From the NCBI GenBank assembly GCA_964440565.1, contig CAYTTB010000004.1, forward strand, positions 33,260 through 97,259: a DNA stretch of 64,000 nucleotides, in the 5' to 3' direction. Numbering within the stretch: the first letter of the stretch is position 1; each line of letters begins with the position of its first letter. Under the pieces are notes generated by a model. The model was not told the origin of the DNA, searched no databases, and was given only the letters and a program-made list of their open reading frames with translations. A program made the translations under genes and the position numbers. This DNA comes from an uncultured Thermoanaerobaculia bacterium. Its GTDB lineage: Bacteria; Acidobacteriota; Thermoanaerobaculia; Thermoanaerobaculales; Sulfomarinibacteraceae. Below, one piece after another: positions 1-64,000 of the stretch.

Positions 1-1058
1 GGACCCTGTCGGCATACGCCGAGCGGGTGATGGGCGGCAACTACCTCGACTTCGACATCGACCGTGAGGCGGCGGCCCGGTACGGGCTCACCGTGGGCGA
101 CGTCCAGGACGTGATCATGTCGGCCATCGGCGGCATGAACGTGTCGTGGACCGTGGAGGGGCTGGAGCGGTACCCGATCAACGTCCGCTACCCGCGGGAG
201 CTCCGGGACAACCTGCAGGCGCTGGCCGACACGCTGATCCCCACGCCCACGGGGGCCCAGATCCCGATCTCGCAGGTGGCCACCATCCGGATCCACCAGG
301 GTCCGCCCTCCATCAAGTCCGAGAACGCGCGGCCCAACGCCTGGGTGTACGTGGACCTCCGTGACATCGACGTGGGCACCTGGGTGGAGCGGGCCAAGAA
401 GGAGGTGGCCAAGCGGGTGAAGCTGCCGCCGGGCTACACCATCTTCTGGTCCGGGCAGTACGAGTACATGCAGCGCGCGAAGCAGCGCCTGATGATCATC
501 GTGCCCATCACGCTGTTCCTGGTCTTCCTGATCCTCTACATCAACACGAGGTCGCTCACCAAGACCGCCATCGTGCTCCTCGCGATCCCGTTCTCGGCGG
601 TGGGCGCCGTGTGGCTGCTGTACCTGCTCGGCTACAACTGGTCCATCGCGGTCTGGGTCGGTCTCATCGCGCTCGCCGGGCTCGACGCGGAGACCGGCGT
701 GGTGATGCTTCTCTACCTCGACATCGCCTACGAGACATGGAAGCGAAAGGGCCGGATGGCCACCTATGCCGATCTCGTCGAGGCGGTGGACCACGGGGCC
801 GTCCAGCGCATCCGGCCGAAGATGATGACCGTCGCCGCGATCCTGTTCTCGCTGGTCCCGATCCTGTGGGCCACCGGTACCGGCGCCGACGTGATGCGCC
901 GGATCGCGGCCCCGATGGTGGGAGGTGTGGTCACCTCCTTCTTCGGCGAGCTGATCGTCTACCCGTCCATCTACTTCATCTGGCGCTCGCTGGGGCTCGA
1001 GAAGGGACCGCTGTTCCCCTCGGGCGGCCAGGACGCACCCGAACCCGAGGCAGCGTGA
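1..1058 (+). CDS. cusA: CusA/CzcA-family heavy-metal efflux RND permease, C-terminal fragment (gene begins upstream of window)
   Basis: ORF 27..1058 runs open to the window edge. The translation (YLDFDIDREAAARYGLTVGDVQDVI...RPKMMTVAAILFSLVPILWATGTGADVMRRIAAPMVGGVVTSFFGELIVYPSIYFIW) is typical of the C-terminal periplasmic/TM part of CusA/CzcA RND pumps. Confidence 0.9.
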   Translation, partial: TLSAYAERVMGGNYLDFDIDREAAARYGLTVGDVQDVIMSAIGGMNVSWTVEGLERYPINVRYPRELRDNLQALADTLIPTPTGAQIPISQVATIRIHQGPPSIKSENARPNAWVYVDLRDIDVGTWVERAKKEVAKRVKLPPGYTIFWSGQYEYMQRAKQRLMIIVPITLFLVFLILYINTRSLTKTAIVLLAIPFSAVGAVWLLYLLGYNWSIAVWVGLIALAGLDAETGVVMLLYLDIAYETWKRKGRMATYADLVEAVDHGAVQRIRPKMMTVAAILFSLVPILWATGTGADVMRRIAAPMVGGVVTSFFGELIVYPSIYFIWRSLGLEKGPLFPSGGQDAPEPEAA

Positions 1059-1068
1059 AGGAGGTACC

Positions 1069-1413
1069 ATGAAGCTGCTCAAGGCGTTCATCCGCACCAC
1101 CAAGGTGGACGACGTGGTCCGGGCGCTCCGGGAGGCCGGGGCTCCGGGGATCACGGTGTCGCGCGTCCACGGCGTGGGCTACGGCTACGAGCCGATGCTG
1201 TTCCACCTCGCTCCGAGCGAGATCCGCACGGCTCCCGAGGTCGCCAAGGTCGAGGTCGTCTGCGACGACCAGTGCGTGGACGTCCTGCTCACGGCACTGC
1301 TCCAGGCCGCCCACACCGGGTACGCCGGCGACGGAATCGTCTTCGTCACGCCGGTGGAGCGGGCCATCAAGATCCGAACCGGGGACGAGGCTCCCCAGGC
1401 ACTTCGGAAATGA
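1069..1413 (+). CDS. P-II (GlnB-like) family small signal protein, metal-efflux associated
   Basis: 114 aa, MKLLKAFIR...GITVSRVHGVG...GDGIVFVTPVERAIKIRTGD matches the P-II fold pattern. GAAGGAGG RBS lies 4-11 nt upstream. The gene is 10 nt after the cusA stop. Confidence 0.75.
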   Translation: MKLLKAFIRTTKVDDVVRALREAGAPGITVSRVHGVGYGYEPMLFHLAPSEIRTAPEVAKVEVVCDDQCVDVLLTALLQAAHTGYAGDGIVFVTPVERAIKIRTGDEAPQALRK

Positions 1414-1433
1414 CTAAAATAGGGAGGTCGAAC

Positions 1434-1955
1434 ATGAGAAGACACACTGTCATGACCACCGTCGCCGTTCTGGCGCTGGTCGCCGCCGCCGCCGTCCCGG
1501 CGGCCGCCAGGGAGACCGGCACGCGCGGCTCGGCGTTCGCGCGGATCCTGCCCCACTACGAGGCGATCCACCAGGCGCTGGCGAGCGACACCCTCGAGGG
1601 GGTCGCGGAGCACGCCCGCGCCATCCGGAGGATCGCCGCGCGCACCGCCAAGGCGTTCAGCCCGCAGCGGGCCGGGGTGGCCGCGGATCGTGGGCAGGAG
1701 TGCCGGTCGCTGCTGCCCGACGTGGAGCGCGCCGCCGACCGTCTGGCCAAGGCCAGGACGCTCGAGGCCGCACGGGAGGCGTTCGGCGATCTCTCCCGTC
1801 CCCTGGTCCGGTACCGGGAGATGGCCACCGGCGAGCGTCCGTACGTCGTCTACTGCCCCATGGCGAAGAAGCCGTGGCTCCAGGAGTCGAGGCAGATCGC
1901 CAACCCGTACTTCGGCTCCAAGATGCCGAAGTGCGGCCAGATCGTATCCGAATGA
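1434..1955 (+). CDS. DUF3347-like periplasmic protein (heavy-metal cluster associated)
   Basis: Internal ATG at 1434 of ORF 1272..1955 is preceded by AGGGAGG. Signal peptide MRRHTVMTTVAVLALVAAAAVPAAA. C-terminal motif YVVYCPMAKKPWLQ...NPYFGSKMPKCG is typical of DUF3347. Confidence 0.7.
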   Translation: MRRHTVMTTVAVLALVAAAAVPAAARETGTRGSAFARILPHYEAIHQALASDTLEGVAEHARAIRRIAARTAKAFSPQRAGVAADRGQECRSLLPDVERAADRLAKARTLEAAREAFGDLSRPLVRYREMATGERPYVVYCPMAKKPWLQESRQIANPYFGSKMPKCGQIVSE

Positions 1956-1964
1956 CGGCCGGCG

Positions 1965-1996
1965 CACCCCGGGGAGGGGCTTCCCTCCCCGGGGTG
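1965..1996 (+). terminator. perfect 14-bp GC-rich stem-loop (CACCCCGGGGAGGG-GCTT-CCCTCCCCGGGGTG) 10 nt after the stop codon
   Basis: Arms checked base by base and are exact reverse complements. There is no T-tract, so only terminator-like. Confidence 0.5.
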
Positions 1997-2055
1997 TCCT
2001 CCGGCGTCCCGGCGTGTGGGCGCCGGGCGGCACGAGGATCCGAAAGGAGGATCCG

Positions 2056-2628
2056 ATGAGCCTACGACGTCTCGTGGTCACGGTCGGCATCGCGGCCGCG
2101 ATGCTGGGCGCGGCCCCCGTGACGGCCTCGGAGCCGGGCCGCTTCGAGCGCCTGTTCGCGCACTACAACTCGATCCGGCTGCAGCTGGCCCGGGACTCCC
2201 TCGAGGACGTCGCGTACCACGCGGAGAGGCTCGGTCTGCTCGCGGGGGAGCTGGCGCGCGAGGCGCGCCGCGCCCCGGGGGCACGCGGCCGCGCGGAGGA
2301 GGCGCAGCTCCGCGCCATCGCCGACGCGGCGAGGAAGGTGCAGTTCGCCACCGACCTCGCGGGCGCCCGGGCAGCGTTCGCCACCCTGTCGCGGGCCCTC
2401 CTCGAGTACCGCGGCGAGTCGGGGGTCGAGGACCCCGTCGTGGTCTTCTGTCCGCTGCACAACACCGTGTGGCTCCAGCGGTCGGGGGACGACATCCGCA
2501 ACCCGTACATGGGAGCCGATCGGGCTCGCTGCGGCGAGGTGCTCGAGCTCCGCAGGCCACGCTGGGCCCCCACCCGCCCCTCGCGCCTCTCGCCCAGCGA
2601 GGGGGCGCCACGGGAGGGAGGGAGGTGA
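2056..2628 (+). CDS. DUF3347-like periplasmic protein, paralog of 1434..1955
   Basis: ATG at 2056 after AAAGGAGG. Signal peptide MSLRRLVVTVGIAAAMLGAAPVTA. Same architecture as its neighbour (FERLFAHYNSIRLQLA...VVVFCPLHNTVWLQ...NPYMGADRARCG). Confidence 0.65.
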   Translation: MSLRRLVVTVGIAAAMLGAAPVTASEPGRFERLFAHYNSIRLQLARDSLEDVAYHAERLGLLAGELAREARRAPGARGRAEEAQLRAIADAARKVQFATDLAGARAAFATLSRALLEYRGESGVEDPVVVFCPLHNTVWLQRSGDDIRNPYMGADRARCGEVLELRRPRWAPTRPSRLSPSEGAPREGGR

Positions 2629-3488
2629 ACGTGTCGCGCCTGTCACTGTCAGCACGCGTGTCCCTCGCGGCCAGCGCCGCCGTGCTCGCGGTGGTGGCCG
2701 TGCACACCGTCCTCGTCCAGAGCAGCACCGCCGCCGAGGTGAGAGCCTGGGAACGCGAGGAGGTGGCCGGCGTGGCGCACCACGTCGCCCGGATGGTGGA
2801 CGGCATGCCCCCGCAGGCGGCCGCGCGTGCGGTGGCCCGGGCGTCGGAGGGCCTCGCGCCCTTCGGCATCGAGCTCGCCTTCTCCCCCACCGACGGGCGA
2901 CCGGCCGGACGAGCGGTGAGCGTCCCGGTGGCGGGGGGCACGGGGTTCGTGGTCGCGAGGGCGAGCGATGACCTGTCGGCGACGCTCCGCCGCCGGTTGG
3001 TCCGGTCCTCCGTCCTCCTGGCGGCGGGCCTGCTCGCCGCGCTCCTCGCCGCCATCCAGGCGTCGGTCCGCTGGGGTCTGGTGCGGCCTCTCCGGAGCCT
3101 GGAGCGCCAGCTCCGGCTCATGGCCCACGGACCCTGGAGCGTACCCGGCAAGGTGACGGGGGCGCCCGAGATCGAGAGGCTGGCGCACAGGATCCAGGGG
3201 CTCGGCGCATCGCTGGAGCGAAGCGTGACCGCCTGGGTGGGCGCCGAACGCCGCGCGGCCGCCGAGTGCGCGCGGATCGAGCTTCGCCGCCGCGTCTCGC
3301 CGACCGTGCGCGAGATCAACCTCGCCGCGAGCGCGCTCCTCGCCACGCGCGCCCTTCAGCCCGGTGCGACCAGGGCGCTCCGGCGGCTGCTCGCCGCGCT
3401 GGACACGTTGCGGACCGCGCTCGACGAGCCGCTGGCGGCGGCTCCCACGAGCCCGGACACCGCACGAACGACGGAGGTCCCCTCATGA
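2625..3488 (+). CDS. membrane protein with HAMP-like linker, no kinase domain recognised
   Basis: GTG at 2625 overlaps the previous stop (GTGA). N-terminal TM (VSLAASAAVLAVVAV) and a second TM followed by a HAMP-like segment (VRWGLVRPLRSLERQLRLMAHG...EIERLAHRIQGLGASL). Confidence 0.5.
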   Translation: MNVSRLSLSARVSLAASAAVLAVVAVHTVLVQSSTAAEVRAWEREEVAGVAHHVARMVDGMPPQAAARAVARASEGLAPFGIELAFSPTDGRPAGRAVSVPVAGGTGFVVARASDDLSATLRRRLVRSSVLLAAGLLAALLAAIQASVRWGLVRPLRSLERQLRLMAHGPWSVPGKVTGAPEIERLAHRIQGLGASLERSVTAWVGAERRAAAECARIELRRRVSPTVREINLAASALLATRALQPGATRALRRLLAALDTLRTALDEPLAAAPTSPDTARTTEVPS

Positions 3489-3558
3489 GAACGCCGAGGA
3501 CGATGGGCCCCCCGGCCGCATCGGAGCCGGCGGGCGTGCCCGCGCCGGGAGGGACCGC

Positions 3559-4716
3559 ATGAGCTCCGCAGTCACCCGGACATTGCACGTGGTGGGCGCC
3601 GGCCCGGCCGGGCTCGCCGCGGCCATCACCGCCGCACGGGCGGGAGCCCGGGTCGTGGTCCACGAGGCGGCGGACAGGGTCGGGCACCGGTTCTCCGGCG
3701 ACTTCCAGGGGCTCGAGAACTGGACGTCGGCCACCGACGTGCTCGAGGTCCTCCGCTCCGCCGGGATCGTGGGCACGTTCGACCACGTCCCGTGCCGGGC
3801 GGTCACCGTCTGGGATCCGTTCGGACGGGAGCACACGATTCGCTCGGAGCTCCCTCTCTACTACCTGGTCCGGCGCGGCCCGGACCCCGGGACGCTGGAC
3901 AGCGGCCTCCTCCGGCAGGCGCGCGCCCTGGGCGTCGAGGTGCGCTTCGGGGAGCGCGTGGACCACCTGCCCGAAGGCGGCATCGTGGCCACCGGACCGC
4001 GGGCCGTCGACGCAGTGGCGGTGGGCTACGTGTTCGAGACCGACGCCTCCGACGGCTCGTGGGCCGTCATCGACCCCGAGCTCGCACCCGGCGGCTACGC
4101 CTACCTCCTCGTCCAGGGTGGACGTGCGACCCTGGCCACCTGCATGTTCGCCGACTTCCACCGCGAGCGGGAGCTCCTCGAACGCACCGCGGCCTTCTTC
4201 GCCTCGCGCACGGGGATCGAGCCGCGACGCGCCCGGAAATTCTCCGGTTTCGGGAACTTCGAGCTGCCCGCGAGTGCCCGCCGCGGGAGCCTGCTGCTCG
4301 TCGGCGAGGCCGCCGGATTCCAGGACACCCTCTGGGGGTTCGGCCTCCGCTACGCCATGCTCTCGGGCTGGCTCGCCGCCCGCGCCGCCGTCCGCGGCCG
4401 GCCCGAGGAGTACGACGTCGCGTGGCGCCGCCGGTTCGCCGGGGCGATGCGCGCGGCGGCCGTGAACCGGTACCTGTACGAGCGGGCGGGCCCACGCGCC
4501 CTGGGGTGGTTCCTACGGCGCGGCGTCGCGGCCCGCGACCCGAGAGGATGGATGCGCCGCCACTACGCGCCCTCCCTCTGGAAGACCGCGCTGTACCCCG
4601 TGGTGGGCCGCAACGTCGCGAGCCGCAGGCGACACCGGGAATGCGCGAGGCCCGGTTGTGACTGCACATGGTGCAGGTGTCAGGCACACGGCGGGGCGCC
4701 GGTACGGGAGGCGTGA
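3559..4716 (+). CDS. FAD-dependent oxidoreductase (geranylgeranyl-reductase-like) with Cys-rich C-terminal tail
   Basis: Internal ATG of ORF 3364..4716. Dinucleotide-binding motif VVGAGPAGLAAAITAARAGARVVVHE. Later LLVGEAAGFQD. Tail ends RECARPGCDCTWCRCQAHG. Confidence 0.75.
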   Translation: MSSAVTRTLHVVGAGPAGLAAAITAARAGARVVVHEAADRVGHRFSGDFQGLENWTSATDVLEVLRSAGIVGTFDHVPCRAVTVWDPFGREHTIRSELPLYYLVRRGPDPGTLDSGLLRQARALGVEVRFGERVDHLPEGGIVATGPRAVDAVAVGYVFETDASDGSWAVIDPELAPGGYAYLLVQGGRATLATCMFADFHRERELLERTAAFFASRTGIEPRRARKFSGFGNFELPASARRGSLLLVGEAAGFQDTLWGFGLRYAMLSGWLAARAAVRGRPEEYDVAWRRRFAGAMRAAAVNRYLYERAGPRALGWFLRRGVAARDPRGWMRRHYAPSLWKTALYPVVGRNVASRRRHRECARPGCDCTWCRCQAHGGAPVREA

Positions 4717-4856
4717 TGCCTCGCCGGAATCCGCACCCCGCGAGGAAGACGAGCCGGCCGGGCCGGCGGGGCATCGTGCCCCGTCACCTCGGGCCGGGAG
4801 GACGAGATCGCCGGGACCGGTGGACCGGCCCGGCACGAACCGACGGGAGGTGACCG

Positions 4857-5414
4857 ATGAGAGCACGAGGGATTCGCACGATCGGATGGACCGTGGCACT
4901 GATGGGCCTGCTCGCCACACCCGTGGCGATGGCCCAGCACCAGCACGGCGACACGGCCAAGGCGGCCGCGGAAACGACGGCGAAGAAGGGGTGCCCGGGC
5001 CACGCCGCGAAGGCCGGCGAGGAGGGCGACACGGCCATGGGCTGCAAGGCCATGATGGCCAAGAAGAAGGAGATGATGGCCAAGCTGAAGGCCATGGACG
5101 CCACCCTCGAGCAGCTGGTGCAGCGCATGAAGAGCGCCACCGGCAACGACAAGATCGCTGCCATGGAGGCGGTGCTCGAGGAGCTCGTGGCCCAGCGCAC
5201 CACCATGCGCCAGATGATGATGCAGATGCAGAAGGGCATGATGCAGCACATGATGCAGCACATGAAGAAGATGAAGATGATGAAGATGGGGATGGAGGGC
5301 GCCGAGGAGGGCTCCAGGGGCTGCCCGATGATGCAGAAGAAGAAGCACCAGGAGAGCTCCGAGCAGGCCCCGGAGGGGTCGGACGGCGGCTCCCACTCGA
5401 TGATGCAGCACTGA
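4857..5414 (+). CDS. secreted Met/His-rich protein, putative Cu(I)-binding
   Basis: GGGAGG RBS. Signal peptide ending PVAMA-QHQHGD. Long Met/His/Lys stretch MRQMMMQMQKGMMQHMMQHMKKMKMMKMGMEG. Lies directly upstream of the copper ATPase. Confidence 0.7.
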   Translation: MRARGIRTIGWTVALMGLLATPVAMAQHQHGDTAKAAAETTAKKGCPGHAAKAGEEGDTAMGCKAMMAKKKEMMAKLKAMDATLEQLVQRMKSATGNDKIAAMEAVLEELVAQRTTMRQMMMQMQKGMMQHMMQHMKKMKMMKMGMEGAEEGSRGCPMMQKKKHQESSEQAPEGSDGGSHSMMQH

Positions 5415-5493
5415 GAACCGGGGACGGGCGTGGCCGGGCGCCCGTGGCGGTGCCCGGCCCGCCGGTTCCCTCCACGTAGGGAGGGGCGGAGCG

Positions 5494-5709
5494 ATGCACG
5501 GGTTCATGGGAGATGGTCTCTGGATGGGGATGATGTGGTTCTGGCCACTTCTCCTCGTCGCCGTCGTCGTGGCGGTCCTCTGGGCCGTGCTGCGCGGCAG
5601 CCGGCGCGAGGAACAGGAGCGGCCGGAGGAGATCCTCAAGCGCCGGTACGCCCGCGGCGAGATCGACGAGGAGGAGTACCGGCGAAAGATGGACGAGCTC
5701 CGGCGCTGA
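5494..5709 (+). CDS. SHOCT-domain small membrane protein
   Basis: 71 aa. One TM (WMGMMWFWPLLLVAVVVAVLWAVL) followed by a SHOCT-type motif ILKRRYARGEIDEEEYRRKMDEL. GGGAGGGG RBS upstream. Confidence 0.7.
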   Translation: MHGFMGDGLWMGMMWFWPLLLVAVVVAVLWAVLRGSRREEQERPEEILKRRYARGEIDEEEYRRKMDELRR

Positions 5710-5739
5710 CCGCAGCCCGGGAGAGAGGAGGAGCGCACG

Positions 5740-8277
5740 ATGCACGAGCACGATCATGACGGGGGAACCGGCGAGGCGTCCGGGACGGGTCCGGTGAAGG
5801 ACCCGGTCTGCGGGATGACGGTGGATCCGGCGAGTGCCGAGCACCGGCTCGAGCACGCCGGGGTGGAATACGTCTTCTGCTCCGCGCGGTGCCGGGACCG
5901 GTTCGCGGCCGAGCCCGAGCGGTGGGCCGGAGCGGCCGGAGGAGGGCACGACGCCCACGACCGCGTCGGTCGGGACGCTCACGATCACGCAGGGGCCGGA
6001 GCGCACACGTGCTGCCGCACCGCGCCCCCCCCGCCGGCCCCTCCAGCCGGAGCGGGTACCGAGTACACCTGCCCCATGCACCCGGAGGTCCGCGAGCCCG
6101 AGCCGGGCAGCTGCCCGAAGTGCGGCATGGCGCTCGAGCCGGTCCGGCCGGTGGTCTCAGCCGAGAAGGTCGAGTACACCTGCCCCATGCATCCCGAGAT
6201 CGTCCAGGACGAGCCCGGGAGCTGCCCCATCTGCGGGATGGCCCTCGAGCCGCGGACGGTGAGCGCCGAGGACGAGGAGAGCGCCGAGCTCAAGGACATG
6301 CAACGGAGGTTCTGGGTGAGCGCGATCCTCACCCTCCCCGTGTTCGTCATGGCCATGGCCGAGTACATCCCCGGCGTGAGCTTCGGGATCCCGCGCCACA
6401 CCGTGACCCTCATCGAGCTGATCCTGGCCACCCCGGTGGTGCTCTGGGGCGGGTGGCCGTTCTTCGTCCGCGGCTGGCAGTCGGTGGTGAACCGGTCGCT
6501 CAACATGTTCACGCTGATCGGGCTCGGCGTGGGCGTGGCCTACGTGTACAGCGTCGTGGCCGCGCTGCTTCCCGGCATCTTCCCGGACTCGTTCCGAGAC
6601 GCCGAGGGGAACGTGGCGGTCTACTTCGAGGCCGCGGCGGTGATCGTCACGCTGGTGCTGCTCGGCCAGGTGCTGGAGCTCAGGGCGCGCAGCCAGACCG
6701 GCGCGGCCATCCGGGCCCTGCTCGGGCTCGCGCCCAAGACCGCCCGGCGGATCAACGAGGACGGCAGCGAGGAGGACGTCCCCCTGGACCAGGTGAAGGT
6801 CGGTGACCGTCTCCGCGTCCGTCCGGGCGAGAAGATCCCGGTGGACGGCACCGTGCTCGAGGGGACGAGCTCGGTGGACGAGTCCATGATCACGGGCGAG
6901 CCCATCCCGGTGTCGAAGAAGCCGGGAGACCGGGTGATCGGGGCGACCCTCAACCGTACCGGCGCGCTGGTCATCCGCGCCGAGAAGGTGGGGGCCGACA
7001 CCCTGCTCTCGCAGATCGTGCAGATGGTCGCCGAGGCGCAGCGCTCGCGCGCCCCGATCCAGAAGCTCGCGGACGTGGTGGCCGGGTACTTCGTACCCGC
7101 CGTCGTCGGGATCGCGGTCCTCACCTTCGTGGTGTGGGCGCTGTGGGGGCCGGAGCCGAGGATGGCCCACGCGCTGATCAACGCCGTTGCCGTCCTCATC
7201 ATCGCGTGTCCGTGCGCCCTCGGCCTCGCCACGCCGATGTCCATCATGGTGGCCACCGGCAAGGGAGCCACCGTGGGCGTGCTGTTCAAGAACGCCGAGG
7301 CCATCGAGGTCATGCGCAAGGTGGACACGCTGGTGGTGGACAAGACGGGCACCCTCACCGAAGGCAGGCCCAGCCTCCAGGCGGTCCGCGCCGTGGGGGA
7401 GATGAACGAGAACGAGCTGCTCCGTCTCGTGGCCAGCCTCGAGAGGAGTAGCGAGCACCCCCTGGCGGAGGCCATCGTGGCCGGCGCCACGGAGCGCGGC
7501 CTCGAGCTCGAGGAACCGGAGTCGTTCGACTCCATCACCGGCAAGGGCGTGGTGGGCCGCGTGGCGGGTCACGAGGTCGCCGTGGGCAACACCGCCCTCA
7601 TGGAGCAGGTGGGCGCCGACACCGCCCCGCTGGCGGATGCCGCCGAGGCGATGCGCCGCGAGGGTCAGACGGCGATGCTCGTGGCGATCGACGGCAGGGC
7701 GGCCGGCCTGGTGGCGGTGGCCGACCCGATCAAGGCCTCCACCCCGGAGGCGATCGAGGCCCTGCACCGCGAGAAGATGCGGGTGGTGATGCTCACCGGC
7801 GACAGCCGCACCACCGCCGAGGCGGTGGCCCGGAAGCTGGGCATCGACGACGTCATCGCCGAGGTGCTCCCCGACCAGAAGGCCGAGGTGGTGAAGCGGC
7901 TCCAGGCCGAGGGCCGGATCGTGGCGATGGCGGGTGACGGGATCAACGACGCCCCGGCGCTCGCGCAGGCCCACGTGGGGATCGCCATGGGCACGGGCAC
8001 CGACATCGCCATGGAGTCGGCCGGGGTCACCCTCGTCAAGGGAGACCTGCGCGGCATCGTCCGCGCGAGACGCCTCTCCCGCGCCACCATGCGCAACATC
8101 AAGCAGAACCTGTTCTGGGCCTTCGCCTACAACTCGCTGGGCGTGCCCCTCGCCGCGGGCGTTCTCTACCCGTTCTTCGGGTTACTGCTCAGCCCCATCA
8201 TCGCCGCGGCCGCGATGAGCTTCAGCTCCGTGTCCGTGGTGGCCAACGCACTGCGCCTCAAGCGCGTGCGGATCTGA
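5740..8277 (+). CDS. copA: copper-translocating P1B-type ATPase with N-terminal YHS/TRASH domain and two CPMHPE-type metal-binding modules
   Basis: 845 aa. Carries [10 protein letters not shown]...YVFCSARC (YHS/TRASH), 2x YTCPMHPE...GSCP.CGMALE, the TM CPC motif [13 protein letters not shown], the DKTGTLT phosphorylation site and the [10 protein letters not shown] hinge. Confidence 0.95.
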
Positions 8278-8290
8278 GGGGAGACCACCC

Positions 8291-8494
8291 ATGGCCATGT
8301 CGATCGACCCCGTGTGCGCGATGGCGGTGGAGCCCGAGGCCGGGTTCTCGGTCCGGTACCGCGGCGTGGAGTACCGGTTCTGCTCCACGATGTGCCGCGA
8401 GGCCTTCACCGAGCGGCCGGGACGTTACCTGAAGGGGGGCGAGATCCTCCGCGGCTCCGGGGACGACCCCGTGGTGGAGGTGCTCGATGAATGA
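8291..8494 (+). CDS. YHS-domain protein
   Basis: 67 aa, DPVCAMAVEPEAGFSVRYRGVEYRFCSTMCREAF. Starts 14 nt after the copA stop. Confidence 0.8.
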   Translation: MAMSIDPVCAMAVEPEAGFSVRYRGVEYRFCSTMCREAFTERPGRYLKGGEILRGSGDDPVVEVLDE

Positions 8495-9557
8495 GACCCT
8501 CTCCACCCTGACCGCCCTGCCCAACCTCCACCCGGCCGTGGTGCACTTCCCCATCGCGCTGGCCGTGGTGGCGGCGGCCGCGGCCGTGGCCACCCTGGTC
8601 ACGCCCCGCCGCTGGCTGGACCGTACCGCCGCGGCCCTCGCGGGCCTGGCCGCGGCGGGCGCGTGGGCCGCCTGGCTCGCCGGTCGCGCCGCCGCCGACT
8701 CCGTGGGCCAGCTCGCGCCCGCGGCCGAGGCGACACTGGCCGATCACGCCGACCTCGCCCTGTGGGCCGCTGTCGCGCTCACCGCGGCGGCCGCAGGCTG
8801 GACACTGGCGGCGTGGCGCGACCGCACCTCCGCACGTCCCCGACGGGGGATCCTCCGGCTCGCCTCCGTGGCGCTGACCGTGCTCGCGGCGGGCCTGGTC
8901 GCCCGCACCGCGGATCTCGGCGGGGCGCTGGTCTACCGTCACGGCGTGGCCGTCGCGGCGCCCACACCGGCACCGACGCCCTCGCCCGCGCCGGACCCGG
9001 CGCGACGCCTCGAGCGACGAGACGACGGCACCCTCCGGTGGCGCCCCGCGCCCGGCGACGGCGCCGCGCTGGGCGCGGCGGTGCGCGTGCTCGGGCCTCC
9101 GGGGACGATCCGCGCCGTGGAGGGCGAGGGCCCCGGCCTCACGCTCGCGGTGGACGGCGCCGCGGCGCTCTGTCTCCCCGGCGAGGCCGCGGGAGGCGTC
9201 GTCGAGGCCCTGGTCGAGCCGCTCGCGTTCCGGGGACGTCTCGGTCCGGCGATGCGGCTCGCGGGCCCGGCCACGGCGGTCGCGTTCGAGCTCGGCCCGG
9301 AGGGGGAGGCCGCCCTCGTGCGGCTTTCGGGCAGCGAGAGGAAGGTCTGGGACACAGCACGCGTGCGCCCCAGGGGTGAGCCCGTGCGCCTCGCCCTCTC
9401 GGTCGCCGGTCGTCACCTGAAGGGGTTCGTGGACGGGCAGATGGCGGTGCACGGGCACGGTGACCCTGGCCCCCCGGGGTGCGCGGGCCTCGTGCTCGAG
9501 GGGACCGGGACGGTCCGGCTGCTGGAGCTCGTGCTGCGGCCGGGCTCGGCCCACTGA
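8487..9557 (+). CDS. DUF2231-like membrane protein with C-terminal extracytoplasmic jelly-roll-like (DUF1080/LamG-like) region
   Basis: N-terminus LHPAVVHFPIALAVVAAA plus further TMs and ...LGGALVYRHGVAV (DUF2231 pattern). Pro-rich linker, then a beta-rich C-terminus ending LVLEGTGTVRLLELVLRP. Overlaps the YHS gene by 8 nt. Confidence 0.5.
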   Translation: MNETLSTLTALPNLHPAVVHFPIALAVVAAAAAVATLVTPRRWLDRTAAALAGLAAAGAWAAWLAGRAAADSVGQLAPAAEATLADHADLALWAAVALTAAAAGWTLAAWRDRTSARPRRGILRLASVALTVLAAGLVARTADLGGALVYRHGVAVAAPTPAPTPSPAPDPARRLERRDDGTLRWRPAPGDGAALGAAVRVLGPPGTIRAVEGEGPGLTLAVDGAAALCLPGEAAGGVVEALVEPLAFRGRLGPAMRLAGPATAVAFELGPEGEAALVRLSGSERKVWDTARVRPRGEPVRLALSVAGRHLKGFVDGQMAVHGHGDPGPPGCAGLVLEGTGTVRLLELVLRPGSAH

Positions 9558-9588
9558 CCCGGCGCCGGGCCGGGAAGGGAGCGTGGAC

Positions 9589-10248
9589 ATGAAGCGTGTG
9601 CGGCATCGAACCCGCGGCAGACGCGCGGCGAGACGGTCCGGGATCGAGCCCGGATGGCTCGTGCTGGGCGCGATCCTCGTCGTCGGCCTCGGTGCGATGG
9701 TCGCGGTCGTCCGCGACCGGGCACGGACGGCGACGCCGTCCTCCGCTCCGATCCGGGCATCCGTGGTCGCGGCGGAGCTCGCGGATCCGCGGGTCGCCGA
9801 GGTGGAGCGCCGGTTCCTGTGCCCCTGCGGCCGCTGCGGGAACATGCAGCTTCCGGAGTGCAGCTGCGACGTTCCCGGCGGCGCCCTGGAGGTCAGGGGC
9901 GTGATCGCCGACCTCCTGGCCCGGGGGCTGACGGTGGAGGAGACGGTGGCCGCTGTCGCCCGACGGTACGGATCGCTCGCACCGGATCCGGAGGGAACCG
10001 AGGCACCGTCCAGTGCGAGCCCGGAGCCCGTCGCCGCTCACGCCGTCCCGGAGCTCCAGGTCGCGGCCGTGGCCTCCCGGCTGCGCTGCTTCTGCGGCCG
10101 CTGCTCGCACCGCCTGGACACGTGCGACTGCTCGCACCCCTCGGGCGCCCGCACCGTCAAGGCGTTCATCCGCGCGCGCCTGGCCGCGGGCGACGCCCCG
10201 GAGGTCGTGGCCACGGCGGTCGAACGCGAGTTCGGAGGATCCGCGTGA
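9589..10248 (+). CDS. membrane-anchored protein with two tandem Cys-rich CcmH/NrfF-like modules
   Basis: ATG at 9589 inside ORF 9460..10248. One TM (WLVLGAILVVGLGAMVAVV). Two repeats: FLCPCGRCGNMQLPECSCD...VRGVIADLLARGLTVEETVAAVARRYG and LRCFCGRCSHRLDTCDCSH...VKAFIRARLAAGDAPEVVATAVEREFG. Confidence 0.55.
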   Translation: MKRVRHRTRGRRAARRSGIEPGWLVLGAILVVGLGAMVAVVRDRARTATPSSAPIRASVVAAELADPRVAEVERRFLCPCGRCGNMQLPECSCDVPGGALEVRGVIADLLARGLTVEETVAAVARRYGSLAPDPEGTEAPSSASPEPVAAHAVPELQVAAVASRLRCFCGRCSHRLDTCDCSHPSGARTVKAFIRARLAAGDAPEVVATAVEREFGGSA

Positions 10249-10337
10249 GTGCACCGTGCAGCCCACCACGGCCGTGTCTCACTCCCGCCGTCCGGGGTAC
10301 TACCTTGCGAGGAGGCGTGACGGTGGACCCGACGAGG

Positions 10338-10811
10338 TCACGGCCGATGGGCGACCCGGGCCGCGAGCCACACGGCGAGCGGCGGGATCACGAGCCACTG
10401 CACGAGCGGCACCACACCGATGTACGTACCGGGCACGACCGGCATGAGTCGGGAGTACGCCCAGCTCTGCCGGATCGCCACGTTGAGCTGCTCGCTGGCC
10501 GCGGTGTAGGCCACGCCGAGGAGCGCGGTCGCGACGAGGTGGCGCGGTTCGGGCCGGAGCAGCCAGGCGGGGCGCCGCAGCGCAAACCCCACCAGCGCGG
10601 CCGAGCCCAGCAGGATGAGGACGTCCACGAGGGTGCAGTGGAACCGATACCAGACCACCGTGTTCAGCGAGACGCCGCCGTCGTCGTAGAACGGCGTCTG
10701 CAGCCACTCCCAGTCCCCGTGGAGGAGGAAGCCGAAGAACGCCAGCCACACCCAGGCGGCCAGGGCTTCCCGCCCCGGGGGCGACCACCGGCGTCCAACG
10801 GACGTCGTCAT
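10338..10811 (-). CDS. hypothetical integral membrane protein
   Basis: C-terminal 157 aa of ORF 10338..11468 starting MTTSVGRRW (CAT at 10809-10811). Four hydrophobic segments. The upstream part of the ORF is Pro/Ala/Ser-rich and overlaps the opposite-strand gene. Confidence 0.45.
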   Translation of the reverse strand: MTTSVGRRWSPPGREALAAWVWLAFFGFLLHGDWEWLQTPFYDDGGVSLNTVVWYRFHCTLVDVLILLGSAALVGFALRRPAWLLRPEPRHLVATALLGVAYTAASEQLNVAIRQSWAYSRLMPVVPGTYIGVVPLVQWLVIPPLAVWLAARVAHRP

Positions 10812-10956
10812 CTGCGAAGGATACCAGCGAACGAAGCGCCATGGCCCCACCCCGGGGAGAGCGCGGCGAGGCCGCCGTGCCCATGGCGAGACGTCAACCG
10901 GCACCTTCCCCGGATCGGGGGATGTGCATGGGAACTCACCCCAGAGGAGGGGAACC

Positions 10957-11694
10957 GTGCGAACACAGATGACCGCTCTGAGATTCACGATGACGCTCGT
11001 CGTCGCCGCGGCGGCGGCGCTGTGGGCCCCGCTCGCAGCGTCCGCGCACGGCGGCGGATCCGCCACGATGGGCGGTACCGGGATGCTCGTCGTCGCCGAC
11101 GACGGCACGCTCCTGGTCACCCGGATGGGCATGTCCGGGATGATGGACGGCGGCGCGGCGACCGTGAGCCGCGACCTCGTGGCCATCGCCCCGGACGGGA
11201 CCGAGCGGTGGCGCGCGTCGTTCAGCGAGGGATGGCCCACGATGCCCGTCACCGACGGCGACCTCGTGGTGGTGGTGCTCGTGGACGACTGGTTCATGGG
11301 AAGCGGCGGCACGGGCGACGGCGGCTGGGGTGGCATGGGCGGGGGCCCGATGGGGATCGCCGCCCGCGACACCGCCGGGGCGGACGGCACGATCACGGTG
11401 GTGGGGCTCGACCTCGCCACCGGAGCGGAGCGGTGGCGCACGACGCTCGACGGCGACATGGGCGCCATGGCGCAGTTCTCGCCCGACGGCTCCAGGCTCT
11501 ACCTGTCCCTGCGCGAGATGGGCCAGATGGGCGGCATGGGCGGTGGCCCGATGCGGCAGGGCGACGCCGCCGGCTCCGGGACGGTGATGACCACGACCGT
11601 CGTGGCCCTCGACCGCGACGGCAACGTCCTCTGGACGTACCGGCTGGACGGAGGCACCGGTGGGATGGGCGGCATGACCGCCGGGAGGCGATGA
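10957..11694 (+). CDS. secreted PQQ-like beta-propeller repeat protein with Met/Gly-rich loops (paralog 1)
   Basis: GTG at 10957, 6 nt after GAGGAGG. Signal peptide ...LWAPLAASAHG. Repeats of the type VVGLDLATGAERWRTTL and VVALDRDGNVLWTYRL. Loops GMSGMMDGG, GWGGMGGGPMG, MGQMGGMGGGPM. Confidence 0.65.
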   Translation: MRTQMTALRFTMTLVVAAAAALWAPLAASAHGGGSATMGGTGMLVVADDGTLLVTRMGMSGMMDGGAATVSRDLVAIAPDGTERWRASFSEGWPTMPVTDGDLVVVVLVDDWFMGSGGTGDGGWGGMGGGPMGIAARDTAGADGTITVVGLDLATGAERWRTTLDGDMGAMAQFSPDGSRLYLSLREMGQMGGMGGGPMRQGDAAGSGTVMTTTVVALDRDGNVLWTYRLDGGTGGMGGMTAGRR

Positions 11695-12473
11695 CCATGC
11701 GCCGGATCGCATTCGTCCTCGCGGCGACGCTGGCCGTGATCGTCCCGGCCGCGGCGGGCGCGGCGCCCGGCCACCTCGAGGGATACGTCCCCGCGGCCGC
11801 CCACGCGCCCGGGAGGTTCGGTTCGTTCTGGACCACCGACCTGTGGATCTACCAGCAGGGCGCCAGCGTCGTCCATCTCTGGTTCAACCGTACGGGGAAC
11901 GACAACTCCGACGTCGAGAGCGTGGTGGTCCCACTCGATGCGCCTGTGGTCCACATCCAGGACGTGGTGGCGACGCTGTTCGGCACCGAGGGCCTCGGCA
12001 GCATCCACTACCTGGCCGACGGGCCCGTGGTCGTGGTGAGCCGTACCTGGACGCCGGCCCCTGGCGGAGGAAGCTACGGGCAGACGATCCCCGGGATCCC
12101 CCTCGCCCAGGCCTCGCTCGCGGGCACCGGCCAGGCGGGGGCGCTGCGCATGCTGGTGGACCAGCGTTCCGGGTTCCGCGCGAACCTCGGTCTCGTGAAC
12201 GTGTCACCGGTCCCGGTGACGGTGACGGTGGAGATCTTCACCTCCGACGGCGCTCCCGCACCGGGGTCGAGCTCCTTCACGGTGGACCTCGCGCCCTTCG
12301 ACATGAAGCAGGTGGGCGACGTCCTCTCGGGGCTCGAGCCCGGACAGCGGGAGGGACTCATCGTCCGGGCCGGGGTGACCTCGGCCGAGGGCGCCATCCT
12401 GGCCTACCTCTCCACCGTGGACAACACGACCAACGACGCCTCGTACCAGGAGGCGTTCCGTTTCGGGTTCTGA
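11691..12473 (+). CDS. secreted hypothetical protein (beta-rich, unknown family)
   Basis: Last 260 aa of the artefactual long ORF 9654..12473. ATGA overlap with the upstream gene. Signal peptide MTMRRIAFVLAATLAVIVPAAAGAA. Mature part FGSFWTTDLWIYQQG... Confidence 0.6.
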   Translation: MTMRRIAFVLAATLAVIVPAAAGAAPGHLEGYVPAAAHAPGRFGSFWTTDLWIYQQGASVVHLWFNRTGNDNSDVESVVVPLDAPVVHIQDVVATLFGTEGLGSIHYLADGPVVVVSRTWTPAPGGGSYGQTIPGIPLAQASLAGTGQAGALRMLVDQRSGFRANLGLVNVSPVPVTVTVEIFTSDGAPAPGSSSFTVDLAPFDMKQVGDVLSGLEPGQREGLIVRAGVTSAEGAILAYLSTVDNTTNDASYQEAFRFGF

Positions 12474-12527
12474 CGACCGTGCCGCGGCGCGCGGTGCGGT
12501 GCCGTGCGCCGCACGAAGGAGGGAGAC

Positions 12528-12929
12528 ATGGAGTACGCCATCGTGAAGGAGCTTCCCGGGATCGGGTACGACGACGCCGTGGGGAGGGTCCGCGAGGCGC
12601 TGGCGGAGGAGGGGTTCGGCGTCCTCACCGAGATCGACGTGAAGGAGACCCTGAAGAAGAAGCTCGGGATCGATACCCGGAACTACGTCATCCTCGGCGC
12701 CTGCAACCCGCCGCTCGCGCACCGGGCACTCGAGGGAGAGCCTCTCATCGGCGTTCTCCTGCCCTGCAACGTGGTGGTCATGGAGCGCGAGGGGGGCGGC
12801 TCCACCGTGGCCGCCTTCAAGCCCACCGCCGGCTTCTCGCTGGTGGACAACCCCGAGGTGGCACCCATCGCCCGCGAGGTGGAGGAGAGGATCGAACGGG
12901 TCCTCGGCAGGCTCGCCGAGGACGCGTGA
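12528..12929 (+). CDS. DUF302-domain protein
   Basis: ATG at 12528 after GAAGGAGGGA. MEYAIVKELPGIGYDDAVGRVREALAEEGFGVLTEIDVKETLKKKLG...YVILGACNPPLAHRAL is the typical DUF302 pattern. Confidence 0.8.
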   Translation: MEYAIVKELPGIGYDDAVGRVREALAEEGFGVLTEIDVKETLKKKLGIDTRNYVILGACNPPLAHRALEGEPLIGVLLPCNVVVMEREGGGSTVAAFKPTAGFSLVDNPEVAPIAREVEERIERVLGRLAEDA

Positions 12930-12945
12930 GGGCGAGGGGACGGCG

Positions 12946-14049
12946 GTGCCGCGGCGAACCGTCTCGCCGCGAACGGGGGGCTTCCACGGGAGAGCGCACG
13001 CCGCGCGCGCGGCGCGCCACGCCGCTGCCGGCGCCCTCTTCGGGTACCTCGTGCTCCACCCCGTGGCGATGGGGATCTTCCGCGTCCTCGACGGTCCGAG
13101 CGTACCCGGCAGCCCGGGCGAGACGTTCCTCCGGGCCCTGGGCGAGGCGTTCCATCCTCACATGCTGCCGATGGGCCTTCTCTTCGCCCTGTTCTGCTCC
13201 GCCATCGGAGCGGCCGACGGCTGGCTCCGCGGCCTCGTACTGGAGCAACGGGCGCAGCTCGCGCGGCTCGTCCGGCAGCTGGAACGCGAGCGCCACCAGC
13301 TGGTCCGCCTTCACGAAATGCATCGCCGTTCCACCCGATTTCTCGTCCACGACCTCAAGACGCACATCGGCTGCATCCTCGGCTTCGCGGAGCTGCTGGG
13401 CACCTCGCCAGCGATCGCCGGAGACCGCGAATGCGCCGACGCCGTGGCGCGGATCACGCGCCAGGCCAAGAAGCTGATGGACGGGGTCACCGACCTCCTC
13501 GAGCTCGCCAGGATGCAGGAGGGGCACCGACCGGCCCGGGAGCAGGTGCCCGTCGCTCGCCTCCTCGACGAGGTCCGCGAGGCGTTCCTCCTGCCTCTCC
13601 ACGAGGGACGCCTGCGGATCGAGGCCCCGGACCGGGAGGCCGCACCGCTCCTGGTCGCCGGCGACCGCAAGCTCCTGCTCCGGGTACTCTGCAACCTCGT
13701 GTCGAACGCCCTCTCGCACGCGCCGGAGGGTACAAGGGTGAAGCTGACCGTCCGCCTCGACCCGGACGACCCGGAGTGGCTCGAGTTCTCGTGCAGCGAC
13801 CGCGGCCCCGGCGTCCCCCCGGAGGCGCTGCCCCACATCTTCGACGAGTTCCGCTCGGGCAGGGGCTCTTCCGGTCTCGGCCTCGCCTTCTGCAAGGCAG
13901 CGGTGGAAGCCCACGGCGGGACCATCCAGTGCCAGAGTTCCCCCGGCGAGGGGTGCACGTTCACGGTGCGGCTGCCCCGTACCGTACCGAAGAAGGAGGC
14001 TCCACATGAGCGACACACCGAGGCCACACACGATCCTCGTCGTCGATGA
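12946..14049 (+). CDS. sensor histidine kinase (HisKA + HATPase_c)
   Basis: H-box FLVHDLKTHIGCILGFAELL, N-box LLRVLCNLVSNALSHAP, G-boxes DRGPGVP and GSSGLGLAFCK. Confidence 0.85.
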   Translation: MPRRTVSPRTGGFHGRAHAARAARHAAAGALFGYLVLHPVAMGIFRVLDGPSVPGSPGETFLRALGEAFHPHMLPMGLLFALFCSAIGAADGWLRGLVLEQRAQLARLVRQLERERHQLVRLHEMHRRSTRFLVHDLKTHIGCILGFAELLGTSPAIAGDRECADAVARITRQAKKLMDGVTDLLELARMQEGHRPAREQVPVARLLDEVREAFLLPLHEGRLRIEAPDREAAPLLVAGDRKLLLRVLCNLVSNALSHAPEGTRVKLTVRLDPDDPEWLEFSCSDRGPGVPPEALPHIFDEFRSGRGSSGLGLAFCKAAVEAHGGTIQCQSSPGEGCTFTVRLPRTVPKKEAPHERHTEATHDPRRR

Positions 14050-14422
14050 CGATCCAGACCACGTGGCGCTCGTGGCCGGCATCCTGCGCCGACACGGTTA
14101 CGCGGTGCTCACCGCCGACCGTGCCGACGAGGCGCTCCGCCTGGCCACCGAGCGAGCGCCGGACGCGGCGGTGCTCGACGTGATGATGGACCATCTCGGC
14201 GAGGGATTCGACCTGGCCCGCTCGCTTCGCCAGCAGCACCCGGGGAGCGACCTCCCCGTCGTGTTCCTGACCGGTATGGACGCGGTGTTCGACCTTCGAT
14301 CCGAGATCGGCGAGGACTGGATTCCCGGCGACCGGGTGCTCACCAAGCCCGTCAGCGCCGGGGCGCTGCTCGGTGCCCTCGCCGAGCTACTGCGCGATGC
14401 GACGACGGGAGGGAACCCATGA
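14006..14422 (+). CDS. single-domain response regulator (REC only)
   Basis: AAGGAGG RBS. ILVVDDDPDHV...AAVLDVMMD...VVFLTG...TKP receiver motifs. Confidence 0.85.
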   Translation: MSDTPRPHTILVVDDDPDHVALVAGILRRHGYAVLTADRADEALRLATERAPDAAVLDVMMDHLGEGFDLARSLRQQHPGSDLPVVFLTGMDAVFDLRSEIGEDWIPGDRVLTKPVSAGALLGALAELLRDATTGGNP

Positions 14423-14832
14423 GCCCCACGGCCCGAAAGGCACTCGTCATCGAGGACGACGCCGACTTCGCGGCCTACCTGGCCGCTGTCCTGCGGCGTG
14501 ACGGGATCGAGCCGGTCGTGGCGAGAACCCTCGAAGAGGCGAGGCGCGCCCTCCTGAGCTCCCGATTCGACCTGGTAACGCTCGATCTGGACCTCGGCGG
14601 GGCCTCCGGCGGGGAGCTGCTCCTCGAGCTCCGCGCGGACCCCGAGCTGGCCCGGATCCCCGTGATCGTCGTCTCGGGGGTGCCGGTGGAGGACCCGAAG
14701 GTCCGGGCGCTGGTCGAGGCGTTCGCCGACCGTCCCTCCCTCGCGCTCCCCGACGCCTGCGTCGAGAAGCCCGCACCCCCGGAACGCCTCCGCCGGGCGG
14801 TGGCGCTGGCGACGGGTCGCGCCGCCGTGTGA
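14419..14832 (+). CDS. single-domain response regulator (REC only)
   Basis: ATGA overlap with the previous gene. ALVIEDDADFA...DLVTLDLDLGG...PVIVVSG...EKP. Confidence 0.85.
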   Translation: MSPTARKALVIEDDADFAAYLAAVLRRDGIEPVVARTLEEARRALLSSRFDLVTLDLDLGGASGGELLLELRADPELARIPVIVVSGVPVEDPKVRALVEAFADRPSLALPDACVEKPAPPERLRRAVALATGRAAV

Positions 14833-14854
14833 GGAGCCCGCCCTCGCCTCACGG

Positions 14855-14886
14855 CCGTCCCTCGTGAAGGCGTTCACGAGGGACGG
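14855..14886 (+). terminator. perfect 14-bp stem-loop (CCGTCCCTCGTGAA-GGCG-TTCACGAGGGACGG) 23 nt after the stop
   Basis: Arms verified as exact reverse complements. No T-tract. Confidence 0.5.
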
Positions 14887-15017
14887 TGCCGTTCGGACCC
14901 CGTCAGTCATCGTATCGTCGCGACTCCGGGCCAGTCGGGTGTCTCGATCGCCCTCCTCCGTGCACTAGCTCGTGACGGCAGGCACATCCCTGCCGATCTC
15001 GACGACGGGAGGTCGCG

Positions 15018-15743
15018 ATGGGAGCGAAGACTCGACGGTTCCTGGTGCTGGCCGCGGCGATGACGCTCGCCGCCCCCGCGCTCACGCTCGCCCACGGCGG
15101 AGCGATGGGCTTCGGGATGTCGGGGGGCATGGGCATGGGGATCCCGGTGGTGGCCGACGACGGCACCGTCCTGGTGATCGAGGGCGGGGCCATGGGCTGG
15201 AGCTGGTCCGATGCCGGATCCGCCCTGGTGGCTCTCGACCCCTCCGGAAGCGAACGATGGCGGATCGCCCTCGACGGTGTGTCCCCCATGACGGTCGTTA
15301 CCGAGGGCGATCTCGTGGTGGTGGCCACCCTCGATCACGACGGGATGATGGGGAACGGCGATTCCGGGGGCGGAGACGGTCACATGGGCGGCGGAGGCAG
15401 CGGCCACGGAGGCATGGGCGGCCACGGCATGAGCGTGAGCCCGCAGGACGTACCCTCCCGGGGCGGCGCCGCCCTGGTGGCCATCGACCTGGCCACCGGC
15501 GTGGAGCGGTGGCGGTTCGAGGCCGACGGCGCGATGGTGACGGCCCGGCTCGCACCCGGGGCCTCCATCGTGTACGCCGTGGTCCACGCGTCGGGGCACG
15601 GCATGGGCCTCGGGGGCTCACCCATGGGCCAGGGCGACGCCGAGGGTGACAGCTCCACCACGCTCTACGCGCTCGACGCCGCCTCCGGCGCCGTTCTCTG
15701 GAGCCGTGACCTCGCCCCCGGCGGCGGCGGGATGATGTGGTGA
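15018..15743 (+). CDS. secreted PQQ-like beta-propeller repeat protein with Met/Gly/His-rich loops (paralog 2)
   Basis: GGGAGG RBS. Signal peptide ...APALTLAHG. Same blade pattern as 10957..11694 (LVAIDLATGVERWRFEA, LYALDAASGAVLWSRDL). Loops GFGMSGGMGMG, GHMGGGGSGHGGMGGHGMS, GHGMGLGGSPMG. Confidence 0.65.
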   Translation: MGAKTRRFLVLAAAMTLAAPALTLAHGGAMGFGMSGGMGMGIPVVADDGTVLVIEGGAMGWSWSDAGSALVALDPSGSERWRIALDGVSPMTVVTEGDLVVVATLDHDGMMGNGDSGGGDGHMGGGGSGHGGMGGHGMSVSPQDVPSRGGAALVAIDLATGVERWRFEADGAMVTARLAPGASIVYAVVHASGHGMGLGGSPMGQGDAEGDSSTTLYALDAASGAVLWSRDLAPGGGGMMW

Positions 15744-15810
15744 ACTCTCCGGCGCCGGCCGCGGCCTCCGGCCCGCGGCCGGCGCCATCTCGTCCCCCGA
15801 GGAGGCGCGG

Positions 15811-16119
15811 ATGCTTCGACACCACCCCCATCGGGCCCTCGTCGGGCCGGTCCTCGCTCTGGCCGCCACGCTGACCGCCGTCACGGGATGCACGTACGGC
15901 CGCTGGCCGTGGCATCACGGCTGGGCCGCGGGGCCCGCGTGCCGACCGGCACCTCGCCCCCGCGGCGAGGTGCCGATCCGTGCCGCCACGGCACACGCGG
16001 TGCCCGGGCCCTCCGTGACCGAGGGCGTGGCCACCATCGCGACGGCGCGCCCGCCCGAGAGCGGACCCGCCGCCGGGACCGCGACACGGCCCGCCCGGGG
16101 CACGGCCGCCGGCCTCTGA
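15811..16119 (+). CDS. putative small lipoprotein (His/Trp/Pro-rich)
   Basis: GAGGAGG RBS 7 nt upstream. Lipobox-like LTAVTG-C. No family recognised. Composition is partly low complexity, so weak. Confidence 0.35.
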   Translation: MLRHHPHRALVGPVLALAATLTAVTGCTYGRWPWHHGWAAGPACRPAPRPRGEVPIRAATAHAVPGPSVTEGVATIATARPPESGPAAGTATRPARGTAAGL

Positions 16120-16328
16120 CGCCACCGGTCCCCACACGCGCCGCCGGGAACCGCCCCGCTCTCGCGGTCGATGCGCGTGGCAGCGGCCCACGGCGAGACT
16201 CCCGGCCAGCGCCAGGGGCCTGCATCCGGGGCCATCCCGAGGCGCCCGGCCACCGCGGGCCATCCATCACGAGCGAGTCACCGGAGCCCGGGAGCGGCCG
16301 GCCGGACCCTCGCGACGGTCCCGATGCA

Positions 16329-17225
16329 TCATCCGGGCCGGCGGGCCCCACGCACGGTGACCACCGGGATCCTGGCCTCCCGCACGACCCGCTCGGCCAC
16401 CGAGCCCAGCACCGCCTCCTCGAGCGCGGAGAGCCCCCGGTGGCCGACCACCAGCAGATCGAACCGCCCCGGCTCCGCCGCCCCGGCGACGGCGGTGGCG
16501 GCCCGGCCCGAGACCACCATCGTCTCGTGCGGGACGTCCGCCAGGTGGCGGCGGGCGAGGTCGGCCAGCGCCTCGCTGGATCGCGCCTCGATCCGGTCCG
16601 CGAGGTCCTCGGGGAAGATGTCCACCGCGTAGAACTCCGGGTAGACCACCGGCTCGACCGCGTGCAGCACGGTCACCGACCCCGCCACCCGCCGGGCCCA
16701 GGCGGCCGCCCAGGCGAGCGCCTCGTCGGCGGTCTCCGAGAAGTCGGTGGCGACCAGCAGGCGCCGCGGCACGCCCTCCACCGGCGCGTCGCCGCGGACG
16801 GCGACCACCGGTACGCGCGCCGCGTGCACCACCCGCTCCGCCACCGAGCCCAGGAGCAGGCGCCGCAGGCCGCGGTGGCCGTGGGTGCCCATCACCACGA
16901 GGTCGCAGCCGTGGGTGTCCACCGCCTCGAGCACCGCCTCGTCCACCGTCAGACCGCGCACCACGTGGGTGCGCACCGGCACGTCGGCAGCGGCGCCGAG
17001 CCCTTCGAGGGTCCGGTGGACCTCGCGGTCCGTGGCCTCGAGCAGCTCCTCCAGCCGCCGCCGGTGCACCTCGTCGAGGTGCGGATCGGCCAGGAGCATC
17101 CGGACGTGGAGCAGGTGCACCTCGCCGTCGGCCGCCGCCGCCATCGCGGCCGCCAGCCGCACCGCGCGCTCGGCGGGCGGCGAGAAGTCCGTGGGGACCA
17201 GGATGGAACGTGGCAGCTGCGCCAT
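16329..17225 (-). CDS. universal stress protein, tandem Usp domains
   Basis: 298 aa. Two repeats of ILVPTDFS...LLHV...DLVVMGTHG..G....LGSVAERVV..A..PVV.VR. Confidence 0.85.
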   Translation of the reverse strand: MAQLPRSILVPTDFSPPAERAVRLAAAMAAAADGEVHLLHVRMLLADPHLDEVHRRRLEELLEATDREVHRTLEGLGAAADVPVRTHVVRGLTVDEAVLEAVDTHGCDLVVMGTHGHRGLRRLLLGSVAERVVHAARVPVVAVRGDAPVEGVPRRLLVATDFSETADEALAWAAAWARRVAGSVTVLHAVEPVVYPEFYAVDIFPEDLADRIEARSSEALADLARRHLADVPHETMVVSGRAATAVAGAAEPGRFDLLVVGHRGLSALEEAVLGSVAERVVREARIPVVTVRGARRPG

Positions 17226-17328
17226 GGGACCTCCCGCCCGGAGTATAGGCGCTCCCGCGGCCCGGCGGGCGGGAGTCGCTGCGGGGGCGCGGCGTCCTCG
17301 GAAGGGACAGCGGGCCGCCGACGACGGA

Positions 17329-17353
17329 GGGGCCGGCCTCGGCGGCCGGCCCC
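17329..17353 (-). terminator. 10-bp GC stem-loop (GGGGCCGGCC-N5-GGCCGGCCCC) 25 nt downstream of the hppA stop
   Basis: Arms verified as complementary. No U-tract. Confidence 0.4.
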
Positions 17354-17377
17354 GAGCGTCGTGCCGTGGAGCTGGGG

Positions 17378-19413
<2,036 letters not shown>

Positions 19414-19414
<1 letters not shown>

Positions 19415-20025
19415 CACTCCAACCTCCTCCTCGAGTTCTCCGACGCCTCGCCTCCCCGTTCCGGCGCCATGTTGAACCGCGACATGGCGGCGTCCAGCCC
19501 CTCGTAGATCGCGGCGAGGACGGCCTCCACCGCGCGCTCCACCATCCGCTCCACGGTCTCCCGCTCCTCCTCGGAGAACGGCGACAGCACGTACTCGGCG
19601 AGATCACCCGTGGGGCGCTCGCCGCGCACCCCCAGGCGCAGCCTCGGGAACCCCTCCCCCACCGCCGCGACGACGTCGCGCAGCCCGTTGTGGGTTCCCG
19701 GGCCGCCCCGCCGCCTGAGGCGCAACCGCCCCAGCGGCAGGTCCACGTCGTCCACCACCACCAGGACCGACCCGGGGGCGATCCCGAGCTCGGCGCAGAG
19801 CGCGCGGATGGCCGCACCCGACCTGTTCATGTACGTCTGCGGCTTGGCCAGGACCACGGCCGGCCCCCGGCGGGCACGGCTCACCAGGCTGAGGGCACGG
19901 CGCTCCCATGTCCCGCCCCGCAGCCGACGGTGCAGGGTGTCCACCACCCGGAACCCGACGTTGTGACGGGTGCCCTCGTACTCGTCGCCGGGATTGCCCA
20001 GCCCCACCACCGCCTCGATGCCCAT
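19414..20025 (-). CDS. pth: peptidyl-tRNA hydrolase
   Basis: [20 protein letters not shown]...MNRSG...HNGLRD. Confidence 0.95.
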
Positions 20026-20035
20026 CCCCCCGCCG

Positions 20036-20734
20036 TCAGGCCTCCTCGGACTCCTCCTCGGCGGCCTTGCCCTTCCGGATCAACTCGGGCTCCTCCTGCT
20101 CCACGATCAAGGTGCTCGCCTCGGCCTCACCCCCGAGCTCCTCGCCCTCCACCACCTTCGCGCCGCGCGGCGCCTCGATGGTGACCACGACCCGGTGCGG
20201 GTCGTCCAGGAGACGCGCCGAGCTGGGAAGCAGCGGCTCGAGGTCGCCCACGGTGAGATGATCCTCGAGGTCGAGCTCGGAGATGTCCACCTCGATCTTC
20301 TCGGGAAGCTCGCGCGGGAGGACCTCGATCTCCACCTCGCGGGTCTGGAAGTCGAGCAGGCCTCCGTGGCGAACGCCCACGCTGTCGCCCACGAGCTCGA
20401 TGGGGACGCGCACCGTCAGCTTGTGCCCGCGCACCACGCGGATGAAGTCGATGTGGAGGAAGCGGCGCGTGATGGGATCGACCTGGATCTCCCTGATCAT
20501 CGCCCGGCGCTCGTGCTTCGTCCCCTTGAGCTTGAGCAGGAAGATCGTGTTCTCGCCCGTCTCCTGGGCGAGGATGTCGCCGATCGCCTTCTCGTCCACC
20601 ACGATGGGCACCGGATCCTTGCCCCCGCCGTAGACGATGGCGGGGATCTTCCCCTGGCGCCGCAGCTTCTTCACCCGTTCCTTGCCGAGGTCCTCGCGAC
20701 GCTCGACCGTCAGCACGATGTCCGCAGTCTCCAT
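20036..20734 (-). CDS. rplY: 50S ribosomal protein L25 / general stress protein Ctc
   Basis: LTVERREDLGKERVKKLRRQGKIPAIVYGGGKDP... plus an acidic C-terminal tail. Lies between prs and pth, as in many bacteria. Confidence 0.9.
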   Translation of the reverse strand: METADIVLTVERREDLGKERVKKLRRQGKIPAIVYGGGKDPVPIVVDEKAIGDILAQETGENTIFLLKLKGTKHERRAMIREIQVDPITRRFLHIDFIRVVRGHKLTVRVPIELVGDSVGVRHGGLLDFQTREVEIEVLPRELPEKIEVDISELDLEDHLTVGDLEPLLPSSARLLDDPHRVVVTIEAPRGAKVVEGEELGGEAEASTLIVEQEEPELIRKGKAAEEESEEA

Positions 20735-20753
20735 TCCGTCGTCTCCCTTCCCG

Positions 20754-21701
20754 TCACACGAACAGGCTCGACACCGACGCGCCCTCGTGGATGCGCCGGA
20801 TCGCCTCCCCCAGCAGCACGGCCACGGAGAGCTGGCGGATCCGGCGGCACCCGCGCGCCTCCTCGTGGAGGGCCAGGGTGTCGGTGACCAGCACCTGCTC
20901 GAGCCGGCTCTCGTTGATCCTCCCGATGGCGGGGCCGGAGAGCACCGGATGCACCCCCGCCGCGTACACCGACCGGGCGCCGCGCTCGAGCAGCGCCTCG
21001 GCCGTCTTGGTCAGCGTCCCCGCGGTGTCGATGATGTCGTCCACGATGACGCAGTCGCGCCCATCCACCTCGCCGATGACGTTCATGATCTCGGCCCGGT
21101 TCGCCTCGGGGCGGCGCTTGTCCATGATCGCCAGGTCCGCCTTGAGCCGCTTGGCGTACGCCCGGGCCCGCTCCACCCCCCCCGCGTCCGGCGACACCAG
21201 CGTCAGCCGCTCGAGTCCGAGCCCCCGGATCGCCTCGATGAGCACCGGTGCCGCGTACAGGTGGTCCACGGGAATGTCGAAGAACCCCTGGATCTGCGAG
21301 GCGTGCAGGTCGATGGTGAGAACCCGGTTGGCCCCCGCCGAGGTGATGAGGTTGGCCACCAGCTTGGCGGTGATGGGCACCCGCGGCGCGTCCTTGCGGT
21401 CCTGGCGCGCGTACCCGTAGTACGGGATCACGGCGGTGATGCGCGTGGGCGACGCGCGCCGGAACGCGTCCAGCATGATGAGGAGCTCCATGAGCGACTC
21501 GTTCGCGGGCGGACCCGTGGGCTGGACCAGGAACACGTCCGCACCCCGGACGTTGTCCTCGATCCGGCAGAAGATCTCGCCGTCGGAGAAGTTCCCCAGG
21601 CGGATCTCCCCCTCGGGGATCTGCAGGTACTCGCAGATCGCCCGTGTCAGCGCCGGGTGGGCCCGGCCCGAGAAGACGAGCAACGGATGTTCCTTGAGCA
21701 T
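20754..21701 (-). CDS. prs: ribose-phosphate pyrophosphokinase
   Basis: 315 aa. VIPYYGYARQDRK, DLHASQIQGFFDIPVDHL, CVIVDDIIDTAGTL. Confidence 0.95.
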   Translation of the reverse strand: MLKEHPLLVFSGRAHPALTRAICEYLQIPEGEIRLGNFSDGEIFCRIEDNVRGADVFLVQPTGPPANESLMELLIMLDAFRRASPTRITAVIPYYGYARQDRKDAPRVPITAKLVANLITSAGANRVLTIDLHASQIQGFFDIPVDHLYAAPVLIEAIRGLGLERLTLVSPDAGGVERARAYAKRLKADLAIMDKRRPEANRAEIMNVIGEVDGRDCVIVDDIIDTAGTLTKTAEALLERGARSVYAAGVHPVLSGPAIGRINESRLEQVLVTDTLALHEEARGCRRIRQLSVAVLLGEAIRRIHEGASVSSLFV

Positions 21702-21716
21702 CTCGCCTCGAGCTCC

Positions 21717-21791
21717 TGGCTGGGGCGGCAGGATTCGAACCTGCGATCGCCGGTTCCAAAGACCGGTGGCATACCGCTTGCCGACGCCCCA
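21717..21791 (-). tRNA. tRNA-Gln (anticodon UUG), CCA encoded
   Basis: The reverse complement folds by hand as a cloverleaf: acceptor UGGGGCG/CGCCCCA, D-arm GGCA-AGCGGUA-UGCC, anticodon arm CCGGU-CUUUGGA-ACCGG, T-arm GCAGG-UUCGAAU-CCUGC, discriminator G, then CCA. Confidence 0.9.
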
Positions 21792-21845
21792 GGGCGGCGC
21801 GAAGTATACCTCAAGCGTGGCGCCGGCCGCCCGGTTCCGTCGCGG

Positions 21846-22247
21846 TCACTCCTTCCGCCCCCCGTCCTCCCTGGATCCGCCGCCGCGTCCCCCGTCGCGG
21901 ACCCAGAAGTCGTCGGAGAGCAGGCGCCTCGCGAGCCGGTCGATCGGCGACAGCTTCGCGTCCTCCTCCCCGGAGCTCGGCACCGCGCGGCTCGCCACCG
22001 ACTCCCGGAAGGCGGCGAGGACACGCTCCTCGATCCGTCGCCGCGTCTCGCTGTTGAGGGGATGCGCGATGTCGCGCCGCTGGCCGTTCCTCGCCTTGCG
22101 GGTCGGCATGGACACCATCAGCTGCCCGTCCCGGCTCTCCACGATCCTCAGGTCGTTCACCACGAAGCAGTCGTCGATGACGATGCTCGCGAACGCGCGC
22201 ACCTTCCCGCCCTTGCTGGGCGAGATCCGCACCTCGGTGATCTCCAT
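21846..22247 (-). CDS. spoVG: SpoVG-family protein
   Basis: Internal ATG (CAT 22245-22247) of ORF 21846..22583. MEITEVRISPSKGGKVRAFASIVIDDCFVVNDLRIVESRDGQLMVSMPTRK...DIAHPLNSETR. Confidence 0.9.
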   Translation of the reverse strand: MEITEVRISPSKGGKVRAFASIVIDDCFVVNDLRIVESRDGQLMVSMPTRKARNGQRRDIAHPLNSETRRRIEERVLAAFRESVASRAVPSSGEEDAKLSPIDRLARRLLSDDFWVRDGGRGGGSREDGGRKE

Positions 22248-22273
22248 CTGCCCCGACCTCCAGCTCTGCCGAA

Positions 22274-23155
22274 CTACGCGGGGCGGGGCCCGGCGGCCGC
22301 GCGCGGCAACGTGCGCCCCACGTACGTCCCCGCGGCGCCGGCCGAGATCGCCGATCGCGCCGCCGCCCGTGCACGCTCCCGCGAGCGGAACAGACCGAAC
22401 ACCGCCGACCCGGAGCCGCTCACCGCCGCGCGCAGCGCACCGGCCGCCCGCATCGCGCCGAGCAGGGCGCCCACCGCCGGCACCATCGCGGCGGCCACCG
22501 GCTCGAGGTCGTTCCGCATGGCCCCCCACGGCGGCTCCGCGCCGCGGGCGACCGCGAACACCGTACCGCTCGGACGGCCCCACGTCAACGGGGCGTCGAG
22601 CCGCCGGTACGCCTCGGCGGTGGCGACGGGGGTCTCCGGCCAGGCGATGGCCACCTCCAGCGGCTCGAGGTCCGGAAGCGGCACCACCTCGTCACCCCGC
22701 CCGTACCCCACCGCCAGGCCGCCCAGGAGGAAGAACGGGACGTCCGCACCCAGCTCCGCCGCGATCCGCGCGAGCCCACCGTCATCCATCGCGAGGCCCC
22801 ACAGCTCGCGCAGCAGGAGAAGCGCCGCCGCCGCGTCGGACGAGCCACCGCCCAGCCCCGCCCCGGCCGGGATCCGCTTGACCAGCTCGAGCTCCGCCCC
22901 GGCGTCGCACCCGGCAGCCCCGCGCAGCGCCTCTGCAGCGCGGAGCACCAGGTTCCCGCCGTCCGCGGGCGCCGAGCCCTCCGGCTCCACCCTGAGCACG
23001 AGCCGGCCGCCGGGCGCGGGCCGGGCCGCGAGCGTGTCCGCGAGGTCCACCGTCTGCAGGAGGGTGCGCACCTCGTGGTACCCGTCCGGCCGCCGGCCCA
23101 GCACCTCGAGGTGAAGGTTGATCTTCGCCGGAGCCCGTACCGTCAGCGTCCTCAC
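22274..23155 (-). CDS. ispE: 4-diphosphocytidyl-2-C-methyl-D-erythritol kinase
   Basis: APAKINLHLEVLGRRPDGYHEV...KRIPAGAGLGGGSSDAAA...GSGSAVFG. GTG start 23155 overlaps the upstream stop (GTGA). Confidence 0.9.
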   Translation of the reverse strand: MRTLTVRAPAKINLHLEVLGRRPDGYHEVRTLLQTVDLADTLAARPAPGGRLVLRVEPEGSAPADGGNLVLRAAEALRGAAGCDAGAELELVKRIPAGAGLGGGSSDAAAALLLLRELWGLAMDDGGLARIAAELGADVPFFLLGGLAVGYGRGDEVVPLPDLEPLEVAIAWPETPVATAEAYRRLDAPLTWGRPSGTVFAVARGAEPPWGAMRNDLEPVAAAMVPAVGALLGAMRAAGALRAAVSGSGSAVFGLFRSRERARAAARSAISAGAAGTYVGRTLPRAAAGPRPA

Positions 23156-23838
23156 CGCGAGCCTCCGCGGGGGCACGGGGGGAGATCGGGAAGCGGCGGC
23201 AGCGCGCCGCCGCCCCACTCCAGGCGGACCAGCCGGAGCTCGAACCACTCCCCGTCCGCCCGCTCCACGCGCACCCATCCCGGCACCGCTGCCGTGTGCT
23301 CCCCGAGCTCGATGCGCCACCCCGAGAGACCCTCCATCCGCGTCACGCGCCACGGCGGGCCGGCCACCACCACCCTCGCAGCCCAGCCCCGCCCCTCGAG
23401 CTCGAGGAGACCGGCGTGCGGCTCCACCGGCACCACCTCCCCGCCGGGAAGCCTCCCGGCCAGCAGCCGGAGCGCCGCCCCGGGCGGCAGGACCCCGAGG
23501 CCGGTGATGCGGGAGAGAACCTCGGGCGAGGCGGTGCAGCCGGCCTGGAGGTCCACCACGACCAGCTCGCCCGAAGACCACTCGGCCGCCAGGACCGTCC
23601 CGCCCAGCTGGCGCGAAACGGTCAGCCGGCCGGCCTCCGGGGTCCCCACCACGGCCAGCCGCAGGCCGCCGCTCTCCGCCACCCGCAGCCGGTAGAGGGC
23701 CGCCATCCGGCCGGGCAGCGGGCGCTGGAGCGCCCGCACGGCCGCGTCGAGATCCACGGCCCGCGGAGCCCGCCCGGCCGTGGCGCAGGCGGCCGCGACC
23801 CCCGCGAGCGCCAGCACGAGAAGCTCACCGCCCCGCAC
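23152..23838 (-). CDS. putative outer-membrane lipoprotein, LolB-like by position
   Basis: GTG at 23838 gives the signal/lipobox LLVLALAGVAAAC. Called mainly from the conserved lolB-ispE-prs gene order known from E. coli. Sequence similarity not verifiable by eye. Confidence 0.4.
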   Translation of the reverse strand: MRGGELLVLALAGVAAACATAGRAPRAVDLDAAVRALQRPLPGRMAALYRLRVAESGGLRLAVVGTPEAGRLTVSRQLGGTVLAAEWSSGELVVVDLQAGCTASPEVLSRITGLGVLPPGAALRLLAGRLPGGEVVPVEPHAGLLELEGRGWAARVVVAGPPWRVTRMEGLSGWRIELGEHTAAVPGWVRVERADGEWFELRLVRLEWGGGALPPLPDLPPCPRGGSR

Positions 23839-25750
23839 GGCCAAGGCTCCCGAGCAGCTCGCGCACGTGCTCCGGGTGCTCGCAGCCGAGATCCAGCGCC
23901 CGCTCGAGGTAGCGGCGCGCCTCGTCGCTCTTCCCGCGCGCGAGCAACACCTCGCCCAGGTGCGCCAGCACCGTGCCGTCGGTCGCACCGAGCTCGAGCG
24001 CCCGTCGCAGCCACCGCTCCGCCTCCTCGAGGTGCCCGAGGCGGTAATGCACCCACCCCAGCGAGTCGAGGTAGGCGGGCACCCCCGGCTCGAGCTCCAC
24101 CGCGCGCCGGATCAGCTCGAGCGCCCGCTCCAGGTTCCGCCCCCGGTCGGCCCACATGTACCCCAGGTAGTTGGCCACCGCCGCGTCGTCCGGGTCCTCC
24201 TCGAGCAGCTTCTCGAACACCGCCGCGGCCTCGTCGTGCCGCCCCAGCCGCTCCAGCGCCGCCGCCCTCGCGAACCTGAGGCCGCGGTGACCGGGGAACC
24301 GCTCGAGCGCTCGCCCGGCGAGGTCGAGCACCTCGTCCCACCGCTCGAGACCCTGGAGGGCGTCCACCGCCACCAGGACGCCCTCCAGGTCGCCCTTCTC
24401 CACCACCCGCTCCAGCGTCCGCAGCCCCTCCCGATCGCCGTCCCTGAGGCGCAGCTCCCCCTCGAGCGCCGACGCCACCCACCGCGCCTCCGGCCGGAGG
24501 TCGGGTTCGAGGCGCAGCAGCGCCGCGACTCCCTCCCGGAACTCGCCCCGCCGGCGGTAGGTCTCGGCGAGCAGCAGGGGGAGATCGGTCCCCGCCAGGC
24601 GCGGCACGGCGATCCGCCCGAGCCACCCCCGCGCCGCACCCGGGCGATCCGCCGCGAGCTCGAGCCGCGCCCCTGCCAGGCAGACCTGGACGCCCATCGG
24701 CGTGCGGCCTCCGTCGCCCGCCCGCCGCCAGGCGATCTCGAGCTCGCGACGCGCCCGGTCCACCTCCCCCTCGGCCACGAGCATCGAGGCGAGCACGATG
24801 CGCGGCCCCGCCTCGTCCGGGTGCGCTCTCAGGAACTCCTCGAGGCGCGCCATCGCCCGTCGCCGGCGGCCCATCCGCTGAAGCGCCTCCGCCTCGAGCA
24901 TCGCCGCCCTGGGCTCGTCCGGGGCGGCGCGCGCGGCGGAACGGGCCGCCTCCAGGGCACGGTCCGGCCGCCCGCCGTCGAGCAGGTGCGAGGCCGCCTG
25001 GAGGAGGCGCTCCACGTCGCGTGCGCCCCCGGTGGCGAGGAGCAGCTCCCCCGCCTCCGCCGGGCGTCCGGTCTCCAGGTACAGACGCTCCAGCTCGTCC
25101 ACGCACTGGGGGAACGCGCGCGGCGGCTCGGCGCAGGCGCGAAGCGCCGCCTCGGCCTCCGGCGTGCGGCCGAGAGCGCGCAGCGCCCGCGCGTGGAGGA
25201 TGGCGAGCCTCGGGCTGCCGGGCCGGTAGCGGCGCAGGCCGGCGAGGATGCGCTCGGCGCGCGCGGGCCGGCCGGCGGCGAGGAGCACGGTCGCGAGTTC
25301 GGCGTGCAGCTGGGCGTCGTCGGGACGCGCCGCCGCCACCTCGGCGAGCACCTTCTCGGCCCGCGGGAGCAGCGACCGGTCGGAGCGCGCCGCCTGTGCC
25401 AGCGCCAGCGCCAGCGTCCGCCGTCCGTACCAGTCCAGCTGCTCCTCGTACCCGGCGAGCGTCCGGAGCGCTGCCGGCCCCATGCCCAGGTCCACTTGCA
25501 GCGCGGCGTAGCTGATCCGGATCTCCACGTTGTCCGGCTCCGCCTCGAGCGCCCTCCGGTACAGCGCGAGCGCCCGCTGCACGTCGTTCGCGGCCTCGGC
25601 CACCCGGGCGTCCAGGAACGCCTCGAGCCCCGGCGGCAGGCCCTCGGGACCGCCGCCCAGCGCCAGGCCAGGCGCAAGGACCAGCCACAGTGCGGCGATC
25701 GCGAGGCAGCGCCTCGCCGCCGAGTCGCGCGCGCGGGCCGCCGTGTTCAT
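23825..25750 (-). CDS. secreted tetratricopeptide (TPR) repeat protein
   Basis: Start at ATG 25750 (MNTAARARDSAARRCLAIAALWLVLAPGLALG signal). Many TPR-like units (A..Y..AL...P......LG..Y...G....A). ATGA overlap with exbD. Confidence 0.8.
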   Translation of the reverse strand: MNTAARARDSAARRCLAIAALWLVLAPGLALGGGPEGLPPGLEAFLDARVAEAANDVQRALALYRRALEAEPDNVEIRISYAALQVDLGMGPAALRTLAGYEEQLDWYGRRTLALALAQAARSDRSLLPRAEKVLAEVAAARPDDAQLHAELATVLLAAGRPARAERILAGLRRYRPGSPRLAILHARALRALGRTPEAEAALRACAEPPRAFPQCVDELERLYLETGRPAEAGELLLATGGARDVERLLQAASHLLDGGRPDRALEAARSAARAAPDEPRAAMLEAEALQRMGRRRRAMARLEEFLRAHPDEAGPRIVLASMLVAEGEVDRARRELEIAWRRAGDGGRTPMGVQVCLAGARLELAADRPGAARGWLGRIAVPRLAGTDLPLLLAETYRRRGEFREGVAALLRLEPDLRPEARWVASALEGELRLRDGDREGLRTLERVVEKGDLEGVLVAVDALQGLERWDEVLDLAGRALERFPGHRGLRFARAAALERLGRHDEAAAVFEKLLEEDPDDAAVANYLGYMWADRGRNLERALELIRRAVELEPGVPAYLDSLGWVHYRLGHLEEAERWLRRALELGATDGTVLAHLGEVLLARGKSDEARRYLERALDLGCEHPEHVRELLGSLGRAGR

Positions 25751-26175
25751 CCGCCCCCCTCGGCGGGCCGCACGGCCGACATCTGGATGGTGGTGGCGCC
25801 CGCGGCCCGCGCGAGGTCGAGCACCCGCACCACCACTCCGTAGTCCGCCTGGCGGTCGCCCTTCAGGATCACGGTCCGCTCCGGCGCGCGCTCCACGATC
25901 CGCGCGATCTCCCGCTCGAGCTCCCCCTCCGGCACCCGGCGCTGGTCCACCCACACCGAGCCGTCCGCCGCCACCGTGATCACCGGCGGCCGCTTCTCGG
26001 CGCCGCGCCCCACGTTCTCCGCCGTCCTCGCCTCGGGGAGCTTCAGCCGCAGGCGCTGGTCGGTGACGAACTGGGTGGTCACGGCGTAGAAGATCAGCAG
26101 CAGGAAGATCACGTCGATGAGCGGCGCCATCGTCACCTCGGGCTTGCGCCCGCCGAGCCGTCTCCCCAGCCTCAC
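25747..26175 (-). CDS. exbD: ExbD/TolR-family biopolymer transport protein
   Basis: GTG 26175 (GTGA overlap with exbB). KPEVTMAPLIDVIFLLLIFYAVT...VILKGDRQADYGVVVRVLDLARAAG. Confidence 0.85.
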   Translation of the reverse strand: MRLGRRLGGRKPEVTMAPLIDVIFLLLIFYAVTTQFVTDQRLRLKLPEARTAENVGRGAEKRPPVITVAADGSVWVDQRRVPEGELEREIARIVERAPERTVILKGDRQADYGVVVRVLDLARAAGATTIQMSAVRPAEGGG

Positions 26176-26792
26176 GGAGCCTCCCCGGCCCTCGGCCGCC
26201 GCACCAGGTGCATGTAGTCGAGCAGCTGGCGCTCGATCTCCTCCAGGATCCCCACCGCCCTGGCCTCCAGGTAGGAGTGCACGAACAGCGTGGGGATGGC
26301 GATGATGAGGCCCGCCGCCGTGGTGATGAGCGCCTGCGCGATCCCCGCGGAGAGCTGCTCCGCCACCTGGGTGCCCGCCGATGCCACCACGGTGAAGACC
26401 TCGATCATGCCCACGACGGTCCCCAGCAGGCCCAGGAGCGGCGCACCGGAGACGATGGTGGCCAGCGCCCCGAGGCCCCTCTGGAGACCCGAGAGCTGGT
26501 GCCGGCCGGTGTCCTCCAGGATCTCGCGCAGCTCGTCGTACGGCGCCTCGCGGTTCTCCACCAACGCCGCCACCAGCTCGGTGAACGGGCCGGGATGACG
26601 GCGGCAGAACTCGAGAGCAGCGCCGTACTCCCGCTGTGCCAGGAGGTTGGAGAGGGTGTTGAGCACCTCCTGGCGGAGGAAGCGGCCCCGGCGCAGGACC
26701 CACAGCCGCTCCACCACGATGGCGACCGCCGCCAGCGACAGCGCCACCAGCGGGATCATCACCGGTCCGCCTGCGTACAGGATGTCGATCAT
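26172..26792 (-). CDS. exbB: MotA/TolQ/ExbB proton-channel family protein
   Basis: 206 aa. GAPLLGLLGTVVGMIEVF...GIAQALITTAAGLIIAIP. Confidence 0.9.
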   Translation of the reverse strand: MIDILYAGGPVMIPLVALSLAAVAIVVERLWVLRRGRFLRQEVLNTLSNLLAQREYGAALEFCRRHPGPFTELVAALVENREAPYDELREILEDTGRHQLSGLQRGLGALATIVSGAPLLGLLGTVVGMIEVFTVVASAGTQVAEQLSAGIAQALITTAAGLIIAIPTLFVHSYLEARAVGILEEIERQLLDYMHLVRRPRAGEAP

Positions 26793-26808
26793 CGAAGAAG
26801 CTCCTCGC

Positions 26809-27786
26809 TCACCGGTCCCAGTCCGGGGGGTGGGTATTGTAGTAGAAGGTGATGGTGACGCCCTCCCGCTCCACCCCCGAGAGGTCCGAGGGCAGCGGAT
26901 CGAAGGGCGACGACCGGGCGATGGCGTCTCGGGCCGCGAAGTCCATCGGCGGCTTGCCCGACTCGTCCAGGATCTGGAGGCCGCTCACCGTGCCGTCCCG
27001 CTCGATGTAGAACCGGATCTTCACCACCCCGGCCACGCCCAGCCTCGCGATCTCCGGAATGATCCAGTTGCGCCGGATCTTTCGCAGCATCTTGGCGGCG
27101 TACGGCCCCCAGTCGTACCAGCGGGTGTCGAAGGAGAGCGCCCCGGTGTCCACGCGCCCGCCCCTCCGGTCCGGGCTCTCGGGGAGACCACCCAGATCGG
27201 GGGGGAGCGCCTGGACGCCCGGAGGCGGCAGGCGGATCGCGGGCCGCGGCGCCGCCTCCGGCGCCGCCGGGACCTCCTCTCCGGCGCCGCGCTCGGTCAC
27301 CTCCGGGCGCTCCCGCGGCTCCTCGGCGCGGCGCCGGCGCTCCTCGGCCGGCGGTACCGGCCGCGGCCCCGGGCGCCGGGGAGGGGCGCCCCGCCCCGGC
27401 GTCTCGCCCCCCTCGGCCCGCACGATCTGGGGGGTCGTGCCCCGCACGCCGGGCCGCCGCGACCGCTGCTCGCCCCGGCCGCCGTGGGCGCGCCGGTCCA
27501 TGTCCGAGAGCGGCACCTTCCCGTCCTCCGGAGGGGTCTCCTCCGGCGTCGGGATGTCCACCAGCTCGAAGGTGAGCGGCTCGTTCTCCGGCGGGCGCTG
27601 CCGGATCGCCATCGCCTCCGCCAGGCGCGAGGACGCGGGCCACACCCTCCGCATCGCGGGCGCCAGGACGAAGATCAGGAGGAGGTGCAGCAGCAGCGAG
27701 ATCTCGAGCGCGCGCCGGAACACGGTGCGCTCCTCCACGGGGCCCGCCCGGCGTGGCCGTGCCCCGCCCACGAGGCGGCGCCCCAT
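26809..27786 (-). CDS. TonB-family energy transducer (TM, Pro-rich linker, TonB_C)
   Basis: Start taken at ATG 27786. TM LEISLLLHLLLIFVLAP. Pro/Glu/Arg-rich linker. C-terminus GVVKIRFYIERDGTVSGLQILDESGKPPMDFAARDAI. Upstream part of ORF 26809..28266 rejected. Confidence 0.75.
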   Translation of the reverse strand: MGRRLVGGARPRRAGPVEERTVFRRALEISLLLHLLLIFVLAPAMRRVWPASSRLAEAMAIRQRPPENEPLTFELVDIPTPEETPPEDGKVPLSDMDRRAHGGRGEQRSRRPGVRGTTPQIVRAEGGETPGRGAPPRRPGPRPVPPAEERRRRAEEPRERPEVTERGAGEEVPAAPEAAPRPAIRLPPPGVQALPPDLGGLPESPDRRGGRVDTGALSFDTRWYDWGPYAAKMLRKIRRNWIIPEIARLGVAGVVKIRFYIERDGTVSGLQILDESGKPPMDFAARDAIARSSPFDPLPSDLSGVEREGVTITFYYNTHPPDWDR

Positions 27787-27907
27787 CGCCCGCGCGGCCG
27801 CATCCAGCACCCGCCGGACCACCTCCGCACCGGAGCCGATCGCTCCCTTCACGCCCGACACCCTAGCAAGTCCCTTGCCGGCCCGCGAACCGGAGTACCA
27901 TGACGCC

Positions 27908-29347
27908 ATGAAGCGGACCCTGGCACCCACCGTCACCGCCTGCCTCCTCCTCCTCGCCGTCGCGGCCACCGCCCAGGAGGCGCCGCCGCGCGTGGACGAA
28001 CTCGTGGGGATCGCCCTCACCTCGCCCGAGCTGCGCGACGCCGCCCCCGAGCTTCTCGACCGCGTGGGCGGCCGCGTGACCGGTACGCCTGCGGGCGAGC
28101 GGGCCCAGGCGCTCGCCGAGCGCGTCCTCCGCCAGGCCGGCGTTCCCCTCGTTCGCCGCGAGCCGTTCGAGGTGCCGGTCTGGCGGCCCCGGCGGGTCAC
28201 GCTGGCGCTCGAGGAGCCGACGCGACAGCGGCTGCCCGCGCTCCCGCTGTGGAGCTCGGGCACCACCCAGCCGCAGGGGCTGGTGGCCCCGGTCGTGGAC
28301 GCCGGTCACGGCACGCCGGAGGAGCTGGCCGCGCTCGGCGAGCGGGTCGCGGGCGCCGCGGTGCTGGTGGGTCCCGGCGTCCCCGAGGGGCACCGGTGGC
28401 TCCACCGGAGCGAGAAGTACGCGGCCGCCGTCGCCGCCCGGGCGGCCGCCTTCCTGTACGCCCCCGAGGACCCGGAGGCTCCGGCTCGCGCGGGCACCGT
28501 CTCGCTCGAGGGGGCTCCAGGTTCCATCCCCGCCCTCTCCCTGGACGGTGCGGTGGGATCCCGTCTCCGCCGCCTGGCGGCGGAGGGGGGCTGTACCGTC
28601 CGCATCGTGCTGCTCGCCGACCGGGTGACGGGAACCGCCGCCAACGTCGTCGCCGACATCCCGGGCCGCCGTCCGGAGGAGATGGTCCTGGTGGGGGCGC
28701 ACCTCGACTCCTGGGACCTGGCGCAGGGGGCGTGGGACAACGGGGCCGGAACCCTGGTCCTGTGGCAGGCCGCGGCGGCCCTGGTCGCCTTCGGGCAGCG
28801 ACCGCTGCGTACGGTACGGTTCGTCTGCTTCATGGGAGAGGAGCAGGGCCTCCTCGGGTCCAAGGCGTACGTGGAGCGGCACCGCGCGGAGCTGGGGCGC
28901 ATCCGCGCCATGCTCAACCTCGACATGGTGGGCGAGCCCACCGGCTTCGGCGAGATGCTCCAGCCGGGGCTCGACCCCCTGCTCGAGCGCCTGGCGCGGC
29001 GGCTCGCGGGTCTCGGGCTGGCCACGAAGGTCGCCTCGCGCCCCGGGCTGTTCTCCGACCACGGCCCGTTCCTCCTCGCGGGGGTGCCAGTGGTGACGGT
29101 CCGCTCCCACCTGCCCGAGGCGGTGGGGCGTGCCTACCACAGCCGCCTCGACATCCGCGACCTCCTGGACGAGGGGATGTTGCAGCGCGCCGCCGCCGTC
29201 ACCTCCGCCCTGGTGTGGACGCTGGCCAACGCCGACCCGCTCCCCACCCGCCAGCTGGACCCCGCCGAGGCGCGGCGCCTCCTCGAGGAGGCCGACGTTC
29301 CCGCGGCGGCGATCGAGGGGGCGGTCCCCCACGCCTCCGGCTCGTGA
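27908..29347 (+). CDS. secreted M28-family aminopeptidase with PA domain
   Basis: ATG 27908 inside ORF 27059..29347. Signal peptide MKRTLAPTVTACLLLLAVAATAQE. Zn-ligand regions VLVGAHLDSWDLAQGAWDNGAG, FMGEEQGLLGS and DHGPFLLAGVP. Confidence 0.85.
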   Translation: MKRTLAPTVTACLLLLAVAATAQEAPPRVDELVGIALTSPELRDAAPELLDRVGGRVTGTPAGERAQALAERVLRQAGVPLVRREPFEVPVWRPRRVTLALEEPTRQRLPALPLWSSGTTQPQGLVAPVVDAGHGTPEELAALGERVAGAAVLVGPGVPEGHRWLHRSEKYAAAVAARAAAFLYAPEDPEAPARAGTVSLEGAPGSIPALSLDGAVGSRLRRLAAEGGCTVRIVLLADRVTGTAANVVADIPGRRPEEMVLVGAHLDSWDLAQGAWDNGAGTLVLWQAAAALVAFGQRPLRTVRFVCFMGEEQGLLGSKAYVERHRAELGRIRAMLNLDMVGEPTGFGEMLQPGLDPLLERLARRLAGLGLATKVASRPGLFSDHGPFLLAGVPVVTVRSHLPEAVGRAYHSRLDIRDLLDEGMLQRAAAVTSALVWTLANADPLPTRQLDPAEARRLLEEADVPAAAIEGAVPHASGS

Positions 29348-30468
29348 GCGAGGGCATCGGGCTCTACATCCACCTGCCGTTCTGCCCGTCGCGGTGCGGC
29401 TACTGCACGTTCACGGTCACCACCGACCGCCGGCCGTTGCGCCGGTACCTCGGCGCGCTCGCGGCGGAGGCGGCGCTCTCGCTGCCGCCGGCGGGGACCC
29501 CGCTCGCGACCGTGTACCTCGGCGGCGGCACGCCCTCGCAGGTGCCCCCTGTCCACCTCCGCGCCCTCCTCGACAGGCTGCGCGCCCGTCATCCGCTGGT
29601 CGTGGGGGCGGAGGTCACCGCCGAGGCCAACCCGGACGACCTCTCCCCGGCGCTGCTGGACGCATGGGCCGCGGCCGGGGTGAACCGGGTCTCCCTCGGG
29701 GTGCAGTCGTTCGTGGACCCCGAGCTGGCCGCCCTCGACCGGCGTCACGACGCCGCCGCCGCGCGCCGGGCCGCGGCCATGGCGCTGGCCCACGGCGCCT
29801 TCCGCGTCAACCTCGACCTCATGATCGGCATCCCCGGCCAGACGCCGGACAGCCTCGCCCGCTCGCTGGAGGAGCTCCTCGCGCTCGCGCCGCACCACGT
29901 CTCGGTGTACCTCCTCGAGACGGACAAGCCACACCGGCTCGCGCGCCTGCGCGCCCGTCACCCGGAGCGGTTTCCGGACGAGGAGGCGGCCGCCGCCGCC
30001 TACCTCGCCGTCCACCGGAGCCTCGCGGCGGCGGGGTACGAGCACTACGAGGTCTCCAACTTCGCCCGCCCCGGCTGCCGCTCCGCTCACAACCTCCGTT
30101 ACTGGCGGCGGGAGGCGGTGCACGCCCTGGGGGTCGCGGCGCACGGCCAGGAGGGCGACCGCCGGTGGGCCAACCTGGACACGCTGGACGGCTACCTCGG
30201 GGCGGTGGAACGGGGCGAGCGTCCGCTCGCGTGGGAGCAGCGGCTCGGGCGGGCGGAGCGCGAGGCGGAGGAGGCGCTTCTCGGCCTGAGGCTCGCCGAC
30301 GGGATCCCGGAGGCTCTCGCTCACCGGCTGGCCGCGGCGCGGCCCGGCTTCGCGGAGCGGCTCGAGAGCTTCCTGGAGCTCGGCCTCGCGGAGCGTGCCG
30401 CCGGCCGCCTGCGCCTCACCCCGCGAGGCTGGCTCCTCTCCAACGAGCTCCTCGCCGAGCTCGTGTGA
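29344..30468 (+). CDS. hemW: radical SAM family heme chaperone HemW / oxygen-independent coproporphyrinogen oxidase-like
   Basis: GTG 29344 (GTGA overlap). LYIHLPFCPSRCGYCTF, YLGGGTPS, NRVSLGVQSF, HYEVSNFARPG. Confidence 0.85.
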   Translation: MSEGIGLYIHLPFCPSRCGYCTFTVTTDRRPLRRYLGALAAEAALSLPPAGTPLATVYLGGGTPSQVPPVHLRALLDRLRARHPLVVGAEVTAEANPDDLSPALLDAWAAAGVNRVSLGVQSFVDPELAALDRRHDAAAARRAAAMALAHGAFRVNLDLMIGIPGQTPDSLARSLEELLALAPHHVSVYLLETDKPHRLARLRARHPERFPDEEAAAAAYLAVHRSLAAAGYEHYEVSNFARPGCRSAHNLRYWRREAVHALGVAAHGQEGDRRWANLDTLDGYLGAVERGERPLAWEQRLGRAEREAEEALLGLRLADGIPEALAHRLAAARPGFAERLESFLELGLAERAAGRLRLTPRGWLLSNELLAELV

Positions 30469-30730
30469 CGGGCGGATCCCGGGGCGCGTCCCCCGGCGGC
30501 CGCGGAGGCCCGGAGCGGGCTCGCGGGTGCAGCACGGGTGCGAGCGCGGTTCCGCCGGAGATCGGTGTCCCCGGCTCGGCGCCCCGCCGCCGCGGCCGCG
30601 GCGGCTCGGCGCGGGGACCGGGACGAGGCACGCGTCGCCCGGCGCTCCAGGGAGCACGGAGCCGAGATGCCATCGCGAGCTGGAGAACCCCGGGCGCGGG
30701 TACACTGGACGGGCGGACCGGGAGGTGACC

Positions 30731-31243
30731 ATGCGACGCACCGTGATCCTGCTCGTGGCCCTCGCGACGGCGGCACCGGGGTTCGCCGGCTCCCCCGATG
30801 CCGACGCCATCGTGGGCCTGTGGCGCACCGCACCCGATCCGAAGGACGGTGCCGCCATCGTCGAGATCGTCCGTGACGGCGAGACCTTCGCGGGGCGCAT
30901 CGTCTGGCTCGAGAAGCCGCTCTACGGGCCCGACGAGGACCGTCCCGGCCAGCCGAAGGTGGACCTGAGGAACCCCGATCCGTCCCTGCGCGAGCGGCCG
31001 GTGCTCGGTCTCGAGCTGCTTCGGGGCTTCCGGTTCGACGGCCGCAAGTGGAAGGGGGGCACGATCTACGACCCGGCCAGCGGCACGACCTACCGGTGCG
31101 TGATGAAGCTGCTCGGCGCGGACCGCCTCAAGGTCCGCGGCTACGTGGGCATCTCCCTCCTGGGCCGCACCGAGGTCTGGACCCGGGTGCGCGAGATCCC
31201 GCGGGACGAGGGCGCCGCGCTGCCCCCCCGCGCCGGCGGGTGA
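30731..31243 (+). CDS. DUF2147-domain periplasmic protein
   Basis: GGAGG RBS. Signal peptide. IVGLWRT......AIVEI...G..F.GRIVWL...........D..NPD...R.RP..GL.....F......W.GG.IYDP..G.TY.C...L.....LKVRGY.G....GRT..W. Confidence 0.8.
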   Translation: MRRTVILLVALATAAPGFAGSPDADAIVGLWRTAPDPKDGAAIVEIVRDGETFAGRIVWLEKPLYGPDEDRPGQPKVDLRNPDPSLRERPVLGLELLRGFRFDGRKWKGGTIYDPASGTTYRCVMKLLGADRLKVRGYVGISLLGRTEVWTRVREIPRDEGAALPPRAGG

Positions 31244-31280
31244 GCGCCCGGGCGTTGCCCGGCCCTGCTACCATCCCGGG

Positions 31281-32444
31281 GTGCCCCAGAGGCTGCGCCC
31301 GCGCTGGATCGCCCGCCCCGGGGAGGTCGCCGAGGTGGCGGCCCGCGCCCGCGAGGCGGGCTCGCTCGCCCTCGACACCGAGGCGGACTCGCTCCACTCG
31401 TACTTCCACAAGGTGTGCCTGATCCAGGCGACGGTGGGTGACCTGCACGCGCTCCTCGATCCCCTCGCCCTGGACAGGGCGGCGCTCGCCCCGCTGCTCG
31501 AGGTGCTGGCGGACCCCGGGGTGCGGGTGCTGATGCACGGCGCCGACTACGACCTCAGGGTCCTGGACCGCGACCTCGGGGCGAGGGTCGCCGGGCTCCA
31601 GGACACCCAGGTGATGGCGCAGCTGCTCGGCGAGCCCAGGACCGGGCTCGCGGCGCTGCTCGAGCGCGAGCTGGGGGTCCGGCTCGACAAGCGCCACCAG
31701 CTCGCGAACTGGGGCCGGCGGCCGCTGCCCCGCGAGCTCCTCACCTACGCCGCCGCCGACACGGCGTTCCTGCCCGAGCTCGCCGCCCGCCTTCGCGCCC
31801 GCCTGGAGCGGCTCGGCCGATGGTCGTGGGCCGAGGAGGAGTTCCGCCGGCTCGAGCGGGTCCGTCACGTGCCGCCGGAGCCCGACCCCCTCTCCTTCGA
31901 GCGGGTCAAGGGGGCACGGAGACTCCGGGGCGCCGCCCGGGACCGCCTCGCCGCGCTCCACGCGTGGCGGGACCGCGCGGCCCGCGAGCTGGACGAGCCG
32001 CCGTTCCGCGTTCTCGGCAACGCGGCGCTGCTCGATCTGGCGCAGGACCCCCCGGGCGACGCGCGGGAGCTCAAGAGCCGGCGTGGCGTCTCGAGACGGG
32101 TGGCCCGCAGGTGGGGAAGCGACCTCCTCCGCCTCCTCGCGGACCCGCCGCCCGCGCCCGCGCGCCCGCGTCGGCGCCACGGTGGCGACCGCCACCTCGA
32201 AGCTCCCGCGAGGGGACGCCTCGAGCGCCTCCGGGCCGCGCGTGACCGGGTCGCGAACGAGCTCGGGATCGAGCCCGGGGTGCTCTGCCCGAAGGCCACG
32301 CTCGTCTCCGTGGCGACGGCCGAGCCCGTGCCGCGCAGCGAGGAGGAGCTCGCGGCGGCCGGCCTCACCGGGTGGCGCCTGGAGGTGCTGTCGGCGGCCG
32401 TGCTGGCGGCACTCGGGATGGAGGCCGGCACCCGCGCCCCCTGA
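31281..32444 (+). CDS. rnd: ribonuclease D (DEDDy 3'-5' exonuclease + HRDC)
   Basis: LALDTEADSLHSYFHKVCLIQA, MHGADYDLRVL, YAAADTAFL, then an HRDC-like region RDRVANELGIEPGVLCPKATL. Confidence 0.85.
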   Translation: MPQRLRPRWIARPGEVAEVAARAREAGSLALDTEADSLHSYFHKVCLIQATVGDLHALLDPLALDRAALAPLLEVLADPGVRVLMHGADYDLRVLDRDLGARVAGLQDTQVMAQLLGEPRTGLAALLERELGVRLDKRHQLANWGRRPLPRELLTYAAADTAFLPELAARLRARLERLGRWSWAEEEFRRLERVRHVPPEPDPLSFERVKGARRLRGAARDRLAALHAWRDRAARELDEPPFRVLGNAALLDLAQDPPGDARELKSRRGVSRRVARRWGSDLLRLLADPPPAPARPRRRHGGDRHLEAPARGRLERLRAARDRVANELGIEPGVLCPKATLVSVATAEPVPRSEEELAAAGLTGWRLEVLSAAVLAALGMEAGTRAP

Positions 32445-32471
32445 GCGGTCCGGCGGTATACTGCGGCCACC

Positions 32472-34364
32472 GTGCGCAGAGCCCACCCCACGAACCGGAC
32501 CGCGGCGGCGCTCCTCGCGCTGCTTCTCGCCGGCGCCGGGTGGATCGCGGGGGCGGACCGGCCCGCCGACGCCGGCGATCCCGCGGCGCTGGTGGAGGCC
32601 GCGGAGGACACCTCGCGCCCCGCCGAGGAACGGGCCGAGCTCGCCCGGGCCGCCCGGCGCCTGGCCGGATCCTCGGGCGATCCGTCCCTCCGGGCGGCGG
32701 CCCTGCTCGCGCTGGGACGGGCGGAGCTCGACCTCGGCCGGTACCGCGAGGCCCTGGACGCGCTCCACCGGGCGGAGCGCCTGCTCCGCGCCGCCGGCGA
32801 CCGCTGGAACCACGTCCGGTGCCTGCGCCGCATCGGCGACGTCCAGTTCCGTCTGGGGAGCCACCAGCTGGCCCTGCGGACCTACCTCGAGGCGATGCGC
32901 CTGCTCGAGCCCCTCGCGGGGCCCGACGCGCCCCGGAAGCGGCGCCTCGCCCTCGGGCACCTCGCGGTGATGCTCGGCAACGTGCTGCGCGCGGTGGGCG
33001 ACCGGGAACAGGCCGCGCGCGACTACCGCCGGGGCGCCGAGATCTACGCCCGGGAGGGGTACGACCTCGGCCTGGCGGGCGTCCTCCTCAACCTCGGCAA
33101 CCTGGACGAGGAGCGGGGGGACCGGGAACGGGCGCTGCGGCGGTACGCCAGGGCGCTCCAGATCGCGAGACGGATCGGTGACCGTGGCCTCGAGCGGATG
33201 GCGCTCACCAACCACGCGGCCACCCTGGTCACCCTCGGCCGGCTCGACGGGGCCGGGGACGAGCTCGCCGCCGCGGTGGCGCTCGCGAAGGAGCTCGGGG
33301 ACCGACGTGGCCTCATGCACGCGAGGCGGACGGTGGGCGACCTGCGCCGGGCGCAGGGACGCGTCGGCGAGGCCGTCGCCGCCTACCGTGAGGCGCTGTC
33401 GCTCGCCGGGCGGCTGCACGACGTGCAGCTCGAGATGGAGCTCCACGGCACGCTGGCGGACCTCCTGCTCGACCTGGGCCGCCGCCGGGAGGCCGTGCGC
33501 CACCTCCTCGCCGAGCGGCGCCTCCGACGCGAGCGCGCCGCCTCCGAGACGGCGGCCGCCGTGGCGCGGCTGCGGCTCGCGTACGAGGCCGAGCGGCGCG
33601 AGGAGGAGCTCGCCCTCGCCGAGCTCGAGGCCCGCCAGCAGCGGACGCGGACGCGCCTGCTCGCGCTCGCGCTCGCCCTGGCCGTGGGTCTGCTCGGCGT
33701 CACGGGCTGGGGGCTGTGGACCCGCAGCCGCCTCGCCGAGGAGGTCGCGGCCCGGCACCGCGCGCTCGCCGAGGCGTACCGCCGGCTGGAGGAGGTGTCC
33801 CGCACCGACGATCTCACGGGGCTGCCGAACCGGCGGGCCGGGCTGGAACGGCTCCGGGAGGAGCTGGCACGGGCGGCGCGGGCCGGGACACCGTGCGCCG
33901 TGGCGCTCCTCGACCTGGACGGGTTCAAGGCGGTCAACGACACCCTCGGCCACGCCGCCGGGGACGCCGTTCTGGCCGAGACCGCGCGGCGGGGCGCGGC
34001 CTCGCTCCGCGCCGGTGACCTGCTGGCCCGGTGGGGCGGCGACGAGCTGATGGCGATCCTGCCCGGTGCCGGCCCACGGGAGGCGCGCGAGGCGCTGGAG
34101 CGTCTCCTCGACGCCGTCGCCGGCCGTCCCGTGCGCTGGGAGGACCACGAGCTGGCCGTCTCCCTCTCGGCCGGGATGGTCACCTTCCAGGGGAACGGGC
34201 CCGATCTCGAGCGGCTTCTCGCCGAGGCCGACCGCGCCCTCTACCGCGCCAAGCGGGCCGGCGGCGGGCGGATCGAGATCGCCGGCGGCGAGTCGCCCGA
34301 CCGGACGGCGCCGCCGCGCGGCGGCGGGGGCCACGCCGCGGGCACGGGTACCATGGAACCGTGA
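32472..34364 (+). CDS. TPR-repeat / TM / GGDEF diguanylate cyclase (GGDEL variant, RxxD I-site present)
   Basis: TPR units through the N-terminal 350 aa and one TM (LLALALALAVGLLGVTGWGLW). DDLTGLPNRR, LDLDGFKAVND, RAGDLLARWGGDELMAIL. Confidence 0.85.
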   Translation: MRRAHPTNRTAAALLALLLAGAGWIAGADRPADAGDPAALVEAAEDTSRPAEERAELARAARRLAGSSGDPSLRAAALLALGRAELDLGRYREALDALHRAERLLRAAGDRWNHVRCLRRIGDVQFRLGSHQLALRTYLEAMRLLEPLAGPDAPRKRRLALGHLAVMLGNVLRAVGDREQAARDYRRGAEIYAREGYDLGLAGVLLNLGNLDEERGDRERALRRYARALQIARRIGDRGLERMALTNHAATLVTLGRLDGAGDELAAAVALAKELGDRRGLMHARRTVGDLRRAQGRVGEAVAAYREALSLAGRLHDVQLEMELHGTLADLLLDLGRRREAVRHLLAERRLRRERAASETAAAVARLRLAYEAERREEELALAELEARQQRTRTRLLALALALAVGLLGVTGWGLWTRSRLAEEVAARHRALAEAYRRLEEVSRTDDLTGLPNRRAGLERLREELARAARAGTPCAVALLDLDGFKAVNDTLGHAAGDAVLAETARRGAASLRAGDLLARWGGDELMAILPGAGPREAREALERLLDAVAGRPVRWEDHELAVSLSAGMVTFQGNGPDLERLLAEADRALYRAKRAGGGRIEIAGGESPDRTAPPRGGGGHAAGTGTMEP

Positions 34365-35152
34365 GCCGGTTCCGGGCGGTGCTGCTGGACGTGGACGGCA
34401 CCCTCCTCGAGGGCGGGAGGCCGGTCCCGGGGGCCGACCGTGCGGTGGCGTTCCTGCGTCGGGAGGGGATCCCCTTCCGTCTCGCCACCAACACCACCAG
34501 GATGCCGCGCCGCCTTCTCGCCCGCCGCCTCGCCGGGTGCGGGATCGAGGTCCGGGCGGAGGAGATCCTCTCCGCCCCGCGCGCCGCGGCCTGGTGGCTG
34601 GCCGCCCGGGGCAGGCGCCGGGTGCTGCCGCTGCTGCCCGAGGCCACCCTCGAGGACCTCGAGGGGCTCGAGGTCGTCGAGGCGGAGGCCGAGGCCGTGC
34701 TCGTGGGCGACCTCGGCGCGGCCTGGACGTTCGAGGTCCTCCAGCGCGCCTTCCGCGAGCTGCTCGAGGGGGCCGAGCTCGTCGCCGTGCAACGCAACCG
34801 GTGGTGGGACCCCGGCGACGGGCCCGTCCTGGACGCGGGCCCCTTCGTGGCGGCGCTCGAGTACGCCGCCGGGGCGTCGGCGACCCTGGTGGGCAAGCCC
34901 AGCCCTCCGTTCTTCCGCGCCGCCGCCGAGCGGCTCGGGGTGGAACCGGGGGAGATCCTCGTGGTGGGCGACTCCCCGGAGAACGACGTGGCGGGCGCGG
35001 TGGCGGCCGGGCTCCGGACCGCCCTGGTCCGCACCGGCCGCGGCCGGGCGGCCGATCCCGCACGGCTCGACCCGCGGCCGGAGCTCGTCCTGGACAGCGT
35101 CGCGGACCTCCCCACGGCGCTCGGCCTCGCGCCCCCCGCCGGAATCCGCTAG
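34361..35152 (+). CDS. HAD-IIA family hydrolase
   Basis: GTG 34361 (GTGA overlap). VLLDVDGTLL...ATNTT...GKP.P.FF...VVGDSPENDVAGA. Confidence 0.8.
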   Translation: MSRFRAVLLDVDGTLLEGGRPVPGADRAVAFLRREGIPFRLATNTTRMPRRLLARRLAGCGIEVRAEEILSAPRAAAWWLAARGRRRVLPLLPEATLEDLEGLEVVEAEAEAVLVGDLGAAWTFEVLQRAFRELLEGAELVAVQRNRWWDPGDGPVLDAGPFVAALEYAAGASATLVGKPSPPFFRAAAERLGVEPGEILVVGDSPENDVAGAVAAGLRTALVRTGRGRAADPARLDPRPELVLDSVADLPTALGLAPPAGIR

Positions 35153-35164
35153 GCTGACGGCGGG

Positions 35165-36109
35165 TTGAGCAGGACGATGCGGCCGATCCTCGACATCCGC
35201 AGCGCGAAGGTGGCGGTGGAGCTCACCAGCCGCTGCAACATGCGCTGTCCCATGTGCCCGATGGAGAACCTCCGCCGGCCGGAGACGGACATGCCGTGGG
35301 AGCTGGTGGAGCGCGTGGCGGCACAGTTCGCCGAGCACGGGATCCGGGTGCGCTGGCTGCACGAGATGGGGGAGCCGCTGCTCTACCCGCGCCTCGCGGA
35401 CGCGATCGAGCTGTTCCCGGGGTGCTCCGTCTCCACCAACGCCATGCTCCTCGACGAGGAGCGTGGCCGCGAGCTCCTCGCCACCTCGCTCCGGCGGATC
35501 CGGCTGTGCCTCGACACCGTCAACCCCGGGCTCTACCCGCGGATCCGCCGCGGCGGGGTGTGGGAGCGCACCGTCGCCAACATCCGGGGGTTCCTGGAGC
35601 TGTCCCGCGGCCACGAGATCCGGGTCGAGATCCAGCGGATGGTGACGCTCAGGACCTTCCACGAGACGGTGGAGGACTTCCGGCGGCTGTTCGACCTCGA
35701 CCGCTATCCCCAGGCGGTGGTGATCGAGAAGACCTGCGAGGGGCTGGACACCTCCGACGCCACCGACCTCCACGAGGCCTACTACGGGTGCTTCCAGGGG
35801 TACCCGTTCCGCTGGTTCGTGGTCCTGGCGGACGGCCGCGTCACGCACTGTTGCTACGACGCCCACGGCGAGCAGACCATCGGCGATCTCACCACCCAGA
35901 CGGTGGAGGAGATCCTGGCCTCCCCCGTCCTCGAGCGGTACATGCGCGCGTTCCGGGCCAGGGACTGGGAGACGCTGCCGCGGTGCGGGGAGTGCTTCCG
36001 GAACCCTTCCGGTCGGGCGGTGGCGATGGACCGGCTGGTGCGCCTCGGGCGCCGTCTCGAGCGGGTGCTCCCGGTGACACACGTGGCCCGCAGGCTCATC
36101 AACCGCTGA
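35165..36109 (+). CDS. radical SAM protein with SPASM/twitch-like C-terminal Cys cluster
   Basis: VELTSRCNMRCPMCP (CxxxCxxC), HEMGEPLLYP, C-terminal HCCYDAHGEQTIGDL...LPRCGECF. Start is TTG 35165 or ATG 35177. Confidence 0.8.
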   Translation: MSRTMRPILDIRSAKVAVELTSRCNMRCPMCPMENLRRPETDMPWELVERVAAQFAEHGIRVRWLHEMGEPLLYPRLADAIELFPGCSVSTNAMLLDEERGRELLATSLRRIRLCLDTVNPGLYPRIRRGGVWERTVANIRGFLELSRGHEIRVEIQRMVTLRTFHETVEDFRRLFDLDRYPQAVVIEKTCEGLDTSDATDLHEAYYGCFQGYPFRWFVVLADGRVTHCCYDAHGEQTIGDLTTQTVEEILASPVLERYMRAFRARDWETLPRCGECFRNPSGRAVAMDRLVRLGRRLERVLPVTHVARRLINR

Positions 36110-36119
36110 GGGGGACGAC

Positions 36120-36911
36120 GTGGGGCGCGCCGAGTGGGGTGCCGACCCGGAGTTCTTCGGGCCGCGCCACGCCTTCCGCGAGCGGCTGATCCTCGCCGCG
36201 CTCGGGAACGTCCCCTCCCGCGGCCCCCACCTCGAGTGCGCCGCCGGCGTGGGCTCGCTCTCCCTCGAGCTGGCCCGGCGCGGCGGCCGGGTGGTGGCCG
36301 CGGACCGCTCCCTGCGTTCCCTCGCGGTCCTGCGAGCCCGGGCCCGCGCCGCCCGGCTTGGCGAGCGCGTCATGCCGGTGGTGGCGGACATCACCGCGCT
36401 GCCGTTCCGCGGGGGGGCCTTCGCCTCCGCCACCTCCGCCGAGACGCTGGAGCACATCCCCGACGACGTCCGGGCGGCCGCGGAGCTCGCCCGCGTGCTG
36501 CGGCCAGGCGGGACCCTCGCCGGCACCGTGCCGGCCGACCCCGGCCAGTGGTCGGCGTGGGACGACTGGGCCGGGCACCTCAGGCGCTACACGCGGCGCG
36601 GCCTGGAGCGTCTCCTCGCCGGCGCCGGGCTCGCGCCCCGGGTCCGCACCTGGGGCTGGCCCCTCGTGCGCCTCTACGACGCGCTCTTCCTGCGGCGGGT
36701 GAACCGGCGCCGCCTCGAGAGCGATCTACCGGTGGAGCGCGACCCGAGGCTGTCCGCGGTCCAGCGCCTGGGCCGTGCGCGGTGGCTGGTGCGCGCCGTC
36801 AGTGCGGCGTTCTCGCTCGACCGGCTGGCGCTCGGCGCGCCGTGGGGCGTGGGCCTGCTGTTCGTGGCCACCAGGGAGGGGGCGCCGCGGGAACCGGCCA
36901 GCGGGCGGTGA
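36120..36911 (+). CDS. class I SAM-dependent methyltransferase
   Basis: LECAAGVGSLSLELARRGGRVVAADRS (motif I), AETLEHIPDD, LRPGGTLAGTVP. Confidence 0.8.
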   Translation: MGRAEWGADPEFFGPRHAFRERLILAALGNVPSRGPHLECAAGVGSLSLELARRGGRVVAADRSLRSLAVLRARARAARLGERVMPVVADITALPFRGGAFASATSAETLEHIPDDVRAAAELARVLRPGGTLAGTVPADPGQWSAWDDWAGHLRRYTRRGLERLLAGAGLAPRVRTWGWPLVRLYDALFLRRVNRRRLESDLPVERDPRLSAVQRLGRARWLVRAVSAAFSLDRLALGAPWGVGLLFVATREGAPREPASGR

Positions 36912-38406
36912 GCGACCGCCCCCAGGCGTCGGTGAGGACCAGCCTGAGCTCGTACCCCCGGGAGGGATCCGCCCCGCCCCAGGAGCCGAGCTCGCCCCCC
37001 TCCACTGGCTCCGCCCCCTCGCCCAGGACGGCCCCCACCCTCGCCCCCGTCGGCACCGCCTCGAGGCGCCAGCGCCCACCGGAGGCCGGCGACCCGGGGG
37101 CTCCGTACAGCCCCGCCCAGCCGAGCAGCGTCACGCGCTGGCCCGGTCCCGGAGGGACCGCCGGTGGCGGGGCCAGGGCGGCGAGGCCGATCACGCCCTG
37201 GCCGAGCGCCTCGATCCGCGAGCCGACCTCGCTCTGGGCGATCAGTATCCGCGCCCGGTCGTAGGCTCCGAACCGGGTCCAGAGCCCCTCCGGGTCCTGC
37301 GGGTACGGAAGGGCCCGGCTCGCCTCGAGCACCAGCGTGCCGTCGCCGGTGGCCTGCACGTCGCAGGTGAAGGTGGACCCGCGCACCGCCGCCCACCCCC
37401 CGTCCTGGACCCCGAAGTACCCCCCCGACCCGTCCACGGTGGTGTCGGCCATGTCCAGCCGCGCACGCTCCATGACGATGACCTCGCCGAGCAGGCAGTC
37501 CCGCACCCGGACCCGGGCGTCGGCCTGCGGGTACAGGTTCCAGGTGTCGATGGTGGCGTTCTCCAGCACCAGCCGGCGGTCGGGGAGCGCCAGCTCCCGG
37601 TGAGCCACGGTCTCGCCGTCGCGGAGGCCCTCGATCTCGGTCGAGGTGGGCAGGTGCAGCCCCACCACCATCCACTGCTCGGGCGGGATGTCGCGCAGCG
37701 TCAGGTCGCTGCCCGCGCGGACCAGGAGCGGCCACAGCGTGACCTGGCAGCGGCGCATCTCGATCCGCTCGGGAATCCCCTCGGACCCCGGTGGCGGGAA
37801 GCTCCACCGCTCCACGAACCCGGGCAGCGGCGGGCTGTACACCGCGCGGCTCCCCGCGGGAAACTCCGGCCACACCCACAGCTCGCCCTCGCCACCCTCG
37901 CGCGGGATGTCCTCGAGCACCATCGTGGCGGCGTCCTGGACGATGCACTCGAACTGGCCGGAAAGCCGCCGCGCCTCGAGCCGTGAGGTGTCCATGGCCA
38001 GGAGCTGGGCGAAGCCGAACCCCGTGTCCTCGACGGTGAGGACGCCATCACCGCCCGCGATGAGCGCGTGCTGGACCCCGGAGGGGACGCGGTAGTCGCA
38101 GCGGCGCACCTCGACCGTGCCCCCGTACCAGGCCACCAGCGAGTACTGACCGTGGTACCGGCTCTCGAACTCGATCACCGAGTCCTCGAGCACGATCCGT
38201 CCGCCGGAGAGGGCGTAGACGCTTCCGGAGAACCGGACCCCCGGCTCGCCGACGCCCACGACCCTGAGCTCGCCGTCGCCGATCACCATCACCTCGCCGA
38301 GGTCGGTCGGCTCGGTGATGGTGAGGGGCCCGGTGACCACCAGCGGCTCCTGTGCGGCGGCCACGGCGGCGCAGGCGAGCACGGCGGCAAGCGCGGCGCG
38401 GGTCAC
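36799..38406 (-). CDS. secreted hypothetical protein, beta-helix-like repetitive fold suspected
   Basis: GTG 38406 after GGGAGAA. Signal peptide VTRAALAAVLACAAVAAAQEP. Recurring short beta-strand/turn pattern (VLEDS.IEF, VLTVEDTGF, LVLENATID). No named family recognised. The 3' end overlaps the convergent methyltransferase gene by 113 nt. Confidence 0.5.
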   Translation of the reverse strand: MTRAALAAVLACAAVAAAQEPLVVTGPLTITEPTDLGEVMVIGDGELRVVGVGEPGVRFSGSVYALSGGRIVLEDSVIEFESRYHGQYSLVAWYGGTVEVRRCDYRVPSGVQHALIAGGDGVLTVEDTGFGFAQLLAMDTSRLEARRLSGQFECIVQDAATMVLEDIPREGGEGELWVWPEFPAGSRAVYSPPLPGFVERWSFPPPGSEGIPERIEMRRCQVTLWPLLVRAGSDLTLRDIPPEQWMVVGLHLPTSTEIEGLRDGETVAHRELALPDRRLVLENATIDTWNLYPQADARVRVRDCLLGEVIVMERARLDMADTTVDGSGGYFGVQDGGWAAVRGSTFTCDVQATGDGTLVLEASRALPYPQDPEGLWTRFGAYDRARILIAQSEVGSRIEALGQGVIGLAALAPPPAVPPGPGQRVTLLGWAGLYGAPGSPASGGRWRLEAVPTGARVGAVLGEGAEPVEGGELGSWGGADPSRGYELRLVLTDAWGRSLTARWPVPAAPPPWWPRTAGPRPTARRAPAGRARTPH

Positions 38407-38676
38407 GCTCCCATTCTCCCGCCGCCCGGGGCGCGGCGCAAACGGGCCCCGGTCCGCACCGGGCCCGAGGCTCCGGCGCCCGCGTCCGGGGATCGTCTCC
38501 CCGCGGCGGGGAGGGCCCGCCCGCCGCGCGCGCCGGGCCGCCCGACCTCCGGCGAGCAGGGAGCCGCCCGCCGCGCGGGCGGGAGGCGCCGCGGCGCTCG
38601 CCGCGAGCGGAGGAAGCCCCCTCCCGCCGCGCCCGGCCTCGCCCGCTCGGGTACGGCGTGCCCCCCGATCGTCCCG

Positions 38677-38759
38677 CGAAGACTGTCCCCATCTCGGCGC
38701 CCGGCGAAGACTGTCCCCATCTCGGCGATCGTCCGACGAAGACTGTCCCCATCTCGGCG
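38677..38759 (+). repeat. three identical tandem copies of the 23-nt motif CGAAGACTGTCCCCATCTCGGCG (38677-38699, 38705-38727, 38737-38759); degenerate 4th copy near 38770
   Basis: Counted base by base. Offsets are 28 and 32 nt. Lies in the 500-nt intergenic region upstream of the DoxX gene. Confidence 0.9.
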
Positions 38760-38905
38760 CCCCGACCGGGAGTGTCCCCGGTTCATCCGGCGGTGGAGGG
38801 TGTCGCCGGCGCGCGGGCGGCGGCCGTCGCGAATGAAACGCGATCCCGGTTCCACGCATACCAGCCAGCGAGCACCGCGCCTCTCCGGCGCCACGGGAGA
38901 CACCC

Positions 38906-39406
38906 ATGAATCCGTACCGCACGCTCCGGACCGCCGCCGAACGCCTCCGCGGCCTCGCCCGCCGCCTCGCCTGGCTCGCCCCGCTCGCCACCCGCATCGT
39001 TCTGGGGCTCGCCTTCGTCCAGGCAGGGCTCGGCAAGTTCCAGCACTTCGATGGAACGGTCCGGTACTTCTCGAGCCTGGGGATACCGGTCGCCACGTTC
39101 AGCGCCGGCCTCGTGGCGACGATGGAGCTCGTGGGGGGCGCGGCCCTCCTCGCGGGGTTCCTCTCGCGCCTCATGGCCTCCTGCCTGGCCGTGACCATGA
39201 TCGTGGCCCTGCTCACCGCCGAGGGCGACGCCTTCCTCCGTTCCTGGAGCCCAGGGGCCGACATCGCCCCCAGCGACGTCCTGCCGTTCCGTTTCCTGCT
39301 CCTCCTCGCCTGGGTGGCGCTCTACGGCCCCGGGACGGCGAGCCTCGACGCGCTGCTGGCGCGATGGCGGGGCCGGGGTGTAACCGGGGCCGCCCCTCCG
39401 GCATAG
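38906..39406 (+). CDS. DoxX-family membrane protein
   Basis: 166 aa. LAPLATRIVLGLAFVQAGLGKF...ATMELVGGAALLAGFLSRL. Four TMs. Confidence 0.85.
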   Translation: MNPYRTLRTAAERLRGLARRLAWLAPLATRIVLGLAFVQAGLGKFQHFDGTVRYFSSLGIPVATFSAGLVATMELVGGAALLAGFLSRLMASCLAVTMIVALLTAEGDAFLRSWSPGADIAPSDVLPFRFLLLLAWVALYGPGTASLDALLARWRGRGVTGAAPPA

Positions 39407-39483
39407 TCGCGGTCAGTGCGCATGAGATTCATACTCAACCTGTGGCCCCACCGGCCACGCGACCGCGAGAGGGAGAGGCATCC

Positions 39484-39945
39484 ATGAAGAGTTCACGCAT
39501 GAAGGACGTCCTGATCCGCACCGCCATGGCCGGCATGCTCGCCGGGGCCGGGCTGGCCGTCCCCGCCGGCGCCCACGCCGACCCGGCCCCCGCCGCACGC
39601 AACGGATGCGGCGGGAAGGACGGCTGCGGCAGCCAGAGCCAGAAGCGGGGCGAGAGGAGCGCGGAGGTCCACGTCTGCCGGGGCCTCAACTCGTGCCGGG
39701 GGAAGGGCAACTGCAGGTCCGGCGACAACGGCTGCGCCGGCAAGAACTCCTGCAAGGGCAAGGGTGGCTGCGCCAGCGCCGAGGCCCGTCACGCGTGCAA
39801 GGGCCAGAACGCGTGCAAGGGGCTCGGCGGGTGCAGGAGCGGTGACAACGGCTGCGCCGGCAAGAACTCCTGCAAGGGCAAGGGTGGCTGCGCGGTGCCG
39901 CTGCACAGGCCCCCGCAGAAGGACGGCGAGAAGAAGGCGGCGTGA
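39484..39945 (+). CDS. Sec-signal Cys-rich RiPP precursor, bufferin-like (two 6-Cys modules; 14 Cys total)
   Basis: ATG 39484 is 5 nt after GAGAGGGAGAGG (last 153 aa of the artefactual ORF 38068..39945). Signal peptide [33 protein letters not shown]. Core modules [32 protein letters not shown] and [32 protein letters not shown]. Immediately upstream of DUF692 and DUF2063 genes. Confidence 0.8.
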
Positions 39946-39955
39946 GGCAGGGGAC

Positions 39956-39992
39956 GGCTGGCGGGCCGGTGACCTCGCCCGGCCCGCCGGCT
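39956..39992 (+). terminator. strong stem-loop between precursor and MNIO genes (core GGCGGGCCGG-N9-CCGGCCCGCC), candidate intra-operon attenuator
   Basis: The 10-bp perfect GC stem at 39960-39969/39979-39988 extends to about 14 bp with G-U pairs. It starts 11 nt after the precursor stop and ends 24 nt before the next start. Confidence 0.45.
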
Positions 39993-40016
39993 CCCCGGTC
40001 CGGAAGGAGGGCAGGG

Positions 40017-40865
40017 ATGGGCACGCCCAACCGATGGGGTTTCCCGGACCTCGGGCTCGGCCTCGGGCTCAGGACGGTGCACTTCGACGAGATCCTGGAG
40101 CGCCGGCCGGAGCTCGGGTTCTTCGAGATCCTCACCGAGAACTTCCTGGACACCGGAGGCCGCCCCGCCGCGGTCCTCGACGCCGTGGCCGCCACCTACC
40201 CGGTGGTGCTGCACGGGGTCTCCATGTCCGTCGGCTCCACCGACCCGCTCGACCTCGAGTACCTGCGCAAGGTGAAGGCGCTGGCCGAGCGGACCGGAGC
40301 GCTGTGGGTCTCGGACCACGTCTGCTGGACGGGAGTGATGGGGCGCAACACCCACGACCTGCTGCCGCTGCCGTACACCGAGGAGGTCCTGCGGCACGTC
40401 GTGGAGCGGGTCCGGCTGGTGCAGGACGTCCTCGAGCGCCCTCTGGTGCTCGAGAACCCGTCCACCTACCTGGAGTTCGCGCACTCCGAGATGCCCGAGT
40501 GGGAGTTCGTCGCGCGGCTCGCCGAGGAGGCGGACTGCGGTCTGCTCCTCGACGTCAACAACGTCTTCGTGAGCGCCTTCAACCACGGCTTCGACCCCCG
40601 TGCCTACATCGAGGCGATTCCGGGCGAGCGGGTCTGTCAGTACCACCTCGCGGGCCACACCCACAAGGGGACCCACATCCTGGACACCCATGACGATCAC
40701 GTGGTGGAGCCGGTGTGGGAGCTGTACGGCCACACGCTGCGGCACGTGGGCCTGCGGGCGACCCTGCTCGAATGGGACGCGGACATCCCTCCCCTGTCCA
40801 CCTGCATCGCGGAGGTGCGCAAGGCGCTTTCCTGGCGCGAGCGGGAGGTGTCCCGTGCCGCCTGA
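40017..40865 (+). CDS. DUF692 / MNIO-family (MbnB/BufB-like multinuclear non-heme iron oxidase)
   Basis: ATG 40017 after GGAAGGAGG. Family hallmarks: [88 protein letters not shown]. Confidence 0.9.
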
Positions 40866-41688
40866 GTCACTCTCCCTGGAGCGCGTGCAGCGCTGGCTGC
40901 AGTCCGTGATCGTGCATCCCGGCGGCGTCGAGGAGGCGCTGGCCTCGCCCGAGGCGGCGGCCGACCTCCCGCCCGAGGCGCTGCCCGAGGTGGTCCGCCC
41001 CTCCTGGAGCCTCGACCCCCGCGAGCGGGTGGGCATCTACCACGGCATGTACCTGCTGCGGATGATCGAGGCGCTCGAGGCCGACTTCCCCGTCATCCGC
41101 CACCGTCTCGGAGCGGACGCCTTCGCCGACCTCGTCGCCGCCTACGTCGCCGAGTACCCGTCCCGGAGCTACACCCTGAACCGTCTGGGCGATCGCCTGC
41201 CCGAGTTCCTCGACGCGCATCCGGAGATCCCCGACCACGCCTCCCTCGCGGACCTCGCCAGGTTCGAGCTCGCCGTCACCCAGGTGTTCGACGAGGAGGA
41301 GACCCCCTCCCTCGCCGCGGAGCACCTCGCCGATCTGCCCCCGGAGAGCTGGCCGGAGCTCCGCCTCCGCCCCGTCGCGGCCTTCCGCCTGCTCGCGCTC
41401 CGGCACGCGGTCCTCCCCGACCTGGAGGCGTACCACGAGGACAGGCCGCCGCCGGCGCCGCGCCGCCGGGCCACGTTCCTCGCGGTGTACCGCCGCGCCT
41501 TCCGGGTGTACCACCTCGCGCTCTCCCGCCCCGAGCACGAGCTGCTCGCGGCCCTCGCCCGCGGCGCGCCCCTCGGGGAGGCGCTCGCCACCGCCGCCTC
41601 GCGCCTCCCGGCCGGGCGGCGCGAGGGGAAGGTCTTCGCCTGGTTCCGGAGCTGGGTCGCGGCGGGCCTGTTCCGGGCCCCGGCCTGA
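40855..41688 (+). CDS. DUF2063-domain protein (MNIO partner, BufC/MbnC-like role)
   Basis: GTG 40855 overlaps the MNIO gene by 11 nt. N-terminus [17 protein letters not shown]...[62 protein letters not shown] is the DUF2063 pattern. Confidence 0.8.
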
Positions 41689-41697
41689 GCGAGCCGC

Positions 41698-42426
41698 TCA
41701 GAACCGGAGGGCCGCGCTCAGGAACGCCGCGGTGGCCGAGCCGCGCCTGAGCTCGGCGCGGAGGCCGAGCAGCGGCAGACGCAGCGCGACCCCCACCGCG
41801 GCCACCGCCGTCGTCGCCTCGACCCGGTGGCGGAGGGGGTCCGGATCGCCCCAGCTGGCCTCGGCCTCCCACCGCCGGACGCCCAGGGCGCCGTAGGGAA
41901 CCAGCGGGCCCACGCCCTTGGAGACCGTCACCGTCACCGAGGTGGTGGTCAGGTCCACCGGTCCCGACCCGAGCTCCGACCACGCTGCACGCAGGCCGAC
42001 GGCGGGCACCAGCGTCGAGCCGCGGACCAGCGCCACGCGCCCCTCGAGGCCGTGGAACGTCTCCCCCGCGACCGACCCCACCGAGGCGCCCACGTCGAGC
42101 CCCAGCGGCAGCCCCTTGCGGACCGCCACCCGCACCCCCGCCAGGCCGCCGGCGGCGCGGCTCGCCCCCTCGAGGGTGCGCCGCCACCAGGGCGCGTCAC
42201 GGTCGCCACCCACCCACACCGCGCCCGCGTCCACCTCGAGGCCCATGACCCCCAGCGCCCGCGAGGGCCCGGCGGGCGGCGCGATGGCCTCGGCCAGGTG
42301 CTCCGCGAGCTCGCGAAACTCGCCCGGGCTCAGCGCCGGATCGAGGTGGAGGTCGCCCGCGTGCGCCCAGCCCGATCCCGCGACGATCGCCGCCACAACC
42401 GACAATGCCAGCACCCGTTCACGCAT
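41698..42426 (-). CDS. putative outer-membrane beta-barrel protein
   Basis: Signal peptide MRERVLALSVVAAIVAGSGWAHA. Alternating beta pattern. C-terminal ...AAFLSAALRF (terminal Phe). Overlaps the upstream GGDEF-EAL gene by 8 nt. Confidence 0.5.
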   Translation of the reverse strand: MRERVLALSVVAAIVAGSGWAHAGDLHLDPALSPGEFRELAEHLAEAIAPPAGPSRALGVMGLEVDAGAVWVGGDRDAPWWRRTLEGASRAAGGLAGVRVAVRKGLPLGLDVGASVGSVAGETFHGLEGRVALVRGSTLVPAVGLRAAWSELGSGPVDLTTTSVTVTVSKGVGPLVPYGALGVRRWEAEASWGDPDPLRHRVEATTAVAAVGVALRLPLLGLRAELRRGSATAAFLSAALRF

Positions 42427-44203
42427 CCCGTCCCTCCGCCAGCACGCGCTCCAGTGGCTCCGGCCGGTGACACCAGTACCCCTGCAGGAAGTCCACGCCG
42501 AGGCCGAGGGCGACCTCGGCCGCTCCCCGCCCCGGCACGCCCTCCGCCACCGTCACGAGGCCGAGCAGGCGCGCGATCTCGGTCACGGACCGGACCATGG
42601 CACGGTCCAGTGAGCTCGTCACCAGGTCCTGGACGAACCTCCGGTCGATCTTGAGGACATCCACCGGCAGGTCGCGCAGCGAACCGTACGAGGCCATCCC
42701 GGCGCCGAAGTCGTCGAGCGCGAAGCGGAACCCCCCGGCCCGCATCCTGCCCATCACCGCCACCACCCGGTCGAGCTCCTCCACGGCCCCGCTCTCGGTG
42801 ACCTCGAAGCAGACCTGGCCGGGCTCCAGCCCCGACTCGCGGACCGCCTCGGCCGCGAGCTCCGGAAACCGGTCCCAGAGAAGGGTGGGGGCCGAGACGT
42901 TCACACCGACCCACTCGATGGCCTCCCGGACGCCCGCGGGCGCACGCCGCACCGCCGCCGCCACGGCCCCCAGCACCCACCGATCGAGCTCCCGGATCAG
43001 CCCGAACCGCTCCGCCGCGGGAACGAACTCGCCCGCCGTGTGCAGGCTGCCCTCCCGGTCCAGCAGCCGCACCAGGGCCTCGAAGCGGACCCCCCGATCG
43101 CCGCCGGCGGCGGGGACGATCCGCTGGGCGTGGACGCGGAGCCGGGCCTCCTCCATCGCCCGGTTGAGCTCCACAACCCACCGCACCTCGTTCTCCCGCC
43201 GGCGGATCTCGAGGCTGTCCACGTCGTAGAGGAGCACGCGGTCGCCGCCGCCCCGCTGGGCGGCGCAGCAGGCGGCGTCCGCCTCGCCGAGCAGGTCCTC
43301 CGCGGAGGCGGCCCCGCCCGCCACCGGGACCACCCCGCACGAGGCGGTCACCCCGATCACCGACGCCCCCCAGTGCACGCGATGCTCGCGGACGAGCTCG
43401 AGCGCCCGCCGGCAGAGCGCCACCGCCGCGGCCGGCGTGCAGTCGTGCACCAGCACCGCGAACTCGTCGCTCCCCACCCTGGCGACCACGTCCCCATCGC
43501 GGAACGTGAAGCGGAGGAGATCGGCGACGTCGCGCAGGAGCCGGTCCCCTGCCGCGTGTCCGGCCGCCTCGTTGACCAGGCGGAAGCGGTCGAGGTCCAT
43601 GTAGCACAGGGCGTGGGTCGCCTCTCCCCGCGCCGCGAGCGTCTCGCGCAGGCGGCGCCCGAGCTCGGCCCGGTTGACCAGCCCGGTGACCGGATCGCGC
43701 GTGGCGTGGTGCGCGAGCTGCAACGCCAGCAGCCGCCGCTCGCTCACGTCCTGGAAGACGATCACGTGCCCCAGCACCCCGCCACGCGGCTCGAGGATGG
43801 GGGCGACCGAGGCGCGGACGGGAACCCTGCGGCCGTCGCGCCGGGCGAGCGAGACGTCCTCGATCACGCCTCCCTCCCGGGCCAGCGACAGCGGGTCCGT
43901 CTCCTGCACCTCGCCCGGCCCCTCGTGCTCCGCCGCCAGCCGCAGCACCTCCGCCACCGGGCGGCTCTCCGCCTCCTCCCGGCTCCAGCCCGTGAGGCGC
44001 TCCGCCGCGGCGTTGAGCGTGCGGACCCTGCCGGAGGGGTCCGTCACCACGACGCCGTCGGCGATGGAGGCCAGCGTCACCTCGGCCAGCCGCCGCTGAC
44101 GCTCCAGCTCCTCGAGCTGCCGGTCGTAGGCCCGCGTGGTCTGCACCAGCAGGTTGTGCAGGATCGCCGCATCGAGGTCCGGCCGGCCGCCCCCGCCGCT
44201 CAC
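42419..44203 (-). CDS. PAS / GGDEF (GSDEF variant) / EAL c-di-GMP turnover protein
   Basis: PAS (IADGVVVTDPSGRVRTLNAAAERLTGW). RDGDVVARVGSDEFAVLV. EAL domain FEALVRL...DDFGAGMASYGSL...LKIDR. GTGA overlap with the FIST gene. Confidence 0.85.
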   Translation of the reverse strand: MSGGGGRPDLDAAILHNLLVQTTRAYDRQLEELERQRRLAEVTLASIADGVVVTDPSGRVRTLNAAAERLTGWSREEAESRPVAEVLRLAAEHEGPGEVQETDPLSLAREGGVIEDVSLARRDGRRVPVRASVAPILEPRGGVLGHVIVFQDVSERRLLALQLAHHATRDPVTGLVNRAELGRRLRETLAARGEATHALCYMDLDRFRLVNEAAGHAAGDRLLRDVADLLRFTFRDGDVVARVGSDEFAVLVHDCTPAAAVALCRRALELVREHRVHWGASVIGVTASCGVVPVAGGAASAEDLLGEADAACCAAQRGGGDRVLLYDVDSLEIRRRENEVRWVVELNRAMEEARLRVHAQRIVPAAGGDRGVRFEALVRLLDREGSLHTAGEFVPAAERFGLIRELDRWVLGAVAAAVRRAPAGVREAIEWVGVNVSAPTLLWDRFPELAAEAVRESGLEPGQVCFEVTESGAVEELDRVVAVMGRMRAGGFRFALDDFGAGMASYGSLRDLPVDVLKIDRRFVQDLVTSSLDRAMVRSVTEIARLLGLVTVAEGVPGRGAAEVALGLGVDFLQGYWCHRPEPLERVLAEGRDA

Positions 44204-45315
44204 GCGCCGGTCTCCCGGAACAGCGCCAGCACCGCCGTCTGGTTGTAGAACGCCGGGCGCCCGCTCACGGCCGGACCCACCTCCCCGAAGGTGAAGAACC
44301 CCGCGAGCGGCGCCTCACCCAGCGCCGTGGAGAGGGCGGCGGCCTCCTCCCCTGCCCGATCGCCCAGCACAAGCTCCCGCCCCACGCAGGAGAAGACCAC
44401 CGCAGCCTCGGGCCGGAAGGTGGGACGCACCCGCGCCGCCCCCCGCGCCAGCGAGCCACCGTCACCGATCCCGAGCCGCACGCGGTCGCCCTCCACCAGG
44501 TCTCCCCAGTAGGTCACCGCACCCGGCGGGCGGTCGAACCAGCGCATGCTCCGGTACAGCCCCCGCCGCTCCGGCCTCGGCCCGTCCACGATGAGCGGGA
44601 ACCGGTAGGCGGTCTCGGGCAGCGGCGCGAGCTCCCCGCCCACCGTGAACAGCGCCTCGTACCACCGCGTGGCCGGCTCCCCCTCGAGCTCGTAGAGGAC
44701 GTTGCCGGCGGCCTTGGTGACCGTGAACCTCGGCCCCGCGGGCTCCCACCCCCGCACGATCTCCACCGCCACCTCCACGCCCGAAAACCCCACCACCACC
44801 GCCCCCGCCTCCACCACGCCCCCGCCGGTGGCCACCCGGGCCAGCGGGACCTCGACCGGCTCCGCCTGGGAGGCGAGCCCGCCGGCGAGCCGGCCGCAGT
44901 CCACTCCCATGGCCCGGAGCCTGGCCAGGAACGCCTGGACCGGAAACCGGAGCCCGTCGGCCAGCAGGAGGGCACCCGAGGAGCGGCGGATCAGCGCCAC
45001 GGCCTCCCGCACGGAATCCAGGGCGAGAGGTTCACCGCGCCGGCCGGGGACCACCGCGATCTCCGCCGACCACCGCGAGCCCCGGGGCCCGAGGAGCAGC
45101 GCCACGCCGTCCCGCCGCAGATGGCTCCCAGCGAACTGGGTCACCGCCTCCACCGCCACCACCCGGCTCGCCGGCCACCGTGCCTCGAGCTCCGCCAGCC
45201 TCCCGTCCAGCTCGTGGCCGGGCGGGACGAAGGCCAGCACCAGCTCCGGCTCCACCTCCGACCCGGAGCCGCCGTCCCGCCCGAGCTCGGCCAGCGGCAC
45301 CACGGACCCTCGCAT
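44200..45315 (-). CDS. FIST (FIST_N + FIST_C) sensory-domain protein
   Basis: Last 371 aa of the artefactual ORF 44200..47076, from ATG (CAT 45313-45315). C-terminus AAVVFSCVGR...LAGFFTFGEVGP....PAFYNQTAVLALF is typical of FIST_C. Confidence 0.8.
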   Translation of the reverse strand: MRGSVVPLAELGRDGGSGSEVEPELVLAFVPPGHELDGRLAELEARWPASRVVAVEAVTQFAGSHLRRDGVALLLGPRGSRWSAEIAVVPGRRGEPLALDSVREAVALIRRSSGALLLADGLRFPVQAFLARLRAMGVDCGRLAGGLASQAEPVEVPLARVATGGGVVEAGAVVVGFSGVEVAVEIVRGWEPAGPRFTVTKAAGNVLYELEGEPATRWYEALFTVGGELAPLPETAYRFPLIVDGPRPERRGLYRSMRWFDRPPGAVTYWGDLVEGDRVRLGIGDGGSLARGAARVRPTFRPEAAVVFSCVGRELVLGDRAGEEAAALSTALGEAPLAGFFTFGEVGPAVSGRPAFYNQTAVLALFRETGA

Positions 45316-45501
45316 CCTCGCGACCCTCCCGAATCCCCCTCGGGGCAGGCTCCACCCTGTCTCGGGTACAGAGCGCCTCCACGATAGCCGCGCCCGGCGG
45401 GGTTTCGCAAGGCCCGAGGGCGTCCGAGATCCCCTATACTTGACCGCGATGAGCCTCGGCCGGGAAGCGCCGCGCGCGAGCCCCGGGGGACGGCCGGGCG
45501 C

Positions 45502-47757
45502 ATGAACGCCCGTTCCCGCCTCTGGCTCGCCGGAGCCGCCGCCCTCGCGGTGCTCGCCACCCTGGCGTGGGGACTCGGGGTGGAGTACCGGGCGAGCGCC
45601 CGCCAGCTCGGGTTCGCGATGCAGGAAGCGGGCGCGTGCACGGTCACCGCCGTGATGCCGCGCTCCCCCGCCGCCCGCGGAGGTCTGCGCACCGGAGACC
45701 GGATCGTCTCGGTGAACGGCGCGCCCGTCCGCTCCGTCCTCGACTACCAGCGGCTGGCACGGACGTTCCGCCGCGGGGTCCCGGTCCGCCTCGTCGTGGA
45801 GCGGGAGGGACGTCCGGTGGAGCTCCACATCCGGCCGGGGTACCCGTTCTGGACCGTGGGCAGGATCGCCACCGTGGTGGTGGTGCTGGCGTACCTCGCG
45901 CTCGCCGTCGCCTCGCTCCTCTACGGCGCGGGCGACCCGCGTGCCAGCCTGCTCTTCTGGTTCTCGGTCGCGGTGGCTCTCGAGATCGCGCTGCCCGATC
46001 TGCTGGTGGGCTTCCCGCGCGTCCAGGAAGGGGTCATCGTCGCGACGTTCCTGCTCAACGGGATCCAGGCCGGCATCGAGCTGCACCTCGCCTCGGTGGT
46101 GCCCGAGCCGCGGCCGGTGCTGCGCCGTCACCCGCGGCTGGTGCTCGGGTTCTACGCCGTGGGCGGCGGCATCGGCCTGGTGGGCGCGCTCACCGCCGTC
46201 TCCGAGTTCCGCGGCCTCGGCTGGTTCCCGTGGACCCTGCAGCAGGCCGCGTACGCGATCTTCGACGTGGGGTTCTTCCTCTGGGCCGCGGCGGTCTGCT
46301 TCCTCCTCTACCGGGGGGTGAGGACGGCCTCCACCCCGCGCGGGCGCCACCAGGCGCTGCTGATCCTCATGGGGGTGCTGCCGTGGGCGGTCCTGGCCAC
46401 CCTCTACTCCATCCTGGACCTCCTGGGCAGCGGGGCGCCGACCTGGATCTCCGCCGTGCAGCCGTACGTCCTGCTCGTCTACCCGGTCGCGGTGTTCGCG
46501 GCGATCTTCCGGTACGGTCTGTTCGACATCGAGGTCGTGGTCCGCCGTGGCCTCGCGTACGCGGGGGCCACCGCCCTGCTGCTCGCCGTGTTCTACGCGG
46601 TGCTCGGGACGGTGGGCGCCCTCCTCTCGCCACTGCTCGGGGAGCACGCCTCGATCTGGGTGTTCTCCTCTGCCGCGCTGGTCCTCGGCCTGCTCGCGAG
46701 CCCGCTGTACCGGCTGGTGCACCGGACGGTGGAGACCCGCTTCTTCCCCGAGCGGCGCGCGCTCCAGGAGCGGCTCGCGGACCTCGCCGACCGCCTGCCC
46801 GCCCTGGGCAGCCTCGAGGCGATGGGACGGCACCTCGTGCGCGAGCTGGCGCAGATCTTCCGCGTGGAGCCGGTGACCCTGATGCTCGCCGACACCGCCA
46901 GCGGGGTGCTCGGCGAGCTGGCGACCACGGACCGCCAGGAGGACCGGTTCGAGCGCTCCCTCCTGCTCGCCGCGGACGACCCCGGGATCGCCCGGCTCAA
47001 GCAGGCCCGCCGGCCGGCGCCGGTGCGGGAGCTCGTCCGGTACTCGGGCTCGCTCGCACAGCGGGCGCGCGACCACCGCGCCACCTACGTGGTCCCGCTA
47101 CTGAGCCGCGAGCGGCTCGTGGGTCTCGTGTTCCTCGGCGACCGCACCAACGGGGAGCCCCTGCGCCGCGAGGAGCTGGAGCTGCTCACCCTGTTCGGGC
47201 ACGGGCTCGCCTCGGTGCTGGAGAACGTGCGCCTCTTCCACTCGGCCACCTACGAGGGACTGACCGGCCTCCTGCGCCGGGAGGCCATCCTCGAGCGGCT
47301 CGGGGAGGAGCTCCAGCGCGCGGCGCGCTACGAGCGGCCGCTGTCGGTGGCCATGGCGGACCTCGACCACTTCAAGGAGGTCAACGATACCCACGGCCAC
47401 CTCACGGGCGACGCGCTGCTGAAGGCCGTGGCCCACCACCTCAAGTCGGAGCTGCGCTCGGCCGACGCCGTCGGCCGGTACGGGGGCGAGGAGTTCCTCA
47501 TCGTGCTCCCGGAGACGGATCTGGACGGCGCCCTGGCCGTGGCCGAGAAGATCCGGGAGCGCATCCAGACGCTGGAGGTGGTGGCGGAGGACGGGACGCG
47601 CGTACCCATCACGGTCTCCATCGGCGTGGCCACCGCCCCCCCGGCGAGCACGGCCGGGCTCCAGCCCCATCTCCTGATCGAGACGGCGGACCGCAACCTG
47701 CTCGAGGCGAAGCGGCTGGGCCGCAACCGCGTGATCGGGGGGCGCCTGCTGCCGTGA
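45502..47757 (+). CDS. PDZ / multi-TM / GAF / GGDEF diguanylate cyclase (GGEEF, RxxD I-site)
   Basis: PDZ (SPAARGGLRTGDRIVSVNGAPV). About 8 hydrophobic segments. GAF-like region. YEGLTGLLRR, MADLDHFKEVND, RSADAVGRYGGEEFLIVLPET. Confidence 0.85.
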   Translation: MNARSRLWLAGAAALAVLATLAWGLGVEYRASARQLGFAMQEAGACTVTAVMPRSPAARGGLRTGDRIVSVNGAPVRSVLDYQRLARTFRRGVPVRLVVEREGRPVELHIRPGYPFWTVGRIATVVVVLAYLALAVASLLYGAGDPRASLLFWFSVAVALEIALPDLLVGFPRVQEGVIVATFLLNGIQAGIELHLASVVPEPRPVLRRHPRLVLGFYAVGGGIGLVGALTAVSEFRGLGWFPWTLQQAAYAIFDVGFFLWAAAVCFLLYRGVRTASTPRGRHQALLILMGVLPWAVLATLYSILDLLGSGAPTWISAVQPYVLLVYPVAVFAAIFRYGLFDIEVVVRRGLAYAGATALLLAVFYAVLGTVGALLSPLLGEHASIWVFSSAALVLGLLASPLYRLVHRTVETRFFPERRALQERLADLADRLPALGSLEAMGRHLVRELAQIFRVEPVTLMLADTASGVLGELATTDRQEDRFERSLLLAADDPGIARLKQARRPAPVRELVRYSGSLAQRARDHRATYVVPLLSRERLVGLVFLGDRTNGEPLRREELELLTLFGHGLASVLENVRLFHSATYEGLTGLLRREAILERLGEELQRAARYERPLSVAMADLDHFKEVNDTHGHLTGDALLKAVAHHLKSELRSADAVGRYGGEEFLIVLPETDLDGALAVAEKIRERIQTLEVVAEDGTRVPITVSIGVATAPPASTAGLQPHLLIETADRNLLEAKRLGRNRVIGGRLLP

Positions 47758-47849
47758 CTTGAGAAATCGGCGGCCGGGGAGTATGCTTGCGCACCGCGGG
47801 CCGGGTGCGTCCGTGACTCTCCGACGAAAGGGAGGTGGGATTATCGCCG

Positions 47850-48233
47850 ATGAACACCCTGGGAACGCACCTCATCGTCGACGCCTGGCAGGCCCCCCCT
47901 GACCTTCTCAACGACCCGGAGCACATCACGGCCGTTCTCAGACGGGCCGTGGCGGACGGTGGCGCGACCCTGATCGATCTCTGCGTCCACCAGTTCAGCC
48001 CCCACGGCGTGACCGCCACGGCGACCCTCGCCGAGTCGCACATCGCGATCCATACCTGGCCCGAGTACGGGTACTTCGCGGTGGATCTGTTCTTCTGCGG
48101 TGCCGGCGACGCGGACACGGCGCTCACGACGGTGCTCGAGGGAATGCGCGCCGGTCGCTCGCGCGCCACCCGCCTGGAGCGGGGGTTCCCCAAGGCCGTC
48201 CGGGTCGAGCAGCTCCTGCATGAGATCGCCTGA
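47850..48233 (+). CDS. speH: S-adenosylmethionine decarboxylase proenzyme (small bacterial SpeH/SpeD type)
   Basis: LGTHLIVDAW...TATATLAESHIAIHTWPEYGYFAVDLFFCG, with the ES self-cleavage site context. Start is ATG 47850 or GTG 47835. Confidence 0.85.
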   Translation: MNTLGTHLIVDAWQAPPDLLNDPEHITAVLRRAVADGGATLIDLCVHQFSPHGVTATATLAESHIAIHTWPEYGYFAVDLFFCGAGDADTALTTVLEGMRAGRSRATRLERGFPKAVRVEQLLHEIA

Positions 48234-49110
48234 GCCCGGGGACCTACCTGTCGGTGACGCGGACTGGTGGCTGGAGGCGCCGGACTCCAGCGGCGTCTGC
48301 CAGGCGCTGAAGGTGCGCCTCGTCCACCGGGAGCGCACGCCGTACCAGCGCCTCGCGGTCCTGGAGCATCGGCTGCTCGGCCGCATCCTCGTCCTGGACG
48401 ACGTGGTCCAGACCACGCAGGCGGACGAGTTCATCTACCACGAGATGCTCGTCCACGTGCCCCTGCTCGGCTCCACCGCGTGCACCAGGTCCGACGGCGC
48501 GGACGTGCTCATCGTGGGCGGTGGCGACGGCGGCACCCTCCGCGAGGTGCTCTCCCACGACTGGGTCCGCCGCGTGGTGATGGTGGAGATCGACGAGGCG
48601 GTGGTGCGCGCCTGCCGGGAGCACCTGCGCATCCACGGAGACTACGACGACCCCAGGGTGGAGCTGGTCATCGGCGACGGCGTGGCCTACGTCGCCTCGG
48701 ACGCAGCCCGCAGCCGCCCCTTCGACGTCATCCTGGTGGACTCCACCGACCCCGGGGGACCGTCGGAGCCGCTGTTCGGCGAGAGGTTCTGCCGCGACGC
48801 GCTGCGGTGCCTGAAGCCCGGCGGCGCGCTCGCGCGCCAGATGGGCGTCCCCTTCTACCAGCCGTTCCTCGCACCGGCGCTGGCGCAGATGCGCGAGGTC
48901 TTCGGCACGGTGGAGATCTACCGCGCCGCGGTTCCCACCTACATCGGCGGCGACATGGCGTTCCTGGTCAGCACCACGGACGGCTCCAGCTGCCGCCAGC
49001 CGCGCCGCGAGCACGTGGGCCGGTTCTACAACCCCGACGTCCACCGCGCCGCGTTCGCCGTTCCCACCTTCTGGACCCGCCCGGAGCTCGCCCCGCCCAC
49101 CGCGGAGTGA
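48220..49110 (+). CDS. speE: spermidine synthase (polyamine aminopropyltransferase)
   Basis: ATG 48220 inside ORF 48100..49110. TPYQRLAVLE, LVLDDVVQTTQADEFIYHEML, VLIVGGGDGGTLREV, VEIDEAVV, VILVDSTDPGGP. Confidence 0.9.
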   Translation: MRSPEPGDLPVGDADWWLEAPDSSGVCQALKVRLVHRERTPYQRLAVLEHRLLGRILVLDDVVQTTQADEFIYHEMLVHVPLLGSTACTRSDGADVLIVGGGDGGTLREVLSHDWVRRVVMVEIDEAVVRACREHLRIHGDYDDPRVELVIGDGVAYVASDAARSRPFDVILVDSTDPGGPSEPLFGERFCRDALRCLKPGGALARQMGVPFYQPFLAPALAQMREVFGTVEIYRAAVPTYIGGDMAFLVSTTDGSSCRQPRREHVGRFYNPDVHRAAFAVPTFWTRPELAPPTAE

Positions 49111-49113
49111 CCC

Positions 49114-50502
49114 TCACTCCCCTTCCAGGACCACCGTCAGACCCCGCCGGCGGGCGCGAACCGTCGGCGAGGCGAGGTCGAGCACCACGAACAGCTCCGG
49201 CGGCCGGAACTCCCGGTGCAGCCCGACCCGGACCCTGAGGAGCTGCCGCGTCCCCACCGGGATCTCCGGCCGGGGGAACTCCCTGTCGATCCCGCGGATC
49301 CTGAGGAGGAGCCGGGGCGGGTCGTCGAGCCGGAGCGATCGGACCCTGCCGGCCCCGAGCGCACCCGCCGGCTGCACGGTCACGACGGTCGTCCGTCCCT
49401 GCCGGCGCCAGCGGATGGCGGCGACGGCCCGCGCGGGCCGAGGGGTGGGGCGTGGCGGCGCGGTCACGGCGGCGGTGGCGCGATCGGCGCGAGGCGTGGA
49501 GGGCACGGGCACCGTGGGCGAGGCCACGGGCGCCGCTCCGGAACGCCGGAGGGCCGTCGCCGTGCCCGGAGATGGCGAACCGGCGGTGCGAACCCAGATG
49601 GATCCGCCGGTACCCACCTCCATCGCCACGGTGGGTATGGCCGCGGGGGCCGCAGGCGGCATCGTGGGCGCCGCGACCCGCGATCCCCGCTCCGAGGCCC
49701 GCTGCCACCACCCGGCGAACCCCGCGATGGCGAGGACCACGGCGAGCGCCAGGCCCACGAGCGGAAGCGGCGAACCGCGGGGGGCACGCGGCCCGCCACC
49801 CGACGCCTCGGGCGGGAGCGGCCGCCCGAGGTCGGCCAGCGGATCTCCCGGCAGCTCGACAGCGGGCTCCAGCGGCGGGAGCGCCTCCGGCCCCGGCAGG
49901 CGATCGAGGACCTCCCCGGGCTCCTCGCCCCCGGCGGCACCGCCGCTCCCCGTCCCCTCCGTCTCCTGCGGCGCGGCGAACACCCGCTCCCCCGGGCTCT
50001 CGGCCGCGGGCTCCGCCGCCCGAGGCTCCTCGAACGGCTCCCCCCACCCCACCGTCACGGGACGCTCCCGCAGGCGCTCGGCCACGACCCGCCGCACCAG
50101 CTCCCGCCCCTCCCGGTCCAGCTCGACGAACCGGATTCCCATGCCCGGAGGACGTCCCAGCGCGTCCCCCGGCTCCCGACGCCACACCACCTCGCCCAGG
50201 CCGTGAAGCAGCGGCGAGCCGTCCCTCAGCCGGAAGGCGAAGCGAACTCGCGTCCCCACCGGCGGCGGTGCCGGGGAGCGCAGGAACATCCCACCCAGGG
50301 AGATGTCGCCCGCGTGCTGCTCGAGGAACTTCCCGAAGCTCTCCACCAGCACCTCGAGCTCGCCCGGTGCCGGGACCCGCACCTCCCGTCTCCGGCCGTC
50401 GCCGCCACCCTCGGCCACTCGCACCTCCCCCTCGCCATGATCGCACGACGTCCGGGCGGCGTCATCCCCGGCCGGGGCCCGGATCCCTCCCACGATCGCC
50501 AT
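49114..50502 (-). CDS. PilZ-domain protein with Pro-rich linker, TM and C-terminal AMIN-like domain
   Basis: RRREVRVPAPGELEV...GDISLGGMFLRS (PilZ RxxxR / D.S.GG). C-terminus TTVVTVQPAG...LDDPPRLLLRIRG...ELFVVLDL resembles AMIN. Confidence 0.7.
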   Translation of the reverse strand: MAIVGGIRAPAGDDAARTSCDHGEGEVRVAEGGGDGRRREVRVPAPGELEVLVESFGKFLEQHAGDISLGGMFLRSPAPPPVGTRVRFAFRLRDGSPLLHGLGEVVWRREPGDALGRPPGMGIRFVELDREGRELVRRVVAERLRERPVTVGWGEPFEEPRAAEPAAESPGERVFAAPQETEGTGSGGAAGGEEPGEVLDRLPGPEALPPLEPAVELPGDPLADLGRPLPPEASGGGPRAPRGSPLPLVGLALAVVLAIAGFAGWWQRASERGSRVAAPTMPPAAPAAIPTVAMEVGTGGSIWVRTAGSPSPGTATALRRSGAAPVASPTVPVPSTPRADRATAAVTAPPRPTPRPARAVAAIRWRRQGRTTVVTVQPAGALGAGRVRSLRLDDPPRLLLRIRGIDREFPRPEIPVGTRQLLRVRVGLHREFRPPELFVVLDLASPTVRARRRGLTVVLEGE

Positions 50503-50704
50503 CGGTGTGGGTCATCGGAGCGGACGATGCGGTGGCACGCGCCCGGCGGAGCGCGCCCGCCGCGGGGCCTCGCCGGCCCACCCGTCGGCGCGTCCGCTCT
50601 CTCCTCGCTCGTCGCGACGCGCAGGTCTCCCTCCCACGGCGGCACGTCGCTCACGGAAACGAGCTCCCCGACGAGGCCGCCGGCGCCTCGCTCCGCGCCG
50701 GCTC

Positions 50705-50820
50705 GAGCGACCCGACGCCCGGGGGAGCGGGCCTGCACGCGCGGGGAGTGTCCCCATTTCGCGAGCGACCTGACGCCTGGGGGAGCGGGCCTGCACGGGA
50801 GGGGAGTGTCCCCATCTCGC
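50705..50820 (+). repeat. two tandem 58-nt units (50705-50762, 50763-50820), each ending GGGGAGTGTCCCCATYTCGC
   Basis: Aligned by hand. Five differences: C/T at three single positions plus CGC vs GGA, which differs at 2 of 3 bases. Each unit holds the GGGGA-GTG-TCCCC palindrome and a GCCCG-N6-CGGGC hairpin. Confidence 0.9.
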
Positions 50821-50888
50821 GCCGCCTCGGCCGCGGATGACGGACCCCGGCACCGCGAGGGGGCGCCGGGACGGCCGATAATCGTCCC

Positions 50889-53018
50889 ATGGACCGGGCA
50901 GGCGGGAGCGGTACCCGTGGCGACCTGCTCCGGCTCGGCTTCGCCGCCGCGGTGGCGCAGTCGGTGCTGGTGCGCGAGGGGATGAGCGCCTTCGCCGGCT
51001 CGGAGCTCGCCTGGGGGCTGGTGCTCGCCACCTGGCTCCTGGGGATGGCGCTCGGCGCCCGCGCCGGGGCGGCCGCTCGCGGAGGGCGGAACGCGGCGGC
51101 GGCGCCGGCCGCGGTGATCCTCCTCGCCGCGGCGGGCACGGTCCTGCTCCGGGCGGTGCCCGCCCTCGCCGCGGGTGTCGCCGGCGAGACCGCTCCGGGG
51201 TGGCGGGTGGCGTGGGCGTGGGTGGTGGCGGTGCTCCCCGCCGCCGCGGCCGGCGGGTGGGCGTTCCCGCACCTCGCCGGGCGGCTCGCCTCGGGCCCCG
51301 GCGGGGCGTACGCGCTCGACGCCGCCGGCGGGCTCGCCGGGGGCCTCGCCTTCACCTTCCTCCTCGCTCCGCACGGCTCCGCGGCGGCCCTCGCCGCGGC
51401 CCTGGGGCTCGTCCTGTCCAGCCGCTGGCTCGGCCGCCCTCTGCTGGCCCTGGCCATCCTCGCCCTCGCGCTGGCCGCCGCACGCCCGGCGGGCGAGGTG
51501 CTGGCGGCCGCCACCTGGAGGTGGTCCCGCCATCCCGGAGCGCTCGCCGCCTGGGCGGAGACCCGCCACCAGCGGCTCGAGCTGGCGGCATCGGAGCCGC
51601 GCGCGGTGTACGCCGACGGCCGCCTTCTGGCCACGGCGCCGGATCCGTGGCTCGCGGCCGTCCGGGGCCATCTGCTGGCCCTCCTCCATCCGGACCCGCG
51701 GCGGGTGCTGGCAGCGGGCGGACTGGTCCGCGGGGTCGTCCCCGCCCTGCTCCGACACCCGCTGGAGCGGCTCGACCTGGTGGAGGAGGATCCCCGCCTG
51801 GTGGAGCTGCTGCCCCGCTGGCTGGACGGGGGCCTCGCGACCACGGTGCGCGACCCGCGCGTGCGCCTCCACCGGGAGCCCGTCGCGCTCCTCTCCGGCC
51901 GCGGGCGCTGGGACCTCATCCTCCTGCTGGGCCCGGACCCGGCGTCGCTCAGGGCCAACCGCACGCGCACGGAGGAGCTCCTCCGCCGATGCCGGGAGCA
52001 CCTCGCTCCCGGCGGGCGGGTGGTGGTCCGGGTCGGGGCCCCCGACACGTACCTGGGCGGCCCGGGGGGGCGTCTCCTGGCGACCCTGTACGCCACCGTG
52101 CGGGCGGTGTTCCCCCACGTGACCGCCCTCCCCGGCGAGGCCGTGCTCCTGGTGGCGGGCGCGGAGCCCGTCGCGGACGCGGCCGACCCCGCGGCGCTCG
52201 CCGCCCGCTGGCGCGCGCGCGGCATGGCGGACCCGGTGTTCGCGCCCGAGCTGCTCCCCACGCTGGTCGAGCCCTCCCGCCAGCGCGCGCTCCAGCGCTG
52301 GCTCGAGGCGCACCCCGGTCCGCCCAACCGTGCCGCCCACCCCACCGCCCTGCTGCCCGCGTCGGCTCGGGCCGAGGGCCGGGGGGCCACCAGGGTCGCC
52401 GCCGCGCTCTCCCGCCTGGAGCGGGTGCGTCCCGCCACGCTGGCCCTGGTCCTCGCCGCCGCGGCCGCCGGCGTGGCGGCCCTGGCGCTGGCCCGCCGTG
52501 CCGCCGCCGGTGCCGCAGCGATGCTCGGGGTGGGGTTCGCGGGGATGGTGTGGTACCTCGCCGGTCTCGCCGCCTGGCAGTCGCTGCGAGGCGCGGTGTA
52601 CGCCGAGATCGGGGCGCTCTCGGCGGCGTTCATGGCCGGCACCGTGGCCGGCGCCGCGCTCTCCCACCGCTGGCGGGCGCCCGAGCGGCGCCTCCCCTGG
52701 GCGCTGGCTGCCGGCGTCGCCGTCTCCGCGGCCCTCGCGGCGGGCGTCCCCTTCGCCACCCCCTGGGCCGTCCCGCCGCTGCTCGTCGCCGCGGGGATCG
52801 TGCCGGGTGTCGCCTTCGCCGGCGCGGCGCGGCTCGTGGACCCGGAAAGGGCCCGGCGCGCCGCGGCCGGGGGGTTCGCCGCCGACGAGGCGGGCGCCGC
52901 CGTGGGCGCCCTGGTCACCGTCCCCCTCATCGCCCTCGTCGGCGTGCCCGCCGTCGCCGCGGCCGCGGCGACGCTGCTGCTGGCCGCTCTGCCCGGCACC
53001 TCCCGCCACGGCCGGTGA
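50889..53018 (+). CDS. polytopic membrane protein fused to a spermidine-synthase-like (class I MTase fold) domain
   Basis: 709 aa. About 7 N-terminal and about 5 C-terminal hydrophobic segments flank RVLAAGGLVRGVVPALL...LDLVEEDPRLVELL...WDLILLLGPDP...LAPGGRVVV. Confidence 0.7.
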   Translation: MDRAGGSGTRGDLLRLGFAAAVAQSVLVREGMSAFAGSELAWGLVLATWLLGMALGARAGAAARGGRNAAAAPAAVILLAAAGTVLLRAVPALAAGVAGETAPGWRVAWAWVVAVLPAAAAGGWAFPHLAGRLASGPGGAYALDAAGGLAGGLAFTFLLAPHGSAAALAAALGLVLSSRWLGRPLLALAILALALAAARPAGEVLAAATWRWSRHPGALAAWAETRHQRLELAASEPRAVYADGRLLATAPDPWLAAVRGHLLALLHPDPRRVLAAGGLVRGVVPALLRHPLERLDLVEEDPRLVELLPRWLDGGLATTVRDPRVRLHREPVALLSGRGRWDLILLLGPDPASLRANRTRTEELLRRCREHLAPGGRVVVRVGAPDTYLGGPGGRLLATLYATVRAVFPHVTALPGEAVLLVAGAEPVADAADPAALAARWRARGMADPVFAPELLPTLVEPSRQRALQRWLEAHPGPPNRAAHPTALLPASARAEGRGATRVAAALSRLERVRPATLALVLAAAAAGVAALALARRAAAGAAAMLGVGFAGMVWYLAGLAAWQSLRGAVYAEIGALSAAFMAGTVAGAALSHRWRAPERRLPWALAAGVAVSAALAAGVPFATPWAVPPLLVAAGIVPGVAFAGAARLVDPERARRAAAGGFAADEAGAAVGALVTVPLIALVGVPAVAAAAATLLLAALPGTSRHGR

Positions 53019-53101
53019 GCCGGACGGCAGCCCGCTCCCACCCCGGACCGCCACGCGACCCACCGCCGGGGACCGCTGTCCCCACCGCAGCCCGCGCATG
53101 T

Positions 53102-53183
53102 GAGAACACTGTCCCCACCTCGCTCTCCCCACCCCGGGGGAGAACACTGTCCCCACCTCGGGGGAGAACACTGTCCCCACCTC
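53102..53183 (+). repeat. three tandem copies of GAGAACACTGTCCCCACCTC (53102, 53140, 53164) plus a degenerate copy at 53076-53086
   Basis: Counted base by base. Offsets are 38 and 24 nt. Lies in a convergent intergenic region. Confidence 0.9.
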
Positions 53184-53426
53184 CCGCGGCGTCCCGCCAC
53201 CGGCGGCATCGCCTCCGCACCGCCGCGCGCGACGGCGAGGTCCGCCGGCCGTCCCGGTTCCGGAGGGTGGCCGTCCGCGGGCCGGGATCCGACGCGCCGA
53301 CCGGGATGCCGCACCCCGGGATGGGGCCGGGCGCGGCCCCCCGCGAGGCGTGCCCCATCCGCGAGGCGCCGCCGGGCTCGAGCGAGCCGCTCGCCCGGAC
53401 GGCGCGCCCGCGGCGCGGAGGCGGTC

Positions 53427-54563
53427 TCACTCCCACACGCCGGGGATCTCCCGGCCGCAGTCGGGGCAGCGGCCCCGCTCGAGCCGGTTGGCGAGGATCG
53501 CGTACCCCATCCGGCGCACCAGCAGCGCGCCGCAGCCCGGGCACCGGGTGCTCTCGCCCGGGTGCCCCGGCACGTTGCCCACGTAGACGAAGTGCAGCCC
53601 CTCGGCCTGGCCGATCCTCCACGCCCGCTCGAGGGTCGCCACGGGGGTCGGGGGGAGGTCGGTGAGCCGGTAGGTGGGATGGAACCGGGTGAAGTGCACC
53701 GGGACCTCCGGCCCGAGGTTGGCCCGCACCCACCGGCACAGGTCGCGGATCTCCTGCTCGCCGTCGTTGAGCGTGGGGATCAACAGGACCACGATCTCGA
53801 GCCAGACACCCGCGGCGCGAACCCGCTCCAGCGTCTCGAGCACCGGCTTGAGGTGCCCCCGCACCACCTCGCGGTAGAACCGCTCGCGGAACGCCTTGAG
53901 GTCCACCTTGTACGCGTCCAGCAGCGGCAGCACGTCACGGAGCGGCCGCTCCTGGATGTACCCGTTGCTCACCACCACCGAGCGCACCCGCCGCTTCCGC
54001 GCCGCACGCGAGACGTCCCGCACGTACTCCCAGAAGATCGAGGGCTCCGAGTACGTCGCCGCCACCACCGGGATCCCCCGATCCGCGGCGAGCGCCGCCA
54101 TCGCCTCCGGGGGCAGCCAGTAGGCCGGCACCTGCTCCGGGCGGAACTGGGAGATCTCCCAGTTCTGGCAGAACTTGCACTCGACGTTGCAGCCGGCGGT
54201 GGCGTACGAGAGCGCCTGGGCTCCCGGCAGCACGTGGAAGAACGGCTTCTTCTCGATGGGATCCACGTGCAGCGCGCACACCACCCCGTGCACCAGCGTG
54301 TGGTAGGTGCCGCCGCGGTTCTCGCGCGCCCCGCAGCTGCCCCGCTCGCGGTCGGCCACGGTGCAACCGCGCGGGCACAGCCCGCACTCCACCCGCTTCC
54401 CCTCGAGCCTGCGGTACCACGACGCCTCGCGGGCCGGCAGCTCCTCGACGGGAATCTCGCGCCCCACCTCGAGGCGGGCCTCGGCGCGCCGGGCCCAGCA
54501 CGCGGCCATCGCCGCCGCGCCGCCCAGCGCCAGCACCTCGCGCCGGCCGAGCTTCCGGCTCAC
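53427..54563 (-). CDS. amrS: AmmeMemoRadiSam system radical SAM enzyme (AmrS) with twin-arginine-like N-terminal extension
   Basis: GTG 54563 (GTGA overlap). N-terminus VSRKLGRREVLALGGAAAMAA. VECGLCPRGC...GSCGAR, radical SAM CNVECKFCQNWEIS, C-terminal ribbon RCPGCG...RCPDCG. Confidence 0.85.
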   Translation of the reverse strand: MSRKLGRREVLALGGAAAMAACWARRAEARLEVGREIPVEELPAREASWYRRLEGKRVECGLCPRGCTVADRERGSCGARENRGGTYHTLVHGVVCALHVDPIEKKPFFHVLPGAQALSYATAGCNVECKFCQNWEISQFRPEQVPAYWLPPEAMAALAADRGIPVVAATYSEPSIFWEYVRDVSRAARKRRVRSVVVSNGYIQERPLRDVLPLLDAYKVDLKAFRERFYREVVRGHLKPVLETLERVRAAGVWLEIVVLLIPTLNDGEQEIRDLCRWVRANLGPEVPVHFTRFHPTYRLTDLPPTPVATLERAWRIGQAEGLHFVYVGNVPGHPGESTRCPGCGALLVRRMGYAILANRLERGRCPDCGREIPGVWE

Positions 54564-55504
54564 GCCCGTACCTCCCGGATCCGCGCCGGATCTCCCTCGC
54601 CCAGCCCGTACCGGGACGCGGTGGCGAGCCACCGCGGCGGCCGCTTCGCCTCGGCGAGCGTGGGAAGGCCCCGCCGCCTCCGCTCCGCCTCGATCACCCG
54701 CCACGCCCACGCGTCGGCCGCCACCGGGTCCAGCGACGCCGCCACCAGCCCGAGCCGCCAGGTCGCGCCGGGGCGGTACGCCGGGCCGCCGTCGCACTGC
54801 GCCGTTCCGCCGTCGAGGATCGTGAGCCGGAGCTTGTCCCGGATCACCGGGTGGCGCACCACGTCGGCCACGTACGGATCGCAGTTGTCGTCGTGGTACT
54901 TGTTCGGGTTGTGGATCACGCCGTACCAGTTCTTGAGCCCCGCCGACACCCCGGCGAGGTCGTGGTCCTTGACCACGCCGAAGGAGATCAGCACCGTGGC
55001 CACCTCGGTCACCACCCGGGCGTACAGCGAGCCGATGGCGCCCGAGGTGCGGATGCGCCGGTCGTAGTCGCCGTCGATCCCCACGCACCGGAACGGGCCA
55101 CCCCCGCGCCCCACCGGGTATCGCGCGCGCCGCAGCTCCCGGCTCGACCGCTCGAACACCACGATGCGCGCGGGTGGCACGCCGGCCTCCGCGAGGAGCT
55201 CCGCCAGCGCCGCCACCAGCTGCACGCGCGGCGACAGCCGTGGCCCGGCCAGGCAGTTGACCTTGATCCCCACCACGTCCTCCGGGCCCGCCAGGCGCCG
55301 GAGCGCCGCGACGGCGTCGCGTGCCCCGGCCGCCGCCGCGATCGCCCCCGCCACGGCCCGCCGCGCCGCCGCCGCGTCGAGGCGGAGCCCCGCCGGCACC
55401 CGTGCCACGCCCACCCGCCCCCGTGCGCCGGGTCGGGCCGCCCCCAGCGCCGCCCCCGCGCCGAGCAGCGCCACGAGCTCCCGCCGCGAGAGCTTCCCGC
55501 TCAC
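54560..55504 (-). CDS. DUF362-domain protein with twin-arginine signal
   Basis: GTG 55504 (GTGA overlap). VSGKLSRRELVALLGAGAALGAA. VGIKVNCLAG...VVKDHDLAGVSAGLKNWYG...DPVAADAWAWRVIE. Confidence 0.8.
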   Translation of the reverse strand: MSGKLSRRELVALLGAGAALGAARPGARGRVGVARVPAGLRLDAAAARRAVAGAIAAAAGARDAVAALRRLAGPEDVVGIKVNCLAGPRLSPRVQLVAALAELLAEAGVPPARIVVFERSSRELRRARYPVGRGGGPFRCVGIDGDYDRRIRTSGAIGSLYARVVTEVATVLISFGVVKDHDLAGVSAGLKNWYGVIHNPNKYHDDNCDPYVADVVRHPVIRDKLRLTILDGGTAQCDGGPAYRPGATWRLGLVAASLDPVAADAWAWRVIEAERRRRGLPTLAEAKRPPRWLATASRYGLGEGDPARIREVRA

Positions 55505-57018
55505 GGCCCCTCCCCGAACACCTGCGCCGTGAACACCTCGAGGCGCGCCCCGTGCCGCCACGCGCCGGGGTCGAGCCCGGCCTTGAGGGACAGACGCGAC
55601 AGGAACGTCGGAAGATCCCAGCCGGTCTCCGTGGCGACCTGGGGGAGGAAGACCGCCCGGTGCCCGCCCTTGGTCAGCACCACCCCGTGCACGCCGAGCC
55701 GGATCGCCTGCGGCCCCGGCACCCTGCGTGGCGGCGAGAGCACCGACACCTCCACCCGCACGTCGTCCAGCTCGTCCGGGGTGAGCTCCGGGAACCTCGG
55801 GTCGTGCGCGGCCATCACCGCCGACCGCACCACCTCCTCCGGAAGCGGCGAGGTGCCCACGATGGAGCCCATGCACGCCCTGAGATCCTCGCCCGCGGAC
55901 GCGCCCCGCCGCCTGAGCGTCACGAAGGCACCCGCCACGGCGGCCAGGTTCCCCTCCACCCGGTGGGCCGCGAACCACTCCGCCAGCTCCGGCCCGTGCC
56001 CGAGGTGGGTCTCGAGCGCCGCCCTCGCCAGCGCGAGCAGCGCCGCCCTCTCCGTCGCCGAGAGGCGTCCAAGCCGCGGTGGGGGCGGATCGTCGCGCCA
56101 CGCCGTCCACCGGCCCGAGAACGTCGCCGACACGTAGGTCACCACCCGCTCCCAGTCGCCGGTCACGTGACCCGAGGTGGTCACCTCCCCCACCGCCCCC
56201 GTCCCCTCGAAGGCGTGCGCCGCGAGCTCGGACAGCACCAGCAGGGGGTGCGCCCCGCACACCGTGTCCTCCGAGGCCAGCACCTGCATCCAGAACCCCG
56301 CGGGGTCCGGCGCCACCACCCGTCCCGCCGTGACGCGCGCGAGCCGCACCAGCCGCTCACCCAGGCCCCGGCGCGGGAACGGTGCGTAGCCGTACCCCTT
56401 CCCGTGGTGGGTGAAGTCGGACGACGCGAGCACCACCGTGCCGGGGCCGAGCAGCGGAACGAGCGCCCGCGCGATCGCCCGCGCCTCCCCGCGGTCGGTG
56501 CGCGGTCCCACCAGGACCGGGACGATGCGCACGGCGCCCATCGCCTCCCGGATCAGCGGCAGCTCCACCTCCAGGCTGTGCTCCCTCTCGTGCGCCGCGG
56601 CCGGGCCGTCGAAATAGGGCCTTCCCCTGAGCCGCTCGAGCGCCGCGCGATCGAGCGGCAGGTTCCCCAGCGGGGTGGCGAAGGCGTCGAGCCCCCCGGC
56701 GGGCAGCGCCGCGCCGGCGAACGCCATCCGGTGCGAGGGACCGAGCAGGATCACCCGGTCCGGCCGTGCCGCGGCGAGCGCCCGGATCGAGCGCGCCGCC
56801 AGCCGCCCCGAGAACGCCCACCCCGCGTGGGGCGCGATCGCGGCCACCGCCGGCGGCTGCTCGCCCGCCGCCTCGAGCAGGCGCCGCGCCTCGGCCCGCG
56901 CCGTCTCCGGGTCGGCGGGGTAGAACCCGCCCGCCACCGCCGGCGGGCGAACTCCCGCCGCGGCGGTCGCCCCCGCGGCCAGGACCGCTGCCACCATCGC
57001 GCCCCGCACGCGTCCCAC
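55501..57018 (-). CDS. fused Memo-like (AmrB) / AMMECR1 (AmrA) protein with N-terminal signal-like segment
   Basis: Memo part: AGGFYPADP...IAPHAGWAFSG...ILLGPSHR...SSDFTHHG. AMMECR1 part: GAFVTLRRRG...LRACMGSIVG...AAHDPRFPELTPDELDDVRVEVSVLSPP...FLPQVATETGWD. Start is ambiguous among 56997 ATG, 57009 or 57018 GTG, and 57150 ATG. Confidence 0.8.
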   Translation of the reverse strand: MGRVRGAMVAAVLAAGATAAAGVRPPAVAGGFYPADPETARAEARRLLEAAGEQPPAVAAIAPHAGWAFSGRLAARSIRALAAARPDRVILLGPSHRMAFAGAALPAGGLDAFATPLGNLPLDRAALERLRGRPYFDGPAAAHEREHSLEVELPLIREAMGAVRIVPVLVGPRTDRGEARAIARALVPLLGPGTVVLASSDFTHHGKGYGYAPFPRRGLGERLVRLARVTAGRVVAPDPAGFWMQVLASEDTVCGAHPLLVLSELAAHAFEGTGAVGEVTTSGHVTGDWERVVTYVSATFSGRWTAWRDDPPPPRLGRLSATERAALLALARAALETHLGHGPELAEWFAAHRVEGNLAAVAGAFVTLRRRGASAGEDLRACMGSIVGTSPLPEEVVRSAVMAAHDPRFPELTPDELDDVRVEVSVLSPPRRVPGPQAIRLGVHGVVLTKGGHRAVFLPQVATETGWDLPTFLSRLSLKAGLDPGAWRHGARLEVFTAQVFGEGP

Positions 57019-57146
57019 GTCACCAGTGATACTCCCGTCCCCCGCGACCCGCAAGGCCCCCTGGGCTGGAGTGTCCCCAGGAATTCCGGCTGTCGTGCTC
57101 GCTCCGCCACGGTCGGCCGGGACCGGGATCGGCCTCTCGGCCGATC

Positions 57147-58631
57147 TCATCCGCGCTCCGCCGGGCCCAGCAGCATCCGGTTGAGGGGGTCGCGGGTCTC
57201 GCCCACCGAGCTCACGCGGATGGCGGCCCGCTCGCCCACCGGGCAGCGGTGCTCGCAGATGCCGCAGCCCACGCACCGCCCGGGGTCCACGTGCGGCCGC
57301 CGCACCCGCACCCGCCGGCCCCCGTGCGTCGGCACCTCCACCTCCTCCAGCCAGATCGCCTTCGGGGAGGTGGGGCACATCTCCTCGCACACGATGCACG
57401 GCGTGGCCATCGCCCACGGCAGGCAGCGGCCGCGGTCGATGAAGGCGGTGCCGATGCGGACCGGCTGGCCGCCGTCGAGCCCCAGCTTGCGCGCCGGCTC
57501 CAGCCGCTCGATGGCGCCGGTGGGGCACACCTCGCCGCACCGGGTGCAGGCGTACTCGCACCATCCGCGGCGCATGTCGAGCCTCGGGGTCCAGAACCCC
57601 TCGACCCCCGCCTCGCCCACGGCGGGCCGGATCACGCCGGTGGGGCAGACCAGCTGGCAGAGGGAGCACTTCACGCACCGCTTCAGGAATTCGGGCTCGG
57701 GGAGCGACCCGGGCGGCCGGATCAGCTCCGCGCGGAGCGCCGTCCGGCCGCCGCCGGTGGCCTCCAGGATCGGCGCCGCGATCAGGCCCAGCAGCACCGA
57801 CCCCACCACCCGCCGCCGGCCCACGTCCACCGGCACCCGCTCCGGCAGCGGGGGCAGGAACCGGTAGGCGATGGCCCCCTCGGGGCACGGGTCCACGCAC
57901 TCGAGGCAGACCATGCACTCCCCCACCCGGTGCTCGCCGAGCGGCTCGTCCGCCCCCTGGCAGGCGAAGGTGCACAGGGTGCAGGTGGAGCAGGCGTCGC
58001 CCGACCGGTGGATGCGGAAGAGCGCCAGCCGGGCGAACACCCCCAGCAGGGCACCGAGCGGGCACAGCGCCCGGCAGAACACCCTCGGGATCCACCGGCT
58101 CGCCAGGACGATCGCGAGCAGGAACCCGGCCGCCAGCCACCCCCCCGGCACGGGGCCCCGGCCGGGTGCCACGGCCGCCAGTGCCCCGATCCCCCGCGCG
58201 AGGGCCGACAGCGGATCGAGGAGCCCGGTCTGGAGCGAGCCCATGGCCGCCGCCGCGAGCAGGAACGCCAGCACCAGGTACTTGCTCCGGTACCACGGCC
58301 GCCACCGGTTCGCCTCCCGGCTCTCCCGCCGCGAGCGCGGCGCGAGCAGGCGGCTGGCGAGCTCCTGCACCGTCCCCAGCGGGCAGATCCAGCCGCAGAA
58401 CACCCGCCCGAACACCACCGTGAGGGCGACGATCGCCAGCGCCCAGGCGAGCGCGGCGGGGAGGCGGCGCGCGGCCAGCCCCACACCCACCATCGCCAGC
58501 GGGTCGGCGTGGTGGAAGGCGGCGAAGGGGAGGTCGCGCGGGTCGCCCGCGAGCGCCCGCACCGCGAGCCAGACGAACAGGACCAGGAAGAACGCCTGGT
58601 AGACGATCCGCACCCGCCGGAACCAGGTCAT
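57147..58631 (-). CDS. membrane-bound polyferredoxin (NapH/NosR-like CX3CP TM region plus about six 4Fe-4S Cys motifs)
   Basis: ATG 58631 (ATGA overlap). FCGWICPLG and FCRALCPLG in the TM region. CSTCTLCTFAC, CMVCLECVDPCP, CVKCSLCQLVCP, CTRCGEVCP, CIVCEEMCP, CVGCGICEHRCP. Confidence 0.8.
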   Translation of the reverse strand: MTWFRRVRIVYQAFFLVLFVWLAVRALAGDPRDLPFAAFHHADPLAMVGVGLAARRLPAALAWALAIVALTVVFGRVFCGWICPLGTVQELASRLLAPRSRRESREANRWRPWYRSKYLVLAFLLAAAAMGSLQTGLLDPLSALARGIGALAAVAPGRGPVPGGWLAAGFLLAIVLASRWIPRVFCRALCPLGALLGVFARLALFRIHRSGDACSTCTLCTFACQGADEPLGEHRVGECMVCLECVDPCPEGAIAYRFLPPLPERVPVDVGRRRVVGSVLLGLIAAPILEATGGGRTALRAELIRPPGSLPEPEFLKRCVKCSLCQLVCPTGVIRPAVGEAGVEGFWTPRLDMRRGWCEYACTRCGEVCPTGAIERLEPARKLGLDGGQPVRIGTAFIDRGRCLPWAMATPCIVCEEMCPTSPKAIWLEEVEVPTHGGRRVRVRRPHVDPGRCVGCGICEHRCPVGERAAIRVSSVGETRDPLNRMLLGPAERG

Positions 58632-59647
58632 GCCGTCCCCAGCTCCTCCACCAGGTGCGGGTCGGCGTGTCCCAGTCCCCGCCGCTCGGCCTCGACCAGG
58701 AAGCCGAGGCGTCCGGGATCGAGACCCAGCAGCGCCGCCCCCCAGGCGTCGCACGCCACCGGGTCGGTGCCCGCCGCCACCGCGTCCATCCGGCGGACGT
58801 CCGCCAGCCGCCCTCCCTGCGGGCCGCCCGCCACCAGGATCCGGGTCGCGTCCACCACCGTGAGCGTGGGCCGGAAGGTGGCGGCGAGCTCGGCGATGCT
58901 CCGGTGGATGTCCTGGTGGAGGCGGGGACGGCCCGGGCCCAGGACACCGAACCAGTTCTTCATCCCCAGCGTGGCCCGCGACAGCGAGTGGTGCTTCACC
59001 ACCGGCACGTTGATCACCCGGTCCGCCTCGAGCAGCTCCCGCATCACGGAAAGCCCCGCGGCCCGCCCGCCCACGGCGGCGGGCACCAGCTCCAGCGCGG
59101 CACCGTACCGCACCTCGGCCCCGGCGGCCCGGGCCGCCGCCTCGATCCCCGAGCGGCCGAAGGCGCGCCGGGGGTCGTTGCACGACAGGTCGGCCACCAC
59201 CACCCGCCGCGCCCCGGCGGCGAGGCAGAGACGGACCAGCTCCCCCACCACCTCGGGGTTCGTGTCGGCGGCCTGCTCCGGCAGGCGGTCCCAGCCGACG
59301 TTGGGCTTGATCAGCACGGTCTCGCCGGGGCGAACGAAGCGCTCCATCCCGCCGAGGGCGGCCACCGCCCGCCGCACGTTGGCGGCGGGGTCCGAGCCCC
59401 GAGCCGCCACCGCGCGCACCGGCGCGCCGGACGTCCGCCAGTCGGGCACCGGCCGCGGCGCGGTCCCGCGCGGGCCGCGCCGCACCAGCCACGCCACCCC
59501 GCCGGCCGTGGCCCCGATCGCCGCCGCCGCGGCCGCGAGCCTCGCCACCGCCTCGCGGCGGCTCACCGGGGGCGGGTACGGCGCGTGCCCGCCGGAGCCG
59601 CCGTCCCGCTGCGAGCGCCGCCTCGCCACCGACACCTCCCGCCCCAT
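58628..59647 (-). CDS. DUF362-domain protein with twin-arginine-like signal (paralog of 54560..55504)
   Basis: VSRREAVARLAAAAAAIGA. VLIKPNVGW...VVKHHSLSRATLGMKNWFG...DPVACDAWGAALLG. GGAGGGGG RBS. Confidence 0.8.
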   Translation of the reverse strand: MGREVSVARRRSQRDGGSGGHAPYPPPVSRREAVARLAAAAAAIGATAGGVAWLVRRGPRGTAPRPVPDWRTSGAPVRAVAARGSDPAANVRRAVAALGGMERFVRPGETVLIKPNVGWDRLPEQAADTNPEVVGELVRLCLAAGARRVVVADLSCNDPRRAFGRSGIEAAARAAGAEVRYGAALELVPAAVGGRAAGLSVMRELLEADRVINVPVVKHHSLSRATLGMKNWFGVLGPGRPRLHQDIHRSIAELAATFRPTLTVVDATRILVAGGPQGGRLADVRRMDAVAAGTDPVACDAWGAALLGLDPGRLGFLVEAERRGLGHADPHLVEELGTA

Positions 59648-59670
59648 CGTACCCCCTCCGTCCCTGACGG

Positions 59671-59690
59671 GACGTTCAGGCGACGTTCAG
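59671..59690 (+). promoter_or_regulatory. direct repeat GACGTTCAG-N2-GACGTTCAG (11-bp phasing) in the divergent promoter region
   Basis: Copies at 59671-59679 and 59682-59690 inside the 78-nt gap between the DUF362 start (59647) and the response-regulator start (59726). OmpR/PhoB-family regulators typically bind direct repeats with about one helical turn spacing. Confidence 0.4.
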
Positions 59691-59725
59691 TCCACGGGCG
59701 GCCGGAACCGGCTATCCTGGCGCCC

Positions 59726-60412
59726 GTGGGCGCGCGGATCCTGGTGGTGGAGGACGATCCCAAGCTCGCGGAGGCGGTCGCGCGCGGGCTGGCCGCCGAG
59801 GGGTACGACGTCACCGCCCGCGCCACCGGTGAGGAGGGGTTCTACCTCGCGCTCGAGCAGCGGTTCGACCTGATCCTGCTCGACCTGATGCTTCCCGGCC
59901 GGGACGGGCTCGAGATCCTGTCGGCGCTGCGCGAGCGGGGCGTGGAGACGCCGGTGCTCGTGCTCACCGCGCGCGGCGAGGTGGAGGACCGGGTGGAGGG
60001 CCTCGACCGCGGTGCGGACGACTACCTGGTCAAGCCGTTCGCCTTCGCCGAGCTGCTCGCCCGCATCCGCGCCCTGCTCCGGCGGGGACGCCCCGACGCC
60101 CGCCTGCGCCTCGCCGCCGGCGAGCTGGAGATGGACCTGGTGACCCGCTCCGCGTCGCGTGCGGGGCAGCCGCTCGAGCTCACCGGCCGCGAGTGGGACC
60201 TGCTGGAGTGCCTCATGCGCCGGGCGGGGCGGGTGGTCTCGCGCGAGACCATCGCCCGCGAGGTGTGGCACGAGCCGAAGCGGGTGACGCCGATCGACAA
60301 CCTCATCGACGTGTACATCGCGCGCCTCAGGCGCAAGGTGGACGACCCGTTCCCGTGCCCCCTGATCCGCACGGTGCGCGGGGTCGGGTTTCGCCTCGAG
60401 GACGGGTCGTGA
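59726..60412 (+). CDS. OmpR-family response regulator, heavy-metal (CusR/CopR-like) subgroup
   Basis: ARILVVEDDPKLAEAVARGLAAEGYDV...DLILLDLMLPGRDGLEIL...PVLVLTARGEVEDRVEGLDRGADDYLVKPFAFAELLARIRALLRR...IRTVRGVGFRL. Confidence 0.85.
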   Translation: MGARILVVEDDPKLAEAVARGLAAEGYDVTARATGEEGFYLALEQRFDLILLDLMLPGRDGLEILSALRERGVETPVLVLTARGEVEDRVEGLDRGADDYLVKPFAFAELLARIRALLRRGRPDARLRLAAGELEMDLVTRSASRAGQPLELTGREWDLLECLMRRAGRVVSRETIAREVWHEPKRVTPIDNLIDVYIARLRRKVDDPFPCPLIRTVRGVGFRLEDGS

Positions 60413-61806
60413 CCGCCATCGGCCGCCTACCCATCCGTCTGAGGCTCACCATCGTCTACACCGCGGTCGTGACCCTGACGGTGGCGCTGTTCGCCGGCGC
60501 CACCCACGCCCTGGTGCGCTCCATGCTCCTGCGGACGCTGGACCGCGACCTCGAGCGCCGGCTCGCCCTGGTCGCGGACACCCTCCTCGAGGAGGCCGGC
60601 GAGCTCGGCGAGCTCGAGGACCACGGCGCCGTGCCGCTGTTCCGGATCGCGGACGCGGAGGGGACACTGTACGCCACCGCGGCATGGGACCGCGCGCACC
60701 TTCCCCCGCCGGCCCCGTCCGGCCCGTCCTGGGTACCCGCGCGCGCCGGCGCCGTCTACCGGGTCGCGGTCCGCACCGTGCGCTACCGGGGCCGCGAGAC
60801 CGCGGTGGCCGTGGCCGAGGACGCCTCGAGGGCCCTGGCCACGCTCGGAGCGCTCCGCACCGCCTTCCTGGTGGGAATCCCGGGCGTGCTCGCCCTCGCC
60901 GCCGGGGCGGGAGTGGTGCTCGCGCGGCGGGCGCTCGAGCCGGTGGGCGAGATGGCCGCCACGGCGCGCCGGATCACCGCCGAGCACCTGTCCGAGCGGC
61001 TTCCCGTGGCGAACCCGGAGGACGAACTGGGACGGCTGGCCCGGGTGCTCAACGACCTCCTGGAGCGGCTGGAGAGCTCCTTCACCCAGCTGCGCCGGTT
61101 CACGGCCGACGCCGCGCACGAGCTCCGCACGCCGCTGGCCGCGATCCGCAGTGTGGGGGAGGTGGGGCTCGAGACCGCCTCGAGCCTCGACGAGTGCCGC
61201 GACGTGGTGGGGAGCCTGCTGGAGGAGGTGGACCGGCTCTCGCGCCTCGTGGACTCGCTGCTGCTGCTCGCCCGAGCCGACGCGGGCGCGGTGCCCCTGG
61301 CACCCCAGCCGACGGACCTCGCCCGGCTGGTGGAGGAGGTCGTGGAGCTCATGCGTCCGCTCGCCGAGGAGCGGTCGCAGGAGCTGGCGCTGGAGGCGGC
61401 CGCGCGCCCGCGGGTGCGCGCCGACCATGCCACCCTCCGGCAGGCGCTGATGGACGTGCTGGACAACGCGATCCGCTACACACCGGAGGGCGGCGCGATC
61501 GGCGTGCGGGTGGCGACGCTGGACCGCCGGTGGGCGGCCGTGGCGGTGCGCGACAGCGGCCCCGGGATCCCCGAGAGCGCTCGGGAGCGGATCTTCGATC
61601 GGTTCTTCAGGGCCGGGCCCTCGCGCTCGCACGACCACCGCGGCCTCGGGCTGGGCCTGGCGGTGGCGCGATGGGCCGTGGAGGCCAACCGCGGGAGGAT
61701 CGAGGTGGCGAGCCAGCCAGGGCGGGGCAGCACCTTCACCATCGTCCTGCCGCTCGACGACGACGCCGCCCGCGCGGCGGATGGGAACACGGGAGGGCCG
61801 GCATGA
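60409..61806 (+). CDS. sensor histidine kinase, heavy-metal (CusS/CopS-like) architecture
   Basis: GTGA overlap with the RR gene. PIRLRLTIVYT start, periplasmic loop, HAMP, FTADAAHELRTPLAAI, DNAIRYTP, RDSGPGIP, GLGLGLAVAR. Confidence 0.85.
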   Translation: MTAIGRLPIRLRLTIVYTAVVTLTVALFAGATHALVRSMLLRTLDRDLERRLALVADTLLEEAGELGELEDHGAVPLFRIADAEGTLYATAAWDRAHLPPPAPSGPSWVPARAGAVYRVAVRTVRYRGRETAVAVAEDASRALATLGALRTAFLVGIPGVLALAAGAGVVLARRALEPVGEMAATARRITAEHLSERLPVANPEDELGRLARVLNDLLERLESSFTQLRRFTADAAHELRTPLAAIRSVGEVGLETASSLDECRDVVGSLLEEVDRLSRLVDSLLLLARADAGAVPLAPQPTDLARLVEEVVELMRPLAEERSQELALEAAARPRVRADHATLRQALMDVLDNAIRYTPEGGAIGVRVATLDRRWAAVAVRDSGPGIPESARERIFDRFFRAGPSRSHDHRGLGLGLAVARWAVEANRGRIEVASQPGRGSTFTIVLPLDDDAARAADGNTGGPA

Positions 61807-62507
61807 GGCGACCCGACGCGACGACGGTGCTGGGTGTGGCGCTGGCGGCGGCCCTGGTGCCGGGCGTGCCGGCGAGGGCGGAAGGGCCCGAGCCGGGTCG
61901 GCCGGCGCGGGCCGTCATCCATCTCGCCTTCGACGGGGTGGTCCCCGGAGCGCTCCCCGCCGGGTGGCGGGTGGAGGCCACGAACCCGCGCGGCCCCCTC
62001 GCCGCCTGGGCGGTGGAGGCCGAGGCGGGCGACTCGGGAGGCAACCGGGTGCTGCGCGTACGGCCCGCTCCCGGCGCCCGTCCAGGGACGTTCAACCTGT
62101 GCTGGACACGCGCGATCCGGTTCCGCGATGGGACCATCGAGGTGCGCCTGCGGGCCGAGCGCGGGGAGGAGGACCGGGGCGGCGGCCCCGTGTGGCGGGT
62201 CCAGGACCGCGACGACTACTACGTCGCCCGCTACAACCCGCTGGAGCGCAACTTCCGCGTCTACGTGGTCCGCCGCGGCATCCGCCGGCGGCTGGCGGGG
62301 GCGTCCGGGATCCGGATCCCCGGAGGGCGCTGGTGCACCCTCCGCATCGCGCACCACGGCGACCACATCGAGGGATGGCTCGACGGCGAGAGACTCCTCG
62401 ACGTGCACGACGCCACCATCCCGGCGGCCGGGGGCGTGGGCCTGTGGAGCAAGGCCGACGCCGCCACCGCCTTCGACGACCTCGAGGTGCGCGTGGAGGC
62501 GCCGTGA
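61803..62507 (+). CDS. secreted DUF1080/LamG-like (concanavalin-like) domain protein
   Basis: ATGA overlap with the kinase gene. Signal peptide ...VPGVPARAEG. GTFNLCWT....F.DG.IEVRLRA.....D.GGG.VWRVQD.DDYYV.RYN...RNFRVY......R...A........W..L.I...G..I.G.LDG..LL.V.D......G.VGLWSK.D....FDDL. Confidence 0.65.
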   Translation: MRRPDATTVLGVALAAALVPGVPARAEGPEPGRPARAVIHLAFDGVVPGALPAGWRVEATNPRGPLAAWAVEAEAGDSGGNRVLRVRPAPGARPGTFNLCWTRAIRFRDGTIEVRLRAERGEEDRGGGPVWRVQDRDDYYVARYNPLERNFRVYVVRRGIRRRLAGASGIRIPGGRWCTLRIAHHGDHIEGWLDGERLLDVHDATIPAAGGVGLWSKADAATAFDDLEVRVEAP

Positions 62508-64000
62508 GCGTCCCCGCGGCGCGGACGGTACCGCTCGCCCTGGCGCTGGCCGCGGTGGCGGTGGCGGCCCCCGTGCCGCCCACGGTGCGTGCGGGCCGGC
62601 TCGAGGGCCGGATCCGGCTCGACGGGGTGCTGGACGAGCCCGCGTGGCGGGGTGCCGGGGTGATCCCCGACCTCACCCAGCAGGAGCCGCACCCGGGGGA
62701 GCCGACCCCCTACGCCACCGAGGTGCGGGTGCTCGTGGACGACCGTACCCTCTACATCGGCGTGATCTGCCGCGATCCCGACCCCTCCCGGATCGCGGTC
62801 CACACCATGCAGCGCGACGGGAACCTGTACGGCGACGACACCGTCACCGTGGTGCTCGACACCTTCGGCGACGGGCGGCGCGGCTACCTGTTCCAGATCA
62901 ACGCCGCCGGCGCCCGGCGCGACGGGCTGATCTCCGGTCCGGAGGAGATGTCCACCGACTGGGACGGGATCTGGAACGCGCGCACCCACCGCATCCCCGG
63001 CGGGTGGACCGCGGAGATCGAGATCCCCGCGCAGACCCTCCGGTTCCGGCCCGGGGCGGCGAGCTGGGGGTTCAACGTGGAGCGACGCGTGGCCCGCGAC
63101 CGGACCACGCTGCGCTGGGCGGGCACGACCCTCGACGCCCGGCTGGAGGACCTGCGGCGGGCGGGCCGGCTCGAGGGGGTCGGGGGCCTCCGCCAGGGCG
63201 CCGGGCTCAGCGTGAGCCCGTACGCCCTCGTGCGCCGCGACGCCGACCTCGCCGCCGACCACGCCACCCTCCGGGGCGACGCCGGCCTCGACGTGACGTA
63301 CAACCTGACCCCGGATCTCGCGGCCGTGCTCACCGCCAACACCGACTTCGCGGAGACCGAGGTGGACACCCGCCAGGTGAACCTCACCCGCTTCCCCCTG
63401 TTCTTTCCCGAGAAGCGGGCGTTCTTCCTGGAGGGGTCCGACCTGTTCGCCTTCGGGTCCGGCCTCGGCACCGACTTCATCCCGTTCTTCTCGCGCCGCA
63501 TCGGCCTGCGCGGGGGGCGGGAGGTACCGATCCTGGGAGGCCTCAAGCTGCTCGGGAGGCAGGGGCGCTGGGGCGTGGCCGCCCTGGACGTGCTGACGGG
63601 CTCCGGCGGTGGCGCCGAGGGGACCAACCTGTTCGCGGGGCGGGTCACCTACGACCTGGACGAGCACCTGACCCTGGGAACCATCGTCACCGACGGCGAT
63701 CCCGACGGCGTCCACTCGAACTCCCTGATGGGGTTCGACGCGCTGTGGCAGACCTCCACCTTCCGCGGCGACAAGAACCTGTCCCTCGGGGCGTGGGCGG
63801 CGTTCTCGGCGGGCGACACGCCGGCCGGCCGCCGCTCGGGGTGGGGGCTCAAGCTCGACTACCCCAACGACCTGTGGGACCTCTTCTTCGTCTACAAGGA
63901 GTTCGGTGACGGGCTCGACCCCGCGCTGGGGTTCCTGCCCCGTCCCGGCACCCGCTGGTACCAGGGCGGCGGGGCCTACCAGCCGCGGCCCGACGGCGGC
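62504..64000 (+). CDS. secreted CBM9-like / DUF5916-family protein, 5' part (runs off the window end)
   Basis: My own translation of the frame opening at GTG 62504 (GTGA overlap). It has no stop before 64000, so it is missing from the ORF track. VSVPAARTVPLALALAAVAVAAP...RLDGVLDEPAWRGAGVIPDLTQQEPHPGEP...DDRTLYIGVICRD...GDDTVTVVLDTFGDGRRGYLFQINAAGARRDG...DWDGIW. Confidence 0.65.
   Translation, partial: MSVPAARTVPLALALAAVAVAAPVPPTVRAGRLEGRIRLDGVLDEPAWRGAGVIPDLTQQEPHPGEPTPYATEVRVLVDDRTLYIGVICRDPDPSRIAVHTMQRDGNLYGDDTVTVVLDTFGDGRRGYLFQINAAGARRDGLISGPEEMSTDWDGIWNARTHRIPGGWTAEIEIPAQTLRFRPGAASWGFNVERRVARDRTTLRWAGTTLDARLEDLRRAGRLEGVGGLRQGAGLSVSPYALVRRDADLAADHATLRGDAGLDVTYNLTPDLAAVLTANTDFAETEVDTRQVNLTRFPLFFPEKRAFFLEGSDLFAFGSGLGTDFIPFFSRRIGLRGGREVPILGGLKLLGRQGRWGVAALDVLTGSGGGAEGTNLFAGRVTYDLDEHLTLGTIVTDGDPDGVHSNSLMGFDALWQTSTFRGDKNLSLGAWAAFSAGDTPAGRRSGWGLKLDYPNDLWDLFFVYKEFGDGLDPALGFLPRPGTRWYQGGGAYQPRPDGG

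Follow-up and report, generated by a model that had tools for sequence, protein, structure and literature searches.

The gene cluster at 53427-59647 of the window (the whole stretch of 64,000 nucleotides analysed here) raises the question of whether the AmmeMemoRadiSam system, an orphan system composed of AMMECR1, Memo and the radical SAM enzyme AmrS, can operate outside the cytoplasm with an electron feed of its own. Our analysis favors, at a probability of about 0.6, the reading that the locus encodes an extracytoplasmic version of this system, built from two modules and working on the outer side of the cytoplasmic membrane.

Organization of the gene cluster

Five ORFs were confirmed on the minus strand at the coordinates given in the first-pass annotation, and a further gene lies on the plus strand.

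58628..59647, minus strand, DUF362a, 339 aa
57147..58631, minus strand, polytopic polyferredoxin, 494 aa
57753..57818, minus strand, internal RR motif (RRR, residues 272-274) and helix 5 (residues 275-293) of the polyferredoxin
57019..57146, non-coding gap between the polyferredoxin and Memo-AMMECR1 genes, no overlap junction
55501..57018, minus strand, Memo-AMMECR1 fusion, 505 aa counted from GTG 57018
54560..55504, minus strand, DUF362b, 314 aa
53427..54563, minus strand, AmrS radical SAM enzyme, 378 aa
50889..53018, plus strand, SpeE-like membrane protein, 709 aa, convergent with AmrS, probable sixth component

The three 4-nt overlaps described earlier are present, as an ATGA between the DUF362a and polyferredoxin genes and as GTGA at both the Memo-AMMECR1/DUF362b and the DUF362b/AmrS junctions. 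A fourth overlap, proposed through a start of the fusion gene at 57150, was not borne out. The stretch 57019-57150 has a GC3 of 0.70, compared with 0.95-0.98 in the five genes, and is non-coding by this measure, and the orthologues of the fusion protein fit a shorter gene (495-513 aa, with a signal-like segment as the N-terminus); the start is therefore GTG 57018 (or ATG 56997), the start at 57150 was rejected, and a gap of ~128 nt is left between the polyferredoxin and fusion genes. Searches of this gap turned up neither an Rfam match nor a site resembling a promoter or a terminator. Thus, the earlier description of one five-gene translationally coupled operon holds for the genes and three overlaps, but the cluster consists of two modules split by a non-coding gap: DUF362a with the polyferredoxin (module A), and Memo-AMMECR1 with DUF362b and AmrS (module B). 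As a side observation, long spurious N-terminal ORF extensions arise in high-GC DNA.

Family assignments and export leaders

The AmmeMemoRadiSam and DUF362 assignments made at first sight passed the HMM checks. On TIGR04337 (cut-off 220), AmrS reached 368.9 bits. The fusion protein matched both of its models, with scores of 198.6 for Memo (TIGR04336, cut-off 26) and 141.3 for AMMECR1 (TIGR04335, cut-off 99), and DUF362a and DUF362b reached 165.5 and 77.3 bits, respectively, on PF04015 (cut-off 24). The CX3CX2C and further cysteine motifs of AmrS are invariant, and alignments to MEMO1 and PH0010 show that the fusion protein has kept the metal-site residues of Memo and the LRxCxG motif of AMMECR1.

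The twin-arginine-type starts proposed for AmrS and both DUF362 proteins were also found, each consisting of an RR motif with a hydrophobic stretch behind it, and the leader codons have a coding-type GC3 of 0.89-0.98. The AmrS leader, GRREVLALGGAAAMAACWA, precedes a family core that begins at residue 48, and standard annotation hides this leader because the family models begin after it. It was seen in 116 of the 120 closest homologues, and our gene-neighborhood survey of 87 AmrS loci from many phyla found a twin-arginine leader in 66 of 88 AmrS ORFs, with the classical SRRxFLK motif in many of them across phyla. In DUF362a the RR motif, VSRREAV at residues 28-34, leads into a hydrophobic segment and then W..RR, the leader GC3 is 0.98, and the a-type orthologues share this leader type; judged from these features, DUF362a is probably Tat-targeted or N-terminally anchored with its DUF362 domain outside. 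DUF362b has the RR leader SRRELVALLGAGAALGAA. In contrast to these RR leaders, that of the Memo-AMMECR1 fusion, GRVRGAMVAAVLAAGATAAAG, is Sec-type; its orthologues begin with the same signal-like segment, which bears out the signal-like N-terminus noted before. A fused Memo-AMMECR1 ORF with a hydrophobic leader recurs in ~44 loci, and a hydrophobic leader is found on Memo-AMMECR1 in nearly all loci, being Sec-type without RR in most; RR leaders are found on DUF362 at these loci as well. The window motifs RREVL, RRELV and RREAV deviate from the RRxFLK consensus; the Pfam TAT_signal model (cut-off 22.7) gave no match for the window's own proteins, and 6 of 9 orthologues matched it below threshold only (12.8-17.3 bits). 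On the sequence comparisons, the export leaders are conserved across phyla and are not start-codon artefacts. AmrS is also found in the following natural fusions.

P0394 and P0404, signal + FMN_bind + AmrS
P0418, signal + Memo + AMMECR1 + AmrS
P0371 and P0369, signal + CBM_11 or beta-propeller + AmrS
P0368, P0376 and P0378, NapH-like + one extra helix + AmrS
P0373 and P0395, DsbD_2 + AmrS

These independent fusions argue for a placement of AmrS outside, and we infer that the proteins of the system are actually located there.

Electron modules and the SpeE-like protein

The polyferredoxin had been labelled NapH/NosR-like, which is right for its NapH-like half (residues 5-256, TIGR02163 NapH/MauN) but incomplete, as a NapG-like half (residues 274-473, NapG models) is fused to it; all of these matches are below the equivalog cut-offs. 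When cysteine motifs and hydropathy were mapped, two CX3CP and two 4Fe-4S motifs were located in the NapH-like membrane half and four 4Fe-4S motifs in the NapG-like half, the two being joined via the fifth helix. This helix is followed by basic residues (GGGRTALR), and the RR/KR before it is conserved in the orthologues at L003, L007, L011-L013 and L016. For a polytopic polyferredoxin family, Tooke et al. (2017, PMC5449189) showed by experiment that Sec and Tat are both used and that the NapG-like half ends up in the periplasm. Q1NSB0 of delta proteobacterium MLMS-1, a member of this family, has the same architecture as our protein: four helices and iron-sulfur motifs in the NapH-like region, a twin arginine immediately ahead of helix 5, basic residues behind that helix and a NapG-like four-cluster domain; the likeness is based on the sequence features described there (PMC5449189), all of which are present here. 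Tooke et al. give no physiological partner for the MLMS-1 protein (PMC5449189), whereas the polyferredoxin examined here has DUF362 as its partner and, in some lineages, AmmeMemoRadiSam as well.

Several transmembrane electron modules, differing between lineages, were found beside AmrS in the survey. A NapH-NapG fusion polyferredoxin occurs in 8 loci and NapH-type proteins in a few others. DsbD_2 is found in 16 loci, about seven of which have it within a DsbD_2-FMN_bind-NapH-like fusion. DUF362 and DsbD_2 never stand together next to AmrS, which is no independent evidence because their distribution is lineage-bound. All five components occur together in two gene orders, in Thermoanaerobaculia and Terriglobia.

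In 37 of the 87 loci the gene immediately upstream of AmrS encodes a DUF362 protein. In its AlphaFold2 model (pLDDT 91), DUF362b has a predicted LarA-like fold, and Foldseek matches at E <= 3.4e-4 were LarA-family enzymes only (best 3.2e-6). The LarA superfamily comprises nickel-pincer nucleotide-dependent 2-hydroxyacid racemases and epimerases, and DUF362 belongs to the same Pfam clan (CL0471). The invariant K81, H181 and K191 of DUF362 are spaced similarly to R75, H174 and K184 of LarA, which is only a lead. The DUF362 core has ~240 residues, compared with ~420 in LarA, no sequence-level match of DUF362 to LarA was found in the PDB, and, unlike LarA, the DUF362 proteins here appear to be Tat-targeted by their RR leaders.

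The SpeE-like protein, which was absent from the first-pass annotation, is probably a recurrent sixth component, with a homologue near AmrS in 43 of 87 loci. It has 14 helices and a spermidine-synthase-fold domain (~residues 213-514) inserted between helices 7 and 8 (AlphaFold2 pLDDT 93.5), and by Foldseek this soluble domain matched aminopropyltransferases (E 4e-11). Among 52 homologues, K/R counts were 15.7 in the even loops and 1.8 in the odd loops, and a periplasmic position is predicted for the domain. In the window's own copy the cofactor motifs are degenerate, and the score falls short of the Pfam cut-off (PF01564, 22.2 vs 22.9). Membrane-bound aminopropyltransferases of NF037959 ('fused MFS/spermidine synthase') and PRK03612 share the fold of the soluble domain, and SpeE-like orthologues pass NF037959 with 68 and 48 bits (cut-off 40), whereas the window's own copy is below the cut-offs. 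Compared with both families, the SpeE-like protein has seven more helices after the domain, and its domain is predicted to face outward. Among the papers searched, none dealt with the family of the 50889-53018 protein.

Proposed mechanism, alternatives and related systems

In the preferred reading, the NapH-like half of the module A polyferredoxin would lie in the membrane, and the RR-preceded helix 5 would put the NapG-like four-cluster half in the periplasm, so that the protein could act as an electron wire across the membrane. In module B, Memo-AMMECR1 would leave through its Sec leader and DUF362b and AmrS through their Tat leaders, and Tat export would allow AmrS to cross folded, with its iron-sulfur clusters in place. 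Electrons from a membrane or cytoplasmic pool would pass through the polyferredoxin to the periplasmic side, with the LarA-fold DUF362 proteins as possible intermediates, and on arrival would reduce the [4Fe-4S] cluster of AmrS. Quinol is far too weak to reduce a radical SAM cluster, and therefore the electron source must be low-potential or energy-driven. AmrS would then cleave SAM, and the resulting 5'-deoxyadenosyl radical would attack a substrate held by, or passed to, the metal site of Memo and the cysteine site of AMMECR1. The SpeE-like protein with its 14 helices may provide an adenosyl-sulfonium cosubstrate, consume it, or share an envelope (amine or lipid) substrate. The dual Sec/Tat targeting of the polyferredoxin family is taken from the literature, and we infer how the electrons travel, what DUF362 does, where SAM comes from and which substrate is used.

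An unlikely alternative is that the exported core has an unrelated neighbor, DUF362a and the polyferredoxin being a separate periplasmic redox unit with its own substrate that adjoins the core in certain lineages only and does not feed AmrS. The two form an obligate pair, the gene immediately before the polyferredoxin encoding a DUF362 protein in 57 of 58 related loci; in more distant relatives the pair also occurs alone, as at L159, where opposite-strand genes flank it. Memo-AMMECR1 directly follows the polyferredoxin in none of 31 distant relatives, the pair is missing beside the core in most loci, there is no polyferredoxin within 10 kb in most core loci, and the ~128 nt gap separates the two modules here. 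However, Memo-AMMECR1 follows directly in 12 of 19 close relatives, the pair adjoins the core in two gene orders, in two Acidobacteriota classes and one unclassified bacterium, and the core has its own DUF362 paralogue. In addition, in lineages without DUF362, AmrS is accompanied by, or fused to, other transmembrane redox modules, and therefore AmrS needs an electron feed from somewhere. Still less probable is radical chemistry in the cytoplasm, with AmrS itself or a partner exported by Tat, for example DUF362b, as the target; AmrS would then be exported, the proteins would have a non-radical role outside, and the polyferredoxin would serve a different step. The cytoplasm has SAM and low-potential reductants, whereas, to our knowledge, no periplasmic SAM pool is known; Tat carries folded proteins with cofactors, and also complexes, and DUF362b orthologues without their own leader beside a leader-bearing AmrS (L018, L035-L037) fit hitch-hiking. 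Against this, the defining partner Memo-AMMECR1 has a Sec-type leader without RR in most loci, would therefore cross unfolded, and can meet AmrS outside only; the fusions of AmrS downstream of periplasmic FMN_bind, DsbD_2 or NapH-like modules make sense only if AmrS needs reducing power outside, and a second adenosyl-sulfonium-type fold is also predicted there.

The link to an adjacent heavy-metal-type two-component system drawn in the first-pass annotation was not supported, and an envelope response to Cu, Ag or Zn stress under its control is very unlikely. The regulator is divergent from the DUF362a gene, ~80 bp away, and the top NCBIfam matches of regulator and kinase are heavy-metal models, but both proteins fall under the curated cut-offs (TIGR01387, 246.7 vs 279.2; TIGR01386, 266.2 vs 292.55), and save for a weak case (L017) no comparable pair is beside the system in the other 86 loci. 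Eukaryotic Memo1 is reported to bind copper, and the window encodes a copper P-type ATPase and part of a CusA/CzcA protein at 3-8277; these efflux genes are ~50 kb distant, however, and the conserved partners are of redox and SAM type, not metal-handling. It is hardly credible that the locus encodes an ordinary cytoplasmic AmmeMemoRadiSam system whose true starts lie downstream of the RR segments. Spurious long N-terminal extensions are given by high-GC DNA, the 57150 start was exactly such a case, and, of the 150 nearest AmrS family representatives, about half are leaderless; yet leader pattern and length are conserved across phyla of very different GC content, the leader codons have the GC3 given above, the 4-nt overlaps fix the DUF362b and AmrS starts, and the AmrS fusions point to an outside location.

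Returning to the extracytoplasmic reading, the proposal that the trio works outside the cytoplasm with its own electron feed is supported by the cross-phyla leaders, the experimentally tested polyferredoxin family and the other AmrS-linked modules, and the in silico case for both the location and the electron feed is good. If true, it suggests that radical-SAM chemistry, usually held to be cytoplasmic, occurs outside the inner membrane in many anaerobic bacteria.

Among known systems, the NapGH quinol dehydrogenase of periplasmic nitrate reductase provides the best-scoring families for the two halves of the polyferredoxin, and the logic of a membrane NapH with a periplasmic NapG ferredoxin is common to both. 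However, our protein falls far short of the equivalog cut-offs (82.1 vs 234 for NapH and 85.7 vs 269 for NapG), has both halves in one polypeptide, and has no nap genes nearby. Among solved structures, AmrS comes closest to pyruvate formate-lyase activating enzyme and other glycyl-radical activases, which are also its next-best families, but the likeness is weak (25.5 bits to 3C8F), AmrS has additional N-terminal and C-terminal cysteine motifs, and no glycyl-radical enzyme lies near it at the locus. Meheust et al. (2021, PMC8238504) describe NapH-like and DsbD systems as modular conduits that carry electrons to extracytosolic enzymes, and the idea of a modular membrane conduit feeding an exported redox enzyme is shared with flavinylation-associated systems such as NosR and PceC (PMC8238504). 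As in those systems, relatives of our locus use FMN_bind-NapH-like and DsbD_2 modules, some of them fused to AmrS, whereas the window's conduit has no FMN_bind domain, and the survey makes no mention of a radical SAM client enzyme (PMC8238504). Compared with the known AmmeMemoRadiSam system (TIGR04335 AmrA/AMMECR1, TIGR04336 AmrB/Memo and TIGR04337 AmrS), all three models are matched by adjacent genes and the CX3CX2C, Memo metal-site and LRxCxG motifs are kept, but Memo and AMMECR1 form one protein, all parts have export leaders, a DUF362 gene sits between the fusion gene and AmrS, and the trio is joined by transmembrane electron modules and a SpeE-like membrane protein. The system is widespread and apparently an undescribed extracytoplasmic variant of this known orphan system.

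Identity and arrangement of the genes

The five minus-strand reading frames of the first-pass annotation are present in the window, where G+C is about 75%, and the assignments to AmrS, Memo, AMMECR1 and DUF362 were borne out by curated models, matched above cut-off in all cases.

58628-59647 (-): DUF362a, first DUF362 protein; PF04015 165.5 bits (gathering cut-off 24)
57147-58631 (-): polyferredoxin
55501-57018 (-): Memo-AMMECR1 fusion; Memo half TIGR04336 198.6 bits (cut-off 26) and PF01875 143.4, AMMECR1 half TIGR04335 141.3 bits (cut-off 99)
54560-55504 (-): DUF362b, second DUF362 protein; PF04015 77.3 bits (gathering cut-off 24)
53427-54563 (-): AmrS radical SAM protein; TIGR04337 368.9 bits (cut-off 220), residues 48-378 covered

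The AmmeMemoRadiSam trio lies within 3.6 kb on a single strand, and the AMMECR1 motif LRACMG is aligned with LRGCIG of PH0010. The order of the core (Memo-AMMECR1, DUF362b and AmrS), with its 4-nt overlaps, is kept in loci L001, L002 and L004-L006. Coupling by overlap, as described earlier, holds for DUF362a/polyferredoxin (ATGA) and for fusion/DUF362b and DUF362b/AmrS (GTGA), but the fourth junction, which needs a fusion start at 57150, fails. Third-position G+C is 0.70 in 57019-57150 against 0.95-0.98 in all five genes, and the orthologues of the fusion are 495-513 aa long with a hydrophobic leader at the N-terminus; the start is therefore placed at GTG 57018 (or ATG 56997), leaving about 128 non-coding bases to the polyferredoxin gene. 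No promoter-like or terminator-like sites were found in this gap, such sites elsewhere did not exceed chance expectation, and an Rfam scan of the region gave no match.

For the neighbourhood survey, the AmrS alignment was scanned against one genome per species, and the 80 resulting loci, to which the window and six loci from metagenomes were added, make up a set of 87. The 80 loci span Acidobacteriota, Planctomycetota, Verrucomicrobiota, Omnitrophota and Thermodesulfobacteriota, and also come from KSB1, Latescibacterota, Zixibacteria, Caldithrix and others.

Genes accompanying AmrS in the 87-locus set
Memo-AMMECR1, near AmrS: 42-44/87 loci
DUF362, immediately upstream of AmrS: 37/87 loci
NapH-NapG polyferredoxin, near AmrS: 8/87 loci
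DsbD_2 protein, near AmrS: 16/87 loci
DUF6599 lipoprotein, near AmrS: 10/87 loci

All five window components recur, in two distinct orders: DUF362a, polyferredoxin, Memo-AMMECR1, DUF362b and AmrS in Thermoanaerobaculia (interrupted by two unrelated genes in L003), and polyferredoxin, DUF6599, DUF362b, AmrS, Memo-AMMECR1, SpeE-like protein and DUF362a in Terriglobia. A metagenome scan with the window polyferredoxin as query yielded 80 polyferredoxin loci, and DUF362 stands immediately upstream of the polyferredoxin in 57 of the 58 whose upstream sequence extends to 1 kb or more. Memo-AMMECR1 follows immediately downstream in 12/19 close relatives (at least 63% identity) and in 0/31 distant ones (45-60% identity), and L159 shows the DUF362-polyferredoxin pair by itself, as two genes flanked by opposite-strand genes. 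At most core loci the surrounding 10 kb contain no polyferredoxin gene, and the core has a DUF362 paralogue of its own, DUF362b. Because the pair is constant, separable and missing at most cores, we describe the window as an obligate DUF362a-polyferredoxin pair set beside the core. In place of the proposed single five-gene operon we thus see two modules on one strand with a gap of about 128 bases between them, and the pair is separable elsewhere. On the simplest reading, the DUF362 proteins would be periplasmic partners of the polyferredoxin, and DUF362b would join the conduit to AmrS.

DUF362 and DsbD_2 never occur together beside AmrS (cells 0, 37, 16, 34; Fisher p = 4.6e-5), which hints that they are alternative accessories; since the pattern tracks lineage, we count this as a hint and not as proof. 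Where lineages lack DUF362, as is the case chiefly in Omnitrophota, AmrS is followed by a DsbD_2 membrane protein or preceded by a DsbD_2-FMN_bind-NapH-like fusion, with examples at L075, 1801-2481 (+), and L086, 7829-9754 (+); such fusions account for about 7 of the 16 DsbD_2 loci. A DUF6599 (PF20244) lipoprotein-like gene lies just upstream of DUF362 at L012, 7927-8634 (+), and recurs at L007, L010, L011, L013, L016, L018, L034, L035, L039 and 12 polyferredoxin loci (L087-L166). In Terriglobia it occupies the polyferredoxin/DUF362b interval, in many loci from metagenomes it stands ahead of DUF362a, and it is absent from the window. Conserved neighbours were clustered from six-frame ORFs compared all against all; the clusters were contaminated by conserved antisense and out-of-frame ORFs, and the families usable after manual checking were DsbD_2, DUF6599 and the SpeE-like protein. 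A repeat at the distant polyferredoxin loci gave no usable family.

Export leaders and natural fusions of AmrS

The 120 closest AmrS homologues are 66-78% identical and all about 378-385 aa long, and in 116 of them an RR motif is followed by a hydrophobic stretch. By their names, the nearest homologues indicate Acidobacteriota of the Thermoanaerobaculia group. Across the survey, an RR or KR leader was found in 66/88 AmrS ORFs, many with the classical S/T-RR-x-F-L-K, and another hydrophobic leader in 15/88; only archaeal copies and a few others are leaderless. Most AmrS-adjacent DUF362 proteins likewise carry RR leaders, and Memo and AMMECR1 form a single fused ORF in about 44 loci, with a leader that is nearly always of the Sec or lipoprotein type. 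Leader codons of DUF362a, DUF362b and AmrS in the window show coding-type GC3. The twin-arginine signals noted earlier on these three proteins are present as RR plus h-region, but the motif runs RREVL, RRELV or RREAV instead of S/T-R-R-x-F-L-K. Pfam TAT_signal was not matched by the window AmrS at E <= 1 (the sole window protein scanned so) or by either window DUF362 protein at E <= 0.01, and it was found at the right position in 6/9 orthologues with sub-threshold scores (12.8-17.3 vs cut-off 22.7). The putative Tat assignment is thus taken from the comparative pattern and not from Pfam TAT_signal.

At L018, L035, L036 and L037, DUF362b orthologues lack a leader and the domain begins at the start of the protein, with an RR leader on the adjacent AmrS; this may reflect Tat hitch-hiking or another topology. 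In many AmrS leaders among representatives P0018-P0120 (e.g. LACAGAAAALL), and in that of the window AmrS (MAAC, residues 18-24), a conserved cysteine falls midway along the hydrophobic stretch, at a position too early for a typical lipobox.

When 1.84 billion representative proteins were searched in full, 1,547 AmrS-family clusters were retrieved at E <= 1e-30; an RR leader is present in about 40 of the best 150, and roughly half of those 150 lack a leader and are 335-350 aa long. Several representatives are natural fusions, including some with DsbD_2-type modules joined to AmrS itself (P0373, P0376 and P0395).

Domain orders of natural AmrS fusions
P0394, P0404: signal + FMN_bind + AmrS, without a helix between
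P0418: signal + Memo + AMMECR1 + AmrS
P0371, P0369: signal + CBM_11 or beta-propeller + AmrS
P0368, P0378: FMN_bind + NapH-like + one extra helix + AmrS
P0376: DsbD_2 + FMN_bind + NapH-like + one helix + AmrS
P0373, P0395: DsbD_2 + AmrS

ApbE flavinylates FMN_bind domains, which are extracytosolic, and NapH-like and DsbD systems are modular conduits to extracytosolic enzymes (PMC8238504). The fusions would place AmrS on the outer side of the membrane, and they tie it physically to modules that carry reducing equivalents across.

The SpeE-like membrane protein and other neighbours

Convergent with AmrS lies a gene overlooked in the first-pass annotation.

50889-53018 (+): SpeE-like membrane protein, 709 aa, probable sixth component

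In 43/87 loci, drawn from many phyla, a homologue in one or the other orientation is encoded no more than a few kb from AmrS or Memo-AMMECR1. The orthologues at L012 (68.3) and L072 (48.1) pass NF037959, 'fused MFS/spermidine synthase' (cut-off 40); the window protein has no NF037959 match and reaches 22.2 for PF01564 against a cut-off of 22.9, and by its sequence it is a degenerate copy. Its AlphaFold2 model (pLDDT 93.5) has seven helices, a soluble domain and seven further helices; topology was taken from the helices of this model, which replaced an inconsistent version from hydropathy only. In 52 homologues, K+R totals alternate cleanly (15.7 in even loops vs 1.8 in odd loops), so both termini are predicted inside and the soluble domain outside. 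In a Foldseek comparison this domain resembles aminopropyltransferases (E 4e-11; target TM-score about 0.7), and it is thus predicted to be a second adenosyl-sulfonium-type fold in the periplasm. Such an outward fold makes a supply of SAM or decarboxylated SAM (dcSAM) outside the cytoplasm more plausible but does not show one.

The region next to this gene contains the following.

42419-44311 (-) and 45502-47754 (+): GGDEF and GGDEF-EAL proteins, just upstream
47835-48233 (+): SAM decarboxylase; TIGR03330 120.6 (cut-off 75.65)
48100-49110 (+): spermidine synthase; NF002010 266.4 (cut-off 260)
49114-50502 (-): PilZ-type protein (TIGR02266 domain), with the polyamine genes on one side and the SpeE-like gene on the other

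The two polyamine genes, about 2 kb from the SpeE-like gene, could be a local source of dcSAM for its product; neither was found in the covered region of L001, one syntenic locus. L001 has a PilZ protein at the equivalent position. Given the PilZ and GGDEF/EAL genes, the region is a c-di-GMP signalling neighbourhood.

A heavy-metal connection had been drawn from the adjacent two-component system.

59726-60412: response regulator
60409-61806: sensor kinase
61803-62507 (+): protein of 234 aa, N-terminus signal-like, start overlapping the kinase stop

The heavy-metal models TIGR01387/TIGR01386 are the best matches of this system, with scores below cut-off (246.7 vs 279.2; 266.2 vs 292.55), and no comparable two-component system is conserved beside AmmeMemoRadiSam in the 87-locus survey. 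With sub-cut-off scores and an unconserved neighbour, we rejected a heavy-metal function as unsupported, and the proposed link was dropped. The 234-aa protein matched no NCBIfam model, and the other loci contain no homologue of it. A metal-efflux cluster (3-8277) lies about 50 kb away from the regulator and kinase genes, and a second radical SAM gene was seen elsewhere in the window.

3-1055 (+): CusA/CzcA-type RND pump, 3' part, cut by the window edge
4854-5411 (+): small His- and Met-containing secreted-looking protein without family match
5740-8274 (+): copper-translocating P-type ATPase; TIGR01511 619 (cut-off 397)
35177-36106 (+): unrelated radical SAM protein, weakly like tungsten-cofactor/SPASM-type maturases, far below cut-off

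Proposed mechanism and comparison with known systems

The following model is built on the identities, module structure, conservation and folds observed here. AmrS, the DUF362 proteins and the NapG-like domain of the polyferredoxin would be exported by Tat in the folded state, and Memo-AMMECR1 through Sec. Electrons would pass over the membrane through the polyferredoxin, and possibly DUF362, to the AmrS cluster, and AmrS would form a 5'-deoxyadenosyl radical, which would act jointly with Memo and AMMECR1 on a substrate located in the envelope. The SpeE-like protein might supply or use a cosubstrate, or modify the same substrate. Since quinol falls thermodynamically short of a radical SAM cluster, a low-potential or energy-coupled donor is indicated. 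In a recent survey, no Pfam family marked anaerobes more strongly than AMMECR1 (PMC13386939). This fits an oxygen-sensitive enzyme outside the cytoplasm.

We put at roughly 0.3 the probability that a large clade of bacterial AmmeMemoRadiSam systems performs radical SAM chemistry in the periplasm on an envelope target. Radical SAM enzymes are usually regarded as cytoplasmic because SAM, iron-sulfur clusters and a strong reductant are needed, and we know of no periplasmic radical SAM enzyme shown experimentally. Leader-bearing AmrS proteins in multiple phyla, beside or fused to transmembrane conduits, challenge this cytoplasm-only view. If the periplasmic reading is true, SAM or its decarboxylated relative would be available outside the cytoplasm, with the 14-helix SpeE-like protein as its carrier or user, and NapH-NapG, NosR-like or DsbD-type modules would wire low-potential electrons across the membrane. 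The Tat-exported, LarA-fold DUF362 would then pick up a cofactor in the cytoplasm and serve as the periplasmic redox adaptor. A lipid, polyamine or glycan of the envelope would be the target, which would give a first functional handle on AMMECR1 and Memo. Both are ancient families linked to human disease, and to the best of our knowledge they have no known biochemical function. An exported variant would narrow the search for their substrate to the envelope and name as partners the polyferredoxin, DUF362 and the SpeE-like protein; it would also provide physiological context for DUF362 and for the dual Sec/Tat polyferredoxins, both of them orphan families.

Memo-AMMECR1 gene contexts are reportedly discussed by Burroughs et al. 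2019 (J Biol Chem), which might mention exported versions; in our literature search, no description of this architecture was found and mentions of AmmeMemoRadiSam were incidental only. The system is unmentioned in the flavinylation survey (PMC8238504). As far as we have seen, the exported variant is widespread and apparently undescribed.

Two components can be compared with known systems. When DUF362 was searched against the PDB by sequence and profile, neither a solved structure nor a LarA match was found. The AlphaFold2 model of DUF362b (pLDDT 91) retrieved only LarA-family chains in a Foldseek search of the PDB (E 3.2e-6 to 3.4e-4, probability 0.99-1.0; query-normalised TM-score 0.40-0.50), in agreement with membership of Pfam clan CL0471; DUF362 thus resembles the LarA nickel-pincer-nucleotide (NPN) enzymes in having a LarA-like fold and the same clan. 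Columns invariant in both DUF362 types include K81, K179, H181, K191, N192, D231 and D259 and contain no cysteine, which argues against an iron-sulfur site. LarA1 uses K184 and R75 (NPN-binding Lys/Arg), a Ni-ligand His and two catalytic His (H200, H108, H174), and K81, H181 and K191 of DUF362 are spaced similarly to R75, H174 and K184 of LarA. As there is no sequence match to LarA, these equivalences are a lead only, and DUF362 is not classed as a LarA enzyme. Export through Tat would be consistent with DUF362 acquiring a cofactor before it leaves the cytoplasm.

The label 'NapH-like' for the polyferredoxin proved incomplete: residues 5-256 match NapH/MauN as claimed, but residues 274-473 match NapG/MauM. 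Scores fall far under the equivalog cut-offs (NF007013 NapH 82.1 vs 234; NF007012 NapG 85.7 vs 269; TIGR02163 98.2 vs 213), unlike the NapH/NapG quinol dehydrogenase of nitrate reductase. The protein has two CX3CP motifs, two 4Fe-4S motifs, a helix-5 segment, GRRR-VVGSVLLGLIAAPILEATG-GGRTALR (mean Kyte-Doolittle hydropathy 1.81), and then four more 4Fe-4S motifs (six in total), and an RR or KR ahead of helix 5 is conserved in the recovered orthologues. For a 'polytopic polyferredoxin', reporter fusions established that both Sec and Tat are required; its helix 5 is immediately preceded by a twin arginine and followed by basic residues, and its NapG-like domain is periplasmic. For dual Sec/Tat polyferredoxins, that study established the mode of membrane insertion only (Tooke et al. 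2017, PMC5449189). The window protein resembles it in joining a NapH-like membrane region and a NapG-like multi-cluster domain in one polypeptide, and in its twin arginine, moderately hydrophobic helix 5 and basic residues thereafter.

Follow-up and report, generated by a model that had tools for sequence, protein, structure and literature searches.

The 64,000-nucleotide stretch of Thermoanaerobaculia DNA analysed here (the window) encodes AmrS, the radical SAM enzyme of an AmmeMemoRadiSam system, with an N-terminal leader that, as read from its sequence and its homologues, is real, conserved and of the Tat type, and we lean towards a model in which Tat would export cluster-loaded AmrS to serve in an AmmeMemoRadiSam system outside the cytoplasm. 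The 378-aa protein (positions 53427–54563, minus strand) matches the family HMM TIGR04337 with 368.9 bits over residues 48–378, against a cutoff of 220, and is also matched by Pfam Radical_SAM. The CX3CX2C radical SAM motif is intact (C125, C129 and C132, in CNVECKFC) and invariant in alignment A1, as is E173 of the TYxEP segment. The same alignment showed no variation in the CNxxCxFC signature or in the further cysteine motifs at the N-terminal (C60, C63, C67 and C77) and C-terminal (including C341, C344 and C366) ends, which we infer to bind Fe-S clusters. Judged by its cluster motif and these conserved cysteines, AmrS would be a passenger that needs cofactor loading in the cytoplasm. The preliminary description had proposed a Tat-like leader on a radical SAM enzyme, and both halves of that proposal were borne out.

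AmrS starts at a GTG codon (54563–54561, minus strand) that overlaps the TGA stop (54562–54560) of the upstream DUF362 gene in a GTGA, and a Shine-Dalgarno sequence, GGGAGG (54571–54576, minus strand), lies 7 nt before it. The N-terminus reads V/M-SRKLGRREVLALGGAAAMAACWARRAEARLEVG and forms a 47-residue extension, the TIGR04337 model beginning at residue 48. Residues 1–28 (54480–54563, minus strand) are a predicted Tat signal peptide composed of the n-region SRKLG, the twin arginine R7-R8 (54540–54545), the h-region VLALGGAAAMAACWA and the c-region RRAEA, and the Z-R-R-x-hydrophobic-hydrophobic motif takes the form G-R-R-E-V-L (residues 6–11). The h-region comprises 15 uncharged residues; the best 12-residue Kyte-Doolittle mean of the leader is 1.97, compared with a median of 1.88 for the Tat-type AmrS leaders among the loci listed. 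Cleavage after A28 (RRAEA↓R) is possible, and an A-x-A site was found in 64 of 116 AmrS homologues, a weak indication in view of the many alanines in these leaders. The 55-residue N-termini matched no Pfam or NCBIfam model, and the positive-control leader of Escherichia coli TorA was likewise unmatched in Pfam, so that, for Pfam at least, the missing match says nothing about the signal.

The twin arginine and the uncharged stretch recur at the same place in 117 of the 120 closest AmrS homologues (66–78% identical, mostly 377–385 aa), the other three being truncated gene calls. Representatives at 37–57% identity have textbook leaders such as DRRRFLKVCGLSALAAG, SRRDFIKKLL, TRREFLQQAA and SRRNFIAGCGLG; leaders of the form S/T-R-R-x-F-[LI]-K occur on distant AmrS proteins of many phyla, and other distant AmrS proteins are leaderless, beginning with M-[KR]-E-A at the core. 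A scan of a genome collection returned at least 600 candidate stretches, of which the best 80 were kept, so that the phylum counts describe a biased sample close to the query, not a census. Among the 84 loci listed, which span many phyla, about 55 have Tat-type AmrS, 19 a very hydrophobic leader and 8 no leader. Leader status is coherent within clades (nearest-neighbour concordance 91 of 99, null mean 56), and the catalytic cysteine motifs are unaltered. A search of the AmrS core for residues separating exported-type from cytoplasmic-type proteins returned none at the chosen thresholds.

These data bear directly on the possibility of a mis-called start, in which translation would begin no earlier than the internal Met (MAACWARR...) and the leader would be untranslated sequence kept open by high GC. 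The window has a GC content of 74.7% and contains many long spurious ORF extensions. However, the twin arginine and h-region are conserved at the protein level, not only in the close homologues but also in distant low-GC phyla; the GTG is backed by both the strong Shine-Dalgarno sequence and the GTGA overlap; and a protein begun at Met19 would retain no more than a cut-off piece of the hydrophobic stretch. The homologues do not shift the conserved start to the internal Met or beyond it, and the earlier contention that the leader is no chance upstream extension holds. A mis-called start is effectively refuted, and we give it a negligible probability.

The Memo-like (TIGR04336, 198.6 bits) and AMMECR1-like (TIGR04335, 141.3 bits) partners of AmrS are encoded by a single fused gene (AmrB-AmrA, 55501–57018, minus strand) two genes upstream, an arrangement that is the same in the sister loci L001–L004. 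Its start is uncertain (GTG 57018, GTG 57009, ATG 56997 or ATG 57150), and a hydrophobic stretch, AMVAAVLAAGATAAAG (about 56953–57018), immediately precedes the Memo domain. The leaders of its orthologues are short and of the Sec or lipoprotein type, as in L002 (MKPLLLVSLLALAAFAAAEV), and an automated rule assigned such a leader in 20 of 25 Tat-type loci among those listed, two of the five misses being artefacts. By the best 12-residue Kyte-Doolittle measure, Memo-AMMECR1 leaders are more hydrophobic than AmrS leaders (median 2.72 versus 1.88, p=6e-10), also when paired by locus (23 of 27, p=4e-4), which is the split expected if a cofactor-free protein uses Sec and an Fe-S protein uses Tat. 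On this reading of their N-termini, each partner has the kind of export signal that its cofactor status calls for. Mixed loci occur in both directions: leaderless AmrS stands next to lipoprotein-like Memo-AMMECR1 in L067, L073 and L077, and Tat-type AmrS next to leaderless AMMECR1 or Memo in L032, L034 and L046; both kinds count against the export reading.

Between AmrS and the fusion gene lies DUF362-1 (54560–55504, minus strand; 314 aa; Pfam DUF362, 77.3 bits), with the N-terminus VSGKLSRRELVALLGAGAALGAARPG and a Tat-type leader, VSGKLSRRELVALLGAGAALGAA (about 55433–55504). Its start, GTG 55504, again sits in a GTGA overlap, here with the Memo-AMMECR1 stop, so that the two GTG starts in GTGA overlaps described previously for AmrS and DUF362-1 are both confirmed, and DUF362-1 is translationally coupled to AmrS through the overlap between them. 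In at least 24 related loci, a DUF362 gene with a Tat leader is found immediately upstream of AmrS. A second gene, DUF362-2 (58628–59566, minus strand; 165.5 bits), has the leader VSRREAVARLAAAAAAIGATAGGVAWLVRRGPRG and, read from GTG 59566, includes VSRREAVARLAAAAAAIGA, with ATG 59647 as a possible alternative start; its orthologues in L005–L007 have leaders as well, and an ATGA overlap joins it to the start of the polyferredoxin gene described below. Both proteins exceed the 24-bit gathering threshold of PF04015, a family placed in Pfam clan CL0471 together with the LarA N-terminal domain (PMC11770544). Residues conserved in DUF362 are K, K-x-H, K-N and D, with no conserved Cys. Among the loci listed, DUF362 proteins with Tat signals were present in 25 loci with Tat-type AmrS and in none of the 29 with hydrophobic-leader or leaderless AmrS; DUF362 genes as such occur only where AmrS is Tat-type and are absent from all leaderless loci.

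The polyferredoxin gene (57147–58631, minus strand; Pfam Fer4_5 and Fer4_7) encodes a membrane protein that joins a NapH-like half with four transmembrane helices and, by its cysteine map and hydropathy, two CX3CP motifs to a NapG-like half with four [4Fe-4S] sites. The protein falls below the equivalog cutoffs for NapH/MauN (98.2 versus 213 bits) and NapG (85.7 versus 269 bits), and is thus a domain-level relative of both families and a member of neither. Between the halves lies an internal twin arginine (RRR) followed by a hydrophobic helix, GRRRVVGSVLLGLIAAPILEA (residues 270–296, 57744–57824, minus strand), which is kept in L003, L006 and L007. In one representative, P0136, a NapH-like polyferredoxin is fused directly to AmrS.

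Convergent with AmrS is a gene for a 709-aa polytopic membrane protein (50889–53018, plus strand) with a central spermidine-synthase-like Rossmann domain (NF002010, E=2.6e-11; NF002956, E=1.3e-9; PF01564, E=1e-4). Unbiased clustering of neighbours placed this SpeE-like gene within 8 kb of AmrS in 45 of the 84 loci listed and in none of the 5 truly cytoplasmic-type loci, making it a candidate extra component of the system. Hydropathy and the positive-inside rule, too crude here to be relied on, gave a modal six transmembrane helices and a probably cytoplasmic Rossmann domain, and on this rough topology we dropped the idea that the protein shows a SAM-binding domain to the periplasm. Several other large neighbour clusters were discarded as antisense or off-frame shadows of AmrS and Memo.

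In the model that we favour, the first 28 or so residues of AmrS would be a functional Tat signal peptide. AmrS would fold and receive its [4Fe-4S] clusters in the cytoplasm, the Tat translocase would read R7-R8 and the following V-L, and the folded enzyme would cross the inner membrane and then probably be cut near AEA↓R, or else stay tethered by its leader. Outside, its partners would be the Memo-AMMECR1 fusion, exported by Sec or as a lipoprotein, and the Tat-exported DUF362 protein, and reductant would come from the NapH/NapG-like polyferredoxin, whose NapG-like half would be set outside by the internal twin-arginine helix. SAM is most economically pictured as bound before export, either as a regenerated cofactor or for a few turnovers. 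Export itself, the cleavage site, the electron route and the SAM source are all elements that we infer; the gene context, namely the Memo-AMMECR1 leaders, the DUF362 pattern and the polyferredoxin helix, supports real export, and the module, as recognised from these loci, is conserved across phyla. To our knowledge, there is no SAM pool or SAM exporter outside the cytoplasm. The paradox of an exported SAM-dependent enzyme, pointed out in the preliminary description, is real and broader than first thought, with canonical S/T-RRxFLK leaders on AmrS of many phyla. Like the lack of such a pool, the fact that the closest relatives of solved structure, PFL-activase-like enzymes, use up SAM as a co-substrate counts against the export reading. 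So do the approximately 19 loci, among those listed, with Sec-like leaders on this Fe-S enzyme, since Sec export cannot serve an Fe-S enzyme.

An unlikely alternative is that AmrS acts before it is exported, carrying out its SAM chemistry in the cytoplasm and then leaving, by itself or as part of a complex, to catalyse little or nothing outside. Its target would be cytoplasmic, for example the co-translated DUF362 protein, AmrS itself or a small molecule, and the leader might mainly bring partners along as hitch-hikers. SAM and low-potential reductants are indeed cytoplasmic, AmrS is closest to protein-activating enzymes (PFL activating enzyme in the PDB, glycyl-radical activase matches in NCBIfam), and DUF362 and AmrS are translationally coupled. 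Co-export on a single signal is a known Tat mode (PMC10924467), and L032, L034 and L046, with Tat-type AmrS and leaderless AMMECR1 or Memo, fit it; a radical SAM enzyme that matures an effector working in the periplasm, as described in PMC13128918, offers a precedent. However, Memo-AMMECR1 usually has its own Sec-type leader and would therefore cross unfolded and meet AmrS only outside, while DUF362 has its own Tat signal and does not need to hitch-hike. Moreover, a periplasm-facing half of the polyferredoxin would be purposeless without redox chemistry outside, and there is no apparent reason for exporting a spent enzyme in so many phyla.

Catalysis would likewise stay in the cytoplasm if the leader were never translocated, serving as an anchor that tethers AmrS to the cytoplasmic face, possibly beside the polyferredoxin and the SpeE-like protein, or persisting as a vestigial chaperone-binding Tat motif like that of NarG. 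This would remove the SAM paradox, and it agrees with the plain hydrophobic N-terminal helices, rather than twin-arginine leaders, of about 19 of the loci listed, with the probably cytoplasmic Rossmann domain of the SpeE-like neighbour and with the fusion of AmrS to membrane domains in several representatives. A mere anchor, however, does not need an S/T-R-R-x-F-L-K consensus across phyla. The hydrophobicity of the h-regions is low (median 1.88), and behind them come putative c-regions, basic or with A-x-A, and then a Pro-rich linker, which points to a cleavable Tat signal more than to a stable transmembrane helix. Classical cleavable Sec or lipoprotein signals put the partners across the membrane. 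We regard a non-translocated leader as quite unlikely.

The export model can be set against several known systems. The window shares with canonical cytoplasmic AmmeMemoRadiSam systems the TIGR04337, TIGR04336 and TIGR04335 matches above curated cutoffs in one operon, and the same radical SAM and auxiliary cysteine motifs. It differs in the 47-residue Tat-type leader of AmrS and the signal-like N-terminus of Memo-AMMECR1, and in the addition of two Tat-signal DUF362 genes, the membrane polyferredoxin and the SpeE-like membrane protein. Tat-exported Fe-S proteins (NapG, hydrogenase small subunits, DmsA/B-type complexes) resemble AmrS in the Z-R-R motif, mild h-region, putative basic or A-x-A c-region and an Fe-S passenger loaded in the cytoplasm, and a NapH-like membrane partner is a further common trait; those proteins only transfer electrons, whereas AmrS needs SAM, a consumable nucleoside cofactor. 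Glucose-fructose oxidoreductase of Zymomonas mobilis leaves the cytoplasm by Tat together with the NADP that it binds tightly, and is thus a precedent for an exported enzyme whose nucleotide cofactor is regenerated in place, but its NADP(H) cycles without being destroyed, while PFL-activase-type relatives of AmrS consume SAM. The closest solved structure, PFL activating enzyme (PDB 3c8f/3cb8; E=5e-5, residues 114–280), belongs to the same radical SAM subclass; unlike AmrS, it is cytoplasmic, leaderless and directed at a protein glycine, and it lacks the N-terminal 4-Cys and C-terminal CxxC...CxxC motifs. NarG also has a Tat-like N-terminus on an enzyme, but there the motif is vestigial and degenerate, the chemistry is cytoplasmic and the partner subunits have no export signals, in contrast to the canonical motif of AmrS in many lineages and the Sec or lipoprotein signals of its partners. 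Actinobacterial Rieske proteins are polytopic and inserted by Sec and Tat together through an internal twin-arginine helix. The polyferredoxin resembles them in its internal RRR and hydrophobic helix before the last Fe-S domain, kept in orthologues, and differs as a NapH-like/NapG-like fusion of predicted topology. Tat-integrated membrane Fe-S proteins are treated in PMC10924467.

Since SAM, low-potential reductants and the machinery that assembles Fe-S clusters all reside in the cytoplasm, radical SAM enzymes are taken to work there exclusively. Here, canonical Tat signals mark a large and phylogenetically coherent branch of one such family, and this branch, with the matching signals of its partners and a membrane electron module, makes a concrete and testable case for chemistry outside. 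More tentatively, the gene content could reflect an entire radical SAM pathway that runs outside the cytoplasm in many phyla of diderm bacteria, comprising Tat-exported AmrS reduced through the polyferredoxin and DUF362 and acting with Memo-AMMECR1 on an envelope or membrane substrate. The enzyme might be exported with SAM already bound. If true, radical SAM chemistry would be known outside the cytoplasm for the first time, and SAM would be either a captive, regenerated cofactor or a compound with a new route across the inner membrane; a search of the literature returned no description of an exported AmrS or an extracytoplasmic AmmeMemoRadiSam system. Memo and AMMECR1 are conserved and linked to human disease, and their function is a long-standing question. 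From earlier comparative work (PMC2034487), AMMECR1 was assigned to RNA base modification, which would be a role inside the cytoplasm. A periplasmic or lipoprotein Memo-AMMECR1 would argue for an envelope or membrane substrate, not RNA, in these lineages, with DUF362, the polyferredoxin and the SpeE-like membrane protein as candidate new obligatory partners.

The AmrS and DUF362-1 leaders of the window are alike, agreeing in 11 of their first 16 residues and at 38 of 48 nucleotide positions, and had been described as paralogous. A specific relationship, arising by duplication, gene conversion or selection for a shared receptor, would go beyond both being Tat signals, and the mean score of same-locus leader pairs does exceed that of cross-locus pairs (10.2 versus 5.4, permutation p=0.026). 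However, the excess disappeared when the close clade was left out (p=0.23), and the AmrS leader of the window scores 31 against its own DUF362 neighbour but 34 and 30 against foreign DUF362 leaders, so that the claim of paralogy is not supported. The nucleotide identity, inflated by 75% GC and shared codon bias, was dropped as a sign of common origin. The n-regions of the two leaders differ throughout L001–L004, as illustrated by VSLDRRRF versus MTRRWTRREL in L002. A specific relationship is thus very improbable, and a likeness of this degree is to be expected of two Tat signals from an Ala/Gly-rich, high-GC clade.

Family profiles identified the window proteins as AmmeMemoRadiSam family members, and the radical SAM enzyme AmrS (53427-54563, minus strand), whose closest solved structure is PFL-activating enzyme, scored 368.9 bits against TIGR04337 (cutoff 220). 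Because the model match begins only at residue 48, AmrS residues 1-47 constitute an extension, in which the n-region SRKLG leads to a twin arginine (R7-R8) followed by E-V-L, an uncharged h-region of 15 residues (VLALGGAAAMAACWA), a basic c-region with an A-x-A motif (RRAEA/R, the slash marking the putative cleavage site) and a short linker. Among the best 120 of 7,996 homologues (66-78% identity, nearly all 377-385 aa), 117 show RR and then an uncharged stretch where AmrS has them, the three exceptions being truncated gene calls; the conserved start thus does not lie at or after the internal Met, the position that would have argued against the Tat-like leader proposed in the preliminary description. 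The close-homologue consensus runs from M-S-x-x-L-[DST]-R-R-x-h through an Ala-rich h-region, often with P-R-P-A-D-A-A, and a Pro-rich linker to ELPAREASWY. The AmrS start is GTG 54563, overlapping the TGA stop of the neighbouring gene DUF362-1, with GGGAGG 7 nt 5' of it, and the GTG start of DUF362-1 likewise forms a GTGA overlap, with the stop codon of the Memo+AMMECR1 fusion. These starts, and the N-termini read from the window sequence, agree with those described before. Judged from sequence conservation, the AmrS leader is real, and a mis-called start is effectively excluded. The Tat models of Pfam and NCBIfam matched none of the leaders, and the TorA leader, used as a control, was also without a match in Pfam.

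In the window (GC content 74.7%), AmrS belongs to one minus-strand operon of five closely packed genes, the others being DUF362-2 (58628-59566, or up to 59647), a NapH/NapG-like membrane polyferredoxin (57147-58631), the Memo+AMMECR1 fusion (55501 to about 57018) and DUF362-1 (54560-55504). The start of the fusion gene is ambiguous within about 56953-57150 (minus strand): from ATG 57150, which lies in an ATGA overlap, the n-region would be 50 residues long, and from GTG 57018, GTG 57009 or ATG 56997 the signal would be as short as in the orthologues. At L003, one of the related AmrS loci fetched from other genomes, the orthologous gene call is apparently truncated within the hydrophobic region.

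When we searched 1.84 billion 50%-identity representatives for distant AmrS, many relatives at 37-57% identity proved to carry textbook Tat leaders (DRRRFLKVCGLSALAAG, SRRDFIKKLLVG, TRREFLQQAAAW, SRRNFIAGCGLG, NRRQFLGVTAAS, SRRDFIRTAGAG), and many others, of 330-350 aa, start directly at the core with M-[KR]-E-A. As to how widespread RR leaders are, a question raised in the preliminary description, 27 of the 123 near-full-length cores were Tat-type, 68 leaderless, 4 hydrophobic, 14 fusions and 10 unclear, and leader status was clade-coherent (nearest-neighbour concordance 91/99 versus a null mean of 56). The best 80 loci of a species-representative genome scan, a sample biased towards the query, came from Acidobacteriota, Desulfobacterota-like 'delta proteobacteria', Planctomycetota, Verrucomicrobiota, Zixibacteria, KSB1, Poribacteria, Eisenbacteria, Omnitrophota and others. 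Together with the window and the loci collected before, they form an equally query-biased set of 84 AmrS, about 55 of them Tat-type, 19 with a very hydrophobic leader, 8 with none and 2 unclassed. Tat-type and leaderless AmrS share an invariant radical SAM motif and invariant N- and C-terminal Cys motifs, and comparison of the leader classes revealed no class-specific core positions.

The hydrophobic AmrS leaders (L026, L029, L033, L037, L043, L052, L054, L060, L066, L083 and others; Omnitrophota, Elusimicrobia, WOR-3 and similar groups) are Sec-like or anchor-like, with a best 12-residue Kyte-Doolittle mean of 2.6-3.7 and KR, RK or no basic pair in place of RR. As Fe-S enzymes do not mature once Sec has exported them, the topology of AmrS at these 19 loci is a caveat to the export reading. 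At L051, L057, L062, L063, L064 and L071 the first AmrS Cys motif is CxxCH, the pattern of the haem c attachment motif, rather than CxxCP, and the N-terminal segment after the Tat signal is longer.

The strongest evidence that AmrS would really be exported comes from gene context. The order Memo+AMMECR1, DUF362, AmrS is kept in L001-L004, and L003 has the DUF362 and polyferredoxin pair too. Memo+AMMECR1 fusions bear short classical Sec or lipoprotein-type leaders, such as MKPLLLVSLLALAAFAAAEV (L002) and MKSLLLLSLLCVAINGWA (L004), with lipobox-like ends in other loci (...LVAC, ...IAGSC, ...LVNAC). Their hydropathy exceeds that of AmrS leaders (medians 2.72 versus 1.88, p=6e-10), as it does in 23 of 27 pairs from the same locus (p=4e-4). 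Sec for the cofactor-free protein and Tat for the Fe-S enzyme and DUF362 is the split that would be expected of a truly extracytoplasmic system. Tat-signal DUF362 genes occurred at 25 Tat-type loci versus 0/29 hydrophobic-leader or leaderless loci. Conserved in the DUF362 family are K, K-x-H, K-N and three Asp, but no Cys; it shares a Pfam clan with the LarA N-terminal domain (PMC11770544). Leader styles differ between the window paralogues at 54560-55504 and 58628-59566: in DUF362-2 and its orthologues a strongly basic segment (WLVRRGPRG, WLRRRSRK) comes after a long hydrophobic stretch, a leader more suggestive of an uncleaved anchor.

The preliminary description had also called the AmrS and DUF362-1 leaders paralogous, and this was not supported. 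In the window, 11 of the first 16 residues and 38 of 48 nucleotides are identical, but the AmrS leader scores 34 and 30 against foreign DUF362 leaders versus 31 against its own neighbour. At the 16 loci with both leaders, the same-locus excess (mean similarity 10.2 versus 5.4 cross-locus) was marginal (p=0.026) and disappeared without the close clade (p=0.23), and the n-regions differ in sister genomes. The two leaders resemble each other as Tat signals of an Ala/Gly-rich clade do.

In the polyferredoxin, a NapH-like half of 4 TM helices that has two clusters and two CX3CP motifs is joined to a NapG-like half with 4x[4Fe-4S]. Between them (residues 270-296; 57744-57824, minus strand) lies an internal twin arginine with a hydrophobic helix, GRRRVVGSVLLGLIAAPILEA, kept in L003, L006 and L007, which appears to be a NapG Tat signal retained as a fifth TM helix; if so, the NapG-like half would be outside and combined Sec/Tat insertion would be implied. 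One 50%-identity representative (P0136) has a NapH-like polyferredoxin fused directly to AmrS. Other fusions join AmrS to a membrane domain whose first helix contains CxxxC (P0133, P0155) or place a hydrophobic leader before Memo-AMMECR1-AmrS (P0178) or AmrS-Memo-AMMECR1 (P0149); many leaderless AmrS-AMMECR1-Memo triple fusions exist, as representatives of ~1000-1150 aa (P0171, P0174). Unbiased clustering of all ORFs neighbouring AmrS yielded one further conserved partner, a polytopic membrane protein of roughly 700 aa whose central part is a spermidine-synthase-like Rossmann domain of the SAM or decarboxylated-SAM type. In the window this SpeE-like protein (50889-53018, plus strand, 709 aa) is convergent with AmrS, and it was found in the fetched neighbourhood at 45/84 loci, across phyla, and at 0/5 truly cytoplasmic-type loci. 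By crude topology its Rossmann domain is probably cytoplasmic. It was the only candidate for a conserved SAM transporter among the ORFs neighbouring AmrS.

The best-supported reading, which we consider reasonably probable, is that AmrS would acquire its clusters in the cytoplasm, be exported folded via Tat and work outside with Memo-AMMECR1 and DUF362, the polyferredoxin presumably donating electrons; most simply, SAM would be bound before export and then regenerated or used as a few-turnover cofactor. What the sequences show directly is the anatomy of the leader, its conservation, the types of signal and the association of the genes, and from these the translocation, cleavage site, electron path and SAM supply are inferred. 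Alternatively, AmrS could act in the cytoplasm and be exported afterwards, or its leader could be a hitch-hiker carrier. This seems unlikely, although loci pairing Tat-type AmrS with leaderless AMMECR1 or Memo (L032, L034, L046) speak for it; these leaderless proteins might be candidate hitch-hiker exports. That the leader is an untranslocated anchor or a vestigial signal appears quite improbable. Mixed loci of another kind (L067, L073, L077) have a leaderless AmrS beside a lipoprotein-like Memo-AMMECR1.

Memo-AMMECR1 systems were reportedly described in a 2019 study. Full-text literature searches on AmmeMemoRadiSam, and on radical SAM with Tat or periplasm, yielded no description of an exported radical SAM enzyme, and automated database flags of such enzymes may well exist. 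Proof that AmrS is catalytic outside the cytoplasm would make the system categorically new.

No tat genes were seen among ten window ORFs scanned (five housekeeping, three GGDEF, 23696-25843 and 50889-53018). Genes for c-di-GMP are dense near the operon (32445-34364, 42419-44314, 45388-47757, 49114-50502) and include three GGDEF proteins, one also with EAL and PAS and one with PDZ and GAF. L001 has PilZ and PDZ-GGDEF genes next to AmrS, and it is by synteny with this locus that 49114-50502 is assigned to PilZ; a canonical SpeE-like gene (48013-49110) adjoins 49114-50502 in the window. Otherwise the window holds ordinary chromosomal housekeeping genes (3-1058, 5710-8277, 17378-19603, 20754-21845, 31107-32444), comprising an AcrB-family fragment, a heavy-metal P-type ATPase (YHS and HMBD), an H+-pyrophosphatase, a PRPP synthetase and RNase D.
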